64,000 nt of DNA, from contig JBGPJZ010000001.1 of the NCBI GenBank assembly GCA_041485695.1, positions 44,697-108,696 on the forward strand. The letters run 5' to 3'. A model generated the notes under the pieces. It worked only from the letters and a program-made list of their open reading frames with translations. It did not search any database and was not told the origin of the DNA. This document shows, piece after piece, positions 1 through 64,000 of this stretch. The translations under genes were made by a program, and so were the position numbers. How positions within the stretch are numbered: position 1 is the stretch's first letter; each line of letters opens with the position of its first letter. The stretch comes from Minisyncoccia bacterium. Lineage in GTDB: Bacteria; Patescibacteriota; Minisyncoccia; Phycocordibacterales; Phycocordibacteraceae.

Positions 1-55
1 CGATGCCCTTGCGGGTCATCGTTATGGGCCCCTCGTATACCTTTTGGTCGCTCAT
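1..55 (-). CDS. 5' end (about 18 codons: MSDQKVYEGPITMTRKGI...) of a minus-strand gene whose body lies upstream of the window
   Basis: Open frame on the - strand from an ATG at about 53-55, running off the window start. Too short to identify. Confidence 0.2.
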   Translation of the reverse strand, partial: MSDQKVYEGPITMTRKGI

Positions 56-105
56 TTTTTATCACTCTAGCAATATCGGAGCCATTCTGCTATAGTGGCG
101 CCCAC

Positions 106-579
106 ATGTTGATGATTCGATTCCAGCGGATTGGCCGGACCAATGACCCGGCATTTCGCATTGTCGTACTCGAAAAAGCTCGCGCCGCGAAGACTGGCCG
201 CATCACCGAACAGCTCGGCACCTACAACCCGCGCACCAAGGCAGTGACCCTCAATGAGGCCAAGGTGAAAGAGTGGATTAGTAAGGGTGCCCAGCCCTCG
301 CCGACGATGCACAACTTCTTGATTACGAAGGGTGTGATTGAAGGTAAAAAAATAAACGTTCTCCCGCGCAAGCATCCGATTAAGGTTGAGGCGCCAGCAG
401 CTCCGGCCGCGCCTGTCGCAGCCGCACCAGCAGCCGAAGCAGTTCCGGCAGTCGAGGCAGCTCCAGTAGTTGAAGAGGTAACACCCGCACCTGAAGAGGC
501 TCCTGCAGTGGCCGAAGAAGCTCCAATAGCCGTTGAGGAGACGCCAGCTGAAGTTGTAGCAGAAGCGCCGGCTGCGTAA
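106..579 (+). CDS. rpsP: 30S ribosomal protein S16 with an about 65-aa Ala/Pro/Glu-rich low-complexity C-terminal tail
   Basis: N-terminus MLMIRFQRIGRTNDPAFRIVVLEKARAAKTGRITEQLGTYNP aligns to S16 ([21 protein letters not shown]...GRFIE.IGFFNP). Gene order is rpsP-KH-trmD. Confidence 0.9.
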   Translation: MLMIRFQRIGRTNDPAFRIVVLEKARAAKTGRITEQLGTYNPRTKAVTLNEAKVKEWISKGAQPSPTMHNFLITKGVIEGKKINVLPRKHPIKVEAPAAPAAPVAAAPAAEAVPAVEAAPVVEEVTPAPEEAPAVAEEAPIAVEETPAEVVAEAPAA

Positions 580-583
580 CGCC

Positions 584-889
584 ATGGAGGCTGACTACGT
601 CTTTTTAGAATTTGTCGTCAAAGCGCTCGTTGATAAACCGGAGGCGGTACAAGTCGTGCGTACGGTAGACGAGATGGGCGTGTTGCTGACCCTCACCGTT
701 CACCCAGAGGACATGGGCAAGATTATCGGCAAGAGTGGCAAGACCGCCGAATCCCTTCGGGTACTCTTGCGCGTTGTCGGCATGAAGCACAACGCACGCG
801 TGAATTTGAAAATTAACGAGCCGGTCGGCGGCAAGCGCGACCAAGAGAAAAAGACCGTCGACCAAGTCGTCGACGAACTCGGACAGTAA
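584..889 (+). CDS. KH-domain RNA-binding protein (YlqC/UPF0109 family)
   Basis: GxxG KH motif (IGKSGKTAESLRVLL). Conserved position between rpsP and trmD. Confidence 0.8.
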   Translation: MEADYVFLEFVVKALVDKPEAVQVVRTVDEMGVLLTLTVHPEDMGKIIGKSGKTAESLRVLLRVVGMKHNARVNLKINEPVGGKRDQEKKTVDQVVDELGQ

Positions 890-902
890 TTACGCGCTTC
901 GA

Positions 903-976
903 AGAAAGCGCCTGCGAAAAAGTCCTCGGATCTCCTCGCCTTCGGCTCGGCCAGACTATTTTCTCGGCATCTTTCT
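903..976 (+). repeat. Copy 1 of an about 75-bp REP-like intergenic repeat (agaaagCgcctgcgaaaaagtcctcggNtctcctcgccttcggctcggccagactattttctcggcatctttct)
   Basis: Near-identical copies at about 36112-36185 (+) and 45540-45613 (reverse complement). Internal gcc-UUCG-ggc stem-loop. Confidence 0.85.
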
Positions 977-988
977 TCTTTGCTTGCT

Positions 989-1633
989 ATGAAATTCACT
1001 CTCGTAACACTTTTTCAAGAAGCCTGCGACGCATATTTGAGCGCGTCGATTTTGGGGCGGGCACGTAAAGATAAAAAGATAAGCGTTTCGTACGCGAATC
1101 CGCGCGATTTTGTAGAAAATAAATGGGGCAAGGTAGACGAGCGCCCGTATGGCGGCGGGCCGGGGATGGTGATGCAGGCGTTGCCTGTTATAAAGGCGGC
1201 TCAAAAAGCGTTGAAGGGCAAAAAGAAGCCGGTCATAGTTTGGTTTTCTCCAAGCGCGAAACAATTCACGAACAAAGACGCCGACGCGCTCGTAAAGTAC
1301 AACAATATCGTGTTCGTGTGCGGGCGCTACGAGGGAATCGATGAACGCGCATTAAAAATCCTAAAAACCCTCGCACCGGTCAAATCGTTTGCCGTCGGCG
1401 AAGCCGTGCTTACGGGCGGCGAAGTGCCTGCGATGGCCATCGTTGACGCGGTGACGCGCCGCTTGCCGGGCGTCCTCGGCAAAGACGCTTCAGTAGAGGA
1501 GCGCCGTATCGCCGCCTCACAGGTCTACACCCGCCCGGAAGTCATCAAATGGAAAGGGAAGAGCTACAAAGTCCCCGCCGTCCTCCAAACCGGCCACCAC
1601 GCCAACATAGACGCCTGGCGAAAGGGCAGATAA
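989..1633 (+). CDS. trmD: tRNA (guanine37-N1)-methyltransferase
   Basis: ERPYGGGPGMVM, CGRYEGIDER and LTGGE motifs. ATG at 989, 3 codons downstream of the ORF-track TTG at 980, and aligns with the TrmD N-terminus. Confidence 0.9.
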   Translation: MKFTLVTLFQEACDAYLSASILGRARKDKKISVSYANPRDFVENKWGKVDERPYGGGPGMVMQALPVIKAAQKALKGKKKPVIVWFSPSAKQFTNKDADALVKYNNIVFVCGRYEGIDERALKILKTLAPVKSFAVGEAVLTGGEVPAMAIVDAVTRRLPGVLGKDASVEERRIAASQVYTRPEVIKWKGKSYKVPAVLQTGHHANIDAWRKGR

Positions 1634-1635
1634 AA

Positions 1636-1656
1636 AAGCGCCCTTACGGGCGCTTT
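1636..1656. terminator. Bidirectional hairpin terminator between convergent trmD and the 1644..2843 gene
   Basis: agcgccc-ttac-gggcgct stem-loop flanked by A-run and T-run. It overlaps the stop codon of the minus-strand gene. Confidence 0.5.
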
Positions 1657-2843
1657 GCAGGGTCTGATTTCTCAACGTTGACCGAAAGAGCTTTGGCGCA
1701 CTTTTCTTTGATTTCGTCAGAAATCTGCAGGTGTTCGTCGGTAGCATATTGCTGGAGCTCCCGTATTTGCTGCTGCAAGAGGGCGATTCTCGAAACCGCT
1801 TCCCACAGTAGCCGAGCGACCTTTCTCCCTTCTCGCGTTTTACTCCGGGCGAACTTCCGCGTCTTTTCCTGCTCTTCTCGTTCTGCGATTTCTTGCTCTC
1901 TTTGCTCTCTTTTTGCTTTTCGCTCTTTCGCAAGCCACTGACGCGCCTCCTCTTTTTGTCTTGCAGCCTCGGCACGTCGGGCAGCTTTCTCCTTTTGGAC
2001 ACCCCGTCGCTTTTCTTTGGATTGTTCTTGAAATGCAGCTAACTCAAGCTGCCTCTCTACTGAACAAAGCGAGCAGTACGTCTGGTCTTTTTCCGCAACC
2101 GACAAAACATAACCCCGTTGCCGCAGACGGCGAAGAAAGTCTCGTGCCATTGAAGTACTTGCGCCAAACCGTTTACTCACGTTCTTGATGAAGTCACGCT
2201 CCATGAAATCCCCTGACGGGTAGCACAGGCGGATACCTTCAAGGACGTTTACGAGGTTCGCGCTATTCTGCAAGAACTCTTTGCTGCGGAATTCGCGTTC
2301 GAAGACCTGACGAGCTGCGACGGGTGCCTTCATCGCCAGCTCAGGCCCGATATTTCTTTGAGGGGATTTGAGTGCGTTTGACAGTATTTGCGACAACCGT
2401 GCTGAATCTCGTGTAGCGCTCGGGTGTCGCAGGATGCAAAGAAAGCGGCGCTTCAACAGCTCATCTTGGAGAGCGAGTTCAACGCCTCCTCCTGAGACAA
2501 ATTTGCCTGTCAGCACGACACCTCCTCGGCAGAATTCTGCGCGCTCATCGTACTGGACATTGAGAGCCCAGTTCTGATCACCCCCTAGGGAGGCGAGACA
2601 TTCTTGAAGCCGAGCGAATGCGCCGAGCTTCAGTACTTTCGTACGGAGCGCCTCCTCAGCATAAATGTTCATTGGTCCCTCCCAGGGGTTGCGTTGGATG
2701 CGAAGTTGCAGTCCGAGGCGAGCATACCACCTCATACAGGCTTCATCCACACCCCCTATAAAATCGGGCTTGACGAGGAGGGCAGGGAGGTATATCTTAC
2801 GAGTACCAGAGGACGAGTGAGTTTTGAAAGATCTGGAGGGCAC
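1644..2843 (-). CDS. Hypothetical protein with a globular N-terminal region, a winged-helix-like segment and a long K/E/R/A-rich coiled-coil C-terminus
   Basis: 399-aa ORF with a GTG start. The antisense frames are low complexity. No motif recognised. It sits opposite-strand between trmD and rpoB. Confidence 0.5.
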   Translation of the reverse strand: MPSRSFKTHSSSGTRKIYLPALLVKPDFIGGVDEACMRWYARLGLQLRIQRNPWEGPMNIYAEEALRTKVLKLGAFARLQECLASLGGDQNWALNVQYDERAEFCRGGVVLTGKFVSGGGVELALQDELLKRRFLCILRHPSATRDSARLSQILSNALKSPQRNIGPELAMKAPVAARQVFEREFRSKEFLQNSANLVNVLEGIRLCYPSGDFMERDFIKNVSKRFGASTSMARDFLRRLRQRGYVLSVAEKDQTYCSLCSVERQLELAAFQEQSKEKRRGVQKEKAARRAEAARQKEEARQWLAKERKAKREQREQEIAEREEQEKTRKFARSKTREGRKVARLLWEAVSRIALLQQQIRELQQYATDEHLQISDEIKEKCAKALSVNVEKSDPAKRP

Positions 2844-2990
2844 ACATTTGAATAGAGGACCGTTCCGAAACGCGAGAGGCGTCTGTCGCCGTGCGTTTAT
2901 GTATCGTTTATTTTCCGACCCTCCTTCGCCTCAAAAAGGCTACGGACGGGCAAGCGTTCACGATTAACCGACCCCTAATCTCTACGCCGC

Positions 2991-5900
2991 ATGCAAAAAA
3001 AGCCGCTCCCCCAGAAGACCTTCGGCGCTTACCGGGCGCCGTCCGTGCCCTTGCCCGACCTTGTCGGGCACCAGCGCGAGTCGTTCGACTGGCTCCTTAA
3101 AGACGGGTTCAAGGAGCTTTTCAAGGAGTTCTCGCCTATCTCTGACTACTCGGGCAAAAAATTCGAGCTTAAGTTCGATGACTTTGAGCTTGGCGAGCCT
3201 GCCTATGACGAGGAGTTTGCGCGCGATAACATGCGCACCTACGAAGCGCCTTTGAAGGTGACGGTGAAGCTGCGCAACAAAACGTTCGGCACTGAAAAGT
3301 CGCAAGATATCTTCTTGGCCGACATGCCTATCATGACGCCGCACGGTTCGTTCATCGTCTCGGGCGTTGAGCGCGCCATCGTCCCCCAGCTTGCCCGCTC
3401 GTTTGGAGCCTTTTTTGTCTCCGAGCTTATCCGCGGCAAGCAGTTCTTCGGCGCCAAGATCATCCCGGCTCGCGGCGTATGGATTGAGATTGATTCTGAA
3501 GCTGACGGCGCGATTTTCGTGAAGATCGATCGCAAGCGCAAGTTCCCGGTGACGCACCTCCTGACCGTCTTTGGTGCAGGCTTGGGCGACAAGATCGCAC
3601 AGCTCTTTAAGGGTGATGAAACCGCGCTTGCGGCCCTTAAGGCGACGCTTGTGCACGATACGGCGAAGAGTGTCGAGGAAGCCTACATCGAGATTCACCG
3701 CCGTATGCGCGATGGCGACCTCGCAACCCCGGAGAACGCGAAAAACTTCGTGCAGGCTCTCTTCGGTGCTGACCGCTATGACCTCTCCAAGGTCGGTCGC
3801 CATCGCTTGAACGCACGTTTCGGTCTCCCGACGACCGACAAACAGCTCGAGAAAAGGGCTCTCTCTTTGGCTGATTTCACCCGCATCGTCGCCGAGATTG
3901 CGCGTCTCAATAGCGACCCGAACGCTCGTCCTGATGATATCGACCACCTCGGCTTTCGCCGTGTGCGCTTCGTGGGCGAGCTCCTCCAGTCGCGTATGCG
4001 CGTCGGTATGTCGCGCATGAAGCGCAATATCCAAGACCGCATGTCGACGATTGAAAGCGAGACCACCTTGCCGATGTCCCTCATTAATCCGCGGCCGTTT
4101 TCAGCTGCGGTACGCGAGTTCTTTACGGCGAACCAGCTCTCGCAGTTCATGGACCAGCAAAATATCCTTGCGGAGCTTGAGAACATGCGGACCCTTTCTG
4201 CGCTCGGCCCCGGCGGCCTTACCCGTGAGCGCGCAGGCTTTGAAGTGCGCGACGTGCACTCCAGCCACTACGGACGTCTCTGCCCCATCCATACGCCTGA
4301 AGGGCAGAATATCGGACTCATCTTGCGTTTAGCGACGCACGCGACGACGAACGACTACGGTGTCATCGAGACGCCGTATGTCCGGGTCAAGAACGGTAAA
4401 GTGACCGGTGAAATCGTCACGATAAACGCGCTTGAAGAGGAGCAGGAAACGGTCGCCCACGGGGCGACCAAGGTTGACGCGAGCGGACACATTACCGAGG
4501 AGCTTGTCGAGGCACGCCGCAAGGGCGAACCTGTCATCGTAGAGCGCGATGAGGTGACGCTTATGGATGCCTCGACCTACCAGATGTTTTCCATAGCCAC
4601 GGCGATGATTCCCTTCGTCGACCACGATGATGCGAACCGGGCGCTGATGGGTTCGAACATGCAAAAGCAGGCGACACCGGTGCTTATCCCTGAGGCGCCC
4701 TTGGTCTCGACCGGTATCGAGGCGCATGCCGCTAAGAACACCGGCCGTCTTGTCCTCGCCGGCGAGGCGGGCGAGGTGAACTACGTCGATGCACGCAAGA
4801 TTTCTGTGACCAACAAGGAGGGGAAGAAGAAGGAATATCGTCTCCAGGGCCTCACCCAAACCAACCAAAACTCCGCCTTCTCCCAGCGGCCTTCAGTCTT
4901 CGTCGGGGACAAGGTGAAAAAGGGCGACGTTCTTGCGGACGCCTCGTCCTCGGCACACGGCCAGATGGCACTCGGGCAAAACGCACGCGTCGCCTTCATG
5001 AGCTGGAACGGCGCTAACTACGAAGACGCCATCATCATCTCCGAGCGTCTCGTCGAGGACGCTAAATTTACGACCGTACATATCGAAGACTTCGACTGCG
5101 TGGTGCGCGACACCAAACTCGGCCCCGAGGTCACGACGCACGACATCCCGAATGTCGGCGAACTCCGACTCAAGAATCTTGATGAAGAGGGCGTTATCCG
5201 CATCGGCGCAGAAGTGCGGCCGGGCGATATCCTGGTCGGGAAGGTGACGCCGAAGGGCGAGACCCAGCTCACGCCTGAAGAACGCCTTTTGCGCTCCATC
5301 TTCGGCGATAAGGCAAAGGATGTGAAAGACACCTCGCTCCGCATGGAAGGCGGTAAGCGCGGTCGCGTCATCGGCGTGCGCGTCTTTTCTCGCGAAAAGG
5401 GCGACCAGCTTGAGAGCGGCATCATCAAAAAGATCGTAGTGACGGTCGCACAAGTGCGTAACGTAAGCGTGGGCGACAAGCTCGCAGGGCGCCACGGTAA
5501 CAAAGGCGTCATCTCCCGCGTCCTCCCCGTCGAGGATATGCCCTACGACAAAGACGGCAACCCGGTCGACATCATTTTAACACCGCTTGGCGTACCTTCG
5601 CGTATGAATCTCGGGCAGATTCTCGAGATGCACTTGGGGCTTGCCGCGCATACCTTGAATTACCAAGCAGTGGTGCCGCCCTTTGCGGGCGCCTCTGCTG
5701 ATGAGATTCGAGACGAGCTTCAAGCGGCTGGTTTTGACCGCTCGGGCAAGATGACTCTCTATAACGGTCACACGGGTGAGGCCTTCGCCTCGCCGATAGC
5801 TGTCGGGTACATGTATATCTTAAAGCTTCACCACATGGTCGAAGACAAGATTCACATGCGCTCCATTGGCCCCTACTCCTTGATCACGCAGCAGCCGCTT

Positions 5901-6167
5901 GGCGGCAAGGCGCAAAACGGCGGCCAGCGTTTCGGCGAGATGGAAGTGTGGGCGCTCCTCGGCTACGGCGCGGCATATACCTTGCGCGAGATGCTCACGA
6001 TCAAGTCTGACGACATCACCGGCCGTTCGGCTGCCTTCGACGCAATCGTGAAAGGCGAACCGATCTCCCACACTGGTACCCCGGCCTCGTTCTCGGTCTT
6101 GACGAACCAGATTCGCGGCCTTGCGCTCGATGTTGAGCCGATGGATCTCCCGCCAGAAGCGGAGTGA
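2991..6167 (+). CDS. rpoB: DNA-directed RNA polymerase subunit beta (compact 1058-aa form)
   Basis: Full-length similarity to RpoB, including the C-terminal PYSLITQQPLGGKAQNGGQRFGEMEVWAL region. Confidence 0.97.
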   Translation: MQKKPLPQKTFGAYRAPSVPLPDLVGHQRESFDWLLKDGFKELFKEFSPISDYSGKKFELKFDDFELGEPAYDEEFARDNMRTYEAPLKVTVKLRNKTFGTEKSQDIFLADMPIMTPHGSFIVSGVERAIVPQLARSFGAFFVSELIRGKQFFGAKIIPARGVWIEIDSEADGAIFVKIDRKRKFPVTHLLTVFGAGLGDKIAQLFKGDETALAALKATLVHDTAKSVEEAYIEIHRRMRDGDLATPENAKNFVQALFGADRYDLSKVGRHRLNARFGLPTTDKQLEKRALSLADFTRIVAEIARLNSDPNARPDDIDHLGFRRVRFVGELLQSRMRVGMSRMKRNIQDRMSTIESETTLPMSLINPRPFSAAVREFFTANQLSQFMDQQNILAELENMRTLSALGPGGLTRERAGFEVRDVHSSHYGRLCPIHTPEGQNIGLILRLATHATTNDYGVIETPYVRVKNGKVTGEIVTINALEEEQETVAHGATKVDASGHITEELVEARRKGEPVIVERDEVTLMDASTYQMFSIATAMIPFVDHDDANRALMGSNMQKQATPVLIPEAPLVSTGIEAHAAKNTGRLVLAGEAGEVNYVDARKISVTNKEGKKKEYRLQGLTQTNQNSAFSQRPSVFVGDKVKKGDVLADASSSAHGQMALGQNARVAFMSWNGANYEDAIIISERLVEDAKFTTVHIEDFDCVVRDTKLGPEVTTHDIPNVGELRLKNLDEEGVIRIGAEVRPGDILVGKVTPKGETQLTPEERLLRSIFGDKAKDVKDTSLRMEGGKRGRVIGVRVFSREKGDQLESGIIKKIVVTVAQVRNVSVGDKLAGRHGNKGVISRVLPVEDMPYDKDGNPVDIILTPLGVPSRMNLGQILEMHLGLAAHTLNYQAVVPPFAGASADEIRDELQAAGFDRSGKMTLYNGHTGEAFASPIAVGYMYILKLHHMVEDKIHMRSIGPYSLITQQPLGGKAQNGGQRFGEMEVWALLGYGAAYTLREMLTIKSDDITGRSAAFDAIVKGEPISHTGTPASFSVLTNQIRGLALDVEPMDLPPEAE

Positions 6168-6190
6168 TTTACTAATATTCTTTTACGATT

Positions 6191-9100
6191 ATGGCCTACT
6201 CACCCCGCAAATTGACCGGACAGCGCGATACCTGGAACGCGCTCCGCCTTGGCGTTGCCTCGCCCGAGCGCATCCTCGAATGGTCGCACGGCGAAATCAC
6301 GAAGCCCGAGACCATCAATTACCGTACGCAACGGAGCGAAAAGCACGGCCTCTTTGATGAAAAGATCTTCGGCCCGGAGAAGGACTACGAATGCTACTGC
6401 GGCAAGTACAAGGGTATCCGCTACAAAGGCATCGTTTGCGACAAGTGCGGTGTCGAGATCACCCGCTCCATCGTGCGCCGCGAGCGTATGGGCCATATCG
6501 AGCTCTGCAGCCCCGTTGCGCACATCTGGTTCTTGCGCTCAGTGCCTTCGCGCATGGCGCTTCTCCTTGGCGCCTCGGCTGCGGACATAGAGAAGGTCGT
6601 CTACTTCGCGGGCTATATCGTGACCAAGGTCAATGATGACGGCAAAAAGCGCCTCCTCTCCGAGCTTGAGAGCGAGTACAAGACGAAATATAAGTCTCAA
6701 AACGACGACAAAGAACGTGATGCTTTGAAAGAACGCATGACCGTCGCTAAGGCCGAGATTGAAGGTCTCGCGGTCGGCCGTGTCTTGGACGAGCTTGAAT
6801 ACCACCGCTTCTCGGTGAAGTACGGCGGCCTCTTCGAGGCGCGTATCGGTGCTGAAGCGATTTATGACATTTTCCGCTCTATCGACCTCAAAGAGCTCGA
6901 AAAAATGCTCCTTGCCAAGTATCAGAAGGCAGGTGCCGCAGAGCGAGAAAAACTCGCGAAGCGCCTCTCGCTTATCGCGGGAATGCTTTCAGCCGGCGTC
7001 CGCCCGGATTGGATGTTCCTCTCTCGTATCCCCGTCATTCCGCCGGCGCTTCGTCCGATGGTCGCCCTTGAGGGCGGCCGCCATGCGACCAGCGATGTCA
7101 ACGACCTCTATCGCCGTGTCATCAATCGCAATAATCGTTTGAAGAAACTCCTCGATATTCACGCGCCTGAGGTGATTCTTCGCAATGAGAAGCGCATCCT
7201 CCAGGAAGCGGTCGATGCCTTGCTCGACAACTCAATCCGTAAGGGTGGCGCTTCTGCGGGCGCACTGACGCCAGCGCAGCGCCGGCCTCTTAAGTCGCTC
7301 GCGGATTATTTGAAAGGGAAGCAGGGCTACTTCCGCCAGAACCTTCTCGGCAAGCGCGTCGACTATTCGGGCCGTTCGGTCATCGTCGTCGGCCCTGATT
7401 TGGAGCTCGATGAATGCGGTCTCCCTAAGCACATGGCGCTTGAACTCTTCCGACCCTTCGTTATCGCAGGGCTTCTTTCGCGCGAGCTTGCATTTAATAT
7501 TCGCGGCGCCGGCCGCCTTATTGAAGACGGCGTCCCCGAGGTATGGGAGATCCTTGAAGAGGCGATTAAGGGCAAATACGTCTTACTTAACCGCGCTCCG
7601 ACCCTCCACCGCCAGGGTATCCAGGCATTTCGCCCGCGGCTTATCGAGGGTGATGCTATCCAGCTCCACCCGCTTGTTTGCAACGCCTTCAATGCGGACT
7701 TCGACGGTGACCAGATGGCCGTCCACGTTCCCCTTTCAGAGGAGGCGCAGTGGGAGGCGGCGAATGTGATGAGTGCGAACAAGAACATCTTGAAGCCTGG
7801 CTCGGGCGATATGATCGTGCTCACCGGGAAGCCTCTGGACATCGTCCTTGGCGTGTACTGGCTTACGCGAGAAATGAAAAAGGCGAAGGGCGAAGGCGAG
7901 CACTTCACGTCACCGAACGCAGCCATCCTCGCCTATGAATACAATGGCGTTGATCTCCGCGCCCTGATTAATGTCATGCCGACGACCGACAAAGCGAAGT
8001 ACGCGCACTTCGACGGCAAGCCGTTCCAAACGACCGTCGGTAGGCTCCTCTTCAACACCGTCTTGCCTTCGGATTACCCGTTCATAAACGACACCATCAC
8101 GAAGAAGGTTCTCTCGCGTATCGTGAATGACTGCGCGACCCGCTATGGGCTCGATCGTGTCCCGTCAATCGTTAATAAAGTGAAGCGCTTCGGTTTCGAG
8201 TATGCGACCAAGTCAGGTGTTTCGTGGAGCCTCGACGACGTCTCGGTACCCAAAGGCAAGGGAAAGATCATCGATACGGCGCGCGAAAAGGTCTCGCATA
8301 TCGAGGGAGATTACCGAAACGGGCTCCTCTCTGCCGATGAGAAGCGCCGCATGGCCATCGAGATATGGCAGGGCGCCAAACAGGAGGTTGAAAAACTCGT
8401 TGCAGAGGAGCTCGACCCCTTGGGCTCGGTCGCCGATATGGTGACCTCGGGAGCGCGTGGCTCAATGGGCAACCTTACGCAAATGGCCGGTATGAAAGGC
8501 CTTATCCAGAACACGCAAGGCGAGACTATCGAAGTGCCCATCATCTCTTCGATGTCCGAAGGGCTTAACCCCGTTGAATACTTTATGAGTACGCACGGCG
8601 CGCGAAAAGGCCTCACCGACACCGCTCTTGGTACGGCAAAAGCGGGGTATCTCACGCGCCGTCTCTTCGACGTCGCACAAGACTCGATTATCACTGAAGA
8701 GGATTGCAAGACGAAGCGCGGCGTCGCTATCCGCCGCGTCTCGGCCTCGGGCATCGAGATCGATTACGCTGAAACCTTGACCGGCCGCGTGCTTTCTGAA
8801 GACGCAAAGGACGCGCTCGGCGAGACGATTTTCAAGAAGGGTCACTATATCTCTCCCGATGATGGCAAGAAAATCGCAGCGGGAAGCGTCGAATCAGTCG
8901 CCGTACGGAGCGCCATGGGTTGCGAGACCCGCTATGGCGTCTGCCAGAAATGCTACGGCATGGACCTGACGACAAGGAGGATGGTCGACCTCGGCGAGGC
9001 CGTCGGTACCGTCGCAGCGCAAGCCATCGGCGAACCGGGCACTCAGCTTACGATGCGCACCTTTCATGCGGGCGGCGTGGCTTCGATAGGCGGGGACATC

Positions 9101-9922
9101 ACGCAAGGCCTCCCTCGCGTTGAAGAATTGTTCGAGAAGCGCTCACCGAAGAACCCCGCGGTTATCTCGAAGACCGATGGCATCGTGAGCGAAATCAAGG
9201 AGCTCGGCCGCGAGAAAGTTCTCGTTGTCGTGCCGTCCTCGGGGCAAGGCAAGAAAGACGGCTCGGCGTTCGAGTACCTTGCTCCCTATCCGCGCATGCC
9301 TTTGGTGAAAGCAGGTGACGAGGTAAAAAAAGGGCAGATACTCACCGATGGTTCGTCTGACCTCGATGAGCTCTTCGAGTACGCCGGCCGCGCCATTGTG
9401 CAGGAATACATCATCGCCGAGACCTCGAAGATTTATGAGCTTCAGGGCGCATCCGTGTCTCGTAAGCACCTCGAGGTTATCGTGAAGCAGATGTTCTCAC
9501 GTGTGAAGATCACCGAGGCGGGCGACACCGAGTACTCGGTTGGCGATGTGATTGAAGACTGGGAGTTCGCTCAAGCGGTAATCGATGCCGAGAACGGAAA
9601 TAAGATGCCGCCCTCGGCAGCTGAAATTGTCTTTGGCATCAAGGAGTCCGCACTTTCTCGCCGCTCCTTCCTCTCCGCGGCCTCATTCGAGCAGACGACC
9701 AAAATCCTCATCAACGCAGCCCTCAAAGGGAGCGTGGACCGGCTCCGCGGCCTTAAAGAGAACGTCATCCTCGGGCGCCTCATCCCTGCGGGCACTGGTT
9801 TCAAGGGGAGCGCGAAGCACGCGGCAATCACCAAGCTCCAAGCGGAGCGGCCGGTGCCGGTCGCAAGCGAGCGTATGAGTTCGTATATAGGGAAGCCGTT
9901 TGCGGGCAAGGGCCGCTCTTAA
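6191..9922 (+). CDS. rpoC: DNA-directed RNA polymerase subunit beta'
   Basis: NADFDGDQMAVHVPLS catalytic motif. N-terminal Zn-binding CYCGKYK...CDKCGVE. Confidence 0.97.
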   Translation: MAYSPRKLTGQRDTWNALRLGVASPERILEWSHGEITKPETINYRTQRSEKHGLFDEKIFGPEKDYECYCGKYKGIRYKGIVCDKCGVEITRSIVRRERMGHIELCSPVAHIWFLRSVPSRMALLLGASAADIEKVVYFAGYIVTKVNDDGKKRLLSELESEYKTKYKSQNDDKERDALKERMTVAKAEIEGLAVGRVLDELEYHRFSVKYGGLFEARIGAEAIYDIFRSIDLKELEKMLLAKYQKAGAAEREKLAKRLSLIAGMLSAGVRPDWMFLSRIPVIPPALRPMVALEGGRHATSDVNDLYRRVINRNNRLKKLLDIHAPEVILRNEKRILQEAVDALLDNSIRKGGASAGALTPAQRRPLKSLADYLKGKQGYFRQNLLGKRVDYSGRSVIVVGPDLELDECGLPKHMALELFRPFVIAGLLSRELAFNIRGAGRLIEDGVPEVWEILEEAIKGKYVLLNRAPTLHRQGIQAFRPRLIEGDAIQLHPLVCNAFNADFDGDQMAVHVPLSEEAQWEAANVMSANKNILKPGSGDMIVLTGKPLDIVLGVYWLTREMKKAKGEGEHFTSPNAAILAYEYNGVDLRALINVMPTTDKAKYAHFDGKPFQTTVGRLLFNTVLPSDYPFINDTITKKVLSRIVNDCATRYGLDRVPSIVNKVKRFGFEYATKSGVSWSLDDVSVPKGKGKIIDTAREKVSHIEGDYRNGLLSADEKRRMAIEIWQGAKQEVEKLVAEELDPLGSVADMVTSGARGSMGNLTQMAGMKGLIQNTQGETIEVPIISSMSEGLNPVEYFMSTHGARKGLTDTALGTAKAGYLTRRLFDVAQDSIITEEDCKTKRGVAIRRVSASGIEIDYAETLTGRVLSEDAKDALGETIFKKGHYISPDDGKKIAAGSVESVAVRSAMGCETRYGVCQKCYGMDLTTRRMVDLGEAVGTVAAQAIGEPGTQLTMRTFHAGGVASIGGDITQGLPRVEELFEKRSPKNPAVISKTDGIVSEIKELGREKVLVVVPSSGQGKKDGSAFEYLAPYPRMPLVKAGDEVKKGQILTDGSSDLDELFEYAGRAIVQEYIIAETSKIYELQGASVSRKHLEVIVKQMFSRVKITEAGDTEYSVGDVIEDWEFAQAVIDAENGNKMPPSAAEIVFGIKESALSRRSFLSAASFEQTTKILINAALKGSVDRLRGLKENVILGRLIPAGTGFKGSAKHAAITKLQAERPVPVASERMSSYIGKPFAGKGRS

Positions 9923-9928
9923 GCCATC

Positions 9929-11611
9929 ATGCCGCGAGACACTGTCGCGGAAATAAAAAATCGTCTCTCGATACAGGACGTCGTGGCTCCGTACGTCAAG
10001 CTCACGAAGGCCGGCCGCTCCCTTAAAGGGTTATGCCCCTTCCACAAAGAGAAGACGCCTTCATTCAATATCTCGATTGACCGAGGGACCTTCCACTGTT
10101 TCGGGTGTGGCGAGGGGGGCGATATGTTTACGTTTATTGAAAAGATCGAAGGCGTCGATTTCAAGGGAGCGCTTACGCTCCTCGCGGAGAAGGCTGGTGT
10201 CGAAGTGGTGTACAACCCAGGCGCGCGCGAGGGCGCCTCTCGCACAGAACGCCTTCGTGAGGCGATGGCGCGCGCCGTCGAGTTTTACGTTTTGCTCCTC
10301 ACCCCTGAAAGCGAAGCGTATCGCTACGCACTTTTGCGCGGGCTCACGCGGGATACGATTAAGGGCTGGCAGCTTGGCGTGGCCCCCGACGACTGGCGCC
10401 TTCTCCTTGAACATCTAACAGGGAAGAGTTTTACGCTCGATGAACTCAAGGGAGCGGGGCTTATCAAGGAGGCTGACGGTAAGGCGGGGACCTACTACGA
10501 CCGCTTTAGGAATCGCCTCATGTTCCCGATACGCGATACCGCAGGGCGCACGCTTGCCTTTACCGGCCGCGCTCTTGATAAAAATGAACAAGCAAAATAT
10601 CTGAATAGCCCCGAGACCGAGCTCTATCACAAGTCCCAGATACTCTTCGGAATGGACAAAGCCAAGGAGGCGATACGTACGCGAGGGTTCGCCCTCCTTG
10701 TCGAAGGACAGATGGATCTCCTCCATGCGCACCAAGCGGGATTTGAAAACGCCATAGCGCTTTCAGGCACGGCGTTTACGGGGGAGCATGCTCGGCTCCT
10801 GAAACGGTACAGCGAGAACTTGATGCTGGCGCTCGACGCCGACTCCGCAGGGCTCACCGCTACGCAAAAGTCGGCCTTGGTCGCTTTGGGTTCGGGGATG
10901 CACGTTAAGGCTGTCCGGTTGCCGACTGGCTCGGACCCGGCCGACGTCATCAGTCATGATGCGAAAGATTTCACGGCGCGCGTTAAAGAGGCCAAGCCGG
11001 TCGTGGAGTTCTTTCTTAGTATCCTGGCTGAACGCGAACATAACCCGCACCGCCTCGTACTTGCTGCTGAGAGCATCGTCTTGCCCTTGTTGCGTGCGGT
11101 TACGAGCCCGATGGAGCGGGAGCACTTCATCCAGAGCGCCGCGCAGACCTTAGGCCTCTCGTCCGAAGCGGTACGCGCATCGCTCACGAAATTGCCTCCG
11201 CCCGCGGCAGATGAAACAGATCGAGGCGCTCGTGCAGTAGCGGTTGCGAAGCGTCCGGAGCGCGATGCGCGCGAGGATGCGCTCCGAGCCCTCTCATCTG
11301 CTTATCCGAGCACTCTGCTTGCAGAGCGCGTCATGAGGGAGTACGCTCGTATTACTGAAGCCCCGCTTGCTGTGGGGGAGGTCACGGAGGCCGCCCTGTT
11401 CGAGGTAGAGCAAGCCTTTGGCGAAGACCCTCCCGAGACGGCAGCGGACGAGCTTCTCCATGCCTTCGAAACTGCGTACGTACGCGAGGCGTATCAGGAG
11501 GCGGTTGCCACCCTTCGCCGAGCCGAGAACGCAGGCGACGTTGCTGTTACGAAAAAGATCCAGGGAGAAGTCGCCACGCTTTCAAAGCGTCTCGCCTCGC
11601 TCACGCACTAA
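9929..11611 (+). CDS. dnaG: DNA primase
   Basis: CHC2 zinc finger CPFHKEKTPSFNI...FHCFGCGEGGDMFTF. TOPRIM region. Position between rpoC and rpoD. Confidence 0.9.
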   Translation: MPRDTVAEIKNRLSIQDVVAPYVKLTKAGRSLKGLCPFHKEKTPSFNISIDRGTFHCFGCGEGGDMFTFIEKIEGVDFKGALTLLAEKAGVEVVYNPGAREGASRTERLREAMARAVEFYVLLLTPESEAYRYALLRGLTRDTIKGWQLGVAPDDWRLLLEHLTGKSFTLDELKGAGLIKEADGKAGTYYDRFRNRLMFPIRDTAGRTLAFTGRALDKNEQAKYLNSPETELYHKSQILFGMDKAKEAIRTRGFALLVEGQMDLLHAHQAGFENAIALSGTAFTGEHARLLKRYSENLMLALDADSAGLTATQKSALVALGSGMHVKAVRLPTGSDPADVISHDAKDFTARVKEAKPVVEFFLSILAEREHNPHRLVLAAESIVLPLLRAVTSPMEREHFIQSAAQTLGLSSEAVRASLTKLPPPAADETDRGARAVAVAKRPERDAREDALRALSSAYPSTLLAERVMREYARITEAPLAVGEVTEAALFEVEQAFGEDPPETAADELLHAFETAYVREAYQEAVATLRRAENAGDVAVTKKIQGEVATLSKRLASLTH

Positions 11612-11617
11612 CTACCT

Positions 11618-12853
11618 ATGCCAAAACGAAAAATTAAGAAAATAAAAAAGGCTGCAAAGCACGCGAAGACGAAAGCGAAAATTCGCAAAGCAAGCCCGCG
11701 CCTGCCTGCCGGCAGGCAGGCCACAAGGCATGCGCGGGTGAAACGCATCGTGCGCATCGCTGCGACTGGCGTAAGGGCGAAGGCGGCGGCGCAGATGCAG
11801 CTTTCAGCCGAACAGCTCATCACGAAGGGCAAGGAGCGCGGCTACATCACCTACAACGAGATCCTTAAGTCCTTCCCGCATGTCGAAGACGACGTCGACT
11901 TCCTCGAGGCTCTCTACGAACGCTTCTCGATAGCAGGCATCGATGTCCTTGAAGGGGGCATGCTTGAGGATAATGCCGATCAGTATCTTGCGACCAAGAA
12001 CATCAAAGACCGGCAGTCGACCTCGTACGATTCCATCCAGATTTATTTGCGCGAAATCGGCCAGTACCCTTTGCTTACCGCCGCTGAAGAGCGCCAGTTG
12101 GCTCAACGGATCGAGAGGGGTGATGCTGAAGCGCGCAATATCCTCGCGAGGAGCAACCTCCGCCTCGTCGTTTCAATAGCAAAAAAGTATGTCGGCCGTT
12201 CACCTGACCTGACCTTGCTTGACCTCATTCAAGAGGGGAATTTGGGCCTCTTTCGCGCCGTCGATAAGTTCGACTGGAAAAAAGGCTATAAGTTCTCGAC
12301 CTACGCTACGTGGTGGATTCGCCAGGCGATTACGCGCGCCTTGGCCGACCAGTCGCGCACTATCCGCATCCCCGTGCACATGGTAGAAACAATCGCAAAA
12401 TACAAGCAAGTCTCGAGGCGCCTGGCGCAGGCCTTGGGCCGCGACCCGCAGGCTGAGGAGATTGCGGTCGAGATGGGCGTCGAACCGGAGAAGATCTACC
12501 AGATCGAGAAAATCAACCAAGACACCCTCTCTTTGGAGAACCCTGTCGGCTCTGACGACGATGAAAAGTCCACCCTGGGCGACTTTATTGCTGATGACAA
12601 AATCCCCAGCCCGGTTCAAGAGTCGTCGGAGCGTATCCTTGCCGAGCAGGTTCGGAGTATCTTGAGCGACCTTTCGCCCAAGGAGCGCAAGATTTTGGAA
12701 ATGCGCCACGGGCTCCTCGACGGTATTTACCACACGCTTGAAGAAGTGGGTAAGGAGTTCGGCGTGACTCGCGAGCGCATCCGCCAAATCGAGGCGAAGG
12801 CGCTCGAAAAAATCCGGACCCATGACAGAGCTAGACACCTGAAGAGTTATTAA
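11618..12853 (+). CDS. rpoD: RNA polymerase sigma factor, sigma-70 family, with a Lys-rich N-terminal extension
   Basis: Region 2 [40 protein letters not shown] and region 4 [24 protein letters not shown]. Confidence 0.95.
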
Positions 12854-12856
12854 AAA

Positions 12857-12881
12857 GGCCCGGATTGCTCCGGGCCTTTTG
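12857..12881 (+). terminator. Rho-independent terminator of the rpoB-rpoC-dnaG-rpoD unit
   Basis: ggcccgg-attgct-ccgggcc hairpin followed by TTTTG. Confidence 0.7.
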
Positions 12882-12894
12882 CAAGGCACTGACG

Positions 12895-13203
12895 TCATTT
12901 CCCCGCCACATGTTCTTTATATAGATCAAGGGCGGATTCCCTCGGCGAAGCTCTTCTTTCGTCGAGCGGTACCACCACCTCCAGCCGTTCTGGGAACCGC
13001 TCCCAGGGCAAGGCAATCTGGCGCGCATCTCCCTCCCGAAAAAGAAGCCATGGCCTCGCACTCGTGCGGCTCACGAATGCTACGACTTCTTCGACAGCTT
13101 CGAGCGTTCCTCGGGCAAAGAATTGGTAAACAGTAAAGACGCCGTCTGGAAATCGGTAGTAGTGGAACTCGTAGGTGTGATTGAAAAGTTCAAACTGACT
13201 CAT
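12895..13203 (-). CDS. Small hypothetical protein (102 aa)
   Basis: ATG preceded by GAGAGGGG at -8. This is the non-overlapped 3' part of ORF-track 12895..13584. No recognisable domain. Confidence 0.45.
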   Translation of the reverse strand: MSQFELFNHTYEFHYYRFPDGVFTVYQFFARGTLEAVEEVVAFVSRTSARPWLLFREGDARQIALPWERFPERLEVVVPLDERRASPRESALDLYKEHVAGK

Positions 13204-13257
13204 CCGGGCAGCCCCTCTCGTTGATCTGAAATCGATAGTACCATGTAGGTTCAGCCT

Positions 13258-14118
13258 ATGAAACGGAAAAGGAAGGGGAAAAAGCTGCCTATCAAGCACT
13301 GGAGCCACTCGAGCTTGATGGCATTCTTGCGGAACCCTCTTGCGTGGTACAAGCGCTATGTCGAGGAGGTCTACGACACGCCTTCGAGCCCTTCGTCTAT
13401 CGTTGGCCGGGCAGGGCACCTCGCGCTCCAGCATTTTTACCAGGGCGTCGATAAAGACGCCGCGATACTGCTTGGCCTTGAGTACGTGCGTAACGTGCAG
13501 GATTTTGAGATAAACTTCGGCAAGGCAAAGAGTCGCAAGGCCCGGCGCGCAAAGCGCGCCGGGATGGAGCACGAGTACCTCCAAGCCATCGGGTTCTACT
13601 TAGCGAAACCCCCACGCCACAAAGTACTCGGGGTGGAGGTGCGCGGCGTGGTCGGCGTCGAAGGGCTCCCGCTCCCTTTAAAGGCCATCTCGGATTTAGT
13701 CGTAGAGTCAAAGCTTGAGAAGGGCGCCGTCGATATTGTCGACCACAAGTTCGTCGATTCGTTCAGTAAGACAGGAGCGAGGAAGTCACTCTTTATCATG
13801 CAGGCTATTTTTAATTACTACACCGTGCGCGAGCTCTTTGGCCGCCCCGTGCGGCGCTTCATCGTCTATGAGTGCAAAAAGTCGAAGAACGCGAAGGGCG
13901 GTGCGCAATTAAAACGCCACGTCATCGACTACCGTGAGGCAAAAGAGGACTTTGCTGTCTTTCATCGTCTCATCAAAGAGGCTACCGAGGAGCTCTCGCG
14001 GCGTCGCCACTACCTCCCCAACCCCTCCGACATGTTCGAGGGCGACCACTCGTTCGATATCTATCGCCTCCGCCTTCTCGAGACAGAAGAGATTGACGAA
14101 ACCGAGGAGGAACTGTAA
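13258..14118 (+). CDS. PD-(D/E)XK nuclease superfamily protein (RecB/Cas4-like fold)
   Basis: N-terminal HWSHSSLMAFLRNPLAWYKRYV, ISD...VDIVDHK (D/ExK) and QAIFNYY (QxxxY) motifs. Confidence 0.7.
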   Translation: MKRKRKGKKLPIKHWSHSSLMAFLRNPLAWYKRYVEEVYDTPSSPSSIVGRAGHLALQHFYQGVDKDAAILLGLEYVRNVQDFEINFGKAKSRKARRAKRAGMEHEYLQAIGFYLAKPPRHKVLGVEVRGVVGVEGLPLPLKAISDLVVESKLEKGAVDIVDHKFVDSFSKTGARKSLFIMQAIFNYYTVRELFGRPVRRFIVYECKKSKNAKGGAQLKRHVIDYREAKEDFAVFHRLIKEATEELSRRRHYLPNPSDMFEGDHSFDIYRLRLLETEEIDETEEEL

Positions 14119-14150
14119 ACCTAGTGCAGAGGCTAAGAGTGGAGCAAGGA

Positions 14151-14333
14151 ATGAATCAGCAATTTCAGAAGAAGAAAGCGGAGAGAGCATCGCCGCTTCT
14201 CATGTTTGCCACGCTCTTTCTCCTTATCGCGGTACTCACCTTATATTTTGCCAGGGACCGCCCGCAACCTGTGCAGTCGCCCGACTTGCCGATTCGAGCT
14301 GTAGTAAGCGTGCCTGCGTCGCCCACTCGCTAG
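14151..14333 (+). CDS. Small membrane protein (61 aa, one TM helix)
   Basis: GGAG SD 6-8 nt upstream of the ATG. Hydrophobic core LLMFATLFLLIAVLTLYF. Followed by a terminator. Confidence 0.4.
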   Translation: MNQQFQKKKAERASPLLMFATLFLLIAVLTLYFARDRPQPVQSPDLPIRAVVSVPASPTR

Positions 14334-14354
14334 GAAGAAGGCAGATGCGGTCAA

Positions 14355-14387
14355 GGCCCGGAGCGATGCTCCGGGCCTTCCTTATTT
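14355..14387 (+). terminator. Hairpin terminator (ggcccgg-agcgatgct-ccgggcc + T-rich), nearly the same stem as the rpoD terminator
   Basis: Perfect 7-bp GC stem followed by ttccttattt. It overlaps the 3' end of the convergent dsbA-like gene. Confidence 0.6.
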
Positions 14388-15059
14388 GCTAGCAGCGAGA
14401 GCCGCGTCGAGCTGGTCTTTGAGGTCGGCGTAGCTCCAGGCGCCATCGATGACTATAGGCGGCTTGCCGTCGATAAGAATGAGCGAATAGGGCGTACCTC
14501 CTGCCCCAGCGTCAATCGCGTTCTGCCTTTCGGCATCGATGCGCGCATCGATGCCGTTCGTCGCGGCATTTTGGATGCATGAAGCGACCGCTTCCGGTGA
14601 GGCGCCCGTGGCGCGCGCATACTCGGCGTACTTGGTCGGGTCGGCAGGCTGGTTAGCGAAGAGGAGGTCGTTAAACTTAAAGTATGCCTCGTTCCCAGCC
14701 GTCTGTGCCACGCACTCGGCTGCCTCGGCGTGCTTCTTCGCATTCGGATGGAGTTCAGTAATCGCGAAATTACGAAAAATCCACGCCACGTCGCCCCCTG
14801 TGCCATAGTCATTTACAAGCTGGTGGAGGGTCGCATTGAAAGTCGCGCAGTGGGGGCAATCGAAGTCCGAGTATTCGACAATCTTCACTTTGGCGGTCGG
14901 ATTGCCGAGGATATGGTCGTCGGCGCTGATGGCAGCCGCGGCGCTCGCGGCTTGAGAGGCCGCTGACGGGTTCGCGCCTTTGAAGCTCGCGTACACTGCG
15001 CCCGCGAGGATGACGCCGGCACAGATGATCGCACCCGGTATGACAAAAGAAGCTTTCAT
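14382..15059 (-). CDS. DsbA-like thiol:disulfide oxidoreductase (thioredoxin fold, secreted)
   Basis: CPHC active site, N-terminal signal anchor. Confidence 0.85.
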   Translation of the reverse strand: MKASFVIPGAIICAGVILAGAVYASFKGANPSAASQAASAAAAISADDHILGNPTAKVKIVEYSDFDCPHCATFNATLHQLVNDYGTGGDVAWIFRNFAITELHPNAKKHAEAAECVAQTAGNEAYFKFNDLLFANQPADPTKYAEYARATGASPEAVASCIQNAATNGIDARIDAERQNAIDAGAGGTPYSLILIDGKPPIVIDGAWSYADLKDQLDAALAASK

Positions 15060-15640
15060 AATGTGAGTGTGTGGGTGAGAGAAGGGGCAACGGCGCCCTG
15101 CCCCCAGTGCGAGGTGTCTATTTTGAGGTCGCGTACGTCGCGTAAGTCCTTGTATTTCAAAAGGCCGTTCTTTAATGCGTACTCATAGAGTTCTCGCGTC
15201 AGGCGGACGTCCTCAATGCAATACTCACGCACTTTATCGACAGCGCCCTCTCGCCACCATATACCTGCTTTCAGGCCGTCACCTTTTTTACTGCGGCCAA
15301 GCGTCGCCTGGGCAAGCGAATCGAGACGAACGCGCCGCCCCAAGACTTTATAGACTTCAGTCAGGAGGTCGAGAGAGGCGATTTTCGTAAGGTCGCCGGG
15401 GTAGTAACGATTTAAAAGCGGGATGTCGAACGAGTCAGAGTTAAAGCCGATGAGCAGGTCGGTGCGCTCGATAATCGGCCAGAGTTTCGGCAGCTCCTCC
15501 TTAAGGTATGAAGAGTACGAGTCGGTCTCGGAGTCGTAAATGGCGATGAGGGTTAGATCTTGGTCGCCGAGGTCAATCTTCCCGCGTACATTGGAGCCGC
15601 TTGCCGAGATACTCTCGATATCAAAGACAAGGTAACGCAT
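15056..15640 (-). CDS. 3'-5' exonuclease, DEDD(y) RNase H-like fold
   Basis: LVFDIE, LIAIYD, GFNSDSFDIPLL and YCIEDVRL motifs. 4-bp overlap with the downstream gene. Confidence 0.7.
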   Translation of the reverse strand: MRYLVFDIESISASGSNVRGKIDLGDQDLTLIAIYDSETDSYSSYLKEELPKLWPIIERTDLLIGFNSDSFDIPLLNRYYPGDLTKIASLDLLTEVYKVLGRRVRLDSLAQATLGRSKKGDGLKAGIWWREGAVDKVREYCIEDVRLTRELYEYALKNGLLKYKDLRDVRDLKIDTSHWGQGAVAPSLTHTLTL

Positions 15641-15649
15641 CAGGGCAGT

Positions 15650-16900
15650 TTACGCGTTCCTAATATGAGCTGCAACATCCGCAAGCGAGAGCGAGCGCTC
15701 CTCACCGGTCGAGAGCCGCTTCACGCGGAGCGTGTGCGAATGCTTCTCTTCGTCGCCGACGGCAGCAAAGTACGGGATGCCGCGACGGTCGGCGTCCTTT
15801 ACTTGGTCGCCGAGCGATTTGGCCGACAGGTTTATAAAAACGCGGAGCCCGCTCGCGCGGAGCATCTCGGCCGCTCCGTTAGCCGCGGCGAGGTCGTTTT
15901 CAGAAGGGGTGCCGAGGTAGAGCTCGGGCGCGCTTGTCGATGCGGGGAGCAGGTCGTGGGTCGTAAGAAAGTCGACCAAGGTCACATCTCCCATGCCGAA
16001 GCCCACCGCAGGGACGGGCTCGCCGCCAAAGAGGCTGACGAGGTCGTCGTAGCGCCCGCCGCCGAACAACGCGCGCGAGTTCGCAGGGTCGGTATCGTAA
16101 ATTTCAAAGACGATGCCAGTGTAGTAGTCGAAGCCCCGCACGATCGAGGGGTCGAAGACGACATTCGCTATCCCGCGCGCCTTGAAAGCCTCGATAAGCT
16201 TCATAAGCTTCTCTTTTTCGGCACGTACGCGCTTGTCGCTCTCGATGAGCGCGAGAGGGTCGGTAGAGGTGATTGCGTCAAGCGCTACCTTAAAATCGGC
16301 GCCAGGCATCTTGTCTTTTTTATCGAGGAGGCGTAAGTAGGCGCGCGCCGCCTCCGCCTTCATGCCAGCTGCCTTGCAGGCGGCATCGAGCAAGGCGCGC
16401 GAGCTCATTCGGATGACGAAGTCGTCGTCCGTCGCGCCAAAGGCGGCAAGCAGAGCATGGGCTATGACGATAATCTCGCCATCAGCCTTTGTATCTTTGA
16501 CCCCGAGCAAGTCAACATTGAGTTGGTAGTGCTCCCGCAAGCGCCCCCTCTGCGGCCGTTCATAGCGAAAGAGGTTCGGTAGCGAAAACCAGCGCAAAGG
16601 GAGGGGGAGCTCGCGGCGCTTATGGGCGACCATGCGTGCAAGAGTGGGCGTCATTTCGGGGCGGAGCGTGACGCGCCGCCCGCCGCGGTCTTCAAAGGTG
16701 TACGTCTGCTCACTCACGATCTCTTCATTACCCTTACTCTCGTAGAGCTCTGCGCGCTCCAGAGGGGAGGCGTTGTACTCTTCGTAGCCCCACAAGGCGA
16801 GCGTTTGCCGCAAGCGTTCGAAAATCGCCTGCATCAGTGCCCAGTCGAGCGGGTAAAAGTCGCGTACGCCTTTGTACGAGTCAGTCGAAAGCTCACTCAT
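15650..16900 (-). CDS. hisS: Histidine--tRNA ligase
   Basis: Class II motifs TLRPEMTP, FRYERPQRGRLREHYQ and GGRYD. Confidence 0.93.
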   Translation of the reverse strand: MSELSTDSYKGVRDFYPLDWALMQAIFERLRQTLALWGYEEYNASPLERAELYESKGNEEIVSEQTYTFEDRGGRRVTLRPEMTPTLARMVAHKRRELPLPLRWFSLPNLFRYERPQRGRLREHYQLNVDLLGVKDTKADGEIIVIAHALLAAFGATDDDFVIRMSSRALLDAACKAAGMKAEAARAYLRLLDKKDKMPGADFKVALDAITSTDPLALIESDKRVRAEKEKLMKLIEAFKARGIANVVFDPSIVRGFDYYTGIVFEIYDTDPANSRALFGGGRYDDLVSLFGGEPVPAVGFGMGDVTLVDFLTTHDLLPASTSAPELYLGTPSENDLAAANGAAEMLRASGLRVFINLSAKSLGDQVKDADRRGIPYFAAVGDEEKHSHTLRVKRLSTGEERSLSLADVAAHIRNA

Positions 16901-17436
16901 GCACCCAGTGTATCACCACTCGGTTTTGTCGAAACATACTTCAATATAATGTCGCGCATCTGCGCGGGGTGGGGGATGCCGCGCATCGAAAAGCGGTCAA
17001 CCGCGCCCGCGCTCTGCACGTTGATATCGCCGATATCAAGCAAGGAGACCAGGATGCCTTCGGTGTCGACGGTGATGTCCTGGACGCGGTTAAGGAGGAG
17101 GGACGAGACCTCGCGGCGGAAGAATCCTTTTTGGTGGATGTCGACGATGCGAAAGTTCGTCACGACCCAGAGATTCAAGAAATAGCGGGTGAAGGTGAGC
17201 CATGCCGCCGTCCAGATAAAGAGCCACCAGGTAGCGAGCAATAAGCGTATGACACCGTCCCCGCCCCAATTGACCGTTGACCATAATGGCTGGTTGAACA
17301 TTTCAAGGAGGCGCGGGAGCGCAAGCGGCAGCAGCGCGAGGATGGCGAAAGGGAGGAGTTGAAGCAAAAAGATAAACCAATGCTTGCGCGCCTCCTTGAC
17401 TACATGTTCGCCGGGCTCGAGTTCAAATTCTTTCAT
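16897..17436 (-). CDS. Bacterial PH domain (bPH_2/YdbT-like) membrane protein
   Basis: LEPGEHVVKEARKHW followed by 2 TM helices and a PH-like domain. 4-bp overlap with hisS. Confidence 0.65.
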   Translation of the reverse strand: MKEFELEPGEHVVKEARKHWFIFLLQLLPFAILALLPLALPRLLEMFNQPLWSTVNWGGDGVIRLLLATWWLFIWTAAWLTFTRYFLNLWVVTNFRIVDIHQKGFFRREVSSLLLNRVQDITVDTEGILVSLLDIGDINVQSAGAVDRFSMRGIPHPAQMRDIILKYVSTKPSGDTLGA

Positions 17437-17699
17437 ACGGAGGGGATAAAGTTCCCAGTGAGGGCGTACGACATGAGGGCCACCGAAACAGCGAGATGCA
17501 CGAAGATAGCGGGGAAGGCGAGGAGAGAGGCGTGGCTATACTTAAGCCAATGATAGGTCGCGACCAAAGTGTAGATGAGCCAGACGGCGAACACGAAAGC
17601 GAGCAAAACGGTGAGGGTACTCCCTGCGGGGACAGTAATGCCAAGGTGCGAGAGCGTTTCAAGCGGGTTTTGAAAGGGTACTAAGGGCTGGTCAGGCAT
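17433..17699 (-). CDS. Small 2-TM membrane protein
   Basis: Hydrophobic helices. Translationally coupled (4-bp overlaps on both sides). Confidence 0.5.
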   Translation of the reverse strand: MPDQPLVPFQNPLETLSHLGITVPAGSTLTVLLAFVFAVWLIYTLVATYHWLKYSHASLLAFPAIFVHLAVSVALMSYALTGNFIPSV

Positions 17700-17701
17700 T
17701 A

Positions 17702-18442
17702 CTAAAAGGATATCACGATGACACGAGGCCGCTCGTACTGGTCGTTCTTGATGAAGGCCTTGAAGCCCTGCTCGGTAAAGAGCTCACGCGCAGCATCGGC
17801 ATGTTCGGCATCGCATTCGACCCATGCCGCGCCACCTTTCGCCAGGTGGCGTGGCAATTCAAGCGCGATCCGGCGTATGACCGCGAGCCCGTCAGGGCCA
17901 GCGCGGAGCGCCAACGCGGGTTCGTAGTCCGCAACGCTTACTGGTAATTCGCGGCCTTCGGGCACGTAGGGCGGGTTCGCGGCGATGAAGTCGAATCCGC
18001 CAGCTGGCGGACTCGCCGCGAACGGCTCGAACAAGTCGCCGATGCGTACTTCTGCACGCGATTCATCAAGCTTATTTTCACGAATGTTTTTACGAATCGT
18101 CGCTTCATGCTCTGGGTCGATTTCGCAAAAATAAACTTGTGCGTTCGGGCACTGTGCCAAAATCGCGCACCCAATCGCCCCCGAACCCGCACACAAATCG
18201 AGCACCGAGAGCTGAGAGGTGTCACTGAGGGAGGTTCCGGAAGGCGACGGCCTGAGGCCCAGCGATTTTTCAGCAGAAAAATACGCGTCTCCCGAAGGGA
18301 CACTTTTCAGCTCAAGGATTAGCTCCTCGACCCACCACTCGGTCTCCGGGCGAGGGATTAAGGGGTGCGAATCAAGCCAGATTTTGAGGCCCAAAAACGG
18401 CACCCATCCTAGCCTGTACGCCTCTGGCTCTTCGCTCTGCAT
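17702..18442 (-). CDS. prmC: Release factor glutamine N5-methyltransferase
   Basis: LDLCAGSGAIG SAM motif, IAANPPYV (NPPY). Confidence 0.9.
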   Translation of the reverse strand: MQSEEPEAYRLGWVPFLGLKIWLDSHPLIPRPETEWWVEELILELKSVPSGDAYFSAEKSLGLRPSPSGTSLSDTSQLSVLDLCAGSGAIGCAILAQCPNAQVYFCEIDPEHEATIRKNIRENKLDESRAEVRIGDLFEPFAASPPAGGFDFIAANPPYVPEGRELPVSVADYEPALALRAGPDGLAVIRRIALELPRHLAKGGAAWVECDAEHADAARELFTEQGFKAFIKNDQYERPRVIVISF

Positions 18443-18464
18443 CGCCCTATGCTACACTTTTTCT

Positions 18465-18911
18465 ATGCGGTTTCACTTTTGGCACACGTTCCTCTCGCTC
18501 TTTTTCGCGATACTCGTCGTGATGGGCATTGCATGGTTAAACGCTACCGGGCGGCTCGCGAGCTTCGTACCCTTAACCGACTTCTTCCTCATGGCGCTTG
18601 CCATCTTTCGCCTCATTCACCTCTTTACTTACGACAACATCACCGCGTTTATCCGCGAATGGTTCGTGGGCTACGATGGCCGTACCTTAGCCGGCTCCCT
18701 CGGCACCCTCATTAACTGTCCGTGGTGCACCGGGCTCTGGTTCTCGTTCGTCATCGTCTTCTTGTATTTCGCGACGCCTTTCGCGTGGTATATCATCCTT
18801 ATCCTCGCGCTCTCGGCGCTTGCATCATTTTTTCAACTCCTTTCAAATTTAATCGGCCGGAGTGCTGAACTGAAGAAGCGCGAAGCGCAAAATATAACAT
18901 TGCCTCATTAA
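18465..18911 (+). CDS. DUF1360-family membrane protein
   Basis: CPWCTGLW motif and 4 TM helices. Start taken at the internal ATG after prmC ends. Confidence 0.7.
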   Translation: MRFHFWHTFLSLFFAILVVMGIAWLNATGRLASFVPLTDFFLMALAIFRLIHLFTYDNITAFIREWFVGYDGRTLAGSLGTLINCPWCTGLWFSFVIVFLYFATPFAWYIILILALSALASFFQLLSNLIGRSAELKKREAQNITLPH

Positions 18912-18956
18912 GAAAACGTGCTATAGTGATCGTAGGAATTCAGAACATAAAGGGTA

Positions 18957-19391
18957 ATGGTGGGGCTCATCCAGAAAACGGAGTGTCCCTTGCAAGAGAA
19001 AATCTACACGAGCAGAATGCTCGAATGGTTGGCGGTAGAGATGGAGAAGCGGCCAGGGCAGAGAGCCGCCATCATCAAGGACTTCATCGAAGCGTTCAAG
19101 ATGCCGTTCAGCATCGGCCGCCTTGCGCATCTGCAGCAGACGGCAGGCGGTAAAGAGGCCTTCATCAAGAAATACAAGCCAAAAAATAAGCGGGCTTTGC
19201 CTGAATGGGAGGAGGAAGAAATAATAGTCGAGGCGGTTGAAGAATGGGCGTCCGAAACGAGATTCGAGCGTTATGCGTATGCGGCGATGAAGGTCAACAA
19301 GGCGCGAATCGCGGCCGGCATCAAGCACACGATTGACGCAGAAGAGGTCGAACGCATATTGAAGAGGCCGGTAACGAAGAGCAAGGGATAG
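18957..19391 (+). CDS. Hypothetical acidic protein
   Basis: 144-aa ORF with AAAGGG SD. It has its own terminator. No recognised domain. Confidence 0.5.
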   Translation: MVGLIQKTECPLQEKIYTSRMLEWLAVEMEKRPGQRAAIIKDFIEAFKMPFSIGRLAHLQQTAGGKEAFIKKYKPKNKRALPEWEEEEIIVEAVEEWASETRFERYAYAAMKVNKARIAAGIKHTIDAEEVERILKRPVTKSKG

Positions 19392-19400
19392 TGGTGGGTA

Positions 19401-19441
19401 GGCGGCGCGAGGGTCAAGAAACCCCGCGCCGCCTTTTTCTT
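19401..19441 (+). terminator. Rho-independent terminator
   Basis: ggcggcgcg...cgcgccgcc stem followed by TTTTTCTTTT. Confidence 0.7.
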
Positions 19442-19491
19442 TTACGGGGGCTATGCTTTACTCTCTGCGGAGAAGAAGAAAGGGGGCCACG

Positions 19492-20241
19492 ATGGCCGAC
19501 AAGGATTATGAATCACGAATGGAGGAGACTCCCGTAGAAATAGAGTTCGGCGGGGTGTTTGCCGGGCTCGGAATCGGACGCAGGCTGATTACGCTCATTG
19601 ACCAGGGTTATTCGCGTCATACGATTGCGCGAACGTTGCGGCTAGAGTTCAAGGCCGATGTCAGTTCGAATGCAGTCGCGGGTGCACGCAGGCGGCTACA
19701 GATGCATCGGGCGCGGATGGAAGGCCAACCAGAAAAAGTTGAAGTCAAGCGCGCGTTGCCCTTTGACTGGGGCCAACCACTACGGAATCAGGACTGCATG
19801 GCATCAGAACGCCTGCGTGAACTGGTTGCGAGGCCAGAAAGCTATTCGGCCAAGCAAATCGCGCTTTTTCTCCGGACGGCGGGTTGCGCCGGCCTCACTG
19901 AACAAGAAGTGATGAGGCAGGTCACGCGCACGGGGCTCAGGCTTAAAGGCCGGGGTAAGCACCAAGACTCCAAGCCTCGAGCAGTGGCACCGGCGTTGCC
20001 AGCCGAAACGAAGCCTGCGCCCGCCAAGGCAGAGCCGCATTCGGAGGATGTCATGGCTAAGGAGGGCGAAAAGAGCTGCCAATGGCCCATCGGCGACCCG
20101 GCCGACAAAGACTTTCATTCTTGCCCCTACAAGGCAAAACCGGGGAAGCCGTATTGCGAGAAGCACTGCCGGAAAGCTTATGAGCCCCAGCCTCGGCAAC
20201 GACGCCAACATCAGCAACTTCGTTCGGCGCGGATTCACTGA
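19492..20241 (+). CDS. GcrA-family cell-cycle-regulator-like protein
   Basis: C-terminal CQWPIGDPADKDFHSCPYKAKPGKPYCEKHCRKAY matches the GcrA signature C.WP.GDP...F.FCG...PYC..H...AY. N-terminal HTH SRHTIARTL...SSNAVAGARRRL. AAGGGGG SD before the ATG at 19492. Confidence 0.75.
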   Translation: MADKDYESRMEETPVEIEFGGVFAGLGIGRRLITLIDQGYSRHTIARTLRLEFKADVSSNAVAGARRRLQMHRARMEGQPEKVEVKRALPFDWGQPLRNQDCMASERLRELVARPESYSAKQIALFLRTAGCAGLTEQEVMRQVTRTGLRLKGRGKHQDSKPRAVAPALPAETKPAPAKAEPHSEDVMAKEGEKSCQWPIGDPADKDFHSCPYKAKPGKPYCEKHCRKAYEPQPRQRRQHQQLRSARIH

Positions 20242-20271
20242 GAAGGATTCTCACAAACGTTATTGGTTATT

Positions 20272-20312
20272 GCGGCGCCCTCGGCTTCGTCGGGGCGCCG
20301 CTTTTCTTTTTT
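20272..20312 (+). terminator. Rho-independent terminator of the gcrA-like gene
   Basis: gcggcgccc...gggcgccgc 9-bp stem followed by TTTTCTTTTTT. Confidence 0.75.
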
Positions 20313-20313
20313 G

Positions 20314-20356
20314 TGCCAAAAATGCAAAACGCGCCCCCAGAGGGGGCGCGTTTTGC
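20314..20356 (-). terminator. Rho-independent terminator of the RRM protein gene
   Basis: 15-bp stem gcaaaacgcgccccc/gggggcgcgttttgc with a U-run on the minus strand. Confidence 0.7.
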
Positions 20357-20373
20357 ATGCGAGAGCTTGGGGA

Positions 20374-20745
20374 CTAATATCCGCCGCGGCCGTAGCCGCC
20401 GCCTCCACCACCACCGAAACCACCACCACCGCGACCACCTCCGAAGCCGCCGCCGTTGCTGCGGGGAGGGCGCTCACCTTGCGGGCGAGCGAACGAGACA
20501 GAGAGCGTACGCCCGTCCATCTCCTTGCCGTCCCAACGATCAATCGCCGCTTGAGCCTCCGCCTCAGTGCCCATTTCGACGAAACCGAATCCGCGCGAGC
20601 GGCCGGTCATACGATCGCTGATAATGCTCGCTGAAACGACTGTGCCAGCCTCTTCAAAGGTCTTGCGCAGGTCATCTTCAGTCGAGCGATAGGGGATACC
20701 GCCTACGTAAAGCTTGTTCCCCTGTACACTTGCTGCTTGATCCAT
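20374..20745 (-). CDS. RRM-type RNA-binding protein with Gly/Arg-rich C-terminus
   Basis: RNP-2 LYVGGIPY and RNP-1 RGFGFVEM motifs. GGGFGGGRGGGG tail. Confidence 0.9.
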   Translation of the reverse strand: MDQAASVQGNKLYVGGIPYRSTEDDLRKTFEEAGTVVSASIISDRMTGRSRGFGFVEMGTEAEAQAAIDRWDGKEMDGRTLSVSFARPQGERPPRSNGGGFGGGRGGGGFGGGGGGGYGRGGY

Positions 20746-20754
20746 TCTAGTGAA

Positions 20755-20768
20755 CTTAACCGGTTAAG
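20755..20768. promoter_or_regulatory. Perfect 14-bp palindrome cttaaccggttaag about 10 nt upstream of the RRM gene start
   Basis: Self-complementary sequence in the divergent intergenic region between the RRM gene and 20916..21185. Confidence 0.3.
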
Positions 20769-20915
20769 CTCGCCGATACTGCCGCTCTTTGACGCCTGCC
20801 GGCCGACATGGCTGGCTTGCGCGCCGACTAGCTCTGATACTTGCGAGTAGCAGCAATATGACAGAAAGTTGAGGACTACGCAAGAGTCTATCCCCACCTT
20901 TGTTATACTAGCCGT

Positions 20916-21185
20916 ATGTCTATCCAGGGTTTTCTCTTGAAGCAATACGCCAATTGGAAGTTAAAAAAACTCCCGCCCGCGCAGCGCGAACAGATGGTAA
21001 GCATGGTGGGGAAGGATCCAGAGCTTTTTAAAAAAATCGGCGAAGAAATCGAGAAGCGTAAGAAGGGAGGCGAGAACGAGACCCGCGCCTCTATCGAGGT
21101 GATGAAAAAATATCGTGCAGAATTGGCCGGCCTCATGCCCGACCGACCGAATGGCTTCGGCCGTTCGGGCCGGCAACATCGATGA
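20916..21185 (+). CDS. Small hypothetical protein (89 aa)
   Basis: ATG 6 nt downstream of TATACT. ATGA overlap with the next gene. Confidence 0.45.
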   Translation: MSIQGFLLKQYANWKLKKLPPAQREQMVSMVGKDPELFKKIGEEIEKRKKGGENETRASIEVMKKYRAELAGLMPDRPNGFGRSGRQHR

Positions 21186-21688
21186 ACGCTTTACTTTTCA
21201 GCTTTGCTCTCCTGCAAGCCGTCGGCAGCGTCGTCGGCGCCGGCGGCGCAGTCTTTGCAGAGATCTTCTATCTGCGCGCCATTCAAGACGGCACCATCGA
21301 CGACGCCGAGCGCGCGCATCTGCGCATCGTCGCGAATGCGCTACGGTGGGGCATGCTCATCCTCTTGGTCGGCTCCATCGGCCTCGTGCTGACCGATTTT
21401 ATCTATGACGTGCCCGTACAGCCGGCGCTTACGCATGCGTACTGGATAGAGATGGGTCTCGCGTTCGCAATCATCTTCTTTTCCTGGGCGCTCTCGCGCC
21501 GCCGCGTCGGCTTCATCGTGAGCTCGGCCGCGGTCTTCGCCGGCTGGTGGTTCATGGCGCTCCTCGTCTTCGGCCGCCTGCCCTATATCACCTTCGGTGC
21601 GGCCGCCGCGCTCTATGTCGTCACGACTGCCGTCATCGCCGCACTCCTTTTTTACGTGAGAATATTCATCGTCAAACCTGCCGTATGA
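21182..21688 (+). CDS. Hypothetical integral membrane protein (4-5 TM)
   Basis: Hydrophobic helices. Overlaps its neighbours by 4 bp. Confidence 0.55.
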   Translation: MNALLFSFALLQAVGSVVGAGGAVFAEIFYLRAIQDGTIDDAERAHLRIVANALRWGMLILLVGSIGLVLTDFIYDVPVQPALTHAYWIEMGLAFAIIFFSWALSRRRVGFIVSSAAVFAGWWFMALLVFGRLPYITFGAAAALYVVTTAVIAALLFYVRIFIVKPAV

Positions 21689-22254
21689 AAATCTTCATAT
21701 TGCTCGGGCATACCGACCGCGAGACGCTTTCAGGCGCGATGGCCGATACCTATGAAAAAGCGGCACAAGCCGTGGGGCACGAGGTGCGCCGCATGAACAT
21801 CGGCGAGATGCAGTTCGACCCCGTCCTCCATAGGGGCTACAAAGTCATCCAAGACCTCGAGCCAGACTTGAAGACGTTTCTCGATAACGTGAAGTGGTGC
21901 GAGCATTTCGTCCTCGTCTACCCTATATGGTGGAGCGAGATGCCGGCGAAGCTGAAAGGCCTCTTCGACCGCGCCTGGCTCCCGGGGATCTGCTTCAAAT
22001 TCGCCGACCATGGGCTCACGTGGGAGAAGCGCCTCAAAGGCCGCACGGGGCGCCTCATCACGAGCGCCAACTCCTCGCCCTGGATGATTTATTTCATGTA
22101 TGGGCCCGTCACGAACGTCGTCTCTTCGGCAATCCTCGGCTTCGCCGGCGTCCGTACCCGCACCACCATCTTCGGCCCCTCCGAACGTGCTTCTGCTCGG
22201 AAGCATCAGCGCTGGATGCAGAAGGTTGAGAGACTTGGACGCCGCGGCGCCTAG
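21685..22254 (+). CDS. Flavodoxin-like fold NAD(P)H-dependent oxidoreductase (Flavodoxin_2 / MdaB-KefF-like)
   Basis: MKIFILLGHTDRETLSGAMADTY...VLVYPIWWSEMPAKLKGLFDR is typical of NAD(P)H dehydrogenase (quinone) family proteins. Confidence 0.7.
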   Translation: MKIFILLGHTDRETLSGAMADTYEKAAQAVGHEVRRMNIGEMQFDPVLHRGYKVIQDLEPDLKTFLDNVKWCEHFVLVYPIWWSEMPAKLKGLFDRAWLPGICFKFADHGLTWEKRLKGRTGRLITSANSSPWMIYFMYGPVTNVVSSAILGFAGVRTRTTIFGPSERASARKHQRWMQKVERLGRRGA

Positions 22255-22270
22255 CCTGTAAGGTGCGAGC

Positions 22271-23368
22271 ATGCTGAAAATCGGGATTGTCGGGTTACCG
22301 AACGTGGGGAAGTCCACGCTTTTTAATGCACTCACGAAGCAAAGCGTCTTGGCGGCCAATTACCCCTTCGCGACGATTGACCCGAATGTGGGCGTCGTCG
22401 GCGTGCCCGACCCGCGTCTCGATAAGCTCGCGAAGCTCTCGCAAAGCGAGCAGGTGATACCCGCAGCAATCGAGTTTGTTGATATCGCGGGCTTGGTGAA
22501 GGGCGCCTCAGAAGGCGCCGGACTCGGCAACCAATTCCTCTCTCACATACGCGAGTGCGACGCGATACTCGAGGTCGTGCGGTTTTTCGATGACCCTGAC
22601 GTCATCCACGTCGATAACACCATCGACCCCGCCAAAGATATCGAAGTTATCAATCTCGAGCTTGTTTTGGCCGATACCGAGCAAGTGCAGGATCGTCGCG
22701 AGCGCATCGAAGGAGACATCAAGTCGGGCGATAAGAAGGTCGTAGCTGAAGAGGCGGCGCTTGCCAAACTCGAGCAGGCATTCGCTGCGGGCAAACTCGC
22801 GCTCCATGCCGGGCTCACGCTTGAAGAAATGGCACTCGTAAAACACCTCGATTTGCTCACGATGAAGCCGATTTTGTATGCTTTGAATCGCAAGAGCGGC
22901 GGGCACAACATCGACGAACAGAAAGACGGCCGAGCTGAACGAGCGTACGAACTCATCATCTCGTTCGGTAGCGAGTACGTACTCGTCGATGCTGCAACCG
23001 AGCAAGAGTTAAACGACGTTTCTGATACCGATCGGCAGAGCTTTCGGCAGGAGCTCGGCGTGCATGATGATGGGCTTGCAGAGCTTATCCGTGGCGCGTA
23101 CACGACGCTCGGACTCATTTCATTCTTTACGACCGGCCCTAAAGAGACGCGTGCGTGGACCATTCTGAAAGGCTCTACTGCCCCGCAGGCAGGAGCTGCG
23201 ATACACACCGACTTCAAGGATAAATTCATCCGCGCCGAAGTCGTCTCCACCCCTGACCTCCTCGCCGCCGACTCGTATGCTGCCGCCCGCGAAGCGGCCA
23301 AGGTCCGCACGGAGGGAAAAGATTACGTCGTCAAGGACGGCGACGTCATGCTTTTTCTGCACTCCTAA
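22271..23368 (+). CDS. ychF: Ribosome-binding ATPase YchF
   Basis: GIVGLPNVGKSTLFNALT P-loop and TGS domain. TAAGGT 6 nt before the ATG. Confidence 0.93.
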   Translation: MLKIGIVGLPNVGKSTLFNALTKQSVLAANYPFATIDPNVGVVGVPDPRLDKLAKLSQSEQVIPAAIEFVDIAGLVKGASEGAGLGNQFLSHIRECDAILEVVRFFDDPDVIHVDNTIDPAKDIEVINLELVLADTEQVQDRRERIEGDIKSGDKKVVAEEAALAKLEQAFAAGKLALHAGLTLEEMALVKHLDLLTMKPILYALNRKSGGHNIDEQKDGRAERAYELIISFGSEYVLVDAATEQELNDVSDTDRQSFRQELGVHDDGLAELIRGAYTTLGLISFFTTGPKETRAWTILKGSTAPQAGAAIHTDFKDKFIRAEVVSTPDLLAADSYAAAREAAKVRTEGKDYVVKDGDVMLFLHS

Positions 23369-23421
23369 GGAGCCCTTTCGGGGTAGTTAGGATACTTGGT
23401 TTTGTGGTATAATCCACCCCT

Positions 23422-24372
23422 ATGGATAAACCAAAAATAACGCCCAAGGATTTCTTTCTATGGTTCGCCGCGATGGCCTTTCTCTACGCGAGCGTGTTCG
23501 CGTTCATCTCGCTCATTTTCAGCTACCTCGACTACGCGTATCCCGACGCGCTCCAATATTATTCAGGCGACCCCTATTCGGGGGGTATCAGTTACGAGAT
23601 GGCGTCCTTAATCGTCCTCTTTCCGCTCTTCCTTATCCTGATGCGTGTCATCCACCGCTCAATCGAGGTTGACCCGACGAGAAGGGAGGTGTGGGTGCGT
23701 CGCTGGGCTCTCTACCTCGTTCTCTTCGTCGCCGGCGTCACGGTCGCTGCCGACCTCATCACGCTCATCATGTACTTCTTCAACGGCGACGTGACGCTCC
23801 GCTTCGCGCTCAAGGTGCTCGTCATCCTCCTCGTCGCCGGCGCGGGTTTCGTGCACTTTCTCTCCGACTTGCGCGACTACTGGCAGAAGAATCCGGAGAA
23901 ATCGCACATCGTGGGGTACGCGACAGGCGCCCTCGTCATCATCGCCATCGTCGCTGGCTTCTTCATCGTCGGCACTCCGTGGCAGGCGCGGCTTTACCGC
24001 TTTGACGACCAGAAGATAGGCGACCTACAGAACATTCAGTCGCAGATCGTCTCATATTGGCAGGCGAAGCAAGTGCTCCCGGGGAGCCTCTCTGACCTCA
24101 CGAACAACATCTCCGGATTCATGGCGCCTGTTGACCCGCAAACCGGCGCGTCCTACGACTACGCGGTCAAAGGCCAGACGGCCTTCGAGCTCTGCGCTTC
24201 ATTCAATGCCAAGACCCAGCCGGGTTCGCTCTACGGCCGCGCAGCTCCCATGGCTATCAGTTACCCGGTGAAGTCGGGCGGGAACGACGTGTGGCAACAC
24301 GCAAGCGGCCGCGTCTGTTTCGAACGGACGATAGACCCGAAACTCTACCCGCCATACCCGAAGCCGCTCTAG
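23422..24372 (+). CDS. DUF5671-like membrane protein (4 TM N-terminal + extracellular C-terminal domain)
   Basis: Architecture and sequence resemble the CPR-enriched DUF5671 family. Extended -10 TGgTATAAT 8 nt before the ATG. Confidence 0.55.
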   Translation: MDKPKITPKDFFLWFAAMAFLYASVFAFISLIFSYLDYAYPDALQYYSGDPYSGGISYEMASLIVLFPLFLILMRVIHRSIEVDPTRREVWVRRWALYLVLFVAGVTVAADLITLIMYFFNGDVTLRFALKVLVILLVAGAGFVHFLSDLRDYWQKNPEKSHIVGYATGALVIIAIVAGFFIVGTPWQARLYRFDDQKIGDLQNIQSQIVSYWQAKQVLPGSLSDLTNNISGFMAPVDPQTGASYDYAVKGQTAFELCASFNAKTQPGSLYGRAAPMAISYPVKSGGNDVWQHASGRVCFERTIDPKLYPPYPKPL

Positions 24373-24384
24373 ACGTGCGCTCTC

Positions 24385-27204
24385 ATGCGGACGTATGACC
24401 ACCAAGAGATAGAGAAGCGCGCCCAAGAGAAATGGGCCTCGCTCGGCTTATATCAAGCAGACCTCGAAGACGATTCGAAAGACCCGTACTACCTCCTCAC
24501 CGAATTCCCCTACCCATCGGGCGACCTCCACATCGGGCACTGGTACGCGTTTGCGGTCACCGATATCTTCGCGCGAGTGAAGCGCATGAAGGGGGAGAAT
24601 GTCTTCTTTCCCATCGGGTTCGATGCGTTCGGCCTCCCGGCCGAGAACGCCGCCATCAAGAACAAGCTCGACCCTAAGGAGTGGACGTACAAGAACATGG
24701 AGCGGATGCGCGAACAGCTTCGCTCGATGGGCGCCTCGTTTGACTGGAGCAAAGAGGTCGTTACCTGCGAGCCTTCGTATTACAAATGGACGCAGTGGCT
24801 CTTCGTGAAGCTCATGGAGCACGGCCTCGCGTATCGCGCCGAGGCCTCAGTGAAGTGGTGCCCCAAAGACCAGACCGTGCTCGCGAACGAGCAGGTCGTC
24901 GACGGCTGCTGCGAACGCTGCGGCACGCCAGTCGAAGAGAAGTGGCTCACGCAATGGTTCCTCAAGATTACCGACTACGCCGAGCGCCTGCTTAAAGACC
25001 TCGAGCCTTTGCCGTGGCGCGAAGAGATCAAGGAGGCCCAGCGCGCGTGGGTAGGCAAGAGCGAGGGCGCGCACATCTCATTTACGATTTCTGGCCGAGA
25101 CGAGAAGGTCAAAGTCTTTACGACGCGGCCTGATACGCTTTTCGGCGCGACCTATTTGGTCCTTGCGCCCGAATACCCGCTCGTTTCACCACTCCTGACA
25201 AGCGTTTCGAATAAGAAAGAAGCCGAGAAGTATATCGATGCGACGAAAAAGAAGACGGAACGAGAGCGTTCCGAGAATAAGGAGAAGACCGGGGTGAAAC
25301 TCGAGGGTGTGAGAGCCATCAATCCGGCCAACCAAGAAGAAATCCCTGTGTACATCGCTGATTACGTCCTCGCCTCATATGGCACAGGCGCGGTGATGGC
25401 GGTGCCCGCTCACGACGAACGCGACTTCGCATTCGCGAAGAAATTTGATTTGCCCATTAGAACGGTCGTAGTCCCCAGACTTGTCGATGACCGGAACCCG
25501 CATATCGAAGGGAAAGAATTGGTGCACCGGAAGATAATCCTCGGCATCGTCAGGAATCCGAAGAACGGTAAATTCCTAGCACTTACATGGAAGAAACAGC
25601 CGTGGACGACGTTCGTCGTAGGGGGTATCGAAGAAGGCGAATCGCCTGAGCAAGCGGCTCGACGCGAAATCGAAGAAGAGACAGGGTATAAGAACCTGAG
25701 ATTCATAAAGGTGCTCGGTGACCCTATTCAGACAGAATTTTATGCGGCGCACAAGGACTTCAATCGTGTGGCGCTCGATTGGCCAGTGCTTTTCGAGCTC
25801 GAGGATGAAGAAAAGAGCGAAGTGAGCGACGAGGAGAAAGACAAGCACGAACCGACGTGGGTTAAGCGCAACGAGCTGACGCGCGAGCGTTTTGAGCATA
25901 TCGAACTCGATATCGTACTCGACCGCATGGACAATGGAGAGAGGGCATATACCGGAGCCGGCGTCCTTATCGCGTCAGGCGGATTCGATGGTAAAGAGAG
26001 CGAAGAGGCGAAATGGGAGATTGTGAAGGCAGTCGGGGGAGAGAGGACGACGAACTACCGCCTGCGCGATTGGCTCGTCTCACGCCAGCGATACTGGGGC
26101 TGCCCGATACCGGTCGTGTATGACCCGGAGGGGGCGCCGCACGCCGTGCCGCCCGAACACCTGCCGTGGCTCCTGCCGACCGATGTCGATTTCGCTCCGC
26201 ACGGGGAGGCGCCGCTCGCATCATCAAAGGAGCTCAAAAAGCGCGTCGAGAAGCTTTTCGGCAAAGGCTGGACGCCCGAATACGACACTCTCGATACGTT
26301 CGTCGACTCCTCATGGTATTTCTTGCGGTATCTCGACCCGAAAGATGAAAACGATTTCAGCGATAAGGGCCTCATGAAAAAGTGGCTCCCCGTCGACCGC
26401 TATTCGGGCGGGAGCGAGCACACGACCATGCACCTCCTCTACGCGCGTTTCTTTCATAAAGCGCTCTCTGACCTTGCACTCGTGCCTACGGCGGAACCGT
26501 TCAACGAACGCTTCAACCGCGGGCTCATCCTCGGGTCAGACGGGCAAAAGATGAGCAAGAGCAAAGGGAATGTCCTCAACCCCGACGAATTCGTGCAAAA
26601 GTACGGCGCCGACGCCGTGCGCCTCTACCTCGCCTTCATCGGGCCCTACAACGAGCCCGGTAGCTACCCCTGGAGTCTCGACGGGGTCGCGGCGATGCGC
26701 AAATTCATCGATCGCGTCGTACGCATGGTCGAGACTGCTACAGGAACTACCAACGTAGATTCAGAGTTCATAGCCGGGAAGGTGAAAATAGATACCGAGC
26801 GTTTTAAATTCAATACTGCAATTGCTGCACTCATGTCTCATCTTAATCTTTGCGAAAAATCTAAACCCGTATCAATAAAAACTGCAAGAGAATTTATTAT
26901 CTTGCTTGCGCCCTTCGCTCCGCATTTGGCTGAGCATCTTTGGGAGCAAATCAACGGGGAGGGGAGTGTTCACCAAGCTTCATGGCCTGTTGTGAACGAA
27001 GAGATACTCGGATTTTTCAACGGGGAAATTGCGGTGCAAGTCAACGGCAAAAAACGCGGCTCGATTACGCTCTCCGCTGATGCGACAGAAGCGGATGCAG
27101 TCGCTCTTGCGCGGAACATTGCTAGCGTACGCACCGCGCTCGGCGGAAAAGAGCCCCAACGAGTCGTCTATCGGCCCGGGAAGATTCTGAACCTCGTCAT
27201 TTGA
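24385..27204 (+). CDS. leuS: Leucine--tRNA ligase carrying a nested NUDIX hydrolase domain
   Basis: HIGH (LHIGHWYAF), CP1 editing motifs (TRPDTLFGATY, GTGAVMAVPAHDERDFAFA), NYRLRDWLVSRQRYWGCPIP and KMSKSKGN. Extra segment aa about 363-520 with Nudix box GGIEEGESPEQAARREIEEETGY. Confidence 0.95.
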   Translation: MRTYDHQEIEKRAQEKWASLGLYQADLEDDSKDPYYLLTEFPYPSGDLHIGHWYAFAVTDIFARVKRMKGENVFFPIGFDAFGLPAENAAIKNKLDPKEWTYKNMERMREQLRSMGASFDWSKEVVTCEPSYYKWTQWLFVKLMEHGLAYRAEASVKWCPKDQTVLANEQVVDGCCERCGTPVEEKWLTQWFLKITDYAERLLKDLEPLPWREEIKEAQRAWVGKSEGAHISFTISGRDEKVKVFTTRPDTLFGATYLVLAPEYPLVSPLLTSVSNKKEAEKYIDATKKKTERERSENKEKTGVKLEGVRAINPANQEEIPVYIADYVLASYGTGAVMAVPAHDERDFAFAKKFDLPIRTVVVPRLVDDRNPHIEGKELVHRKIILGIVRNPKNGKFLALTWKKQPWTTFVVGGIEEGESPEQAARREIEEETGYKNLRFIKVLGDPIQTEFYAAHKDFNRVALDWPVLFELEDEEKSEVSDEEKDKHEPTWVKRNELTRERFEHIELDIVLDRMDNGERAYTGAGVLIASGGFDGKESEEAKWEIVKAVGGERTTNYRLRDWLVSRQRYWGCPIPVVYDPEGAPHAVPPEHLPWLLPTDVDFAPHGEAPLASSKELKKRVEKLFGKGWTPEYDTLDTFVDSSWYFLRYLDPKDENDFSDKGLMKKWLPVDRYSGGSEHTTMHLLYARFFHKALSDLALVPTAEPFNERFNRGLILGSDGQKMSKSKGNVLNPDEFVQKYGADAVRLYLAFIGPYNEPGSYPWSLDGVAAMRKFIDRVVRMVETATGTTNVDSEFIAGKVKIDTERFKFNTAIAALMSHLNLCEKSKPVSIKTAREFIILLAPFAPHLAEHLWEQINGEGSVHQASWPVVNEEILGFFNGEIAVQVNGKKRGSITLSADATEADAVALARNIASVRTALGGKEPQRVVYRPGKILNLVI
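25471..25944 (+). other. Nested NUDIX hydrolase domain inside the LeuS CP1/editing region
   Basis: Perfect GX5EX7REUXEEXGU motif. About 135-aa Nudix-fold-sized insert between ...LPIRTVV and GAGVLIASGGFDG...NYRLRDW. Locally lower GC. Confidence 0.75.
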
Positions 27205-27243
27205 CTCGAACCCGGGGGGGTGATATAAATACACCACACGAAT

Positions 27244-28308
27244 ATGGCAAAGAAAGCGAGCCCCCATAAGCACTCGGACGGAGCCGCGCTCTCTTTTGAC
27301 AGCGCGGTACTTGTCAAACGCCTCCTTGCCGAGGTGCCTGAGCGCGCACGCGACGTCCTCGTCCGCCGTTTCGGCCTCGGTGCAACGCCGCTCCGCGAGA
27401 CTTTGGAGGCTATCGGCGACCGCTCCTCGATTACCCGAGAGCGCGTCCGCCAGATCGAGGCGGCAGGCCTTGAGGCAGTGCAAGCGAGCAAAGCCTTCCG
27501 CGATGCCGAGCCCGCCTTCGAGGAGCTCCGCAAAGAGGTCGTCAGGCTCGGCAGTATCGTCCATGAAGACGAGCTCCTTTCGCATTTTGCAAAAGACGAG
27601 AAGAGCCGCAACCGCTTCCGCTTCCTTCTTGTCGTTGGGAGCGCCTTCTACCGCGAACGCGAGACGGATGATTTCTATGCACGCTGGCACGTTGACCACG
27701 AGACCGCGAAGGCGGTTCATGGGGCGCTCTCCCGGCTCTACTCCTCGCTTGATGACAACGACGTCCTCGCTGAAGACGCGCTGATGGACCGCTTCCTTGA
27801 CGAGCTCAAGGACATCAACGAGGCGTACAAGAACGAGGAAATCTTGAAGCGCTGGCTCACCCTCTCGAAGAATATCGGCAAAAATCCGCTTGCGGAGTGG
27901 GGCAGGGTGACTGCGCCCGCCATCCGCACTAAAGGTATCCGTGATTATGCGTATCTCGCCATCAAGCGTCACGGCAAGCCGATGCATTTCTCTGAAGTTG
28001 CTCGCGCCATCGGCACCCTCTTCTCGAAGAAGGCGCATGTTGCGACTACCCATAATGAGCTCATCAAGGATCCGCGCTTTGTCCTCGTTGGCCGCGGCCT
28101 CTACGCGCTCTCCGAATGGGGCTATACGCCGGGCGTCGTGCGCGACGTCATTCGCGAGGTCCTCTCGAAAGAGGGCCCTTTGAAGAAAGACGATGTCATC
28201 AAGCACGTGAAGAAGGCGCGCTTCGTCAAAGACAACACTATTTTGGTAAACTTAAACGACAGCCGCTACTTTAAGCGTCTCAAAGACGGCCGCTACGCAG
28301 CTGCATAA
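27244..28308 (+). CDS. Sigma-70 region-4 HTH + C-terminal HARE-HTH (RpoE delta-subunit-like winged helix) domain protein
   Basis: ERARDVLVRRFGLGATPLRETLEAIGDRSSITRERVRQIEAAGL (sigma region 4). C-terminal PMHFSEVARAI...THNELIKDPRFVLVGRGLYALSEWGY (HARE-HTH pattern). Confidence 0.65.
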   Translation: MAKKASPHKHSDGAALSFDSAVLVKRLLAEVPERARDVLVRRFGLGATPLRETLEAIGDRSSITRERVRQIEAAGLEAVQASKAFRDAEPAFEELRKEVVRLGSIVHEDELLSHFAKDEKSRNRFRFLLVVGSAFYRERETDDFYARWHVDHETAKAVHGALSRLYSSLDDNDVLAEDALMDRFLDELKDINEAYKNEEILKRWLTLSKNIGKNPLAEWGRVTAPAIRTKGIRDYAYLAIKRHGKPMHFSEVARAIGTLFSKKAHVATTHNELIKDPRFVLVGRGLYALSEWGYTPGVVRDVIREVLSKEGPLKKDDVIKHVKKARFVKDNTILVNLNDSRYFKRLKDGRYAAA

Positions 28309-28322
28309 GCGAGTCCAGGTAA

Positions 28323-28358
28323 GAAAAAACGCGCTCCCGCCTTAGGGGCGCGTTTTTT
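28323..28358 (+). terminator. Rho-independent terminator
   Basis: acgcgc(t)ccc...ggggcgcgt stem followed by TTTTTT. Confidence 0.65.
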
Positions 28359-28374
28359 CTGTTACAATTACCGC

Positions 28375-29739
28375 ATGAGCTTTTTGCCAGGCTTCCATGC
28401 TCTTGAGGAGTGGATGAAAGGTGCGCGCGATCGGAGCGGATTGCGGCCTCCCGGCTGGCCCATATTCCTTCTCGGAATCCTTATCTTCTTCAACGGGTAC
28501 CTTTTCTTCCAGTCGAACGTAGAGGCTGCGCTCTCGTACATGCTTTTTCTTTCGCCTTTGTGGCTTGCAGCCTTGATTGCAAGCGCGTCATGGGGGCTGT
28601 GGATGATTATGCGCCGCTCCTACTTCATCGCAGCACAAAGCTATATCCTGCTTGAAATAAAGCCGCCTCGCTCGCTTGTCAAGACGCCGCTCGCGATGGA
28701 GGCCGTGCTCGCCAGTTTCTGGCACTATCCGGGCGAAAGCGACTGGCATAGATTATATTGGTATGGCAGGGTCCGGCCATGGTGGTCCTTGGAGATAGTC
28801 TCTCTTGAAGGGCAGATACATTTCTATATCTGGACGCGCGCTAACTTTCGCAAGCTTGTCGAGGCAGCGGTGTATGCCCAGTACCCGGGCGCACAAGTGG
28901 TCGAAGCCGAGGACTACACTAAGACCATCTCGGCGATACCTGGCGCGGAGTGGGGCGTCTGGGGTTGTGATTACAAGCATACCAAGCGAGACCCGTACCC
29001 GATTAAAACCTATATAGAGTACGGGCTTGATAAGATCCAGGAAGAGCCCGAGCAGGTTGACCCCCTCTCAAACCTGGTTGAATTCGCGGCTGGGCTTGGT
29101 AAGGGCGAGTATCTGTGGATTCAATACATCTTTCGGGTACATCTGTGGGGAGAAAAGTATAAGAAAAGGAATAAAGAAGGTAAGCCTTGGACGTGGAAGG
29201 ACGAGGCGAAAGAGATCGTCCAAGAAATCAGGTCGCAAACGCGCGACCCGTATGTCGACCCTGCGACTGGTGAAGAGCGCCCTGGATTCCCCAACCCGAC
29301 CAAGCAGCAGACAGAGACTATGGCGGCAATCGAGCGCAACGTCGGGAAGCTCCCCTTCGATGTCGGCGCCCGCGCAATCTATCTTGCGAAGCCTGAGCGA
29401 TTCGACCCCATCGCTATCACCGGCCTCATCGGCCTCTTCAGGGCATTCTCGTCTGCCGGGTGGAATGAAATCAGGGCGACCCGGTGGCTTATGGAGTACG
29501 CCGACTACCCGTGGGAACTCGGCAATACCAGGCGTAAAGAGCGGCGTGCCGGGGAACTCGTCGACGCCTATCGCCGTCGGCAGTATTTTCACGAGCCGTG
29601 GTCGTTCCACGATTACATGGTGATGAGCACCGAAGAGCTTGCAACCCTTTTCCATATCCCATCGCGCGCCGTTACGTCGCCAGCGCTCGGACGCATCGAA
29701 TCAGCTACGGGCGAAGCGCCTGTCAATCTCCCGACCTAG
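28375..29739 (+). CDS. Hypothetical 454-aa membrane protein (2 N-terminal TM helices, large Trp/Tyr-rich soluble domain)
   Basis: Long ORF with consistent codon usage. No recognised motif. Immediately upstream of mltG. Confidence 0.6.
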   Translation: MSFLPGFHALEEWMKGARDRSGLRPPGWPIFLLGILIFFNGYLFFQSNVEAALSYMLFLSPLWLAALIASASWGLWMIMRRSYFIAAQSYILLEIKPPRSLVKTPLAMEAVLASFWHYPGESDWHRLYWYGRVRPWWSLEIVSLEGQIHFYIWTRANFRKLVEAAVYAQYPGAQVVEAEDYTKTISAIPGAEWGVWGCDYKHTKRDPYPIKTYIEYGLDKIQEEPEQVDPLSNLVEFAAGLGKGEYLWIQYIFRVHLWGEKYKKRNKEGKPWTWKDEAKEIVQEIRSQTRDPYVDPATGEERPGFPNPTKQQTETMAAIERNVGKLPFDVGARAIYLAKPERFDPIAITGLIGLFRAFSSAGWNEIRATRWLMEYADYPWELGNTRRKERRAGELVDAYRRRQYFHEPWSFHDYMVMSTEELATLFHIPSRAVTSPALGRIESATGEAPVNLPT

Positions 29740-29742
29740 GAT

Positions 29743-30678
29743 ATGCCGCTGCGCTTCTTTCACGCGACCGTAAGTGCGCTTCATATGCACGTGCTCCGAT
29801 GGTGGCGCGAATACGTACTCACGCTTGCCGCCGTGCTTATCGTCGTACTCGGCGGGTACTTTTTCTTTTTTGCAGCGCCGTACGGTTTCCCTGCTGACAT
29901 GACCATTACTATCCCGGAAGGAGCTTCGCTGGGCGCTACAGCGGAGGAACTCAAAAAGGCTGGCCTGATTCCAAATCAAACGGCATTCGTTCTTTTCGTA
30001 CGTCTGATTGGAGGTTCTGACCGCATACATGCTGGGCGATATCGATTTCCTAGGCCGCAAAATGCAATCATCATTGCCGGGCGGCTCATTGCCGCTGATT
30101 CAGGCATACCTCCGATTCGCATTACGTTTCCCGAAGGCAGCACCAATACCGAGATGGCTGCCCTTATCCACGCGCAATTTTCTGACCTTGCCGAAAGCGA
30201 TTTCATTGCTGCAGGCGCCAGTGGCCAGGGATACCTCTTCCCCGACACCTATGTCTTTGCCGCGGGCGATACGCAGGACAGCATCATCGTGCGGCTACGG
30301 AGCACGTTTGATAAGCGTATAGCTACGATAGAACACCAGATCAGAGCTTCAGGGCATTCGCTTGGCGATATCGTAACGATGGCTTCCATCCTTGAGGCGG
30401 AGACGAAAACGCCGGAGGACCGCCGCATCGTCGCAGGCATCTTATGGAAGCGTCTTGCGATAGGTATGGCGCTCCAGGTAGACGCCGCGCCGGAGACGTA
30501 CAAAACGCTGGGGCTTCCGAGATCCCCTATTGATAACCCGGGTCTTGACGCTGTCCTCGCCGCCGCGGAGCCGACCAAAACCAAGTACCTCTATTACCTC
30601 ACCGGCTCCGATGGCCGGATGCACTACGCCGTCACGTTCGCGGAGCATCAAGCAAACCTCGAAAGATACTTGAAATGA
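29743..30678 (+). CDS. mltG: Endolytic murein transglycosylase MltG (YceG-like)
   Basis: N-terminal TM, QGYLFPDTYVF and catalytic-Glu region ASILEAET. Confidence 0.8.
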   Translation: MPLRFFHATVSALHMHVLRWWREYVLTLAAVLIVVLGGYFFFFAAPYGFPADMTITIPEGASLGATAEELKKAGLIPNQTAFVLFVRLIGGSDRIHAGRYRFPRPQNAIIIAGRLIAADSGIPPIRITFPEGSTNTEMAALIHAQFSDLAESDFIAAGASGQGYLFPDTYVFAAGDTQDSIIVRLRSTFDKRIATIEHQIRASGHSLGDIVTMASILEAETKTPEDRRIVAGILWKRLAIGMALQVDAAPETYKTLGLPRSPIDNPGLDAVLAAAEPTKTKYLYYLTGSDGRMHYAVTFAEHQANLERYLK

Positions 30679-30745
30679 GAAATGAAAAGCCGCGCGACGT
30701 GCACCATACTGGTGTCGTGTCGCGCGGCAAGCTTTCCAGCCCGCA

Positions 30746-31045
30746 TCATGTGAAGTGCTCCTCTCCGCTCCTATTGGTCGCCCTGACGGTTTTTGTGACC
30801 TTGGCCAATCGTCGGAGATTCTCATACTCGATTCCACGGCTATGATCCTCATGCAAGAGCGCGTATTCGATATCATCGCAGGGGACGATATCGAAGAGAT
30901 ACTTCTTGCCGGGATTAAGCCGGTGTTCGATTTGAGGATTATCGAGATTGTGAATCAGCAAGTGAGGATCGGGACTGTCCCGGTGGTCGACAACCTCAAC
31001 GTACACAGATCCTAAGTGAATGAACTGAGCGTTCACGGTACTCAC
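30746..31045 (-). CDS. Small hypothetical His-rich protein (99 aa) in a lower-GC patch
   Basis: GTG start preceded by aggaaaggaag. The overlapping plus-strand ORF 30755..31015 is an alternative. Low confidence. Confidence 0.3.
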   Translation of the reverse strand: MSTVNAQFIHLGSVYVEVVDHRDSPDPHLLIHNLDNPQIEHRLNPGKKYLFDIVPCDDIEYALLHEDHSRGIEYENLRRLAKVTKTVRATNRSGEEHFT

Positions 31046-31122
31046 CTTCCTTTCCTGACGCCCTCTAGCTTTAAGAGAATCGCATTTTGCGCCTGGTTGT
31101 CAAGCATGATTATATGAGGACA

Positions 31123-32058
31123 ATGGAGAACGTGAAGGGGAAGAAGGTGTTTATAGGCCTCTCGGGGGGAGTAGATTCGGCTGTCTCAGCTGCGCTCTTG
31201 AAGCGCGGTGGGGCAATCGTAACAGGTGTATTCATAAAAGGCTGGTACCCGCCAGGCATGCCCTGTACCTGGGCAGAAGATCGCCGCGACGCGATGCGCG
31301 TCGCGGCTCGTCTGCGTATCCCGTTCGTAACGCTCGATGCGAGCGCGGAGTACAAGAAGTGGGTCATCGATTATCTTTTGGCCGAATATCGGGCAGGCAG
31401 GACCCCGAATCCGGATGTCATGTGCAATCGTGAAATAAAATTTGGCGTTTTTTACCGCTATGCGAAAGCAGAAGGCGCCGATTATATCGCCACCGGTCAC
31501 TATCGGAGCGGAGAGAAGGACCAGAGCTACTTCTTATGGGCTGTCCCGCACGATGTTCTTGCTGAAACCATCTTTCCCATAGGGGACATGAATAAAAAAG
31601 AGGTTCGTGCGCTTGCAAAGCGACTTCGCTTGCCAGTCGCAGGGAAAAAAGATAGTCAGGGCATCTGCTTCTTGGGCGATGTATCAGTCGAAGATTTCTT
31701 GAAGAAAGAATTAGGGACTCACAATCCCGCGCTTCTCTATACGCTCGGGCAAAGAATCTCGCTCCCTGACGGCCCATGGTATGTCGTCGGGAAAGACGTG
31801 GGGAAGAAAGAAGTCGCTGTTTCAAGAGAGCGAGTACGACAAAGGAACGAGATACCCTTTCGTGATGCCAACTGGCTTGCTCTGCCCGCACGAGCCACCG
31901 AAGCGCAGTATCGGTATCGAGCGAGGCACGTCGCAGGCCGCATCAAGGGCTCTACCTTCATCCCTTCTGTCCCGATTCAAGAACCCATAGCGCCAGGGCA
32001 ATCCATCGTCTTTTATCGAGGACAGGAACTTATCGGCGGTGGTATCATTGGCTCATGA
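31123..32058 (+). CDS. mnmA: tRNA-specific 2-thiouridylase
   Basis: SGGVDSAV PP-loop, NPDVMCN, ATGHY. Start at the ATG with GAGGA SD, aligned to the MnmA N-terminus. Confidence 0.9.
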   Translation: MENVKGKKVFIGLSGGVDSAVSAALLKRGGAIVTGVFIKGWYPPGMPCTWAEDRRDAMRVAARLRIPFVTLDASAEYKKWVIDYLLAEYRAGRTPNPDVMCNREIKFGVFYRYAKAEGADYIATGHYRSGEKDQSYFLWAVPHDVLAETIFPIGDMNKKEVRALAKRLRLPVAGKKDSQGICFLGDVSVEDFLKKELGTHNPALLYTLGQRISLPDGPWYVVGKDVGKKEVAVSRERVRQRNEIPFRDANWLALPARATEAQYRYRARHVAGRIKGSTFIPSVPIQEPIAPGQSIVFYRGQELIGGGIIGS

Positions 32059-32468
32059 CGCTACGGATAGCCCTTGCAGTCTTTGTAGCCGTGGTCATCA
32101 TCATTGCGGCGTTCGCCTTCTTCACCCCTCACGCCAACAGGGGCGGAGAGCAGGCGCCGAGCGCGAGTATCGTCCAGAAACCAGTGCCAGATGTCTCCCT
32201 TTCCGACTCATATAAAAAAGGCATGCATACGATTTCTGGGTCAATCATGGCGCCCACGCCCTGCACGAGCGTCACTGCCGATGCGAGCGTCGCAAGCGGC
32301 ACGCCGGCGGTCATCTCGGTCACCATCTCGATGCCCTCTGATGCAGGTATTTGTTTGCAGCAAGCGACCGTAGTGCCGTTCAAAGTTTCTGCAGCGGCGG
32401 GAGCCGACGCGATCATCGCGGCGTATGTGAATGGGGCACCTGCCTCGACGACTGTAAAAACGTTATGA
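32055..32468 (+). CDS. Small membrane-anchored A/S/T-rich protein (137 aa)
   Basis: N-terminal TM helix. ATGA overlaps with mnmA and the next gene. Confidence 0.5.
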   Translation: MTLRIALAVFVAVVIIIAAFAFFTPHANRGGEQAPSASIVQKPVPDVSLSDSYKKGMHTISGSIMAPTPCTSVTADASVASGTPAVISVTISMPSDAGICLQQATVVPFKVSAAAGADAIIAAYVNGAPASTTVKTL

Positions 32469-33358
32469 CGCCGAATCTTGCACAGGCCGAGAATATCCGA
32501 AGCAGGCCCGCTGGCGTCCCGATAGTCAAAGCCGATGGCACCATTGAGACGTTCGATCCTGAACGCCTGCGCTCATCGCTTATGCGTGCAGGTGCGGGCT
32601 CCCACGCGGCCGAGCGCATCGCAGAGCAGATTACGGAGACAGTGGTACCCGGTGCGGCCTCTCGAGAGATCTATGCGCGGGCGTTCGCACTCCTGCGAAA
32701 AGAGGCGCGGCCAGTTGCAGCTCGGTACGCTCTGCGTCGTGCACTCCTTGAATTCGGCCCCACGGGCCATCCTTTTGAGGACTTCGTGTCGCACCTCTTT
32801 CGCGCGAGCGGATGGCAGGTGAAAACGCGCCAGATGATGCAGGGTAAGTGCGTTACTCACGAAGTTGATTTTTATGCAACGCGCGAGAGCGAGTACCTCG
32901 CCGCCGAGCTCAAATATCACAACGACCCGGCCTACAAGACCGACCTCAAGGTCGCGCTCTATGTAAAAGCGCGCTTCGAAGATATCTGGCAGTGCGACCC
33001 GGCTTTCCAGACGTGCCCCGTAAACCGCGGATTCCTCATTACGAATACCAAATTCACGAGCGAAGCTATCGCGTACGCTTCGTGTGCAGGCATCGAGCTC
33101 CTCGGGTGGAGCTATCCTGCGGGCGCCGGGCTCCTTGAGGAAATGTCTCGTACCCGGGTGTATCCTGTGACGACCCTGACCACGCTCGCGCGCGCGGAAA
33201 AGCGCCTCTTAATCGACCAGGGCGTGGTGGCGGTAGACGAACTCGTGAAGAAGCCGAAGGCTCTTGATGCGCTGCACCTTTCGCCATCGCGGGTAGGGGA
33301 GATACGCGCTGAAGCAGATGGGCTTTTACAACTTGCGCACCCTTTCGACCATGAATGA
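32465..33358 (+). CDS. ATP-cone domain fused to an Mrr-like (PD-(D/E)XK) restriction-endonuclease catalytic domain
   Basis: N-terminal IVKADGTIETFDPERLRSSLMRAG (NrdR-like ATP-cone). C-terminal FEDFVSHLFRASGWQV...CVTHEVDFYATRESEYLAAELKYH (Mrr_cat-like D...ExK). Confidence 0.65.
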   Translation: MTPNLAQAENIRSRPAGVPIVKADGTIETFDPERLRSSLMRAGAGSHAAERIAEQITETVVPGAASREIYARAFALLRKEARPVAARYALRRALLEFGPTGHPFEDFVSHLFRASGWQVKTRQMMQGKCVTHEVDFYATRESEYLAAELKYHNDPAYKTDLKVALYVKARFEDIWQCDPAFQTCPVNRGFLITNTKFTSEAIAYASCAGIELLGWSYPAGAGLLEEMSRTRVYPVTTLTTLARAEKRLLIDQGVVAVDELVKKPKALDALHLSPSRVGEIRAEADGLLQLAHPFDHE

Positions 33359-33833
33359 CGTTATACGACCAACCTTTATATTTATTGCTGGCGCTTTGAT
33401 TGGTGGCCTTGCCGCTACGGTATGGTTTTCAGCCTCTCAGCCGGTTCCCTGGCCGGGCGGCGGCGTAAGTACTTCGACCGGAAGCGCTGCGGCACTCCCG
33501 CCTGATACGAGCGGGAGAGTCTCGGTAATCGGTCAGAAAGCTGGCGACACCGTCGAGGTTGAGTCGGTAACCGTGCCCCCTCCTGGCGTGTGGGTTACCG
33601 TACGAGAAGTTTCCGGTACCGAACTCGGGAATGTGCTCGGGGCCGCGCGTGCCCGCGGCCCCGTTTCAACCCTCACCATTCCGCTCCTCCGAGCGACCGT
33701 ACCTGGCCACGCGTACGCGGTCGAGCTTTATCGCGATGACGGGAATGACGCGTTCGACATCACGCAAGATAGTGTATATGTCGATTTCGATACGGGAAAC
33801 CCTGTCATCGCTCCGTTTGCCACGACCAATTGA
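33351..33833 (+). CDS. Membrane-anchored hypothetical protein (161 aa)
   Basis: N-terminal TM. Translationally coupled to its neighbours. Confidence 0.5.
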   Translation: MNDVIRPTFIFIAGALIGGLAATVWFSASQPVPWPGGGVSTSTGSAAALPPDTSGRVSVIGQKAGDTVEVESVTVPPPGVWVTVREVSGTELGNVLGAARARGPVSTLTIPLLRATVPGHAYAVELYRDDGNDAFDITQDSVYVDFDTGNPVIAPFATTN

Positions 33834-33834
33834 T

Positions 33835-34626
33835 ATGGCGGGCGCTAAACGGTATGCGAAGACGTTCGAACCTCTTTCGTCAGAGCCTTTTACGTTGAGC
33901 CGATCCAAGATAGATACGTTTACCGAGTGTGCCCGCTGCTCGTATCTCGACCTGCGTCTTGGCGTCAAGCGTCCACAAGGCCCGAGTTTTACTTTAAACA
34001 ACGCTGTCGACGAGCTCTTGAAACGTGAATTCGACGGGTACCGCGCAAACGGGACGGTCCATCCCCTCGCAAAGTCGTACGGCCTCGACCTCACCCCCCT
34101 CAAAGATGAACGGCTTGAAGAGTGGCGTGATGCCCTGCGACGGGGGATTAGAGCGCATCACAAAGAGACAAATCTTATCGTGCGCGGCGGCATCGATGAC
34201 GTGTGGCAAGACAAGCGAGGCCAGCTCTACGTGGTCGACTACAAGGCCACCGCGAAGAAGGAGGGGCCGAAGACCGCCGACGACCTCTACCCTTCATACA
34301 AGAAGCAGGTCGAGGTATACCAGTGGCTCTTTCGTAAAAACGGCTTTGTCGTCTCGCCGACCGCATATTTCGTATACGTGAATGGGAAATCCGATGCGAA
34401 GGCGTTCGACGGCAAGCTTGAGTTCGATATCGAGCTCATCCCGTATGAAGGCGATGATTCGTGGGTCGACCCTATGCTCGGCGACCTCAAGGCCATGCTC
34501 ATGAGCGATGAGATTCCACCCGTAGGGACCGCATTTGGAGGGGGCCCGTGCGACTACTGCACGTACCGCGAGAACGCTGGCAAAACGCTGCAAGAAGCGC
34601 AGAAGCATGCAAAAAGCAAGAAATAA
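33835..34626 (+). CDS. Cas4/RecB-like PD-(D/E)XK nuclease with 4-Cys (Fe-S) signature
   Basis: N-terminal ECARC and C-terminal CDYC cysteines. VVDYK (D/ExK) and EVYQWLF (QxxxY). Confidence 0.65.
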   Translation: MAGAKRYAKTFEPLSSEPFTLSRSKIDTFTECARCSYLDLRLGVKRPQGPSFTLNNAVDELLKREFDGYRANGTVHPLAKSYGLDLTPLKDERLEEWRDALRRGIRAHHKETNLIVRGGIDDVWQDKRGQLYVVDYKATAKKEGPKTADDLYPSYKKQVEVYQWLFRKNGFVVSPTAYFVYVNGKSDAKAFDGKLEFDIELIPYEGDDSWVDPMLGDLKAMLMSDEIPPVGTAFGGGPCDYCTYRENAGKTLQEAQKHAKSKK

Positions 34627-34873
34627 TTTCCGCGAACGCGTCTTTGCGGTCGTGAGAAAGATTCCAAAAGGGAAGACACTCGCGTATGGCGAAGTCGCGC
34701 GCCGCGCAGGGAAGCCGAGCGCGGCGCGCGCCGTGGGCGCCATTTTGCATACGAACTTTGACCCTGCAATCCCATGCCATCGCGTCATCCGCGCAGACGG
34801 CACCTTGGGTGGCTATAATCGCGGTGCGCGTAAAAAGAAGTTGATATTATCAGTAGAGAGGGCTGTGTGGTGA
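34607..34873 (+). CDS. Minimal methylated-DNA--protein-cysteine methyltransferase (MGMT/Ogt C-terminal DNA-binding domain only, 88 aa)
   Basis: PCHRV active-site motif (IPCHRVIRADGTLGGY) and HTH AYGEVARRAG. Confidence 0.75.
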   Translation: MQKARNNFRERVFAVVRKIPKGKTLAYGEVARRAGKPSAARAVGAILHTNFDPAIPCHRVIRADGTLGGYNRGARKKKLILSVERAVW

Positions 34874-34927
34874 TACGCTAGAGTGCAGGTTCGCAATCAG
34901 GCGATTTCCGTAGGGAGGGTTCACGTC

Positions 34928-35338
34928 ATGAAACGGATACGCGCGAGTATCGCCTTGTTCTTTGTCTCGTGGCTTGCAGTAGCTCCTGTGTATGGCGCTG
35001 ATCCTGCAACCAAGAGCGAGGTGCTGCGGGCAATCGTGTGTCGTACCGCCCCATGTCAATATTCCATCTTATGTCCCGTGGTGCGTCGGCTGAACGGGAG
35101 AGAGATGTCGTTCATGCTTGGTGTCAAGGTGAGCGGAGATGTGGTCATCCTCCACGATTCTCTTTTCGGCGTCACTCTCGTCTCTGCACATGGGGAGGAT
35201 ACTCTCGCCGACATCGTCCCTGAACGACCAGAGGAGGCCATGGGGTTTGATAAGCCTACGATGCGGATTGTCTTCGCCAAGGAGCTCGTTGTGGCTGTGC
35301 AGTGTGCGCTAGACAGTTCTCGGAATCCTCCAATCTGA
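34928..35338 (+). CDS. Secreted hypothetical protein (signal peptide)
   Basis: MKRIRASIALFFVSWLAVAPVYGA signal-peptide-like N-terminus. Confidence 0.45.
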   Translation: MKRIRASIALFFVSWLAVAPVYGADPATKSEVLRAIVCRTAPCQYSILCPVVRRLNGREMSFMLGVKVSGDVVILHDSLFGVTLVSAHGEDTLADIVPERPEEAMGFDKPTMRIVFAKELVVAVQCALDSSRNPPI

Positions 35339-35409
35339 CCGGTGCCTCGTTCCTTTCCTGAAAACCTGCACGCCTCGCGCGTACAGGTTTTCTCTCATAT
35401 ACTCCCCCC

Positions 35410-36102
35410 ATGGAGGTCAAGATTGACGCATCGTGGAAGAAGCATTTAAACACAGAATTTAAGGCGCCGTATTTCAAAGAGCTTACAGAGTTTGTTAAGA
35501 AAGAATATGTGAGCGAGATGGTGTATCCGCCGCCCAAATATATTTTTCATGCCTTTGATCTCTGCCCGTTCGACAAGGTCAAGGTGGTGATTCTAGGGCA
35601 GGATCCGTATCACGGCAAAGGCCAAGCCAACGGCTTGTGTTTTGCTGTGAACGATGACATCGTACTCCCGCCCTCGCTCCAGAATATCTTTAAAGAAATC
35701 GAAAGCGATCTCGGCGACCGAGCGAAGAGCGAGGAAGTCCCGAGGCTAGCAAGCCGAGGGGGCAATCTTTCGCGATGGGCAGAGCAGGGTGTCCTCTTGC
35801 TGAACGCGACACTCACCGTCCGTGCAAATCTCGCTGGCTCGCATCAGGGGCGTGGCTGGGAACAGTTTACCGACGCGGCTATCAAGGCGCTTTCAAGCGA
35901 GCGCGAGCACCTCGTCTTCATCCTCTGGGGAAATTATGCGAAGCAAAAAGGCGCGCATATCGACCGCAGTAAACACTTGGTCATCGAGTCCGCCCACCCC
36001 TCACCCTTCTCCGCTGCAAGCGGTTTCTTCGGCTCTAAACCTTTCAGCAAAGCGAACACCTACCTCGCCGAACACGGCGAAACGCCTGTCGATTGGCTAT
36101 AA
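35410..36102 (+). CDS. ung: Uracil-DNA glycosylase (family 1)
   Basis: GQDPYH and HPSPFS motifs. Confidence 0.95.
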
Positions 36103-36111
36103 GCGCTACAG

Positions 36112-36185
36112 AGAAAGTGCCTGCGAAAAAGTCCTCGGGTCTCCTCGCCTTCGGCTCGGCCAGACTATTTTCTCGGCAGCTTTCT
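36112..36185 (+). repeat. Copy 2 of the about 75-bp REP-like repeat, between convergent ung and the M13 peptidase
   Basis: About 95% identical to the 903-976 copy, with a UUCG loop. Confidence 0.85.
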
Positions 36186-36192
36186 CCTTCAC

Positions 36193-38157
36193 CTACCAAA
36201 TCTTGGCGCGGGCTTTGGGGGCGCGATAGAGCTTGTCTCCTTTTTTCACCCCAAACGCTTCGTAGAACTCGGTCAGATTAGAAAGCGGGCCGTTAACACG
36301 AAAAATGTCAGGCGAATGCGGGTCGGTAAGAATCGAGGTTTTTAAATGTTCAGGCCGTGCAATCTCACGCCAATCCTGTGCCTTAGCAAGGAAGAAGCGT
36401 TGTTCGGGAGCAAAGCCGTCAATTATTTTGCGCCCTGTCTTTTTAAGATGCCGCTCATATGCAGCGAAGGCAATCGCGTCCCCGCCAAGATCCGCAATAT
36501 TTTCGCCAAGCGTGAGTTTACCGTTGACCTTCACTCCATGCAGCTCGTACTGATTGAACTGTCGTTCAACCACGCGAGCCTTTTTCTCAAATCGGGCGCG
36601 GTCAAGCGATGTCCACCAGCTTTTTAAGTTGCCTTTTTCATCGAACTTCGAGCCCTGGTCGTCGAAGCCGTGCGTAATCTCGTGGCCGATTACAGCGCCG
36701 ATGGCACCATAGTTCACTGCGTCGTCGGCGCTTGCGTCGAAAAAAGGATGCTGGAGAATCGCAGCAGGAAAGACTATCTCGTTCGTACCCTGGTTATAGT
36801 ACGCATTGACCGTTTGCGGCGTCATAAACCACTCCTCGCGGTCAACTGGCTTACCGAGCTTGTGCATCTGGCGCGCGTGCTCATGGAGCGAGGCGCGCAT
36901 CACATTCCCGAAATAATCGGCGGGGTCGATGACGAGTCTTCGGTAACTCTTCCAGCGTTTTGGGTACCCGATCTTGCGGACCATGGTCTTTAGTTTCTTC
37001 TGCGCGCGTTTTTTCGTTGCCGGGCTCATCCAGTCAAGGACCTTGATGCGTTCGGCATACACGGCAAACAAGTCGCTGATGAGAGCGTCCATTTTTCGCT
37101 TTGCTTCGTGGGTGAAATATTTTTCTACATAAATCTGCCCGAGCGATTCACCAACCGTGCCGTTAACTGTCGAGAGTGCTCGGCGCCATAAAGGGCGCAT
37201 CTTTTTAGCTCCCGAAAGTACCTTGCCGTAAAAATCGAAATTAGCTTGCACAAATCGTTGCGAAAGCAGGCCCGCCGTCCCTATGAAAAGATGCCATTCA
37301 AGATACACTCGCCAGTCTTCCATCGAGGTTTGCTTAAGGAGAGAGCTCACCGCTTTCAAAAAGCCGGGCTGCATAACCAATATCTTGGTCGGCGTGCGCG
37401 CCCCGATAGCTTTCAAATATGAACGCCAGTTGACGACCGGCGACAACTTCTGAAGAGCCTTTACCGAGAGTTTATGGTAGGTCTTGTGCGGGTCACGCGT
37501 GTCCTCTTTGCGCATTGAGGCCGTTGCCAGCGTTTTTTCAATCGCGAAAATAATCGCTGCATTCCGCCTCGCATCTTGCGGTGCCCAGCCGAAGAGCTTC
37601 AGCATCCTTTCAATATGTGCGAGATACGCAGTACGAACTCTAACCTGTTCGGGGTTATTGAGAAGATAATAGTCGCGCTCGGGCACGCCGAGACCGTCTT
37701 GGTAGAGATGCAAGAGATATGTCTCGCTGTTTTTTGCATCTTGATCAATTGCTGCACCCCACAAAACACCGATACCAAGCTTGTGAAATTTAGCGACGAG
37801 GCGAAGCACATCCTCTTTTGTTTTAAGCTTCTTAATCTTTGTGCGGAAGCGTTCAAGCGGCTTCGCGCCGAGTGCATTACGCGCCTTCATATCCATGCCC
37901 GAGCGATACAAGTCACCAACAAGTTGCGGGGCAGTGCCTTTCATAAGGTGCTTGGCCTTGAGCAAGCCGTTGACGATTTCTCTCAGCTTCTTTTGCGTTT
38001 CAGTTTGGAGGATTTGGAAACTGCCCCAGCGTGACTCATGAGGAGGGATTTTCTCTCTTTTAATCCACCCCCCGTTCGCGTAATGAAAAAAGTCGTCCTG
38101 CGGGCGGACGCGCTTATCTATGTCTCGCGTATCAAATCCCCACCCTTTTTTCTTCAT
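36193..38157 (-). CDS. M13-family zinc metalloendopeptidase (PepO/neprilysin-like)
   Basis: HEITHGFDDQG (HExxH) and ENIADLGG motifs. Confidence 0.9.
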   Translation of the reverse strand: MKKKGWGFDTRDIDKRVRPQDDFFHYANGGWIKREKIPPHESRWGSFQILQTETQKKLREIVNGLLKAKHLMKGTAPQLVGDLYRSGMDMKARNALGAKPLERFRTKIKKLKTKEDVLRLVAKFHKLGIGVLWGAAIDQDAKNSETYLLHLYQDGLGVPERDYYLLNNPEQVRVRTAYLAHIERMLKLFGWAPQDARRNAAIIFAIEKTLATASMRKEDTRDPHKTYHKLSVKALQKLSPVVNWRSYLKAIGARTPTKILVMQPGFLKAVSSLLKQTSMEDWRVYLEWHLFIGTAGLLSQRFVQANFDFYGKVLSGAKKMRPLWRRALSTVNGTVGESLGQIYVEKYFTHEAKRKMDALISDLFAVYAERIKVLDWMSPATKKRAQKKLKTMVRKIGYPKRWKSYRRLVIDPADYFGNVMRASLHEHARQMHKLGKPVDREEWFMTPQTVNAYYNQGTNEIVFPAAILQHPFFDASADDAVNYGAIGAVIGHEITHGFDDQGSKFDEKGNLKSWWTSLDRARFEKKARVVERQFNQYELHGVKVNGKLTLGENIADLGGDAIAFAAYERHLKKTGRKIIDGFAPEQRFFLAKAQDWREIARPEHLKTSILTDPHSPDIFRVNGPLSNLTEFYEAFGVKKGDKLYRAPKARAKIW

Positions 38158-38203
38158 GCCGCCATACTACACGACCTTCTATTCGCGTGCTATCGTCTCA
38201 TGC

Positions 38204-39943
38204 ATGACGGTGAATGAAGTACGGAAGCGATACTTAGACTTTTTTGAGAAAAGAGGGCACAAGGTAATACCCTCGGCGCCCATCGTGCCCGAGAATGACC
38301 CGACGACGCTTTTCACGTCGTCGGGGATGCAGCCTTTGGTGCCGTATTTGCTCGGGAAGGATCACCCGGAAGGGAAGCGGTTGGTAAACTCGCAACTTTC
38401 ATTTCGCGCGGGCGATATTGAAGAGGTGGGCGATAATCGCCACACCACTTTTTTCGAAATGCTCGGCAACTGGTCGTTGGGTGATTACTTTAAAAAAGAG
38501 CAATTGCCGTGGGTCTATGAATTTTTAACTACCGAACTAAAACTACCGAAAGAGCGGATATGGGTAACGTGCTTTGCAGGTGATGAAAATCTAGGTCTAC
38601 CAAAAGATACGGAGTCGGCAGAGATTTGGAAATCGCTCGGCGTGCCCGAAGACCGCATCCTTTTTTATGACGCCAAGAAGAATTGGTGGAGCCGCTCCGG
38701 CACGCCAGAGAAGATGCCGGCAGGGGAGCCAGGCGGCCCCGATTCTGAAATCTTTTATGACTTCGGCACGCCGCACGACTTTGCGTTTGGCGACGAGTGC
38801 CACCCTAACTGTGATTGCGGGCGTTTTATGGAGATTGGAAACTCGGTGTTTATGGAGTACATCAAAACTGCCGATGGTTTCGATAAGCTTCCGAAACGCA
38901 ATGTCGACTTCGGCGGTGGGCTCGAGCGCCTCACGGCCGCAACCCTCGGTAATCCGGATGTCTTCCTCATTGACGTGTTTGATGCGGCGCGTGAAGAGTT
39001 GGGGCGCCTCTCGGGTAAGCGGTATGAAGAATCCCTTGAAGTTACACGCGTATTCCGAATCATTTTAGATCACACACGTGCGGCTTCGGTGATGTTCGAT
39101 TTCGGCCTTCGACCCTCGAATACAGAACAAGGATACATACTCCGGCGATTAATTCGCCGCGCTATTCGTGAGGCCGACCGGCTCGGTATTACCGAAAATA
39201 TCTTAGCGGAAGTCGCTGGTGCGCACAGGGAAGAATTCCAGCAAGAAGAGGAACGATTCCGTAAAACTCTTACCCAAGGCATGCGGGAGCTCGAGAAGAT
39301 GGATCCGATTGACGCCTTTACTCTTTTTACGACCTACGGATTTCCGGTTGAACTCACGGCTGAAATAGCGGCAGAACGGGGGAAGCCGATCAATTTTGAA
39401 GAGGTAAAGACGCAAATGGAGGAGCATCAAGCGAAAAGCCGTGCAGGGGCGGCGCAAAAGTTCGCGGGGGGATTAGCGGATCATGCAGAGCAGACCATCC
39501 GCTACCACACGGCGCACCATATTTTACTCAAAGCGCTCCAGATGGTGCTCGGACCCGACGTCCACCAGCGGGGGAGCAATATCACAAGCGAACGGCTTCG
39601 CATCGATTTTTCGCATGGGCAAAAAATGACACCCGAACAGATTGCTCAAGTAGAAAGAATCGTGAATGAAAAGATAGCTGAAGCAATTCCCGTCATCCGC
39701 ACTGATATGAAGAAAGAAGAAGCAGAGAAGCTCGGGGCCGAGCACGAGTTCGGTGTTAAGTACCCCGATACTGTTTCAATCTACTCGGTGGGCCCGCTTG
39801 ATAGTGCATTTTCAATAGAATTCTGCGGCGGCCCGCATGTAGAGAATACAAAAGAGTTAGGTGCCGGCGGGAAGAAATTCGAAATCCTGAAAGAAGAGGC
39901 GTCTTCAGCCGGTGTGCGTCGCATCAAAGCGGTGCTCCAATAG
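38204..39943 (+). CDS. alaS: Alanine--tRNA ligase, short form lacking the C-terminal C-Ala domain
   Basis: Class II catalytic core FTSSGMQP. Editing-domain HTAHHIL...CGGPHV. 579 aa vs about 870 canonical. TATCGT 7 nt before the ATG. Confidence 0.85.
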   Translation: MTVNEVRKRYLDFFEKRGHKVIPSAPIVPENDPTTLFTSSGMQPLVPYLLGKDHPEGKRLVNSQLSFRAGDIEEVGDNRHTTFFEMLGNWSLGDYFKKEQLPWVYEFLTTELKLPKERIWVTCFAGDENLGLPKDTESAEIWKSLGVPEDRILFYDAKKNWWSRSGTPEKMPAGEPGGPDSEIFYDFGTPHDFAFGDECHPNCDCGRFMEIGNSVFMEYIKTADGFDKLPKRNVDFGGGLERLTAATLGNPDVFLIDVFDAAREELGRLSGKRYEESLEVTRVFRIILDHTRAASVMFDFGLRPSNTEQGYILRRLIRRAIREADRLGITENILAEVAGAHREEFQQEEERFRKTLTQGMRELEKMDPIDAFTLFTTYGFPVELTAEIAAERGKPINFEEVKTQMEEHQAKSRAGAAQKFAGGLADHAEQTIRYHTAHHILLKALQMVLGPDVHQRGSNITSERLRIDFSHGQKMTPEQIAQVERIVNEKIAEAIPVIRTDMKKEEAEKLGAEHEFGVKYPDTVSIYSVGPLDSAFSIEFCGGPHVENTKELGAGGKKFEILKEEASSAGVRRIKAVLQ

Positions 39944-39958
39944 TTTATACTTAACCCA

Positions 39959-41002
39959 ATGAGTTTCTTTGGGAATCTTTTCGGCACTAAGAAAACAGCC
40001 GAGTCGGTTGCGCTGATTGAAATCGGGCCGGATTCTATCGCGGGCGGCTTTGGATATTTTAAACGTGGCGAGACCCCGCTTATCGTCTATGCGAGCCGTG
40101 CGCCGATACAACAAGCGCAGGGTGAGTCCCCCGTGCAGGCCACGGTGCGCACCTTAGACGTTCTTGGCCAAAGCCTTATTGGCCAAGGGGCTCCTTTACT
40201 CCTCCGGGCAGCCGGGAGCGGGCGCATCGATTCAGTACTGGTCTCGGTCAAAGCTCCGTGGCAAGAGACCACTATCCGCTCTGAAAAGATCGAACGTACG
40301 GAGCGCTTCTTCTTCACTCGCGCGCTCCTCAACACGGCGCTCGTCAAGTCGGCAGAGGCTCCCCAAGGTCGCCTCCTTGCTGACGAAATCGTCGTGGGTA
40401 CCATCCTTGACGGCTACGAAACCAAGAAGGCGATCGGCAAGCGTGCAAGCCGCGTAAGCATCATCGTGCTTTCATCGTTCATCGACGAACAGCTCTCGCT
40501 CGCGATTGCAGAAGGGTTGCGCAAGCTTTTTCATACCACCTCCATCCGGCTTGTCGCGGCTGCGGCGATTCGTTACGAGGCGCTGCAGGCAGTCTTCCCG
40601 CATGAAGATGAATACCTGACCGTCGATATCACTGGCGGCGCCATCGTGACCACGCTCATCCGCCGTGGGCTCCTCTCTGCCGTTGAGCACGCCACGGCAG
40701 ATACCGCTCCAGGCATTCAAGACGCGTGGCTTGGAGCTCTCACAAAAACGCTTGAGGCAATCACGAAGCGCTATCCCTTGCCGCGCAAAGTGCTCCTCCT
40801 TGCTGCCGAGAGCGACCGGGCGGCTTTGAAACAAAAAATCGAGGGGGCTCCGCTCGCATCGCTCCGCCTCTCTGAAGATCCTCCAGCCGTGATTCCCATC
40901 TCGCCCTCGAATCTCACCGACATCGTGCGCATTGCCGAGAATGTCGAGCCAGACCTCGGGTTGGAGCTCATGGCAGCTTTTTGGCGTAAGGTCGAGAGCT
41001 AA
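39959..41002 (+). CDS. Actin-fold ATPase-like protein (FtsA/PilM/MreB superfamily)
   Basis: N-terminal LIEIGPDSIAGGFGYF (phosphate-1-like) and LTVDITGGAIVTT (phosphate-2-like). Confidence 0.4.
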   Translation: MSFFGNLFGTKKTAESVALIEIGPDSIAGGFGYFKRGETPLIVYASRAPIQQAQGESPVQATVRTLDVLGQSLIGQGAPLLLRAAGSGRIDSVLVSVKAPWQETTIRSEKIERTERFFFTRALLNTALVKSAEAPQGRLLADEIVVGTILDGYETKKAIGKRASRVSIIVLSSFIDEQLSLAIAEGLRKLFHTTSIRLVAAAAIRYEALQAVFPHEDEYLTVDITGGAIVTTLIRRGLLSAVEHATADTAPGIQDAWLGALTKTLEAITKRYPLPRKVLLLAAESDRAALKQKIEGAPLASLRLSEDPPAVIPISPSNLTDIVRIAENVEPDLGLELMAAFWRKVES

Positions 41003-41066
41003 TCGTATCCACTCCTCGCCGGGGCTTGCGGTGTTACTTTTTCCGAAGTAGCCTATACTATCCTCT

Positions 41067-42284
41067 ATGAGAACACTCGATGACATCATCCCACCGTCAC
41101 GTCGCCCGCAATCGGCTGAAGCGGTTCCGCCCGCGCCCGCGCCAAGATTCCGCACGCGAGGGCGCTTCCCCTTAGGGACGCTCGTCGTCGTCCTCCTTAT
41201 CGTCGCCGTTTCGGCCGGGGCGCTGTTCTATTTCTCGAGCGCGCTTGTTAAGGTTACGCCTCAATCGCGCACGGCGACCCTCGCTAGTGCCGCGCTTACG
41301 GCTACCGCAGGGACGGGGGACCTCTCCTTTGAAATCGTTACTGTTCAAAAAGTCGCGTCACAGTCGGTCACAAGCTCGGGCACGCGTGCAGTAAGCTCGT
41401 CCGCGCAAGGCACGATTACGATTTATAACGCCCAAAGCACGACTCAAAAGCTTATCGTCAATACTCGTTTCCAGACTGCGAGCGGCTTGGTCTACCGTGT
41501 CCACGCGCCGGTCACCATACCGGGGGCGAAGGGTGGCACGCCGGGGAGCGTGAATGCAACCGTCTACGCCGACAAGCAGGGGAGCCAGTATAATGTCGGC
41601 CCCACCTCCTTTACGCTCCCTGGCCTCTCGGGTACGCCCCAATTTACGCAAGTCACTGCCAAATCGGCCTCCGCCATGACCGGTGGCGCCTCCGGCAATG
41701 AGCCCGTCGTAGCCGAGGGAACCGAGTCGGCTACCCGCGCTGCCTTGATGGACTCGCTCGGGAAGGATCTCACGACGGCGCTCGCAGCAGAGGTACCCAA
41801 AGGGTACGTGCTCCTCCCGGGCGCCTCTGATACGAGCTACGCGCCTATGCCTACCGTTGCCGGCACAGGCGCCGGTATGGCAGATCTCAAAGAACAGGGC
41901 ACCATGCGGGGCGTTATCCTCCCTGAGGAAGCACTCGCAAAGGTGGTCGCGACAAACGGGCTCGGCGCTACTTACAAAGGCGAGACGGTTGTCCTAGGCG
42001 ATGTTAGTACCCTCATACTTAAGCCCGCGACCGCCTTCCCCGCAGCCGGCGACCAATCGTTTGCCTTCACGCTCTCTGGGACGGCAACGGTCATCTCGGT
42101 CATTGACCCGGCGCGCGTGAGCGCCGCGGTCGCTGGCAAGGACAGAGCCGCTGCAGAGTCCGTTTTGAAACAGTACACCGAGGTGCGGCAAGCCATCCTC
42201 GTGCTACGCCCCTTCTGGCGCTCCTCATTCCCCGAGGACCCGGCGCAAATCAAGGTGGAAGTCCTCCCGGCGGCCTCCAATTGA
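41067..42284 (+). CDS. Bitopic membrane protein with a Pro-rich cytoplasmic N-terminus, one TM and a large S/T/G-rich extracytoplasmic domain
   Basis: TM LGTLVVVLLIVAVSAGALFYF. No recognised motif. Confidence 0.5.
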   Translation: MRTLDDIIPPSRRPQSAEAVPPAPAPRFRTRGRFPLGTLVVVLLIVAVSAGALFYFSSALVKVTPQSRTATLASAALTATAGTGDLSFEIVTVQKVASQSVTSSGTRAVSSSAQGTITIYNAQSTTQKLIVNTRFQTASGLVYRVHAPVTIPGAKGGTPGSVNATVYADKQGSQYNVGPTSFTLPGLSGTPQFTQVTAKSASAMTGGASGNEPVVAEGTESATRAALMDSLGKDLTTALAAEVPKGYVLLPGASDTSYAPMPTVAGTGAGMADLKEQGTMRGVILPEEALAKVVATNGLGATYKGETVVLGDVSTLILKPATAFPAAGDQSFAFTLSGTATVISVIDPARVSAAVAGKDRAAAESVLKQYTEVRQAILVLRPFWRSSFPEDPAQIKVEVLPAASN

Positions 42285-42323
42285 CGGCTTAGTAGCCTAA
42301 TGCTAAGGTAATTTGGTATCCGC

Positions 42324-42566
42324 ATGAATGAAGCGAGAGAGAAACAGACGGCGACAGGCGTCGTCGAGGAGGTGCTACCTGACTCACTGTTTCGCGTACG
42401 TGTCGCTCCAGCGGAGGACGGGACCCCTCCCAAAGAGGAGCTCGTGCTCGCATATCTTGCGGGGAAGATGCGCATGAATCGCATCCGGGTCTTGATGGGA
42501 GACAAGGTTGAGATGGTTATCGACCCCTACGGGGGCAGGGCGCGCATCGTTCGACGGCTTACTTGA
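42324..42566 (+). CDS. infA: Translation initiation factor IF-1
   Basis: S1-like GKMRMNRIRVLMGDKVEMVIDPY aligns to IF-1 ([24 protein letters not shown]). Confidence 0.9.
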   Translation: MNEAREKQTATGVVEEVLPDSLFRVRVAPAEDGTPPKEELVLAYLAGKMRMNRIRVLMGDKVEMVIDPYGGRARIVRRLT

Positions 42567-42590
42567 TTTCTTAATTTTATCTAACGATAC

Positions 42591-42707
42591 ATGAAGGTTC
42601 GGGCATCTATCAAAAAGCAGCAACCAGGAGATTTGCTCGTCCGCCGAGGCGGGCGTTTATATCGTATCAACAAGCGTAACCCGCGCCGTAAGGCTCGCCA
42701 GGGCTAA
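42591..42707 (+). CDS. rpmJ: 50S ribosomal protein L36, Zn-independent (YkgO/RpmJ2-type, no Cys)
   Basis: 38-aa [41 protein letters not shown]. It lies between infA and rpsM. It is missing from the ORF track because it is under 60 aa. Confidence 0.85.
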
Positions 42708-42736
42708 CAGCTATGTATAGCAAATTAAACTAGCGT

Positions 42737-43117
42737 ATGCGTATTTCCGGCGTCACCATCCCCGATGATAAGCAGCTAGCTTACTCGCTGCCGTTGATCT
42801 ACGGCATCGGGCCGACGCGCGCCAAAGATATCCTCACCAAGGCGGGTATCGCCTTCTCTAAAAAAGGCAGCGAGCTCACCTCGGACGAAGAGCAGAAGGT
42901 CCGCGCCTTGGCAGAGGGCTACACCATCGAGGGCGAGCTCCGCCGCGAGATTGGGCAGAACATCAAGCGCTTGAAGGACATCAAGAGCTGGAGGGGCAAC
43001 CGCCACGAGCGTGGGCTCCCGGTCAGGAATCAACGCACCAAGACGAACTCGCGCACGCGCCGCGGCAACGTCCGCAAGACTATGGGAAGCGGCCGCCGTA
43101 CGCTCGAAAAGACATAA
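42737..43117 (+). CDS. rpsM: 30S ribosomal protein S13
   Basis: MRISGVTIPDDKQLAYSLPLIYGIGPTRAKDIL. Confidence 0.95.
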   Translation: MRISGVTIPDDKQLAYSLPLIYGIGPTRAKDILTKAGIAFSKKGSELTSDEEQKVRALAEGYTIEGELRREIGQNIKRLKDIKSWRGNRHERGLPVRNQRTKTNSRTRRGNVRKTMGSGRRTLEKT

Positions 43118-43123
43118 ACCAGT

Positions 43124-43558
43124 ATGGGTAAAAAACGCATCATCAAGAAAAGCGGCAAGGGCCTCGACCAGGGGCGCAAAGAACGTGCGCTCTCGAAGGT
43201 TTCGAAGCGCCACCTTGAGAAGGGCATCCTCCACATCGAGGCGACTTTTAATAACACCAAGGCGACCTTGACCGACGAAAAGGGCAATGCCGTCGTCTCC
43301 TCGTCGGCAGGCGCGCTCGGCTTCAGCGGTGCGCGCAAGTCGACGCCCTACGCCGCCGCAAAGGTAGGCGAACTTATCGGCGAGAAGGGCGCGATGATTG
43401 GCCTCAAGGAGGCGACCGTCGTCATCAGCGGGGTAGGCGCTGGCCGCGAGTCGGCCTTGCGCGCCTTTGCCGGCAAGGGTATCCAGATACGCTCTATCAA
43501 GGACGCGACGCCTATTCCGCACAACGGCCCGCGCCCGCCTAAGCCTCGCCGCGTCTAG
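43124..43558 (+). CDS. rpsK: 30S ribosomal protein S11
   Basis: ILHIEATFNNTKATLTD...GFSGARKSTPYAA. Confidence 0.95.
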   Translation: MGKKRIIKKSGKGLDQGRKERALSKVSKRHLEKGILHIEATFNNTKATLTDEKGNAVVSSSAGALGFSGARKSTPYAAAKVGELIGEKGAMIGLKEATVVISGVGAGRESALRAFAGKGIQIRSIKDATPIPHNGPRPPKPRRV

Positions 43559-43559
43559 T

Positions 43560-44171
43560 ATGAAAACCGGACCACGATTCAAGATAGCGAAGCGGCTCGG
43601 CGCCTCTGTGTTCGAAAAAGCACAGTCGCAAAAGTTCGCGCTCTCGGCTGACCGCTCTGCAAAGAATAAGAAGGGCGGTCGCGGCGGCCGTAGCGAGTAC
43701 GGCAAGCAGATGCTCGAGAAGCAAAAAGTGCGCGTGACTTATGGGGTGACCGAGCGCCAATTCCGCAATTACGTGCGCAAGTCCTTGATGGCGGGCGTCG
43801 GCACGCCGCTTGAGCGCCTCCACGCGTCTCTTGAACTCCGCCTCGACAATGTCATCTACCGCATGGGGCTCGTCACAACTCGCCGCGCCGCGCGCCAGAT
43901 GGTCGCTCACGGGCACATAGTGGTAAATGGTAAGAAAGTGCGCATCCCCTCGTACCGCGTCGAAGAGCGCGACAAGATCTCGGTACGCGAGGGGAGTAAG
44001 GCGCACGGTTCGTTTGTGAACTTCGCCGAGCGTTTCGCCGAGCGCCCTTTGCCCTCATGGCTCATGTGGGACGCGGGCCAGATGGAGGGAGGCATTAAGA
44101 CGGTGCCGACCGCCGAGAACGCTGACCCGGCAGGCGATTTGCGTGCAGTGCTTTCGTTCTACACCCGCTAG
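43560..44171 (+). CDS. rpsD: 30S ribosomal protein S4
   Basis: MKTGPRFKIAKRLG... and S4 domain. ATG one nt after the rpsK stop. Confidence 0.92.
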   Translation: MKTGPRFKIAKRLGASVFEKAQSQKFALSADRSAKNKKGGRGGRSEYGKQMLEKQKVRVTYGVTERQFRNYVRKSLMAGVGTPLERLHASLELRLDNVIYRMGLVTTRRAARQMVAHGHIVVNGKKVRIPSYRVEERDKISVREGSKAHGSFVNFAERFAERPLPSWLMWDAGQMEGGIKTVPTAENADPAGDLRAVLSFYTR

Positions 44172-44217
44172 ATTTATCCTGTTACATTTATTCACCGCAG
44201 GTAATTACGATTGAGTT

Positions 44218-45162
44218 ATGGAATACCACATCACACTACCCAGCAAGCCTCGTGTCGTCTCTGAAAAGGACCTTCAAGGCGTTTATGAAATAGATTCTTT
44301 GTACCCGGGCTACGGCCACACCTTGGGGAACTCGCTCCGCCGTATCATCCTTTCGTCCCTCCCGGGTGCGACCGTCACTTCGGTAAAGATCGAGGGCATC
44401 CCGCACGAGTTTGCGACCATCGAGGGCATGCGCGAGACCGTTATCGAGCTCCTCTTGAACCTCAAGCGCGTGCACTTCATCCTTCATGGCGACGAGCCGC
44501 AGACCATCAAGCTTAAGGTCAAGGGTCCGAAGAGCGTCACGGCAGCAGATTTTGAAATGCCTTCGCAAGTGGAGATTAAGAACCCAGAGCAGAATGTGTG
44601 TGAGATTAGCGGCAAGAACGAGCTCGAGCTCGAGGCGACGATTGAGCGCGGCCTCGGCTACGTGCCGCGCGAGACGCTGACCAAAGAAAAGGTAGACATC
44701 GGCACCATCGCGCTTGATGCGACCTTCACCCCGATTCGCCGCGTGAATTACGAAGTGGAGAACATGCGCGTTGGCGACCGTACCGACTTTAACCGTCTCC
44801 GCATCCTGATAGAGACGAACGGCACCATCATGCCGCGCGAAGCCTTGGAGAAGTCGATAGAGACCATGATCCACCAGCTTAAGGCGGTTATCGGCTTTCA
44901 AGAAGAGCCGGTCCTTACCTCAAACTCTGCTAATGAAGATCCAGTTGCCCTCACTGGCGACGCAAGCAAGGCAAAGGTTGCCGAGCTCGGCCTCTCGGCG
45001 CGCATCGTTTCAGCGCTTGAAGATGCCGGCATCAAGAGCGCCGCAGGCCTCGCTCGCAAAACTGCCTCGGCCTTGAAAGAGCTCGAGGGCATTGGCGACA
45101 GGGCGGTCACCGAGATAGAAGAGGCTCTTAGCAAGCTCGGCCTCGCGCTTAAGGGCGAATAA
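44218..45162 (+). CDS. rpoA: DNA-directed RNA polymerase subunit alpha
   Basis: N-terminal dimerisation domain. C-terminal domain LGLSARIVSALEDAGIKSAAGL. Confidence 0.95.
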   Translation: MEYHITLPSKPRVVSEKDLQGVYEIDSLYPGYGHTLGNSLRRIILSSLPGATVTSVKIEGIPHEFATIEGMRETVIELLLNLKRVHFILHGDEPQTIKLKVKGPKSVTAADFEMPSQVEIKNPEQNVCEISGKNELELEATIERGLGYVPRETLTKEKVDIGTIALDATFTPIRRVNYEVENMRVGDRTDFNRLRILIETNGTIMPREALEKSIETMIHQLKAVIGFQEEPVLTSNSANEDPVALTGDASKAKVAELGLSARIVSALEDAGIKSAAGLARKTASALKELEGIGDRAVTEIEEALSKLGLALKGE

Positions 45163-45166
45163 ACCT

Positions 45167-45520
45167 ATGGCATCTCGCAGCAAAGCACGTTCATTCAACC
45201 GACCGGTTAACCAGCGCCGGGCTTTGCTGCGCTCACTTGCGCGCTCACTCATCATCCACGAGCGCGTCTCGACGACCGAAGCGAAGGCTAAGGAGCTCCG
45301 TCCCTTTATCGAGCGCCTCGTCACCTACGGCAAGAAAAATACGCTTGCATCCCGCCGGCTCGCCATCGCAAAATTGGGTGACAAGGCGGCAGTAAAAAAG
45401 CTCTTCGACGCTATCGCCCCGCGCTACACCGAGCGAGCCGGCGGTTATACCCGCGTCGTGAAGCGCGCGGCGCGCGGCTCTAACGATGCCCGCAAGCTTG
45501 CGTACATCCTGTTTGTATGA
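45167..45520 (+). CDS. rplQ: 50S ribosomal protein L17
   Basis: NRPVNQRRALLRSLARSLIIHERVSTTEAKAKELR. Confidence 0.95.
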   Translation: MASRSKARSFNRPVNQRRALLRSLARSLIIHERVSTTEAKAKELRPFIERLVTYGKKNTLASRRLAIAKLGDKAAVKKLFDAIAPRYTERAGGYTRVVKRAARGSNDARKLAYILFV

Positions 45521-45539
45521 GAAATATAACCAGCGTAGG

Positions 45540-45613
45540 AGAAAGATGCCGAGAAAACAGTCTGGCCGAGCCGCAGGCGAGGAGAACCGAGGACTTTTTC
45601 GCAGGCGCTTTCT
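45540..45613 (-). repeat. Copy 3 of the about 75-bp REP-like repeat (reverse orientation), between rplQ and rplM. The loop variant is UGCG
   Basis: The reverse complement matches the copies at 903-976 and 36112-36185. On the plus strand it supplies aggagaaagATG in frame with rplM. Confidence 0.85.
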
Positions 45614-45626
45614 CCGCAGCATAATT

Positions 45627-45983
45627 ATGATGAAAGCCGCCACCCATACGATAGACGCGACGAACCGCACGCTTGGCCGCGTGGCTAGCGAGGCCGCGCA
45701 CGCCTTGCTTGGTAAGCGCTCGGCGAACTACGCCCAGAACGAGGCGCAAGCCATTAAGGTCACCATCGAAAACACCTCAAAGCTCCACCTCCCAGAGCGC
45801 CGTGTCGCGGGCAAGGTCTACACCCGCTACACTGGTTGGCCGGGCGGCTTCTTTAAGATGGGAATGAAGGAGATGATTGAGAAGAAGGGAATCGAAGAGG
45901 TCGTCCGCAAAACGGTCGACGGCATGCTCCCTAGGAACAAGCTCCGCGCGCCTCGGATGAAAAATTTGACTATCCATGCCTAA
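45627..45983 (+). CDS. rplM: 50S ribosomal protein L13
   Basis: MMKAATHTIDATNRTLGRVASEAA aligns to L13 (..WYVVDATGKTLGRLA..). An upstream in-frame ATG at 45546 lies inside the repeat and is considered unlikely. Confidence 0.9.
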   Translation: MMKAATHTIDATNRTLGRVASEAAHALLGKRSANYAQNEAQAIKVTIENTSKLHLPERRVAGKVYTRYTGWPGGFFKMGMKEMIEKKGIEEVVRKTVDGMLPRNKLRAPRMKNLTIHA

Positions 45984-46380
45984 CAAAAACTCTGCATACG
46001 TTATGGCGGTAGGCCGCCGCAAGACTTCAACCGCATCGGTCCGCATGTTGGCGGGCAAAGACCCTACCATCCGCATCAACGGCTTGACTCCTATCGAATA
46101 TTTCAAGACTGCAGACCGCGTTGACGTCGTTGAAGAGGCTTTGAAGAAGGCCGAGAGCGCGAACGTGTACTCTGTCTCGGCGCACGTCGAGGGCGGCGGT
46201 ATCTCGTCGCAGGCTGGCGCTGTGCGCCACGCTATCGCGCGCGGCCTCATCAAGGCAGAGCCGAACCTCCGCGGCACCCTTAAAAAGCTCGGCTTCCTTA
46301 CCCGCGACCCTCGCGCCAAAGAACGCAAGAAACCAGGCCTCAAAAAAGCCCGCAAAGCTCCGCAATGGTCAAAGCGATAG
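45976..46380 (+). CDS. rpsI: 30S ribosomal protein S9
   Basis: GGGISSQAGAVRHAIARGL, and C-terminal ...APQWSKR. Confidence 0.95.
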   Translation: MPNKNSAYVMAVGRRKTSTASVRMLAGKDPTIRINGLTPIEYFKTADRVDVVEEALKKAESANVYSVSAHVEGGGISSQAGAVRHAIARGLIKAEPNLRGTLKKLGFLTRDPRAKERKKPGLKKARKAPQWSKR

Positions 46381-47015
46381 ATTGGAAAGCCGTAAGGATC
46401 CTCACTCTTTTTCTTCCACCCGTTTTATTTACGCTTATTATAAGCTCGCAATTCTCTGCAGAAGAAGTTTTCCCAGTACCCGACAAAACCAATGTGGACG
46501 TAATTTACAGCCCTGGAGAGATTGTAAGTGGACTGATTGCTAACCAAGAACGACACCTCAAATTTCTTAACCCAATAATTAATCCTGAATGGTTCCTTTA
46601 CACCACGCAAGTCATCAATAGTATGAAATTTGCTGTTATTTCAAAAACAGCAACCCCGCCATATGTGGAGGACAAAATCTCGCTGGTGCTTATTGTAAAT
46701 GGGCATCAAACCAAAATAAAGTACGGAAATTACGAAACAGTTTTTGACCAAACTCGAGACGAAATTTTATCAGGACTAACTGGATATATGTTTGTCTTCG
46801 AAGAAAACCACAATCAGCAGTATGCTTCTAATTCTTATATTGAATTCCAACATTCTAGCGACCAGGGGTGGGCATTTGTCAAAATCTATTTATCAGGCCT
46901 TTCACTCTTGATTATATTAATATCTTCCTTTATTGCTTGGGGAGGTTTTATTATTTTTACAAAACCACTTTATCAATTCCTTACTCGTGGAGAGCAGTGG
47001 TATCACAAGCCGTAA
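46365..47015 (+). CDS. Hypothetical 2-TM membrane protein encoded in a sharply AT-rich island (about 38-40% GC)
   Basis: 216-aa ORF overlapping the rpsI 3' end by 16 nt. N- and C-terminal TM helices. Composition contrasts with the about 60% GC surroundings. Confidence 0.55.
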   Translation: MVKAIDWKAVRILTLFLPPVLFTLIISSQFSAEEVFPVPDKTNVDVIYSPGEIVSGLIANQERHLKFLNPIINPEWFLYTTQVINSMKFAVISKTATPPYVEDKISLVLIVNGHQTKIKYGNYETVFDQTRDEILSGLTGYMFVFEENHNQQYASNSYIEFQHSSDQGWAFVKIYLSGLSLLIILISSFIAWGGFIIFTKPLYQFLTRGEQWYHKP

Positions 47016-47166
47016 AGGTTAATGTCATCGATAACGATAGCGCGGAAGGCGTAGTGGGGAGATTGTAACCTAACCGGCAAGAGGGGAGTTGTAGGGGATA
47101 GACTTGGACATTCGTATTTATACGATTTTTCAGACCACGCTACGGCGACCTGTCACACAGGTAATT

Positions 47167-47195
47167 CCCATCACTTTGTTGATGGGTTCTTTATA
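47167..47195 (+). terminator. Hairpin terminator (cccatca-ctttgt-tgatggg + T-rich)
   Basis: 7-bp stem followed by ttctttatatat. Confidence 0.45.
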
Positions 47196-47200
47196 TATAA

Positions 47201-47237
47201 AAAGAAAAAGCCCCGGGCGGTGAAGCGCGGGGCTTTT
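47201..47237 (-). terminator. Rho-independent terminator of the 47615..47256 minus-strand pair
   Basis: gccccgggcgg...cgcggggc hairpin, with tttttcttttt following on the minus strand. Confidence 0.65.
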
Positions 47238-47255
47238 GAGTCGAGGGCGGGACGT

Positions 47256-47603
47256 TCAGGTGCCGGCGAAAAAGCCGGTTTCGCGATAGACAATGTCTCG
47301 AGCGTAACAGAGGCCGGCAGTGCCGCGAATATGGAGTTCGTCAGCACGTTCGACCAACTCTTTGGCATAGCGGTATTTGAAGCCGGACTCCGCTTGTATC
47401 CGAAACCGAAAAACGGTCATCATGAATGCCGCAGTCAATTGATCGAGGTTGTCGATGATGGCAACGGCTTCCTCGATGTCATAGTTGGCAATGATATCGG
47501 CGGCATTCGCGGGGTCGTAAGCATTACGAATTTCGCTCAACAAATCATTCACGTCCCTGCCCTTAACGACAAGGGCTAGGCGGTTTGGTCTTTCTTTGGC
47601 CAT
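47256..47603 (-). CDS. Hypothetical protein (115 aa)
   Basis: Strong SD AAGGAGGG 4 nt upstream of the ATG. No recognised domain. Confidence 0.55.
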   Translation of the reverse strand: MAKERPNRLALVVKGRDVNDLLSEIRNAYDPANAADIIANYDIEEAVAIIDNLDQLTAAFMMTVFRFRIQAESGFKYRYAKELVERADELHIRGTAGLCYARDIVYRETGFFAGT

Positions 47604-47614
47604 TAAACCCTCCT

Positions 47615-47815
47615 TCAGCAGATGGTGATGACGGTGTGGTCATAGATGTGACCATGAGCGTCGAGTTGAAACAAAAGTTTCCCTTTCTGTTTCAGGCTGT
47701 CGAGAATTTCCCAAAGGCCGCGTTTGATCCGAGTACGTTCACGCAATTGACCGTAGGTTACGGTCGCCCCTGCCTCGCAAGGCAAGTTGCGAATCACAAT
47801 GCTTTCGAAGTTCAT
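47615..47815 (-). CDS. Small hypothetical protein (66 aa), possibly winged-helix-like
   Basis: AAGGA about 10 nt upstream. Immediately precedes 47256..47603 (11-nt gap), so it is probably co-transcribed. Confidence 0.4.
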   Translation of the reverse strand: MNFESIVIRNLPCEAGATVTYGQLRERTRIKRGLWEILDSLKQKGKLLFQLDAHGHIYDHTVITIC

Positions 47816-47888
47816 TGACTTTGCGTCCTTGGGCGCATTCAGGTTTCCTGAAAACCAGTGTTACATATGAATGTACTTCTGTCAACTA

Positions 47889-48164
47889 CCACGGGTGGAT
47901 TTTTGATTGCTGAACTCTTTTCTGGCACACTGTCGTGGGATTGAATTGCGCTAGGCTCGAGAGCGCGGTACGCTACAGATGTCGTCCCTTGACATCGGAC
48001 GATCTCCACCTTGGCCCCGCTCCCTCGGCGGGGTCTTTTTAATTTCGGAATACGCTATAATAAAAGCGTCTCCCGTTGTGGGCGACACCCCCAACTTGGC
48101 CCCGCACTTCCCCGCGGGGCCTTTTTTTGACTACCAAACTCTTTTCAGGCATAGTGTAGGGATG
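47889..48164 (+). promoter_or_regulatory. Hairpin-rich grpE leader/regulatory region: three terminator-like stem-loops, a TATAAT box and a duplicated about 30-nt motif
   Basis: Hairpins ccacgggtgg+TTTTT (47889-47905), ccccgc..gcgggg+TCTTTTT (48015-48040) and ggccccgc..gcggggcc+TTTTTTT (48098-48128). TATAAT at 48056-48061. Motif aactcttttcNggcaNaNtgtNgggat at 47913-47943 and at 48137-48164, the latter ending in the grpE ATG. Confidence 0.45.
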
Positions 48165-48680
48165 CAGGACGAGGACGAAGTAAAGATTGAGTCCGAAGAC
48201 CCGGAGGCGGAGGAGAAGGCCGAGAACAAAGTAAAGAAACTCCGCGATGAGATTGAAACCCTGCGTAAAGAGAAGCAGGAGTATCTTGATGGCTGGCAGA
48301 GAGCCAAGGCCGACTACGTGAACGCCCTGAAGCGCTTTGAGGGCGACGTAAAGAATGCCAAGGGGGATGGGGTCAAGAAGGCCGTAGAGGCCCTTTTACC
48401 GGCCTTTGACGCCCTAGAGAGGGCTAAGGAGCATGGGGAAGTCCCAGAGGGTTTTATGGCTATTGCGAAGCAATTAGAGGCTGGTTTTGCCGGTTTAGGC
48501 CTCGAGGCGGTGGGGCAGGTTGGGGAGCGATTCAACCCCGAGCTCCACGAGGCTTTGGGGCAGGACGCGGTGAGCGATTCAAACCAAGACGACGCGATTA
48601 CCGCCGTACTCGAGAAAGGATACCGTTTGGGCGACCAGATTATCCGCCCGGCGAAGGTGCGAGTTGCGCATTATGAGTAA
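48162..48680 (+). CDS. grpE: Nucleotide exchange factor GrpE
   Basis: Coiled-coil plus GrpE domain (DYVNALKRFE...NPELHEA...AITAVLEKGYRLGDQIIRPAKVRV). Start at the internal ATG, because the upstream part of the ORF is translated hairpins. Confidence 0.85.
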   Translation: MQDEDEVKIESEDPEAEEKAENKVKKLRDEIETLRKEKQEYLDGWQRAKADYVNALKRFEGDVKNAKGDGVKKAVEALLPAFDALERAKEHGEVPEGFMAIAKQLEAGFAGLGLEAVGQVGERFNPELHEALGQDAVSDSNQDDAITAVLEKGYRLGDQIIRPAKVRVAHYE

Positions 48681-48700
48681 CGCTCGACTCAACTCCTCGA

Positions 48701-48730
48701 TTGACATGCGGTCTCACTTTTAAATATAAT
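48701..48730 (+). promoter_or_regulatory. Consensus sigma-70-type promoter TTGACA-18-TATAAT ending 8 nt before the dnaK ATG (leaderless-type)
   Basis: Exact hexamers at 48701-48706 and 48725-48730. No SD before the ATG at 48739. Confidence 0.6.
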
Positions 48731-48738
48731 CAGCACCT

Positions 48739-50637
48739 ATGGCAAAAATACTCGGAATAGACTTGGGCACCACGAACTCCGCGATGGCTATCATCGAGGG
48801 CGGCGAGCCGCGCGTGTTGGAGAATGCCGAAGGCGCGCGCACCACACCCTCGATTGTTGCTGTAGGTAAAAACGGCGAACGCATCGTCGGCACTTTGGCG
48901 AAGCGCCAGTCGGTAACGAACCCTTTGAACACGATTTACCAGATCAAGCGCTTCATTGGCCACAATTTTGACGAGCCGGCAGTGCAAAAAGACAAGGAGT
49001 CAGTGCCCTTTGAGATGCGTAAGGCCGAGAATGGCGGCATCGAGGTCAAGATGAGTCAAGGAGATAAAGAAGTGTGGTACCGACCGGAGGAGCTCTCGGC
49101 CATGATTTTGGGCAAGCTTAAGGCCGATGCCGAGGCAAAGCTCGGGGAGAAGATTACCGAGGCAGTCATCACTGTGCCTGCCTACTTTAACGATGCACAG
49201 CGCAATGCGACTAAGGACGCTGGCAAAATTGCTGGCCTTGAAGTGAAGCGCATCATCAACGAGCCCACTGCTGCCGCGCTTGCCTACGGCTTTAATAAAA
49301 AGAAGGAGGAGAAGATAGCGGTCTTCGACTTTGGCGGCGGCACCTTCGACGTCTCTATTCTTGAGGTGGGCGACAACGTGATTGAGGTCAAATCGACCGA
49401 TGGCGATGCGCACTTGGGTGGTAAAGACATTGACCAAAAGATAATCAACTGGCTTGCCGACGAGTTTAAGAAGCAGAGCGGTATCGATGTCCGCGGCGAC
49501 GCGCTCGCGCGCCAGCGCCTCGACGAGGCGGCAGAGAAGGCGAAGATAGAGCTCTCAAGCGCGATGGAGAGCGAGGTCAATATCCCCTTCATCACCTCGA
49601 ACGCCTCGGGCCCCCAGCACCTCCTTATAAAGATGACACGCGCGAAGCTCGAAGAGCTCTCGGCCGAGTTCGTCGACCGCGCGATGGCTATCACCAAGCG
49701 CGCGATGGAGGCCTCACCCTTTAAGGTGGGCGAGATTAATGAAGTCATCTTGGTGGGCGGCCAGACCCGCATGCCAAAGATCCAGCAGGCGGTGAAAGAG
49801 TTCTTCGGCAAGCAGCCGAACATGACGGTGAACCCTGACGAAGTAGTCGCCGTCGGTGCCGCTATCCAAGCCGGCATCTTGCAGGGCGACGTCAAGGATA
49901 TCCTGCTCGTCGACGTCATCCCGCTCTCGCTCTCAATCGAGACCATGGGCGGCGTTGCGACTAAATTAATTGAGCGCAATACCGCCATCCCGACCTCGCG
50001 CTCGCAGACCTTCTCAACGGCTGCCGACAACCAGCCTTCAGTCGAGATACATATCACCCAGGGCGAACGCGCGATGAGCGCCGACAATAAATCCCTCGGG
50101 CGCTTTATGCTGGATGGCATCCCGCCCTCGCCGCGCGGCCTCCCGCAGATCGAGGTCACCTTCGACGTCGACAGTAATGGCATCTTGACCGTGAAAGCGA
50201 AGGAGAAGACGACAAGCAAAGAGCAGTCGATACGCATCGAGGGCTCGACTGGCCTCTCAAAGGCAGATATCGACCGCATGCAAAAAGATGCTGAAGAGCA
50301 CACAGCTGACGACGCGAAGCGCAAAGAGCTCGTTGACGCGCGCAATGTCGGCGAACAGGTAATCTATGCGGCTGAAAAGGCAGTGAAGGAGAACGGCGAG
50401 AAGATTGGCGCTGAACTCGTGAAGGAGGTGGGGGATGCGGTCGAAACCGCGAAAACGGCGGCGAAGAGCGAAGACCCGGCGACCATCAAGGGCGCGACTG
50501 AAAAGCTTTCGCAGACGATGTCAAAAATTGGAGAAGCGATGATGAAGAGTCAGACTCCACCGCCGGCGTCAGACGCCGGCAGCCAAACTCCTCCCCCCGA
50601 ACCTCCTCCGACGGACGCCGAATTTAAAGAAAAATAG
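48739..50637 (+). CDS. dnaK: Chaperone protein DnaK (Hsp70)
   Basis: [16 protein letters not shown], and an EEVD-less C-terminus. Confidence 0.97.
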
Positions 50638-50660
50638 CCGTCGGTGTATACTGATTCTCA

Positions 50661-51743
50661 ATGGCAAAGGATTACTACAACGTGCTCGGGCTCGATAAGA
50701 AGGCTTCGAAGGACGATATCAAAAAGGCTTTTCGCAAGCTTGCACAAAAGCATCACCCTGATAAAGGCGGAGATGAAGCGAGGTTTAAGGAGATTACCGA
50801 GGCCTACGCGATTTTGAGCGACGAGAAGCGTCGCCGCGAGTACGATACCTACGGCCAGTCGTTCGCCGGGGGCGGCCCTTCAGCAGGTGGGGCGCAAGGC
50901 TTCCCGGGCGGGTTCGACTTTTCGCAATTCCAGCAAGGTGATGGCAGTTTTGATTTCGGCGATATCTTCGAGGGCTTCGGCGATATCTTCGGCGCGCGCG
51001 GCTCGCGCGCGCCTCGCGGTCGCCGCGGCCGCGACATCTCTATCGATATCGAGGTACCTTTTAAGGATTCTATTTTTGGTACCAAGCGTTCCGTGCTAAT
51101 CGCAAAAGTGAGCACGTGCGAGATATGCGGCGGTTCAGGAGCTAAGCCTGGCACCGAACTCGAAAATTGTAAGAGCTGCGGCGGCTCCGGCCGCGTGCAC
51201 GAGACTCGCAATTCTGTCTTGGGCTCGTTTACGAGCGTACGCACCTGCCCAGCCTGCGATGGTATGGGCAAGATGCCTAAAGAAAGATGTGCCGAGTGCA
51301 AGGGCCAGGGTGTCAAACGCAAAGAGGAGGAGATACACGTCACCATCCCTGCCGGCCTCGATAGCGGCGAGATGATACGCATCCCCCAGCACGGCGAGGC
51401 GGTAAAGGGTGGCGCCTCGGGAGATCTCTATGTCAAAGTGCATGTAAAGCCGCACCCGATTTTCCGTAAAGAAGGGACTAATCTCGTGATGAACTTGCCT
51501 GTGAGGCTCACCGACGCTCTGCTCGGTTCAACCGTCTCCATCGAATCGCTTGAGGGCAAGACGCTCGAGGTCAAGATACCGATGATGAAGAAGCCTCTCG
51601 AAACCTTGCGGGTGCGCGGCAAGGGCGTCCCCGTAGGTGCCTTGCGCGGCGATCTTTTGATACACCTCGAGGCTGCGCTTCCTCATAAATTATCCGCAAA
51701 GGCGAAGCAGGCAGTCGAAGATTTGAAAACCGAAGGATTGTAA
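50661..51743 (+). CDS. dnaJ: Chaperone protein DnaJ
   Basis: J-domain HPD. G/F region. CxxCxGxG zinc-finger repeats. Confidence 0.95.
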
Positions 51744-51766
51744 AAAATAGGGGTTATAATCCCCGT

Positions 51767-52291
51767 ATGGATTCTCTTAGCGGGCAATTGGGCGATATCA
51801 ATTCGCTTGCAACCCATAGCGCTCTCGGCGCGTGGGCGTGGGGGAGCGACTTCCTCATCGCCATCATCCTTGTCGGCCTGCTCTTTCTTTTCGCGTGGTA
51901 CATGGGCCGTGGCCCTTTCATCGCGCTCCTCATCTCGTTGTATGCGGGGTACGCGCTCTACACTACCTTTCCCTACGCGTCATATTTACCCTCTTCGCCG
52001 CCCTTGGCAGCACTCGGCGCAGCCGTAGGCGTCTACGTCGTGCTTGCAGGTATCGCCTATACCATCCTGCGCCGCGCCGTTGTCTCTGACTTCGTCTACA
52101 TCGGCATCTTCGGCCTCATCGCTCTCTCCATATTCGGCGCCGGCTTCTTGCTCGCCCTCGCGTACAACCTTTTCCCGGTTCACGACGCCTATACCTTCAC
52201 CCCCGCAATCGATGCCCTGTTCGCGCCGAAGCAATACTTCTTCTGGTGGTTTGCCGCCCCTCTCGTTGGTCTTTTCGTCCTCGCTCGGTAA
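51767..52291 (+). CDS. Hypothetical integral membrane protein (5 TM)
   Basis: TTATAAT 6 nt before the ATG. Strongly hydrophobic. Confidence 0.5.
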   Translation: MDSLSGQLGDINSLATHSALGAWAWGSDFLIAIILVGLLFLFAWYMGRGPFIALLISLYAGYALYTTFPYASYLPSSPPLAALGAAVGVYVVLAGIAYTILRRAVVSDFVYIGIFGLIALSIFGAGFLLALAYNLFPVHDAYTFTPAIDALFAPKQYFFWWFAAPLVGLFVLAR

Positions 52292-52346
52292 TAGAAGCCC
52301 GGCGTTCAATGTCAATCAACATCAGTGCGATATACTAAAACCTCCC

Positions 52347-54122
52347 ATGAAAGATATCTGGCGTGACGACTTGCCACGCAATATTAATCCGTTTCGGTTC
52401 TTGCTTTTTGTATCTCGTCCGTATCGAACGGTCGTGGCGGGCGCGCTCGTCTCGGTGGCTCTCGGTGCCGCACTCAACGTCGGCAGTTCGTACGTGTTCA
52501 AATTAGTCGTGAACGCTGCGACAGGTATTCAGAGCGCAAACACCGTCCCTTTTCTCTGGCAAGCGGCTATTGCGTACCTGATGGTTTCACTTGGCTCTAC
52601 GCTTGCGTGGCGTGCAAGCGGCTTCATCGGCATGCGTTGGGCGACGGGAGTGCGCGCGACGTCCCGTTACACGCTCACGTCGTACGTGACGCTGCACAGT
52701 CATCAGTACTTCAGCGAGCGGTTTGCGGGCTCTATTTCGAGCAAGATTTCAAACGCCGCGAATAGCATTAAGGAGATGGCTGAGCAGATCATGTGGCAGT
52801 TTACGGGCTTTTTTGTCACGATGATAGCGAGCTTCGCCATGGCCTTTTGGTCAAACCCGTACCTTGGGTGGGTTTTCCTCCTTTGGATCGTGGTCATTAC
52901 CCCGCTTAATGTTTTCTTGGCGCGCAAGAGAGTGGAGCTTTCTGCAGCAACGCAAAAGGCCGAGACCGCGCTCGTCGGGAGCACGGTAGATATGCTTACC
53001 AATATTTCAGCCGTGCACGAGTACGCGAGCAGAGACTTTGAGATGACGCGGCTCAAGGGACTCATTATCGATCGGCGCGAATCAGGCCTCCGCAACTGGC
53101 GCTACGGTGAGACCGTCCTTCTTGCAAACGGGGTTCTTCAAATCGTCTTTGTCGGGCTCCTCCTTTTTATGTCAGTCGTACTCACCCTTCAAGGCGTCAT
53201 TTCGCCAGGTGATATCGCGCTCATCCTCACCATCATCATCCTTGTCGAAGACCGTCTCACGTTTATTGGGCAGCAACTCAATACTTTTGCCGACGCATGG
53301 GGGCAGGTTACCGAAAGCCTCACCGACATCGTCCACCCGCATGACGTGCCCGACGTCGTTCACGCGCGCGCGACTCCTCACATTCAAGGAACAATCGATA
53401 TCGATAATGTCACGTTTGAGTATGGGGGAGTGAATGTCTTTGACCACCTTTCGCTATCGATTCCAAAAGGACAGCGTGTTGGCCTCGTAGGGAAAAGCGG
53501 GGCGGGGAAGAGCACCCTCGTGAAGCTTCTCCTGCGACACTATGATTTGGCAAAAGGCGAGATACGCATTGACGGCGTTAACATCGCCGAAATCGCAAAA
53601 CAGACCTTGCGGAAGGCCATTGCGGTTGTCCCGCAAGAGCCCCTCCTCTTTCACCGAAGTATTCATGAAAACATCGCATACGGGAAGCCAGACGCCTCAC
53701 GCGAAGAGGTTATCCAGGCGGCATCTCTTGCACAGGCGCACGAATTCATCGAGCGGTTGCCCGAGAGCTACGAGGCTCTCGTTGGTGAACGTGGCATCAA
53801 GCTTTCAGGTGGGCAACGACAACGCGTTGCGATTGCGCGCGCCATTTTAAAAAATGCACCCATCTTACTTTTGGACGAGGCTACCTCCGCACTTGATAGC
53901 GAAAGCGAGGTGGCAGTTCAAAAGGCGCTCCTTGCGCTTATGGAGGGTCGTACCGTCATCGCGATTGCGCATCGCTTATCGACCTTGCGCGCGATGGACC
54001 GCATTATCGTCATGGACGATGGCAGGATTATCGAGGACGGCAACCATACGCTCTTACTGCAAAAGGGCGGCCTCTACGCGCAGCTCTGGGAGCATCAGGC
54101 AGGAGGATTCCTCGAAGAGTAA
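52347..54122 (+). CDS. ABC exporter, fused permease/ATP-binding protein (MsbA-like)
   Basis: 6-TM N-terminal domain. Walker A GKSGAGKST. LSGGQRQRVAIARA. Walker B LLLDEATSALD. Confidence 0.9.
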   Translation: MKDIWRDDLPRNINPFRFLLFVSRPYRTVVAGALVSVALGAALNVGSSYVFKLVVNAATGIQSANTVPFLWQAAIAYLMVSLGSTLAWRASGFIGMRWATGVRATSRYTLTSYVTLHSHQYFSERFAGSISSKISNAANSIKEMAEQIMWQFTGFFVTMIASFAMAFWSNPYLGWVFLLWIVVITPLNVFLARKRVELSAATQKAETALVGSTVDMLTNISAVHEYASRDFEMTRLKGLIIDRRESGLRNWRYGETVLLANGVLQIVFVGLLLFMSVVLTLQGVISPGDIALILTIIILVEDRLTFIGQQLNTFADAWGQVTESLTDIVHPHDVPDVVHARATPHIQGTIDIDNVTFEYGGVNVFDHLSLSIPKGQRVGLVGKSGAGKSTLVKLLLRHYDLAKGEIRIDGVNIAEIAKQTLRKAIAVVPQEPLLFHRSIHENIAYGKPDASREEVIQAASLAQAHEFIERLPESYEALVGERGIKLSGGQRQRVAIARAILKNAPILLLDEATSALDSESEVAVQKALLALMEGRTVIAIAHRLSTLRAMDRIIVMDDGRIIEDGNHTLLLQKGGLYAQLWEHQAGGFLEE

Positions 54123-54139
54123 AGTGATACAATCGGCGC

Positions 54140-55393
54140 ATGAAGCTTGCTGAAGAGTTGAAAGCGCGGAGGCTGATTGAGCACTCCTCGGCGCCGATCG
54201 AACTCATTTTAAAGGAGCCGCGAACGGTGTATTTAGGCATCGACCCGACCGCCGACTCGATGCAAATCGGGAACTTGGCCGTAGTCCTCTTGATGAAGCG
54301 TTTAGCGGATGCCGGCAACAAGCTCATTTTCTTGGTTGGGGGCGGTACCGGCATGATTGGCGACCCGCGCGAGAATGGTGAGCGCAGTATGCTCGACGAA
54401 AAAACACTAGGGAACAATACGCGTGCCTTACAAAAACAGCTCTACAAAATTTTAGGCAAGACGAGCTTTCGCATGGTCGACAACGCCGACTGGCTCACGC
54501 GTATCCGCCTCGTTCCTTTTTTGCGCGAAATCGGCAAGCTCTTTACGGTGAACGACCTGATTAAGCGCGAGATAATCGCGAAGCGTCTCGCGACGGCTGA
54601 TGAGAGCATCTCGTACACCGAGTTTACGTACGCACTCTTACAAGCCTATGACTACTTGGTGCTGAATGAAAAATACAAGTGCGACTTGCAAATCGGCGCA
54701 TCAGATCAGTGGACGAACATCCTCTCGGGCGTCGAGCTTATCCGCAAGCGCGCGGGGCGCGAGGCCTACGCGCTCACGATGCCGCTCGTTACCGACGCGT
54801 CGGGCAAGAAGTTCGGCAAGAGCGAGGGCAATGCTGTCTGGCTCGACGCGGCGAAGACGTCGCCCTACGCGTTCTACCAATTCTGGGTGAATGTGCCCGA
54901 CGATGGCGTCGAGAAGTACCTCAAAGCCTATACCTTCATGCCGCTCGAAGAGATAGAGTCGCTGATGGCGAAGCACCGGGCGAGCCCGCAAGCGCGTCTC
55001 GCGCAAAAGGCATTGGCCGAGATTGTCACCGAGATTGTGCACGGCCCGACCGCGTCGAACCACGCGGCGCTCGCAACTGAAGCACTCTTCGGCGCTCTGC
55101 CGTTCGAAGAGCTCCCGCGCGAGACGCGCGCCATTGCCTTGAGCGAGGCGCCCTCGCTCAAGCTCGGCAAAGCAGATCTTGCCGCTGGCTATCCGCTCGT
55201 CGACGCTCTCGTCGCCGGCGGCCTCGCGAGCTCTAAGAGCGATGCGCGTCGGCTTATCGAATCGAAAGGGATCTCTATCACCGGCGCCCAAGCGGCCGAC
55301 GCGAACTACCAGATAGGGGAGGGCGATGTGAAAGAGGGGTACGGGCTCATCCGAAAGGGCAAGCGCGAAGTGCTTATTCTCGTTTTGAAATAG
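54140..55393 (+). CDS. tyrS: Tyrosine--tRNA ligase
   Basis: HIGH-region GIDPTADSMQIGN. KFGKSEGN (KMSKS). C-terminal S4-like domain. TGaTACAAT 6 nt before the ATG. Confidence 0.93.
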   Translation: MKLAEELKARRLIEHSSAPIELILKEPRTVYLGIDPTADSMQIGNLAVVLLMKRLADAGNKLIFLVGGGTGMIGDPRENGERSMLDEKTLGNNTRALQKQLYKILGKTSFRMVDNADWLTRIRLVPFLREIGKLFTVNDLIKREIIAKRLATADESISYTEFTYALLQAYDYLVLNEKYKCDLQIGASDQWTNILSGVELIRKRAGREAYALTMPLVTDASGKKFGKSEGNAVWLDAAKTSPYAFYQFWVNVPDDGVEKYLKAYTFMPLEEIESLMAKHRASPQARLAQKALAEIVTEIVHGPTASNHAALATEALFGALPFEELPRETRAIALSEAPSLKLGKADLAAGYPLVDALVAGGLASSKSDARRLIESKGISITGAQAADANYQIGEGDVKEGYGLIRKGKREVLILVLK

Positions 55394-55422
55394 AACACGA
55401 AATCGCGTATAGTGCATAGATT

Positions 55423-55508
55423 GCGTCGGTGGCAGAGTGGTCAATTGCACTTGGCTGTAAACCAAGCGACTTCGGTCTCCGTTGGTTCGAATCCAACCCG
55501 GCGCACCA
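55423..55508 (+). tRNA. tRNA-Tyr (anticodon GTA), long variable arm, encoded 3' CCA
   Basis: Cloverleaf. Acceptor GCGTCGG/CCGGCGC with one G-U pair. Anticodon stem cttgg/ccaag with loop ctGTAaa. Long variable arm. GGTTCGAATCC T-loop. Confidence 0.9.
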
Positions 55509-55512
55509 GGTA

Positions 55513-55541
55513 TTGACTATTTGCATACATTATGCTACTCT
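55513..55541 (+). promoter_or_regulatory. Putative promoter TTGACT-17-TACTCT for the small ORF
   Basis: -35 at 55513-55518 and -10 at 55536-55541. Confidence 0.4.
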
Positions 55542-55568
55542 GCTTTTGGACGTAGCAAAGGAGGCAAT

Positions 55569-55751
55569 ATGCATACGCCAGTAGTTGGAATTGGTAACGA
55601 GATGCAACAGGAGATGACGACACAGATCTATAAGACCCTGTGCCTAATGTTTCCGGGCTCGAGCCCACCCCTTCTTATGGCTCAAGCTGACATATCATTT
55701 CGCTACAATGACGAACTAGCCCAAATCGTATTCAAGGCAGAAGCGGCATAA
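55569..55751 (+). CDS. Small hypothetical protein (60 aa) with its own promoter, SD and terminator, in a lower-GC patch
   Basis: AAGGAGG SD 5 nt upstream of the ATG. A terminator follows. It is in frame with ORF-track 55482..55751. Confidence 0.5.
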   Translation: MHTPVVGIGNEMQQEMTTQIYKTLCLMFPGSSPPLLMAQADISFRYNDELAQIVFKAEAA

Positions 55752-55767
55752 GGCCGAAGGTGTCCGA

Positions 55768-55801
55768 GGTCCCAAGCGCAGAACGCGCGCGGGACTTTTT
55801 C
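55768..55801 (+). terminator. Rho-independent terminator
   Basis: gtccc...gggac stem (with an inner gcgc pairing) followed by TTTTT. Confidence 0.6.
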
Positions 55802-55823
55802 GTTTCTATGGTAGAGTTTTTGA

Positions 55824-56786
55824 ATGAGCGACAGCGGGAAGAAAACGATGCTCTCGGGGATACAGCCCTCGGGTGAGCTCCATATCGGCAACTATTTTGG
55901 CGCCATGCGCCAGCAAATTGAGCTTGTCAATTCAGGCGAGTACACCTCGTACTTGATGGTGGCTGACTATCACGCCCTCAACACCATCCAAGACCCTGAA
56001 GAGATGCGTCGCCGCACGCGAGAGCTTGTCATTGGTTACTTGGCCGCGGGTCTCGACACTAAGCAGGCGGTTATTTTCAAACAATCAGAGGTACCGGCAC
56101 ACACCGAACTCGCTTGGATTTTCGATACCATCATCACCATGCCGTACCTCATGCGGGCGCACGCCTTTAAGGATGCTGAAGTGAAGAATAAAGAGATAAG
56201 CGTCGGCAAATTCAACTACCCCGTCCTCATGGCGGCCGACATATTGCTCTACGACACGAACATCGTGCCGGTCGGCGCTGACCAAAAGCAGCATGTTGAA
56301 TACGCGCGCGACATCGCAGAGAAATTCAACCGTACGTTTACAACGGAGGTTTTTCGGCTACCCGAAGCGTTCATCAAGCCCGAGGTCGCCGTCGTGCCGG
56401 GCACCGATGGCCAGAAGATGAGCAAGAGTTATGGCAATGTGATCCCCCTTTTCGGTTCTCGCGACGAACTCGTAAAAGCCGTTATGGGTATCGTTACCGA
56501 TTCATCCGGCGAACGGCCGGAGAACGTCTACGCGATACATAAGCTGGTACGGGGCGAAGAGGAGCTTGCTCCTCTCTATGAAGAGAACAAGGGCAACTAC
56601 AAAGCGCTTAAAGAGGCGTTGATTGAAGATTTGGGCCGTTACCTCGCTCCTCTGCGTGCAAAATATGAGGAGCTTAAAAGCAACCCCGATATCATCGAGC
56701 AAGTCCTTATGGAAGGGAAACGTGCTGCGCAAGCCGCAAGCGAGACAAAAATGGAACAAGTGCGTAAAGCGGTCGGAGTGGCATAA
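55824..56786 (+). CDS. trpS: Tryptophan--tRNA ligase
   Basis: LSGIQPSGELHIGNY (HIGH-like) and KMSKSYGN. Confidence 0.93.
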   Translation: MSDSGKKTMLSGIQPSGELHIGNYFGAMRQQIELVNSGEYTSYLMVADYHALNTIQDPEEMRRRTRELVIGYLAAGLDTKQAVIFKQSEVPAHTELAWIFDTIITMPYLMRAHAFKDAEVKNKEISVGKFNYPVLMAADILLYDTNIVPVGADQKQHVEYARDIAEKFNRTFTTEVFRLPEAFIKPEVAVVPGTDGQKMSKSYGNVIPLFGSRDELVKAVMGIVTDSSGERPENVYAIHKLVRGEEELAPLYEENKGNYKALKEALIEDLGRYLAPLRAKYEELKSNPDIIEQVLMEGKRAAQAASETKMEQVRKAVGVA

Positions 56787-56795
56787 TAAAGGACT

Positions 56796-58115
56796 ATGGA
56801 GCGTACGCTTATAGGCGAGCTTGGGAAGCACATCGGGGAAGCCGTCTCGATGAGCGGTTGGGTGGATGTCCGTCGCGACCAAGGCAAGATGGTCTTTTTT
56901 GATTTTCGCGACCGAAGCGGGGTAGTGCAGGGGGTGGTCTTGCCTGGCTCGGAGGCGTTAGAAACGGCCAAAGAGGTGCGTAACGAGTACGTCGTGCGCG
57001 TAGAGGGTATTGTCAACAAGCGCCCGGAGAAAAATGCACAGGCTAATAGACAAAACGGCGATATCGAGCTTGAGATAAAAAGGATTGAGGTCTTGAGCGC
57101 AGCCCACACGCTCCCCTTTGAAAAAGACACCGAAGTAAATCTCGACACCCTCCTCGATTACCGGCCATTTACCATCCGGAGCGAACGCGAGCGCGCCATT
57201 TTTGCTGTTCAGGCCACCATTCTCGACACGTATCGCCACGCGCTCGCCAAGCAAGGCTTCACCGAATTTCAGGCGCCGGCCTTGGTTGGCGGCGACGCCG
57301 AAGGCGGCGCCGCTGTCTTCAAGGTCGGCTATTACTACGACCAAACCGCCTACCTTGCCACCAGCCCGCAGCTCTATAAGCAAATCATGGTAGGAGCATT
57401 TGAACGGGTTTCAACCATCGCAAAAGCATTTCGTGCAGAAAAGAGCTCGACAACCCGCCATCTTTCGGAGTCTACCCAGATGGATTTTGAAATGGGCTTC
57501 ATACAAGACGAGCGAGAGGTCATGGCAGTGCTCGAGAGCGTGATTCGAGAGGTCGTGAATGAGGTTAGCTCGAAACATCCTGACGCGTTTACTAAACTCA
57601 AGACAAGCGTGCCAGCTCTCGGAGAGAAATTTCCTATCCTCACGCTTGCTGAAGCGCACAAGATACTTGACGTGCCAGAGGGTGCGCTTGATATGGAGCC
57701 CGAGCACGAGCGCCGTATCTGCGAATGGGTAAAAAAAGAGCACGACTCTGACTTCGTGTTCATCACCCGATTCCCAACGAAAGTACGCGCGTTTTATACC
57801 TACGAAGATCCGGGTGAAGCGCCGTACTCGCGCGGTTTCGACCTCCTTTTCCGGGGTCTTGAAATCAACAGCGGCAGCCAGCGTATCCATGCATACGATG
57901 AGATGGTAGAGAAGATACAAAGCCGCGGCCTTGATCCCGATAGATTTGCGTTTTATTTGCAGGCATTCAAGTACGGGATGCCTCCTCACGGCGGTTCTTC
58001 TACCGGCCTTGAGCGCTTCACGGCGCGTATGCTTGAGCTCGGTAATGTAAAGGAAGCCTCGTTGTTCCCACGCGATATGAATCGCATCGACACGCTCCTT
58101 TCTACTCCTGATTAG
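56796..58115 (+). CDS. aspS: Aspartate--tRNA ligase, archaeal/short type (likely non-discriminating)
   Basis: OB-fold N-terminus. Class II motif 2 FRAEKSSTTRHLSESTQMDFEM (D.E favours AspRS over AsnRS). About 440 aa. Confidence 0.7.
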   Translation: MERTLIGELGKHIGEAVSMSGWVDVRRDQGKMVFFDFRDRSGVVQGVVLPGSEALETAKEVRNEYVVRVEGIVNKRPEKNAQANRQNGDIELEIKRIEVLSAAHTLPFEKDTEVNLDTLLDYRPFTIRSERERAIFAVQATILDTYRHALAKQGFTEFQAPALVGGDAEGGAAVFKVGYYYDQTAYLATSPQLYKQIMVGAFERVSTIAKAFRAEKSSTTRHLSESTQMDFEMGFIQDEREVMAVLESVIREVVNEVSSKHPDAFTKLKTSVPALGEKFPILTLAEAHKILDVPEGALDMEPEHERRICEWVKKEHDSDFVFITRFPTKVRAFYTYEDPGEAPYSRGFDLLFRGLEINSGSQRIHAYDEMVEKIQSRGLDPDRFAFYLQAFKYGMPPHGGSSTGLERFTARMLELGNVKEASLFPRDMNRIDTLLSTPD

Positions 58116-58118
58116 TCC

Positions 58119-59510
58119 ATGAAGATTGTTTTCACCGATACTCCCCTCGACAAAGCTCCCTCTGGATACACCCGCGTACGCATCACGGAAGGGAAGCTTT
58201 GTCGCCACGGTGCGGATACCCTTGAGCTAGGGGTCGGCAAATGGGCGGACGTGAACCGACGCACATTCATTCTCATTTGCCGAGGCATCATCCAAAAGGC
58301 AAAGGAACAAAAGATAAAGAAAATCGCCGTGCAGCTGAATCAATCTCCGTTCCCCCAACTCTCGACTATTCCGCTCCCCGAGCTTGGGAGCTTGATAGCA
58401 CAGAACTTCGAGATGGCCAACTTCGAGTTCAATGCCTTTAAGACTCCGCCGAAAGAGGGGTGGAATGTAGTCGAGGAGGTGCTCGTGTGCGGTGCGACGC
58501 CGAAAGATATGCAGGCCGGATTCAAGCGGGGGCAGATTATCGGAGAGGCGGTGAATGCGTGCCGTGCGCTCGCGAATACTCCGGGGGGCGATATGACGCC
58601 CGCGATACTCGCGCAAGCAGCGCGCGATGCTGCGAAGGGGCTCCCGGTCACGGTCGAGGTGCTTGGCCCTAAGGAGATGGAAGCTCTCGGGATGGGTGCG
58701 GTGCTCGGGGTCGCCAAAGGGTCAAGTGAAGAACCAAAATTCATTATTGTTGAATACAAAGGAAGTAACGATAAGCCGATTGTGCTCGTGGGGAAGGGCG
58801 TCACCTTCGACAGTGGAGGCCTCAATATCAAGACGGAAGGGCACATGTACGAGATGCATATGGATATGTCGGGAGGCGCTGCGGTTATTACGAGCGTCGT
58901 GCTTGCTGCAAAGCTAGGCGTGAAGAAGCACGTCGTCGCTCTTGTCCCTGCGGTCGAGAATATGTCCGCGGGGAACGCCGTCCGGCCTGGCGATATCTTG
59001 AAATCGCTCTCCGGCAAGACCATCGAGGTCATTGATACCGATGCTGAAGGCCGGCTTATCCTCTCTGACGCGCTTACGTATGCGAAGCGTCTTGACCCTG
59101 CAGTCGTCCTTGATACGGCAACCCTGACCGGTTCCTCGCTCTCTGCGGTTGGTACGCGTGCGAGCGTCCTCTTTACTCGCGACGACGCATTAGCTCTAAA
59201 AATCTCACAGCTCGGTGAAGAGAGCGGCGACTACGTGTGGCGACTCCCGCTCTGGGATGAGTATGAGGAGAATGTCAAAGGAACCTTCGCTGACCTCGTG
59301 AATCTTCCCGAGAGCGCCTCGATGCGAAAGGGCGACGCCATTAATGCCGCCATGTTCCTCTGGCAATTCGCCAAAGAGCTCGAGTGCCCGTGGGCGCACC
59401 TTGATATGGCGCCACGGATGACCACGATTGATGCCGATAAGCTCGCGAAGGGCGCCGCGGGCACTCCCGTCCGCCTCTTTTTGCGCTTTATCGAAGCATG
59501 GCCGGATTAA
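58119..59510 (+). CDS. pepA: Leucyl aminopeptidase (M17 family)
   Basis: VGKGVTFDSGGLNIK and DTDAEGRL motifs. Confidence 0.9.
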   Translation: MKIVFTDTPLDKAPSGYTRVRITEGKLCRHGADTLELGVGKWADVNRRTFILICRGIIQKAKEQKIKKIAVQLNQSPFPQLSTIPLPELGSLIAQNFEMANFEFNAFKTPPKEGWNVVEEVLVCGATPKDMQAGFKRGQIIGEAVNACRALANTPGGDMTPAILAQAARDAAKGLPVTVEVLGPKEMEALGMGAVLGVAKGSSEEPKFIIVEYKGSNDKPIVLVGKGVTFDSGGLNIKTEGHMYEMHMDMSGGAAVITSVVLAAKLGVKKHVVALVPAVENMSAGNAVRPGDILKSLSGKTIEVIDTDAEGRLILSDALTYAKRLDPAVVLDTATLTGSSLSAVGTRASVLFTRDDALALKISQLGEESGDYVWRLPLWDEYEENVKGTFADLVNLPESASMRKGDAINAAMFLWQFAKELECPWAHLDMAPRMTTIDADKLAKGAAGTPVRLFLRFIEAWPD

Positions 59511-60241
59511 GCCGTCATACGGGGTTCTCTATCCAAACGCCGAGCTACGCGGGGCCCTTCGACCTTGTCCTTGACCTTATCGAGGGCCGCAAACTCCTTG
59601 TCAACGAGCTCGCGCTTGCCACGATAACCGACGGGTTCATCGCGCACGTAAAAGCACAGGTCGACTTCCCGGTAGAGGAGACAGCGAATTTCATACAAAT
59701 CGCTGCGACCCTGCTCCTCATCAAGTCGAAGTCCCTCATACCCGACTTCGCGCTCTCCGACGAAGAGGAGGGAGATATCAAGGACCTCGAGCGCCGACTC
59801 GCGGCCTACGAGAAAGTCCGTGAAGCGTCGAGAGAGCTCGCACGCATCTACGACAAGCATTTCATGTTTGAGGCGGGCGAGCGGGCGCCTGAAGTCACCT
59901 TCAGCCCCAGTCGAGATCTAAGCGCCGAGACTTTAGCTGCTGCGCTGGCGCGCATCCTCGCTGCTCGCGAAGAGATCGAGCAATTGCCCGAAGCGCGCGT
60001 CAAGCCCATGATCACGATTGAGGAGATGATGGATACCCTCGCGAAACGCGTGCAAGAGGCTATGACGCTTTCCTTCGGCGAATTTTCAAAAACTGCAAAA
60101 GAACGGATAGAGGTCATCGTCTCATTCTTGGCTCTCCTTGAGCTCGTGAAGCAAGGCGCGGTTGCCGCCGAGCAGTTTAATCAGCACGGCGATATCCGCA
60201 TCACCCACACTGCCTCTCACAAAACTCCCCATTACGGCTAA
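59498..60241 (+). CDS. scpA: Segregation and condensation protein A
   Basis: F.GPFDLVLDLI N-terminal signature. Length about 245 aa. Confidence 0.8.
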   Translation: MAGLSRHTGFSIQTPSYAGPFDLVLDLIEGRKLLVNELALATITDGFIAHVKAQVDFPVEETANFIQIAATLLLIKSKSLIPDFALSDEEEGDIKDLERRLAAYEKVREASRELARIYDKHFMFEAGERAPEVTFSPSRDLSAETLAAALARILAAREEIEQLPEARVKPMITIEEMMDTLAKRVQEAMTLSFGEFSKTAKERIEVIVSFLALLELVKQGAVAAEQFNQHGDIRITHTASHKTPHYG

Positions 60242-60247
60242 ACCGCT

Positions 60248-60388
60248 CTAGAGCGAGTTTGCGGTTGGTGCCGGTGTGGGCGTTACCGGCTGTGAAGCCG
60301 AGAAAATGGGGAAGAAGAGCGCGACCGTCGAGAACATCATCAAGACGGCGATTGCGATTGCAAAGGCCCGCTGCCATGTACGCTTCAT
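60248..60388 (-). CDS. Possible tiny hydrophobic peptide (46 aa: MKRTWQRAFAIAIAVLMMFSTVALFFPIFSASQPVTPTPAPTANSL)
   Basis: ATG-initiated ORF at the tail of the minus-strand ABC operon. No clear SD. Confidence 0.25.
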   Translation of the reverse strand: MKRTWQRAFAIAIAVLMMFSTVALFFPIFSASQPVTPTPAPTANSL

Positions 60389-60434
60389 ATGAGGGCCATA
60401 CTATCAAAAGCCCCTGCAAAATGAAACCGCCGCG

Positions 60435-60842
60435 CTACTTCGTTGGTTGAGCCGTATCTGCCGGCCGCAGCTGTATCGAGCTGGCTGAGACGCTGCCATC
60501 CTTGTTAGCCGTGCCCGAGACAAGGATTGTGCTCCCGACCGAGACGTCAGCGAGCGTTCCCGCAACGTTTTTGGCGACTGTCGTTGCTGGCGAGATGAGG
60601 ACGACATGGGAACTGCCGTCGCGCGTATCGATCGTTATGCTCGAGGCATCTTTAGCCGCGACGGTGCCAGAGAGAGCGCCACTGCCCATTCCTCCGCCGC
60701 GCATAAAGCTCCCCACGCCGGCCATGCGACTAAAACTGCCGGTCGCACCTGCTGTCTTTGCAAGGCTGTGCGGGGCGAGGTAGCCCGCAGCACCGCCGAC
60801 AATGAGAGCGATGACAGCAGTGATAAGCAATTGTTTATTCAT
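60435..60842 (-). CDS. Small secreted/membrane-anchored Gly/Ser-rich protein
   Basis: N-terminal TM/signal MNKQLLITAVIALIVGGAAG. Last gene of the ABC operon. Confidence 0.5.
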   Translation of the reverse strand: MNKQLLITAVIALIVGGAAGYLAPHSLAKTAGATGSFSRMAGVGSFMRGGGMGSGALSGTVAAKDASSITIDTRDGSSHVVLISPATTVAKNVAGTLADVSVGSTILVSGTANKDGSVSASSIQLRPADTAQPTK

Positions 60843-60853
60843 AGTTTTGTTTA

Positions 60854-62086
60854 TTATTCATAACGAAGCGCCTCGATCGGGTTTAAATTCGCGGCTCTTC
60901 GCGCCGGATACCACCCGAAGGCGATACCGATGGCCGCTGAGACACCGAACGCGAGAGCGACTGAAAACCACGACACGCTCGTCGTGACGATGCCGGTTGC
61001 ATTGACGCCGTACGCGATAAGCCATCCGAGGGCTATCCCGATTACCCCGCCGATGACGGTGAGCGCGACAGCTTCAGCGAGAAACTGGCGGCTGATATCC
61101 TGTTTTTTCGCCCCGATAGCCTTACGGAGGCCTATTTCGCGGGTACGCTCGGTAACGTTCGTCAGCATCATATTCATGATGCCGATGCCCCCGACAAGAA
61201 GCGAGATGCCCGCTATCGCGCCAAGGAGCAAGGTCAGGGTAGAAGTTATGCTTGAAGCAGTTGCTGCGATATCAGCTTGATTCAAGGTCGAAAAGTCAGC
61301 TTGCGCTGGGTCGCTCAAGTGGTGCCGATCAAGGAGCAGGTTCGTGATATCGGTCTGCACTTGTTTGGCGGTGTCAGCCGAGGCGGCCGAGACATCAATC
61401 TCTGAAAGGTACTGATTACCCGTGAGGTAGCGCTGCGCAGTGGTATAGGGGATATAGACCGTGTCGTCGACGTTTGAGAATCCGCTCCCGCCCTTAGCGA
61501 CCGTGACGCCAACCACTCGGTAGTTTGTGCCCTTAATGCGTATCGTCTGGCCGAGCGCCTGATCTCCCGTCGCGTCGGCGCCAAACAGGTCAGTAACAAC
61601 GGTTGGCCCGATGACCGCGACTTTTGCGCCGCTCTGCACGTTTGAGTCTGATATGAATACGCCCTGGTCAACCGAAAGGTTGCGCACGCTCTGATATGAG
61701 GGCGAGGTTCCGATAACGGAGGTATTCGTGTTCGTACCCTTAGCGGTGATTTGCTGGCGGCTGGAGACATCAAGGGCGACGGCTGAAGCATTCGGGATTT
61801 GTGTCGTAACAGCGAGCCCGTCATCTACGGTAAGCGACTGCGCGGTCCCGCGTCCGGCTGAAGCGCCGGCCCCGAAGGTTCGCTGGGCGCCCGGCATGAC
61901 AATAATCAGGTTTGAACCGATTGCCGCAATCGACGATGAAATGGAGTTAGAGGCTCCGCTCCCGATTGCCACCATGGCGATAACCGAGCTGATGCCGATG
62001 ACGATGCCGAGAATCGTAAGCCCTGAACGCACCGCGTTAGCTCGAAGCGCAATGGAGGTCTCTTCAAATAAGTCGACGACTCTCAT
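60854..62086 (-). CDS. ABC transporter permease, FtsX/MacB-type with a large extracytoplasmic domain
   Basis: N-terminal TM, about 230-aa periplasmic-like domain, 3 C-terminal TM helices. 4-bp overlap with the ATPase gene. Confidence 0.85.
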   Translation of the reverse strand: MRVVDLFEETSIALRANAVRSGLTILGIVIGISSVIAMVAIGSGASNSISSSIAAIGSNLIIVMPGAQRTFGAGASAGRGTAQSLTVDDGLAVTTQIPNASAVALDVSSRQQITAKGTNTNTSVIGTSPSYQSVRNLSVDQGVFISDSNVQSGAKVAVIGPTVVTDLFGADATGDQALGQTIRIKGTNYRVVGVTVAKGGSGFSNVDDTVYIPYTTAQRYLTGNQYLSEIDVSAASADTAKQVQTDITNLLLDRHHLSDPAQADFSTLNQADIAATASSITSTLTLLLGAIAGISLLVGGIGIMNMMLTNVTERTREIGLRKAIGAKKQDISRQFLAEAVALTVIGGVIGIALGWLIAYGVNATGIVTTSVSWFSVALAFGVSAAIGIAFGWYPARRAANLNPIEALRYE

Positions 62087-62781
62087 ACCGTGCGGCGAAC
62101 CCCGTTTTTAGCATCCTCAATGACGCGCCCGTCTTTAATAAAAATGACTCGTTTCGCGTACTCGGCGATAGAAGCTTCGTGGGTAATGACGATGATCGTC
62201 CGCTTCTGCTCCTCATTGAGTTTTATAAAGGTGCGCAGCACCATCTCGCCTGTGACGGTGTCGAGATTTCCTGTCGGTTCATCGGCAAGAATCAGGGATG
62301 GGTTGTTGACGAGGGCTCGGGCTATCGCAACCCGCTGGATCTGCCCGCCCGAGAGCTGGTTAGAAAGATGAGTGGAAAAAGTAACGTCAAGGCCAGCCGC
62401 GGCAAGCGCTTCGTTTGAGCGTCGCACGCGTTCGGCAGGTTCGATTCCTTCGTAGACCAAGGGCAGCATCACGTTTCGCAGTACGGTGGTGCGGGGTAGG
62501 AGATTGAAGGATTGAAAGACAAAGCCGATTTTATCGCTCCGTATTTGCGCAAGTTCGTCATCAGACATCTTCGAGACATCGCGACCGTCGAGGTGGTACG
62601 TCCCACTGGTCGGAGTATCGAGGCAGCCGATGATATGCATCAAGGTTGACTTGCCAGAGCCAGACGGCCCCATAATGGCGACAAATTCGCCGTCCTCAAT
62701 CGTAAACGAGATGTCTTTTAACGCTTCGTATGCCGCGTCGCCCTGCCCATACGTTTTACGGATATTCTTAATCTCTATCAT
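62083..62781 (-). CDS. ABC transporter ATP-binding protein (MacB/LolD family)
   Basis: GPSGSGKST, LSGGQIQRVAIARA, ILADEPTGNLD. Confidence 0.93.
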   Translation of the reverse strand: MIEIKNIRKTYGQGDAAYEALKDISFTIEDGEFVAIMGPSGSGKSTLMHIIGCLDTPTSGTYHLDGRDVSKMSDDELAQIRSDKIGFVFQSFNLLPRTTVLRNVMLPLVYEGIEPAERVRRSNEALAAAGLDVTFSTHLSNQLSGGQIQRVAIARALVNNPSLILADEPTGNLDTVTGEMVLRTFIKLNEEQKRTIIVITHEASIAEYAKRVIFIKDGRVIEDAKNGVRRTV

Positions 62782-64000
62782 GGGAGCCGGATGCCGCCGA
62801 TGCTTCCGGCTCGCGCTCCGCCTCCCGCCGTCGTAGTCGTTACGGGAGTGGTGCCCGTGACAGTGCGCACGATGACCTGCATGCCAGCCGTGAGCCCGGA
62901 GACAATCTCGGTGTCAGTGTCGCTCGTGAGCCCTGTCGTCACTTGCACCGCTTCAGGAGTCTCGGTCGTCTGGATGCCCTGGCTCTGGGTCACGCCGCCC
63001 GTATCTACGGGCGGCGAAAACACTTGCACATAGGAGCCGTTTGCATTTGATTTTACGGCACTTGAGGGGACGATGAGGACCCCATTCTTGCTCCCCGTGA
63101 CGATTGATGCGTCGACGCTCATGCCGGGCTTCACGAGAGGATTCTTGGTATCAAAGGTGATAGTGGCTCCGTAGGTAACGACGCCTTGGGAGACGGCCCC
63201 GATTGCGTTGACTGACGTGACGGTGCCCGCGATAGAGACGCCCGGCAAAGCGTCGAAGGCGAGAGTCGCTTTTTGGCCGACCTTAAATTTCGCCGCGTCG
63301 ACTTCATTCACTGATATCGCCGCCTCTTGTTGGTCGGTCACTAAGGTCGCGACTGACGTACCCGCCCCTGCCTGGTCGTACCTCTGGACATTTACCGAGG
63401 CAATGGTACCGGCAAAGGGCGCCACGACGGTATAATCCGCAAGATTCTGCTGTGCGGTCGTGACGGCCTCCTGCGCACGTTTCAGCGTGAGTTCAGCCGA
63501 TTGAACCGCGACCGTATTTGACCCCGCCTGGGTCGCCTCAAGCGTGTTCTTAGTCTGTGCGAGCACTTGTTCGGCCGATATGATAGTGGTCTTTGTCGAA
63601 AGCGCCGCTGAGAGATCGTTTGTAACTATAGTGGTGTAGGTCCCGGTGCTTGAGAGCAAGCCTGCAAGACCCGAAGGAGTGCCGAGATTATAAAACGTGG
63701 AGTCGTTATTCACGCGGTCAAAAAGGTCATGCGTATTTTTCACTGCATCAGCTACGGCTTGCGTCGCCAGGTAGGTTGATTGCGCAAGCGCGACGAGGTC
63801 ATCATTCGATATCGAACGACTCGTCACCTTATAAGCGATAAGCGCGCTCTGATAGGCGGTCACTGCAGACGTATATGAGGTGGCTGCCGAACTCTGATAG
63901 AGCGAAATGCTCGCATCGTGCGTTATGACCGCATCGCCGTAGGCATCGATATTTTTCTGGTACTCGCGACCGGCAACGTTCGACCCGTGGAGCGCCGTGT
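62778..64000 (-). CDS. HlyD-family periplasmic adaptor (MacA-like), 5' end beyond the window
   Basis: Coiled-coil then beta-barrel domains (ADYTVVAPFAGTIASVNV). The frame stays open to position 64000. Confidence 0.8.
   Translation of the reverse strand, partial: TALHGSNVAGREYQKNIDAYGDAVITHDASISLYQSSAATSYTSAVTAYQSALIAYKVTSRSISNDDLVALAQSTYLATQAVADAVKNTHDLFDRVNNDSTFYNLGTPSGLAGLLSSTGTYTTIVTNDLSAALSTKTTIISAEQVLAQTKNTLEATQAGSNTVAVQSAELTLKRAQEAVTTAQQNLADYTVVAPFAGTIASVNVQRYDQAGAGTSVATLVTDQQEAAISVNEVDAAKFKVGQKATLAFDALPGVSIAGTVTSVNAIGAVSQGVVTYGATITFDTKNPLVKPGMSVDASIVTGSKNGVLIVPSSAVKSNANGSYVQVFSPPVDTGGVTQSQGIQTTETPEAVQVTTGLTSDTDTEIVSGLTAGMQVIVRTVTGTTPVTTTTAGGGARAGSIGGIRLP

Follow-up and report, generated by a model that had tools for sequence, protein, structure and literature searches.

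A low-GC gene of probable foreign origin joined to the 3' end of rpsI in a Patescibacteria genome

The locus described here extends from the ribosomal protein gene rpsI to the genes grpE and dnaK in a window of 64 kb, the window being the whole stretch of DNA that was analysed. The host belongs to the Paceibacterota (CPR) and is close to Kaiserbacteria; the product of its rpsI is most similar to S9 proteins of Candidatus Kaiserbacteria and other MAGs of Paceibacterota/Patescibacteria, with up to 64-65% identity. As grpE starts only at 48162, and dnaK at 48739, an insert of 1.8 kb (46381-48161) lies between rpsI and grpE, and with it comes an open reading frame for 216 aa, here called ORF216. 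The genes and features of the locus are the following:

45976-46380, plus strand: rpsI, encoding ribosomal protein S9, a native high-GC gene (Pfam Ribosomal_S9, E 8.4e-39)
46365-47015, plus strand: ORF216, encoding a protein of 216 aa with two transmembrane (TM) segments that belongs to a rare, uncharacterised family, probably acquired horizontally (from GC and GC3, relatives and alignment)
46365-46380, plus strand: overlap of 16 nt between rpsI and ORF216, the ATG of ORF216 lying within the Gln-Trp codons of rpsI (CAATGG)
46383-46451, plus strand: predicted N-terminal TM helix of the ORF216 product, residues 7-29 (AlphaFold; a hydrophobic stretch conserved in the family; N-tail charge +2)
46452-46895, plus strand: predicted extracytoplasmic beta-sandwich, jelly-roll-like, residues 30-177, with the motifs INPEWFLY, K88-x-A90 and P98-x-Y100-x-E102
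46896-47000, plus strand: predicted C-terminal TM helix with an aromatic/basic cytoplasmic tail, residues 178-212 (AlphaFold; conserved tail)
47167-47186, plus strand: weak hairpin resembling a terminator, followed by T-rich sequence (terminator scan; dG -10.6, z -2.6)
47206-47237, both strands: strong predicted bidirectional intrinsic terminator (inverted repeat; dG -23.6 on the plus strand, -19.5 on the minus strand)
47256-47603, minus strand: gene for a protein of 115 aa from a second rare family (GC3 0.595; six relatives at 47-59% identity)
47615-47815, minus strand: ORF of 66 aa upstream of the 115-aa gene, of uncertain coding status (no relatives found)
48162-48680, plus strand: grpE, on the far side of the insert (aligns with grpE of the related loci L001 and L009)

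The base composition changes abruptly at the end of rpsI. In windows of 200 bp, GC is 0.59-0.62 over rpsI (46000-46399), passes through 0.48 at 46300-46499, stays at 0.355-0.41 over 46400-47099 and is back at 0.495-0.57 by 47100-47399. Taken together with the coordinates of rpsI and ORF216, this profile places the beginning of the break at the rpsI stop codon, where the original prediction had put it, and an AT-rich island directly after rpsI, in which GC falls from about 0.59 to 0.36-0.41, is what that prediction had described. The rest of the 64 kb varies little around a mean GC of about 0.56. The minimum of the whole stretch is the 650-bp window from 46401 (GC 0.383, z -6.5), while the next-lowest value for a window of this size outside the island is 0.486.

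ORF216 itself has a GC of 0.381 and a GC3 of 0.361. This is the lowest GC3 of the 46 non-overlapping ORFs with 150 aa or more in the window, ORF216 included, the other 45 having a mean of 0.661 (sd 0.052, minimum 0.539). The break goes beyond an effect of amino acid usage, as the analysis by codon position sets this GC3 of 0.361 against 0.687 in rpsI (GC1 0.59, GC2 0.485) and 0.718 in dnaK. A uniform GC profile, which had been named as the result that would speak against an island, is not seen, the breaks in GC and GC3 both being extreme. Atypical composition (GC 0.38 vs 0.56) and codon usage (an outlier in GC3), the first mark of an acquired islet, are thus both found in ORF216, and both are foreign to the host genome.

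ORF216 is a real and intact gene. When 1.84 billion cluster representatives were scanned exhaustively with phmmer, nine distant relatives came up, with 25-40% identity and E values from 1e-30 to 2e-4, which align with ORF216 over residues 10-215. The closest is P0002 (E 1e-30, 37% identity), and the others are P0003, P0004, P0005, P0006, P0007, P0009 and P0010; P0008 was disregarded as a repeat protein, and P0011 was added to the family by a profile search. The full-length version of P0005 was recovered in one locus (L089), the only one found by a metagenome scan with a three-sequence alignment. The family can be aligned from end to end with both TM segments conserved, and besides the motifs given in the list above, conservation extends to L107, an HSPxLG-like motif and the C-terminal aromatic/basic tail, F(Q/R)F(I/L)xxGxxW(W/Y)xK. 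The stop-free run of the island is 210 codons long, compared with a maximum of 195 in 2000 first-order Markov simulations.

The family is undescribed and very rare. Among 5.8 billion proteins, a word-indexed search matched only the ORF216 protein itself, and each of the five family members that were checked, the window protein included, is a singleton cluster on one contig. ORF216 matches no family in Pfam, PHROGs, PADLOC or NCBIfam, with PHROGs and PADLOC giving 0 families at E <= 1; a sequence profile search of the PDB gave a chance match only (E 0.43), and a scan of 2.9 million IMG/VR viral contigs with the three-sequence alignment gave no relatives. A low-GC ORF of 254 aa that follows rpsI in another locus (L002) was considered as a hidden relative and rejected (hhalign probability 0.4%). 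The term "orphan", which had been applied to this protein, is therefore too strict, since there is a small set of distant relatives, and "member of a very rare, unannotated family" describes it better.

The overlap of 16 nt with rpsI, also predicted originally, follows from the coordinates, and it has consequences for how ORF216 may be expressed. The ATG at 46365 is the only canonical start upstream of the first TM segment; the next in-frame ATG, GTG or TTG is a GTG at codon 44, which lies past this segment, and at their N-termini the family members line up from M1. The C-terminus of S9, QWSKR, is conserved in relatives, where CAATGG or CAGTGG is found at this position, and the ATG of ORF216 exists only because of these conserved Gln-Trp codons. 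No Shine-Dalgarno sequence was found upstream of the ATG, nor a terminator between rpsI and ORF216. This suggests that ORF216 has no promoter of its own and would be co-transcribed with rplM-rpsI, as no terminator intervenes and terminators are present only at 47167-47237. Translation of ORF216 would depend on termination-reinitiation coupling to rpsI, given that its only usable start is the ATG within the conserved Gln-Trp codons of rpsI.

Two terminator hairpins had been predicted past ORF216 and both exist, the first (47167-47186) being modest and the second (47206-47237) strong and bidirectional. The second lies between an A-run and a T-run, and none of 200 shuffled sequences was as stable. 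A GC-rich hairpin followed by a U-tract, which defines an intrinsic terminator, is thus present on both strands at 47206-47237 and in a weaker form at 47167-47186. The strong hairpin would serve as a common terminator for the rplM-rpsI-ORF216 transcript on the plus strand and for the convergent 115-aa gene on the minus strand.

The position of the gene was compared in 80 related rpsI loci, in which tblastn with ORF216 gave no meaningful match; syntenic orthologues across the lineage, which would have contradicted the original prediction, were thus not found. In 62 of the 80 loci, grpE lies downstream of rpsI on the same strand, separated from it by less than 400 bp in 43 cases and by inserts of 0.7-4 kb in the remaining 19. 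The closest long locus, from a Kaiserbacteria genome with a GC of 0.55 (L001), has the order rplM, rpsI, 87 bp, grpE, dnaK, and a promoter-like TTTCAGGCATAGTG upstream of grpE is conserved between this locus and the window. Absence from relatives and interrupted gene order, the second mark of an acquired islet, are therefore both seen here, with ORF216 in 0 of 80 loci and the order rpsI-grpE-dnaK common among them. From the 19 loci with large inserts and the 43 with short gaps, the rpsI-grpE junction appears to be a recurrent variable slot, and ORF216 appears to occupy it in no other genome of the sample. In GC, the inserts of those 19 loci stay within -0.06 to +0.04 of their own flanks, which makes the deficit of about 0.18 found here (0.38 for the gene, 0.56 for the genome) exceptional. 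As the junction is variable across Paceibacterota, it may be of use as a marker locus when accessory genes are compared at strain level.

The remainder of the insert is of a different kind. Relatives of the 115-aa gene are located on contigs with a GC of 0.53-0.55, where they adjoin rpsF-ssb-rpsR, and this gene, which is likewise real, looks typical of the lineage, lying within the rpsI-grpE insert and probably outside the low-GC acquisition. An assignment of its product to BrxB of the BREX system (PADLOC E 0.002, 15.9 bits) was rejected, and none of the other BREX genes brxA, brxC, pglX, pglZ and brxL is adjacent to it. The 115-aa and 66-aa neighbours were also compared with the DpnI-like proteins that accompany some relatives of ORF216 (see below) and are unlike them. 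Between these two genes and grpE there are two similar hairpins with C-rich loops, and a hairpin-plus-promoter block is present as a diverged duplicate (47886-47933 vs 48098-48157). Rfam gave only sub-threshold, terminator-driven resemblances to sRNAs over 45900-48800. The insert contains no integrase or transposase, the island has no att-like flanking direct repeats beyond short matches of chance size, and no tRNA is adjacent to it, the only tRNA lying at 55423. A classical mobile genomic island, which is marked by an integrase or transposase, by repeats and by a tRNA target, was thus rejected for 46381-48161.

All relatives of ORF216 are on short metagenome contigs with a GC of 33-39%, the genes themselves having 24-33%, and the source samples include Hainich groundwater. 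None of them is preceded by rpsI, and their neighbours vary between loci. A small DpnI-like nuclease is encoded immediately upstream of the relative in two loci (L083 and L084), with DUF3800 downstream in L083, and in L086/L087 the relative directly follows an IS630-type DDE_3 transposase and has a PemK toxin downstream of it. Elsewhere the neighbours are NUDIX, Peptidase_S51 and a weak AAA/zeta-toxin-like protein (L082), a DUF5667 protein (L081), a methyltransferase, TsaD, PrsW and HSP20 (L085), or small membrane proteins and MetK (L089). The relatives of ORF216 sit in low-GC genomes and in unrelated, partly mobile or defence-type neighbourhoods. Relatives in distant genomes, the third mark of an acquired islet, are thus found as far as composition is concerned, on contigs of 33-39% GC and in other gene contexts.

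The family also appears to change quickly. Between L083 and L084 the DpnI-like neighbours are 73% identical and the ORF216 family members 35%, which implies either very fast divergence or replacement of a cassette; rapid evolution of the family is thereby indicated. In the three loci covered by a comparison of GC3 with neighbouring genes, the family member is the lower one (L089: 0.18 vs 0.34-0.53; L085: 0.30 vs 0.40-0.51; L083: 0.17 vs 0.20-0.35), while L082 could not be judged. A gene that is AT-richer than its neighbours is the usual signature of mobile or selfish genes.

A structural model of the ORF216 product was obtained with AlphaFold2 from a nine-sequence alignment (mean pLDDT 82.9, pTM 0.72). 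It consists of a helix at residues 7-29, a mostly beta region at residues 32-176 with 8-9 strands and two short helices, and a second helix at residues 178-212. This agrees with the arrangement proposed originally, in which N- and C-terminal TM helices enclose a domain of about 150 aa, the domain of the model having about 145. The net charge is +2 for each of the two tails and -7 for the middle domain. According to the positive-inside rule, basic tails are cytoplasmic, and these charges point to an N-in/C-in topology in which the beta domain faces outwards. The product would thus insert as an N-in/C-in helical hairpin, with the jelly-roll-like domain of about 145 residues exposed on the cell's exterior. 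The description of this domain as rich in Asn, Tyr and Gln was overstated and is only mildly true (N 6.8%, Y 6.1%, Q 5.4%). The model has no significant structural match, the fold matches in BFVD having TM-scores of at most 0.33. Membership among the cupins was considered and rejected, as conserved His/Glu metal ligands are missing and neither profile nor structural comparison gave a significant match. The product is unlikely to be an enzyme, given that the family has no conserved catalytic-type residues.

Taken together, the island is probably a single gene that reached this genome by horizontal transfer from a low-GC donor; it lies within a 1.8-kb insert that breaks the order rpsI-grpE-dnaK. 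Horizontal acquisition of ORF216 is well supported, and the suggestion of a horizontally acquired or rapidly evolving gene agrees with the break in GC and GC3, the absence from 80 relatives, the homologues on low-GC contigs and the identity of 35% in the family vs 73% in the neighbouring gene. HGT is frequent in groundwater Patescibacteria and takes place mostly between Patescibacteria (PMC12455944). The donor of ORF216 may have been a low-GC genome of Patescibacteria type or a mobile element of such a genome, so that the gene would probably come from the accessory gene pool of the Patescibacteria. No donor sequence with similarity at the DNA level was found, the closest protein being the one with 37% identity. 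ORF216 would have been inserted at the variable rpsI-grpE junction, and the foreign gene would in effect be grafted onto a ribosomal protein operon, hitch-hiking on the expression of rpsI.

Other origins have to be weighed against horizontal acquisition. ORF216 could be a native, lineage-specific gene that evolves fast under weak selection and owes its low GC to AT-biased mutation. Intergenic DNA is AT-shifted too, the short rpsI-grpE spacers of relatives having a GC 0.04-0.2 below that of their flanks; the family diverges quickly, and its low GC3 relative to neighbours even on those low-GC contigs that allow the comparison hints at a gene-specific AT bias. A native origin is nevertheless unlikely, since the gene is absent in all of the 80 related loci, since most relatives have grpE directly after rpsI, since the genomes that carry the homologues all differ greatly in composition and the homologues have other gene contexts there, and since a drop in GC3 of 0.30 in an intact, conserved ORF is hard to reach by drift alone.

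The island might also be what is left of a prophage or another integrated mobile element, with ORF216 encoding a phage membrane protein, for instance one for superinfection exclusion. This was rejected because there are no phage genes and no phage matches: integrase, att-like repeats and tRNA are missing from the island, no PHROG and none of the 2.9 million IMG/VR contigs matches the protein, and the fold matches in BFVD are insignificant. It is improbable, although it would be in keeping with the small size of the membrane protein, with a gene more AT-rich than its host in every locus that allowed a comparison with neighbours, and with the transposase, toxin and nuclease that adjoin relatives.

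An assembly artefact, in which a low-GC fragment of another organism would have been spliced into a metagenome-assembled contig, has to be considered because the contig is of the MAG type and the ORF216 protein is known from one contig only. The contigs of four of the six closest relatives end 94-428 bp after rpsI, which suggests that this place is hard to assemble. The flanks of the insert are however native and in the expected order, with rpsI on one side and grpE-dnaK on the other, so that an artefact would need two chimeric joins within 1.8 kb. In addition, ORF216 needs the ATG within rpsI to encode its conserved N-terminal TM helix and is followed by ordered terminators, which makes such a splice very unlikely. 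The weakest explanation, an ORF that arose by chance in an AT-rich spacer without coding function, would account for the lack of a match in any family database and is effectively refuted by the phmmer relatives of ORF216, which align end to end at E values down to 1e-30, as well as by the confident AlphaFold model and a stop-free run longer than in all 2000 simulations.

With horizontal acquisition as the preferred origin, the function of the gene is the least certain part of the account. The predicted topology, the divergence of the family and the neighbourhoods of its members suggest an accessory envelope protein at the cell surface. Its most likely role would be to exclude phage or foreign DNA or to mask a receptor, with contact to a host or partner as an alternative. 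Of the original designation as a surface or host-interaction gene, the first half is in keeping with the predicted topology and the second is speculation. CPR/Patescibacteria live attached to other cells, and to our knowledge little is known of the proteins on their surface. Conflict or attachment at the cell surface could reasonably be the task of a membrane protein that is transferable, diverges quickly and exposes a beta-sandwich. A more far-reaching idea, which we regard as rather doubtful, is that ORF216 represents a new family of mobile CPR envelope proteins, one that is very rare and evolves fast; its members would be self-standing surface modules, AT-richer than their hosts, that travel with nucleases, toxins and transposases and act by keeping out phage or foreign DNA or through host contact, and one of them, captured behind rpsI, would be expressed from the ribosomal operon. 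At present, ORF216 adds one case to the hypothetical genes that genomes have gained by HGT.

Comparison with known systems places the case in context. The fold class of the ORF216 product is jelly-roll or cupin-like, as in cupins, double-stranded beta-helices and viral jelly-rolls, and the family lacks the conserved His/Glu metal ligands of cupins. Proteins of the Sie2009 and Ltp type, small membrane-anchored phage-exclusion proteins of Gram-positive prophages, show no homology to ORF216 in sequence or structure; ORF216 lies outside a prophage and has two TM helices, and its role is one that we purely infer. The likeness consists in a small accessory protein with a membrane anchor and an external domain, encoded by a fast-evolving gene that is AT-rich relative to its host, and in the location of ORF216 relatives among mobile or defence-type genes in some genomes. 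In its arrangement, ORF216 resembles translationally coupled genes of ribosomal protein operons, as its start lies upstream of the preceding stop just as it does between rplM and rpsI here (ATGCCTAA overlap), and it departs from them in that the downstream gene is foreign and encodes a membrane protein instead of a ribosomal one.

The closest parallel is with genomic islets gained by HGT. The classical criteria for these, atypical GC and codon usage combined with a patchy distribution, reportedly belong to the amelioration framework of Lawrence and Ochman. The locus shares with such islets the sharp break in GC and GC3, the absence from relatives, the broken synteny and a cargo of unknown function. 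It differs in its reduction to one foreign gene of about 0.8 kb, without integrase, tRNA or flanking repeats, and in the junction of this gene to the 3' end of a ribosomal protein gene, from which it would borrow its transcription and translation. The phenomenon as such is therefore familiar, being a small islet of foreign composition and a real, though fairly ordinary, case of HGT.

The order of rpsI followed by grpE-dnaK is kept in 62 of the 80 related Paceibacterota loci, and as 19 of these 62 hold inserts of 0.7-4 kb between rpsI and grpE, the junction has to be regarded as a recurrent variable slot.

Some contigs also stop close to this position, with the end lying just 94-428 bp past the rpsI stop in four of the six closest relatives (L003, L004, L005 and L006) and less than 500 bp past rpsI in 9 of the 80 loci, which suggests that the DNA at the same junction is either strain-variable or hard to assemble. 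In L002, another Patescibacteria genome, a 254-aa ORF with C-terminal TM helices (6433-7197) lies directly 3' of rpsI and has a GC content of 0.34-0.41 vs 0.53 for the locus. It was considered as a relative of the two-TM family of the window and rejected, as hhalign found no relationship.

In the window, the insert carries two ORFs on the minus strand:
47256-47603, minus strand: 115-aa gene, convergent, from another very rare family
47615-47815, minus strand: 66-aa ORF upstream of the 115-aa gene
The 115-aa gene has six relatives with an identity of 47-59%, which adjoin rpsF-ssb-rpsR on contigs of 0.53-0.55 GC, and its BrxB-like match is weak (E 0.002). A search for relatives of the 66-aa ORF found none. 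Three sigma-70-like promoter matches at 46550-46918 all fall within the AT-rich ORF and are probably by-products of its composition. A milder GC dip of about 3 kb is seen elsewhere (37000-40000; 0.505-0.518 per kb vs about 0.56-0.59), with two of the lower-GC3 ORFs:
36193-38157, minus strand: GC3 0.587
38120-39943, plus strand: GC3 0.568

Just 5' of grpE lies a tandem pair of terminator-like hairpins with C-rich loops (48013-48035 and 48098-48121; dG -17.4 and -19.6), both of which share the lead CCAMCTTGGCCCCGC. The mechanical ORF list runs grpE through both hairpins (47979-48680) with 61 extra 5' codons, while alignment with relatives places the real start at ATG 48162. The block of hairpin and grpE promoter (48098-48157) is present a second time 224 nt upstream (47886-47933), the copies having diverged to 79% over 34 nt. 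The duplicate block and tandem hairpins could be a small RNA, for which Rfam gave sub-threshold sRNA resemblances only, or a scar from insertion events.

Elsewhere, on low-GC metagenome contigs, the two-TM family keeps other company. A DpnI-like small protein (PF06044) is encoded directly upstream of the family member in L083 (263-1338) and L084 (88-1162); the nucleases are 73% identical, whereas the membrane proteins share only 35%. In L086 (2-1257) and L087 (3-1485), an IS630-type DDE_3 transposase is followed after one base by P0010, a 170-aa family member without the first TM helix, and then by a PemK toxin gene.

Follow-up and report, generated by a model that had tools for sequence, protein, structure and literature searches.

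Mycobacteria and Deinococcus are familiar examples of leaderless expression. In haloarchaea, functional use of Shine-Dalgarno (SD) sites is low, the SD being dispensable for both leadered and internal genes. The sections of the GeneMarkS-2 survey that describe its groups report mostly leaderless mRNAs for haloarchaea (e.g., Haloferax volcanii), and define a bacterial 'group C' by a Pribnow box, TANNNT, located 6–8 nt from the start codon of the first genes of operons (PMC6028130). Actinobacteria (Mycobacterium tuberculosis, Streptomyces), Deinococcus-Thermus (D. deserti) and some Mycoplasma are the members given there, and dRNA-seq data from M. tuberculosis and D. deserti were used to check the signature (PMC6028130). 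According to the same sections and to the MetaGeneMark-2 preprint, about 25–50% of group C transcripts are predicted to be leaderless, with a preference for ATG starts (PMC6028130; MetaGeneMark-2 preprint). As for the CPR, ribosomes are reduced, bS21 is often missing and an anti-SD motif was detected in 48% of Parcubacteria 16S rRNAs (PMC9297842). Apart from that observation, our literature search retrieved no published report on leaderless expression in the CPR (Patescibacteria, Saccharibacteria, Parcubacteria), nor any published map of transcription start sites for Paceibacteria.

The DNA analyzed here, a stretch of 64,000 nt that we call the window, comes from an ultra-small, Kaiserbacteria-like bacterium of the Paceibacteria/Parcubacteria (candidate phyla radiation, CPR). 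Judging from its sequence, its architecture is that of the known group C leaderless type, in a lineage for which we found no published report. Genomes of the group have a −10 box at 6–8 nt before at least about 25% of the operon-first genes, and their leaderless genes start with AUG (or GUG), with a purine at +1; the window and its relatives agree on both points. Some features are different. The remaining genes carry an SD in group C as described in those sections of the survey, whereas here the SD is at background level and such genes are either coupled or preceded by SD-less, A/U-rich leaders; the promoters have a marked extended −10 (TGn) character; the genome is small and of intermediate GC content (~56%); and the groups described in the same sections include no CPR lineage by name (PMC6028130). 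The high predicted leaderless fraction and the little functional use of the SD are reminiscent of haloarchaea, which however rely on TATA/BRE promoters ~26 nt upstream and on archaeal initiation factors, rather than on a sigma-70 −10 box at 6 nt. A largely unused SD and A-rich upstream regions are also found in group B of GeneMarkS-2 (Bacteroidetes), but the group B motif, as the survey's group descriptions have it, is not a promoter and precedes every gene on leadered mRNAs, those internal to operons included (PMC6028130). The motif of the window and its relatives is a promoter, almost absent before coupled and overlapping internal genes.

Unless otherwise stated, the motif was TANNNT and the spacing was the number of nucleotides between the end of the box and the start codon. 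Spacings of 6–8 were observed for 19 of the 56 automatically called genes of the window, as compared to 39 of 1729 control ATGs (2.3%; binomial P = 1e-17); the modal spacing, 6, accounted for 12 genes alone. When the automatic calls were revised at about eight loci by means of Pfam coordinates, terminators and JGI calls, the box was found at 6–8 nt in 25 of 62 genes (~40%) and at 5, 9 or 10 nt in six more. Of the approximately 40 genes that lack tight coupling to the gene before them, 25–31 carry it (Table 1). The start codons are secure, because NCBIfam profiles align from residues 1–8 (ychF, ung, rpsM, rpoA, dnaJ, tyrS, trpS, aspS and hisS) and independent JGI gene calls agree on dnaK, dnaJ, 51767 and 52347. 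All ten genes offered as examples in the sequence-only reading (dnaK, DUF5671, 51767, dnaJ, tyrS, trpS, ychF, alaS, 20916 and aspS) proved to have the box at the spacing given there. The boxes of hisS, aspS and 32055 lie within the upstream coding sequence; these might have little or no activity, the genes then being expressed via read-through.

Table 1. Location of promoters, SD sites and related features in the window (unnamed genes are designated by the position of their start codon)
Gene	Element	Positions	Strand	Distance to start	Remarks
rpoD	sigma-70 gene	11618..12853	+		Regions 1.1, 1.2, 2, 3, 4 (Pfam)
PD-(D/E)XK nuclease	−10 TAGGTT	13246..13251	+	6 nt to ATG 13258	
15640	−10 TAAACT	15647..15652	-	6 nt to ATG 15640	
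hisS	extended −10 TGaTACACT	16907..16915	-	6 nt to ATG 16900	Inside upstream gene
17699	extended −10 TGaTATCCT	17707..17715	-	7 nt to ATG 17699	
prmC	−10 TAGCAT	18449..18454	-	6 nt to ATG 18442	Back-to-back with 18465 promoter
DUF1360 protein	extended −10 TGcTACACT	18450..18458	+	6 nt to ATG 18465	
RRM RNA-binding protein	−10 TAAGTT	20753..20758	-	7 nt to ATG 20745	
20916	extended −10 TGtTATACT	20901..20909	+	6 nt to ATG 20916	
ychF	−10 TAAGGT	22259..22264	+	6 nt to ATG 22271	Alignment to YchF profile 1-365 begins at residue 1
DUF5671	extended −10 TGgTATAAT	23405..23413	+	8 nt to ATG 23422	Pfam confirms DUF5671
28375	extended −10 TGtTACAAT	28360..28368	+	6 nt to ATG 28375	
137-aa membrane protein	extended −10 TGgTATCAT	32040..32048	+	6 nt to ATG 32055	
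ung	−10 TATACT	35398..35403	+	6 nt to ATG 35410	
pepO-like	−10 TAGTAT	38164..38169	-	6 nt to ATG 38157	Divergent from alaS
alaS	extended −10 TGcTATCGT	38188..38196	+	7 nt to ATG 38204	Revised start
39959	−10 TATACT	39946..39951	+	7 nt to ATG 39959	
41067	−10 TATACT	41054..41059	+	7 nt to ATG 41067	
rpoA	−10 TACGAT	44206..44211	+	6 nt to ATG 44218	20/45 orthologues
47603	strong SD AGGAGG	47608..47614	-	5 nt to ATG 47603	115-aa protein, no family match
grpE	−10 CATAGT	48150..48155	+	6 nt to ATG 48162	Revised start; TTGACT 48127-32, 17-nt spacer
dnaK	−35 TTGACA	48701..48706	+		18-nt spacer; promoter scan, 12/12 consensus match
dnaK	−10 TATAAT	48725..48730	+	8 nt (cagcacct) to ATG 48739	Predicted leader 0-3 nt
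dnaK	coding sequence	48739..50637	+		Start ATG 48739
dnaJ	−10 TATACT	50647..50652	+	8 nt to ATG 50661	DnaJ profile aligns from residue 1; 17/42 orthologues
174-aa membrane protein	−10 TATAAT	51755..51760	+	6 nt to ATG 51767	JGI calls gene too
ABC exporter	−10 TATACT	52331..52336	+	10 nt to ATG 52347	Revised start; short leader
tyrS	extended −10 TGaTACAAT	54125..54133	+	6 nt to ATG 54140	Within 17-nt gap after ABC gene
tRNA-Tyr	TTGAAA-17-TATAGT	55385..55413	+	9 nt to mature 5' end 55423	
55569	TTGACT-17-TACTCT, ~20-nt leader, AAGGAGG-4-ATG	55513..55571	+	4 nt (SD) to ATG 55569	Leadered, SD-dependent unit; 60-aa ORF
trpS	extended −10 TGgTAGAGT	55809..55817	+	6 nt to ATG 55824	
aspS	extended −10 TGgCATAAT	56779..56787	+	8 nt to ATG 56796	In trpS 3' end, 9-nt gap

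The spacing enrichment survived the null controls, in the window and in the loci of relatives, based on control ATGs, spurious ORFs and an N12 pattern. Spacing 6 was found for 21% of genes, but for only 2% of spurious ORFs picked by an identical 'first start after a stop' rule, and a peak at 6 persisted for TA[CT]NNT, a variant that matches no stop codon (9.7% vs 0.4%). Of the spacing-6 boxes in the window, half start with an in-frame TAA or TAG; this is partly ascertainment, which the spurious ORFs control for. Across the window, the loose pattern TANNNT-N6-ATG occurred 22 times vs 11.8 ± 4 expected, whereas the N12 control gave 11 vs 12. The extended pattern TGnTANNNT-N6-8-ATG occurred 11 times vs 1.7 ± 1.3 expected; ten of these matches start an ORF of 88 aa or longer and the eleventh extends past the window edge, making the −10 box at 6–8 nt a near-perfect marker of the start codons of real genes. 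The observed positioning of the −10 box is confirmed as real and far above chance.

The same signal was observed in relatives. In 1,226 genes from 68 Kaiserbacteria/Paceibacteria loci (all of them dnaK neighborhoods, with crude gene calls that take the first start in the ORF, and with many genes orthologous rather than independent samples), TANNNT was present at spacing 6 in 14.5% of cases, at 7 in 6.1% and at 8 in 4.7%, vs ~1% in matched spurious-ORF controls and 1.5–3% at other positions of the same upstream regions. For TATAAT with at most one mismatch, the figures were 8.2% vs 0.2% in controls. The peak was seen both in close relatives (80–86% DnaK identity) and in more distant ones (72–77%); the motif occurred in 82 of 342 families, and in 16.9% of the genes from small or singleton families. 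Box and spacing were kept while the flanks diverged at tyrS (23 of 29 orthologues, all with gTGnTATAnT-N6-ATG), 41067 (24 of 28), 39959 (17 of 21) and trpS (14 of 20), and box conservation was near zero at internal genes of the ribosomal operon. A motif-blind matrix of 745 non-coupled ATG genes, aligned at their starts, returned T-15, T-12, A-11, T-10 and T-7, i.e., TGnTATnnT ending at −7, a signal not shown by the 263 coupled genes.

The motif is a promoter and not a ribosome site. TGn lies directly upstream of the box in 38% of cases vs 5.4% (P = 6e-48), and a −35 TTG accompanies the motif in 13% vs 6%. As in extended −10 (TGnTATAAT) sigma-70 promoters, a TG is found one base upstream of the hexamer (at −15/−14, the hexamer being TAtaaT), the −35 element is weak or absent and RpoD possesses region 3, which is the part of sigma that reads the extended −10 TGn. 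The box itself is ordinary in this respect, its special feature being that it stands at a set distance from the start codon. It precedes 2% of overlapping genes, vs 35–37% of genes following gaps of 11–100 nt. The 325 genes with the motif start with ATG in 307 cases, GTG in 13 and TTG in 5 (94% ATG, 1.5% TTG), vs 79% ATG overall, and a pyrimidine occupies position −1 in 79% of the spacing-6 genes. A non-coding control is provided by tRNA-Tyr, and the fact that this gene, too, is preceded by the box means that the box is a promoter. The tRNA-Tyr promoter is conserved in about 30 relatives, at spacings of 8–11 with a mode of 9; given this spacing, the polymerase seems to start ~7 nt after the box, and the tRNA appears to be made with a 5' leader of only 2–3 nt.

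Use of the SD was at control level, with SD cores upstream of 9.6% of the genes (controls, 10.7%) and a small positional bump at spacing 6–8 (2.7–3.1% vs 1.5%). Only two of the 62 window genes have a strong SD, and both are small unannotated ORFs without a Pfam match. These are 47603 and 55569, two of the four sites that the sequence-only reading had listed as strong; a third, at 19492, is only weak (AAGGGGG-5), and the one assigned upstream of grpE was not identifiable. The dual leaderless/SD initiation regime proposed from these sites, and considered notable for the lineage, is therefore overstated and marginal. The actual second regime is one in which stop and start codons are tightly coupled, −4 to +6 nt apart, and no SD is involved. 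A 16S rRNA gene, sought for its anti-SD tail, was present neither in the window nor in 80 related loci. For a test of uL1 loss, the L11-L1-L10-L12 cluster was sought upstream of rpoB, and the genes located there turned out to be rpsP, a KH-domain gene and trmD.

The dnaK promoter, TTGACA-18-TATAAT at 8 nt from the ATG, is exactly where it had been reported, and the start codon is fixed by an in-frame TAA (48727-29, 9 nt upstream) and by the canonical N-terminus of DnaK. This geometry is not conserved in relatives: a box was found at 8 of 60 orthologues, and the majority of relatives either have the dnaK promoter 22–28 nt upstream or co-transcribe the gene with grpE. The dnaK gene is atypical and not the best example, its spacing of 8 predicting a near-leaderless message. 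The start of grpE was revised within a long ORF that contains two terminators and in which the Pfam GrpE domain begins at residue 76. Some sRNA-like units upstream of grpE were not conserved in the relatives compared, and gave only sub-threshold Rfam matches. The revised start of alaS is supported by homology and lies 28 codons inside the longest ORF.

Bacterial RNA polymerase starts ~7 nt past the −10 box, preferring a purine after a pyrimidine. In the arrangement that we propose, most transcription units would be driven by sigma-70 extended −10 promoters (consensus gTGnTAtaaT, with a weak −35), in which the final T of the box is 6 nt, less often 7–8, upstream of the A of the ATG start. Since the polymerase starts ~7 nt past the box, the transcript should begin at the AUG or 1–2 nt before it. 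Such a leaderless mRNA would have no room for an SD site, and ribosomes carrying fMet-tRNA and IF2 would bind its 5'-terminal AUG directly, as they do in mycobacteria, Deinococcus and haloarchaea. The genes without a box, nearly all overlapping the preceding gene or 1–6 nt behind it, are presumably translated via termination-reinitiation coupling, and SD-led initiation would be a rare exception. With a −10 box 6–8 bases before the start in ~40% of genes and almost no SD, many messages probably start directly with their AUG. All sequence-level and comparative tests made here support transcription from these boxes starting at the AUG or within a few nucleotides of it; motif, spacing, promoter character and conservation are direct observations, from which we infer the transcription start, the leaderless state and the mode of ribosome loading. 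The claim that leaderless or near-leaderless mRNAs are widespread is backed by the 6-nt peak, the TGn, the conservation in orthologues (~70 genomes), the tRNA-Tyr box, the ATG bias and the lack of SD. Extended −10 promoters at 6–8 nt that yield leaderless mRNAs, the other genes being coupled, are very probably the best explanation.

The boxes might be real promoters that start transcription slightly ahead of the AUG, leaving leaders of 1–5 nt, at least for the class with spacings of 8–10. In this class (dnaK, dnaJ, DUF5671, aspS, the ABC exporter, rpsP, rpoB and rpoC) a leader of 1–4 nt is indeed as likely as none, and the conserved spacing of tRNA-Tyr also places the start ~2–3 nt before the mature 5' end. 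The dominant spacing of protein genes is, however, exactly 6, which puts a canonical +1 on the A of the ATG, so that we regard leaders of this kind as an unlikely general account. In any event, mRNAs with leaders of up to 5 nt function as leaderless, and the idea refines the leaderless reading more than it competes with it. It is considerably less probable that the boxes are mostly minor or silent, expression coming from long polycistrons with SD-independent internal translation (through A/U-rich sites bound by S1, or reinitiation). Many boxes do lie in very short gaps or in upstream 3' ends (tyrS, gap 17; aspS, gap 9; hisS, overlap), and in relatives dnaK is translated either from a leader lacking an SD or, with no promoter of its own, downstream of grpE, implying that SD-independent internal initiation exists in the lineage. 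Yet silent boxes would neither carry TGn nor be conserved in position to the nucleotide despite diverged flanks, nor would they be depleted 15-fold in overlapping genes relative to those after 11–100 nt gaps.

An alternative signal might be expected, as the lineage lacks SD usage and an anti-SD motif was detected in only 48% of the Parcubacteria 16S rRNAs (PMC9297842), and the TA-rich hexamer could be a non-SD ribosome-binding or translation-enhancer signal like that of the group B Bacteroidetes, with no promoter involved. This is very improbable, because the motif fits the sigma-70 extended −10 consensus including TGn, because dnaK, grpE and tRNA-Tyr have −35 boxes at 17–18 nt, and because about 30 genomes have the box before a tRNA gene, while it is missing from the operon-internal overlapping genes, where a ribosome-binding site would be most needed. 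The chance that the pattern is an artifact (of AT-rich intergenic composition, of in-frame TAA/TAG upstream of the 'first ATG', or of coincidence) seems negligible. In-frame spacings (0, 3, 6, 9, 12) are mildly raised, since TAA and TAG match TAN, and across the window the enrichment of the loose pattern is no more than about 2-fold; but the spurious ORFs show no peak, the stop-free variant has one at 6, other positions of the same upstream regions stay low, the N12 control is not enriched and almost all extended-motif matches open long ORFs.

The mechanism itself is textbook, which limits the surprise. For annotation, SD-trained gene callers misplace starts in these MAGs; in the window, longest-ORF or pipeline calls make alaS, and probably also grpE, too long. 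More tentatively, and with the balance somewhat against it, SD initiation may have been given up almost entirely in Kaiserbacteria and the Paceibacteria related to them, nearly all genes being either leaderless, from their own extended −10 promoter, or reinitiated a few nucleotides after the upstream stop. If so, the leaderless fraction would approach haloarchaeal levels (~60–75% of the independently initiated window genes), a gene's own leaderless promoter might sit within the 3' end of the preceding gene, and the many Parcubacteria without a 16S anti-SD motif and bS21 would be explained. A deep-branching lineage would be added to the taxa considered in the debate on ancestral leaderless initiation, and a regime of leaderless starts plus coupling would offer a concrete, testable answer to how CPR/Patescibacteria choose their start codons.

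In an automatic list of 56 complete genes (codon-usage scoring, first start after an upstream stop), a TANNNT hexamer ended 6–8 nt before the start codon in 19, versus 39 of 1,729 other window ATGs (binomial P = 1e-17), and in 12 genes the spacing was exactly 6. This bears out the claim of the sequence-only reading that a -10 box recurs shortly upstream of starts. Because the first-start rule enriches in-frame TAA and TAG, which match TAN, we used as controls spurious ORFs picked by the same rule and a stop-free motif, TA[CT]NNT. The box stood at spacing 6 in 21% of genes versus 2% of spurious ORFs, and TA[CT]NNT still peaked there. TGnTANNNT-N6-8-ATG was found 11 times (1.7 ± 1.3 expected); 10 of these sites began open ORFs of 88–579 aa, versus 28% for ATGs generally, and the eleventh leaves the window edge. 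Over the whole window, the loose TANNNT-N6-ATG exceeded expectation by only 2-fold (22 vs 11.8 ± 4) and an N12 control pattern showed no enrichment (11 vs 12 expected); the real signal is the coincidence of the box with gene starts. In a hand-curated list of 62 genes, the box lay at 6–8 nt in 25 and at 5, 9 or 10 nt in 6 more, and 21 box-less genes overlapped the preceding same-strand gene or started ≤12 nt after it.

A DnaK query (48739–50637) matched 80 loci (L001–L080) at 72–86% amino-acid identity, all from metagenome-assembled Candidatus Kaiserbacteria, Paceibacterota or Parcubacteria genomes, meaning that the window comes from a CPR (Patescibacteria) bacterium. Its GC content is ~56%, and it carries rpsP-KH-trmD, rpoB, rpoC, dnaG, rpoD, hisS, prmC, ychF, leuS, ung, alaS, rpsM-rpsK-rpsD-rpoA-rplQ, grpE-dnaK-dnaJ, tyrS, tRNA-Tyr, trpS, aspS and pepA. 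The leucyl-tRNA synthetase has a NUDIX hydrolase domain inserted after its editing domain (residues 384–504, Pfam E = 9e-15), and the short alanyl-tRNA synthetase consists of the catalytic core and the second additional domain, without the long C-terminal extension.

Across 68 related loci (1,226 genes, ~1.3 Mb), all dnaK neighbourhoods and hence non-independent samples, the share of genes with TANNNT was 14.5% for spacing 6, 6.1% for spacing 7 and 4.7% for spacing 8, versus ~1% in matched controls and 1.5–3% at other upstream positions; TATAAT, one mismatch allowed, gave 8.2% vs 0.2%. The peak was seen in closer and more distant relatives alike. At least one member of 82 of the 342 protein families had the box, as did 16.9% of genes in small or singleton families. 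When 745 non-coupled ATG genes were aligned by their starts, with no motif assumed, the base frequencies (T-15 0.40, T-12 0.41, A-11 0.49, T-10 0.37, T-7 0.45) read TGnTATnnT ending at -7; the 263 coupled genes gave nothing comparable.

Could the box be a ribosome-binding site rather than a promoter? Four results argue for a promoter. An extended -10 TG accompanied 38% of hexamers at 6–8 nt versus 5.4% of TANNNT elsewhere (P = 6e-48), with a modest enrichment of a -35 TTG (13% vs 6%); the window RpoD has region 3, the sigma region that reads TGn. Only 2% of overlapping genes, those most in need of a ribosome-binding site, had the box, versus 35–37% of genes with 11–100 nt gaps, and internal genes of the ribosomal-protein operon had near-zero box scores in all genomes. 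The same box precedes the non-coding tRNA-Tyr gene, where the promoter is conserved in ~30 relatives (e.g., L006 16616, L014 16734); with 8–11 nt (mode 9) between its -10 and the 5' end of the mature tRNA, RNase P would have a 5' leader of only 2–3 nt to remove from the precursor. Finally, orthologues retained the footprint gTGnTATAnT-N6-ATG between unalignable flanks (tyrS in 23/29 genomes, the gene starting at 41067 in 24/28, that at 39959 in 17/21, trpS in 14/20).

A -10 hexamer spans -12 to -7, and RNA polymerase prefers to start on a purine following a pyrimidine. Six bases between box and ATG would thus place +1 on the A of the ATG; the -1 base was C or T in 79% of spacing-6 genes. The best reading, supported by the statistics and by comparative genomics and in line with what had been proposed, is that spacings of 6–7 would give widespread leaderless mRNAs and spacings of 8–10 near-leaderless ones with 1–4 nt leaders, as for dnaK, dnaJ, DUF5671 and aspS. 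Start codons of motif genes were ATG in 94% and TTG in 1.5%, as expected if a 5'-terminal AUG were the sole ribosome-recruiting signal. The boxes of tyrS, aspS, hisS and 32055 lie in very short gaps or within the 3' end of the upstream gene, which suggests that even where genes are densely packed, many are served by a leaderless promoter of their own. Across all gene starts of the window and L001–L080, -1 was the most informative upstream position, with T in 48–57% and G in only 6–10% of genes, versus 23% each in controls. This bias held with and without a box, tightly coupled genes included, so the transcription-start preference cannot be its whole cause; speculatively, the loop of the initiator tRNA might form additional pairs with the mRNA.

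The dnaK promoter (see table) was exactly as described earlier and matched the consensus at 12/12 positions in a promoter scan; an in-frame stop codon lies 9 nt before the start and, together with the universal DnaK N-terminus, secures it. All ten further examples had the reported hexamers and spacings. For alaS, the proposed start is preferable to that of the longest ORF: it moves the beginning of the Pfam alanyl-tRNA synthetase domain from residue 33 to residue 5 and removes a 38-nt overlap with the divergent pepO-like gene. Motif-gene starts have independent support, as NCBIfam profiles align from residues 1–8 (ychF, ung, rpsM, rpoA, dnaJ, tyrS, trpS, aspS, hisS) and JGI pipeline starts match for dnaK, dnaJ, 51767 and 52347. 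For grpE, the longest-ORF rule and the JGI pipeline give an ORF crossing both upstream terminators; the true start is likely ATG 48162, from which the Pfam GrpE domain begins near residue 15. The longest ABC exporter ORF overlaps a membrane-protein gene by 248 nt, and the JGI call and Pfam ABC_membrane position identify ATG 52347 as the real start. dnaK itself is atypical, with a box at 6–8 nt in only 8/60 relatives. Most relatives have the promoter 22–28 nt upstream, followed by an SD-less leader conserved far above the surrounding sequence, which could be a translation enhancer or operator; in the remainder dnaK directly follows grpE, without a promoter.

Principal features (window coordinates; L numbers are DnaK-matched loci)
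Feature	Position	Description
dnaK promoter	48701-06, 48725-30, 48739	TTGACA, 18 nt, TATAAT, 8 nt, ATG
dnaK leader, relatives	L002-L005, L010, L014, L015, L019-L022, L026, L031, L034, L036, L040, L044	CTAACTTTAAAAA, 3' of TTGCAA-17-TAAAAT
tRNA-Tyr promoter	55385-55423	TTGAAA-17-TATAGT
leuS	24385-27204	939 aa
alaS	38204-39943	TGcTATCGT-7-ATG; 579 aa
grpE, longest ORF	47979-48680	233 aa
grpE, likely start	48162	TTGACT-17-CATAGT-6-ATG
Membrane protein	51767-52291	174 aa
ABC exporter, longest ORF	52044-54122	TTG start
ABC exporter, ATG	52347	TATACT box 10 nt upstream
Strong SD, small ORF	47603(-)	AGGAGG-5-ATG
Strong SD, small ORF	55569	AAGGAGG-4-ATG; promoter TTGACT-17-TACTCT, leader ~20 nt
Weak SD, GcrA-like gene	19492-20241	PF07750, E = 2e-16
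Candidate small RNA 1 (+)	-10 47970-75; stem 48013-35	TACGCT; 5' hairpin, C-rich single-stranded linker CUCCACCUUGG, strong intrinsic terminator; fold z -3.9
Candidate small RNA 2 (+)	-10 48056-61; stem 48098-121	TATAAT; 5' hairpin, C-rich single-stranded linker CACCCCCAACUUGG, strong intrinsic terminator; fold z -3.5

Of the proposed dual leaderless/SD regime, the leaderless part is supported and the SD part overstated. SD cores (GGAG, GAGG, AGGA, 4–18 nt upstream) preceded 9.6% of genes versus 10.7% of controls, with only a small positional bump at 6–8 nt. Of the genes said to use strong SDs, 47603(-) and 55569, the only two such in the window, have them, and neither ORF had a family match; the site at 19492 was weak. 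Initiation at an SD is probably functional, though uncommon. Among genes lacking the box, the prevailing gaps are -4 and +1 to +6 nt, and the two regimes are better described as leaderless initiation and tight coupling, plus a few SD-less A/U-rich leaders. The gene at 19492 encodes a protein like the GcrA cell-cycle regulators typical of Alphaproteobacteria and their phages; because its SD-like site is rich in G and its codon usage only weakly native, it may have been acquired.

Two tandem ~60-nt units (47970–48130, plus strand) occupy the divergent region upstream of grpE and adjoin the window's rare SD-bearing genes (47256–47815, minus strand). These candidate small RNAs gave only sub-threshold Rfam matches, to C-rich sRNAs (sX13, toxic sRNA), and were absent from the relatives searched.

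Non-leaderless genes without an SD are a likeness to haloarchaea and set this lineage apart from the GeneMarkS-2 'group C', with which it shares a Pribnow box 6–8 nt from starts. Group C genomes have 25–50% leaderless operons and take in 90% of Actinobacteria along with 97% of Deinococcus-Thermus, and the class was checked against dRNA-seq (PMC6028130); some Mycoplasma also belong (MetaGeneMark-2 preprint). In Parcubacteria, an anti-SD motif was detectable in only 48% of 16S rRNAs and bS21 was often absent, the initiation mechanism being left open (Tsurumaki et al. 2022, PMC9297842). Our literature search found no paper tying leaderless expression to CPR, Patescibacteria, Parcubacteria or Saccharibacteria. 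The box-before-start observation is confirmed, and it represents a familiar type of system, here in a lineage for which we found no published report.
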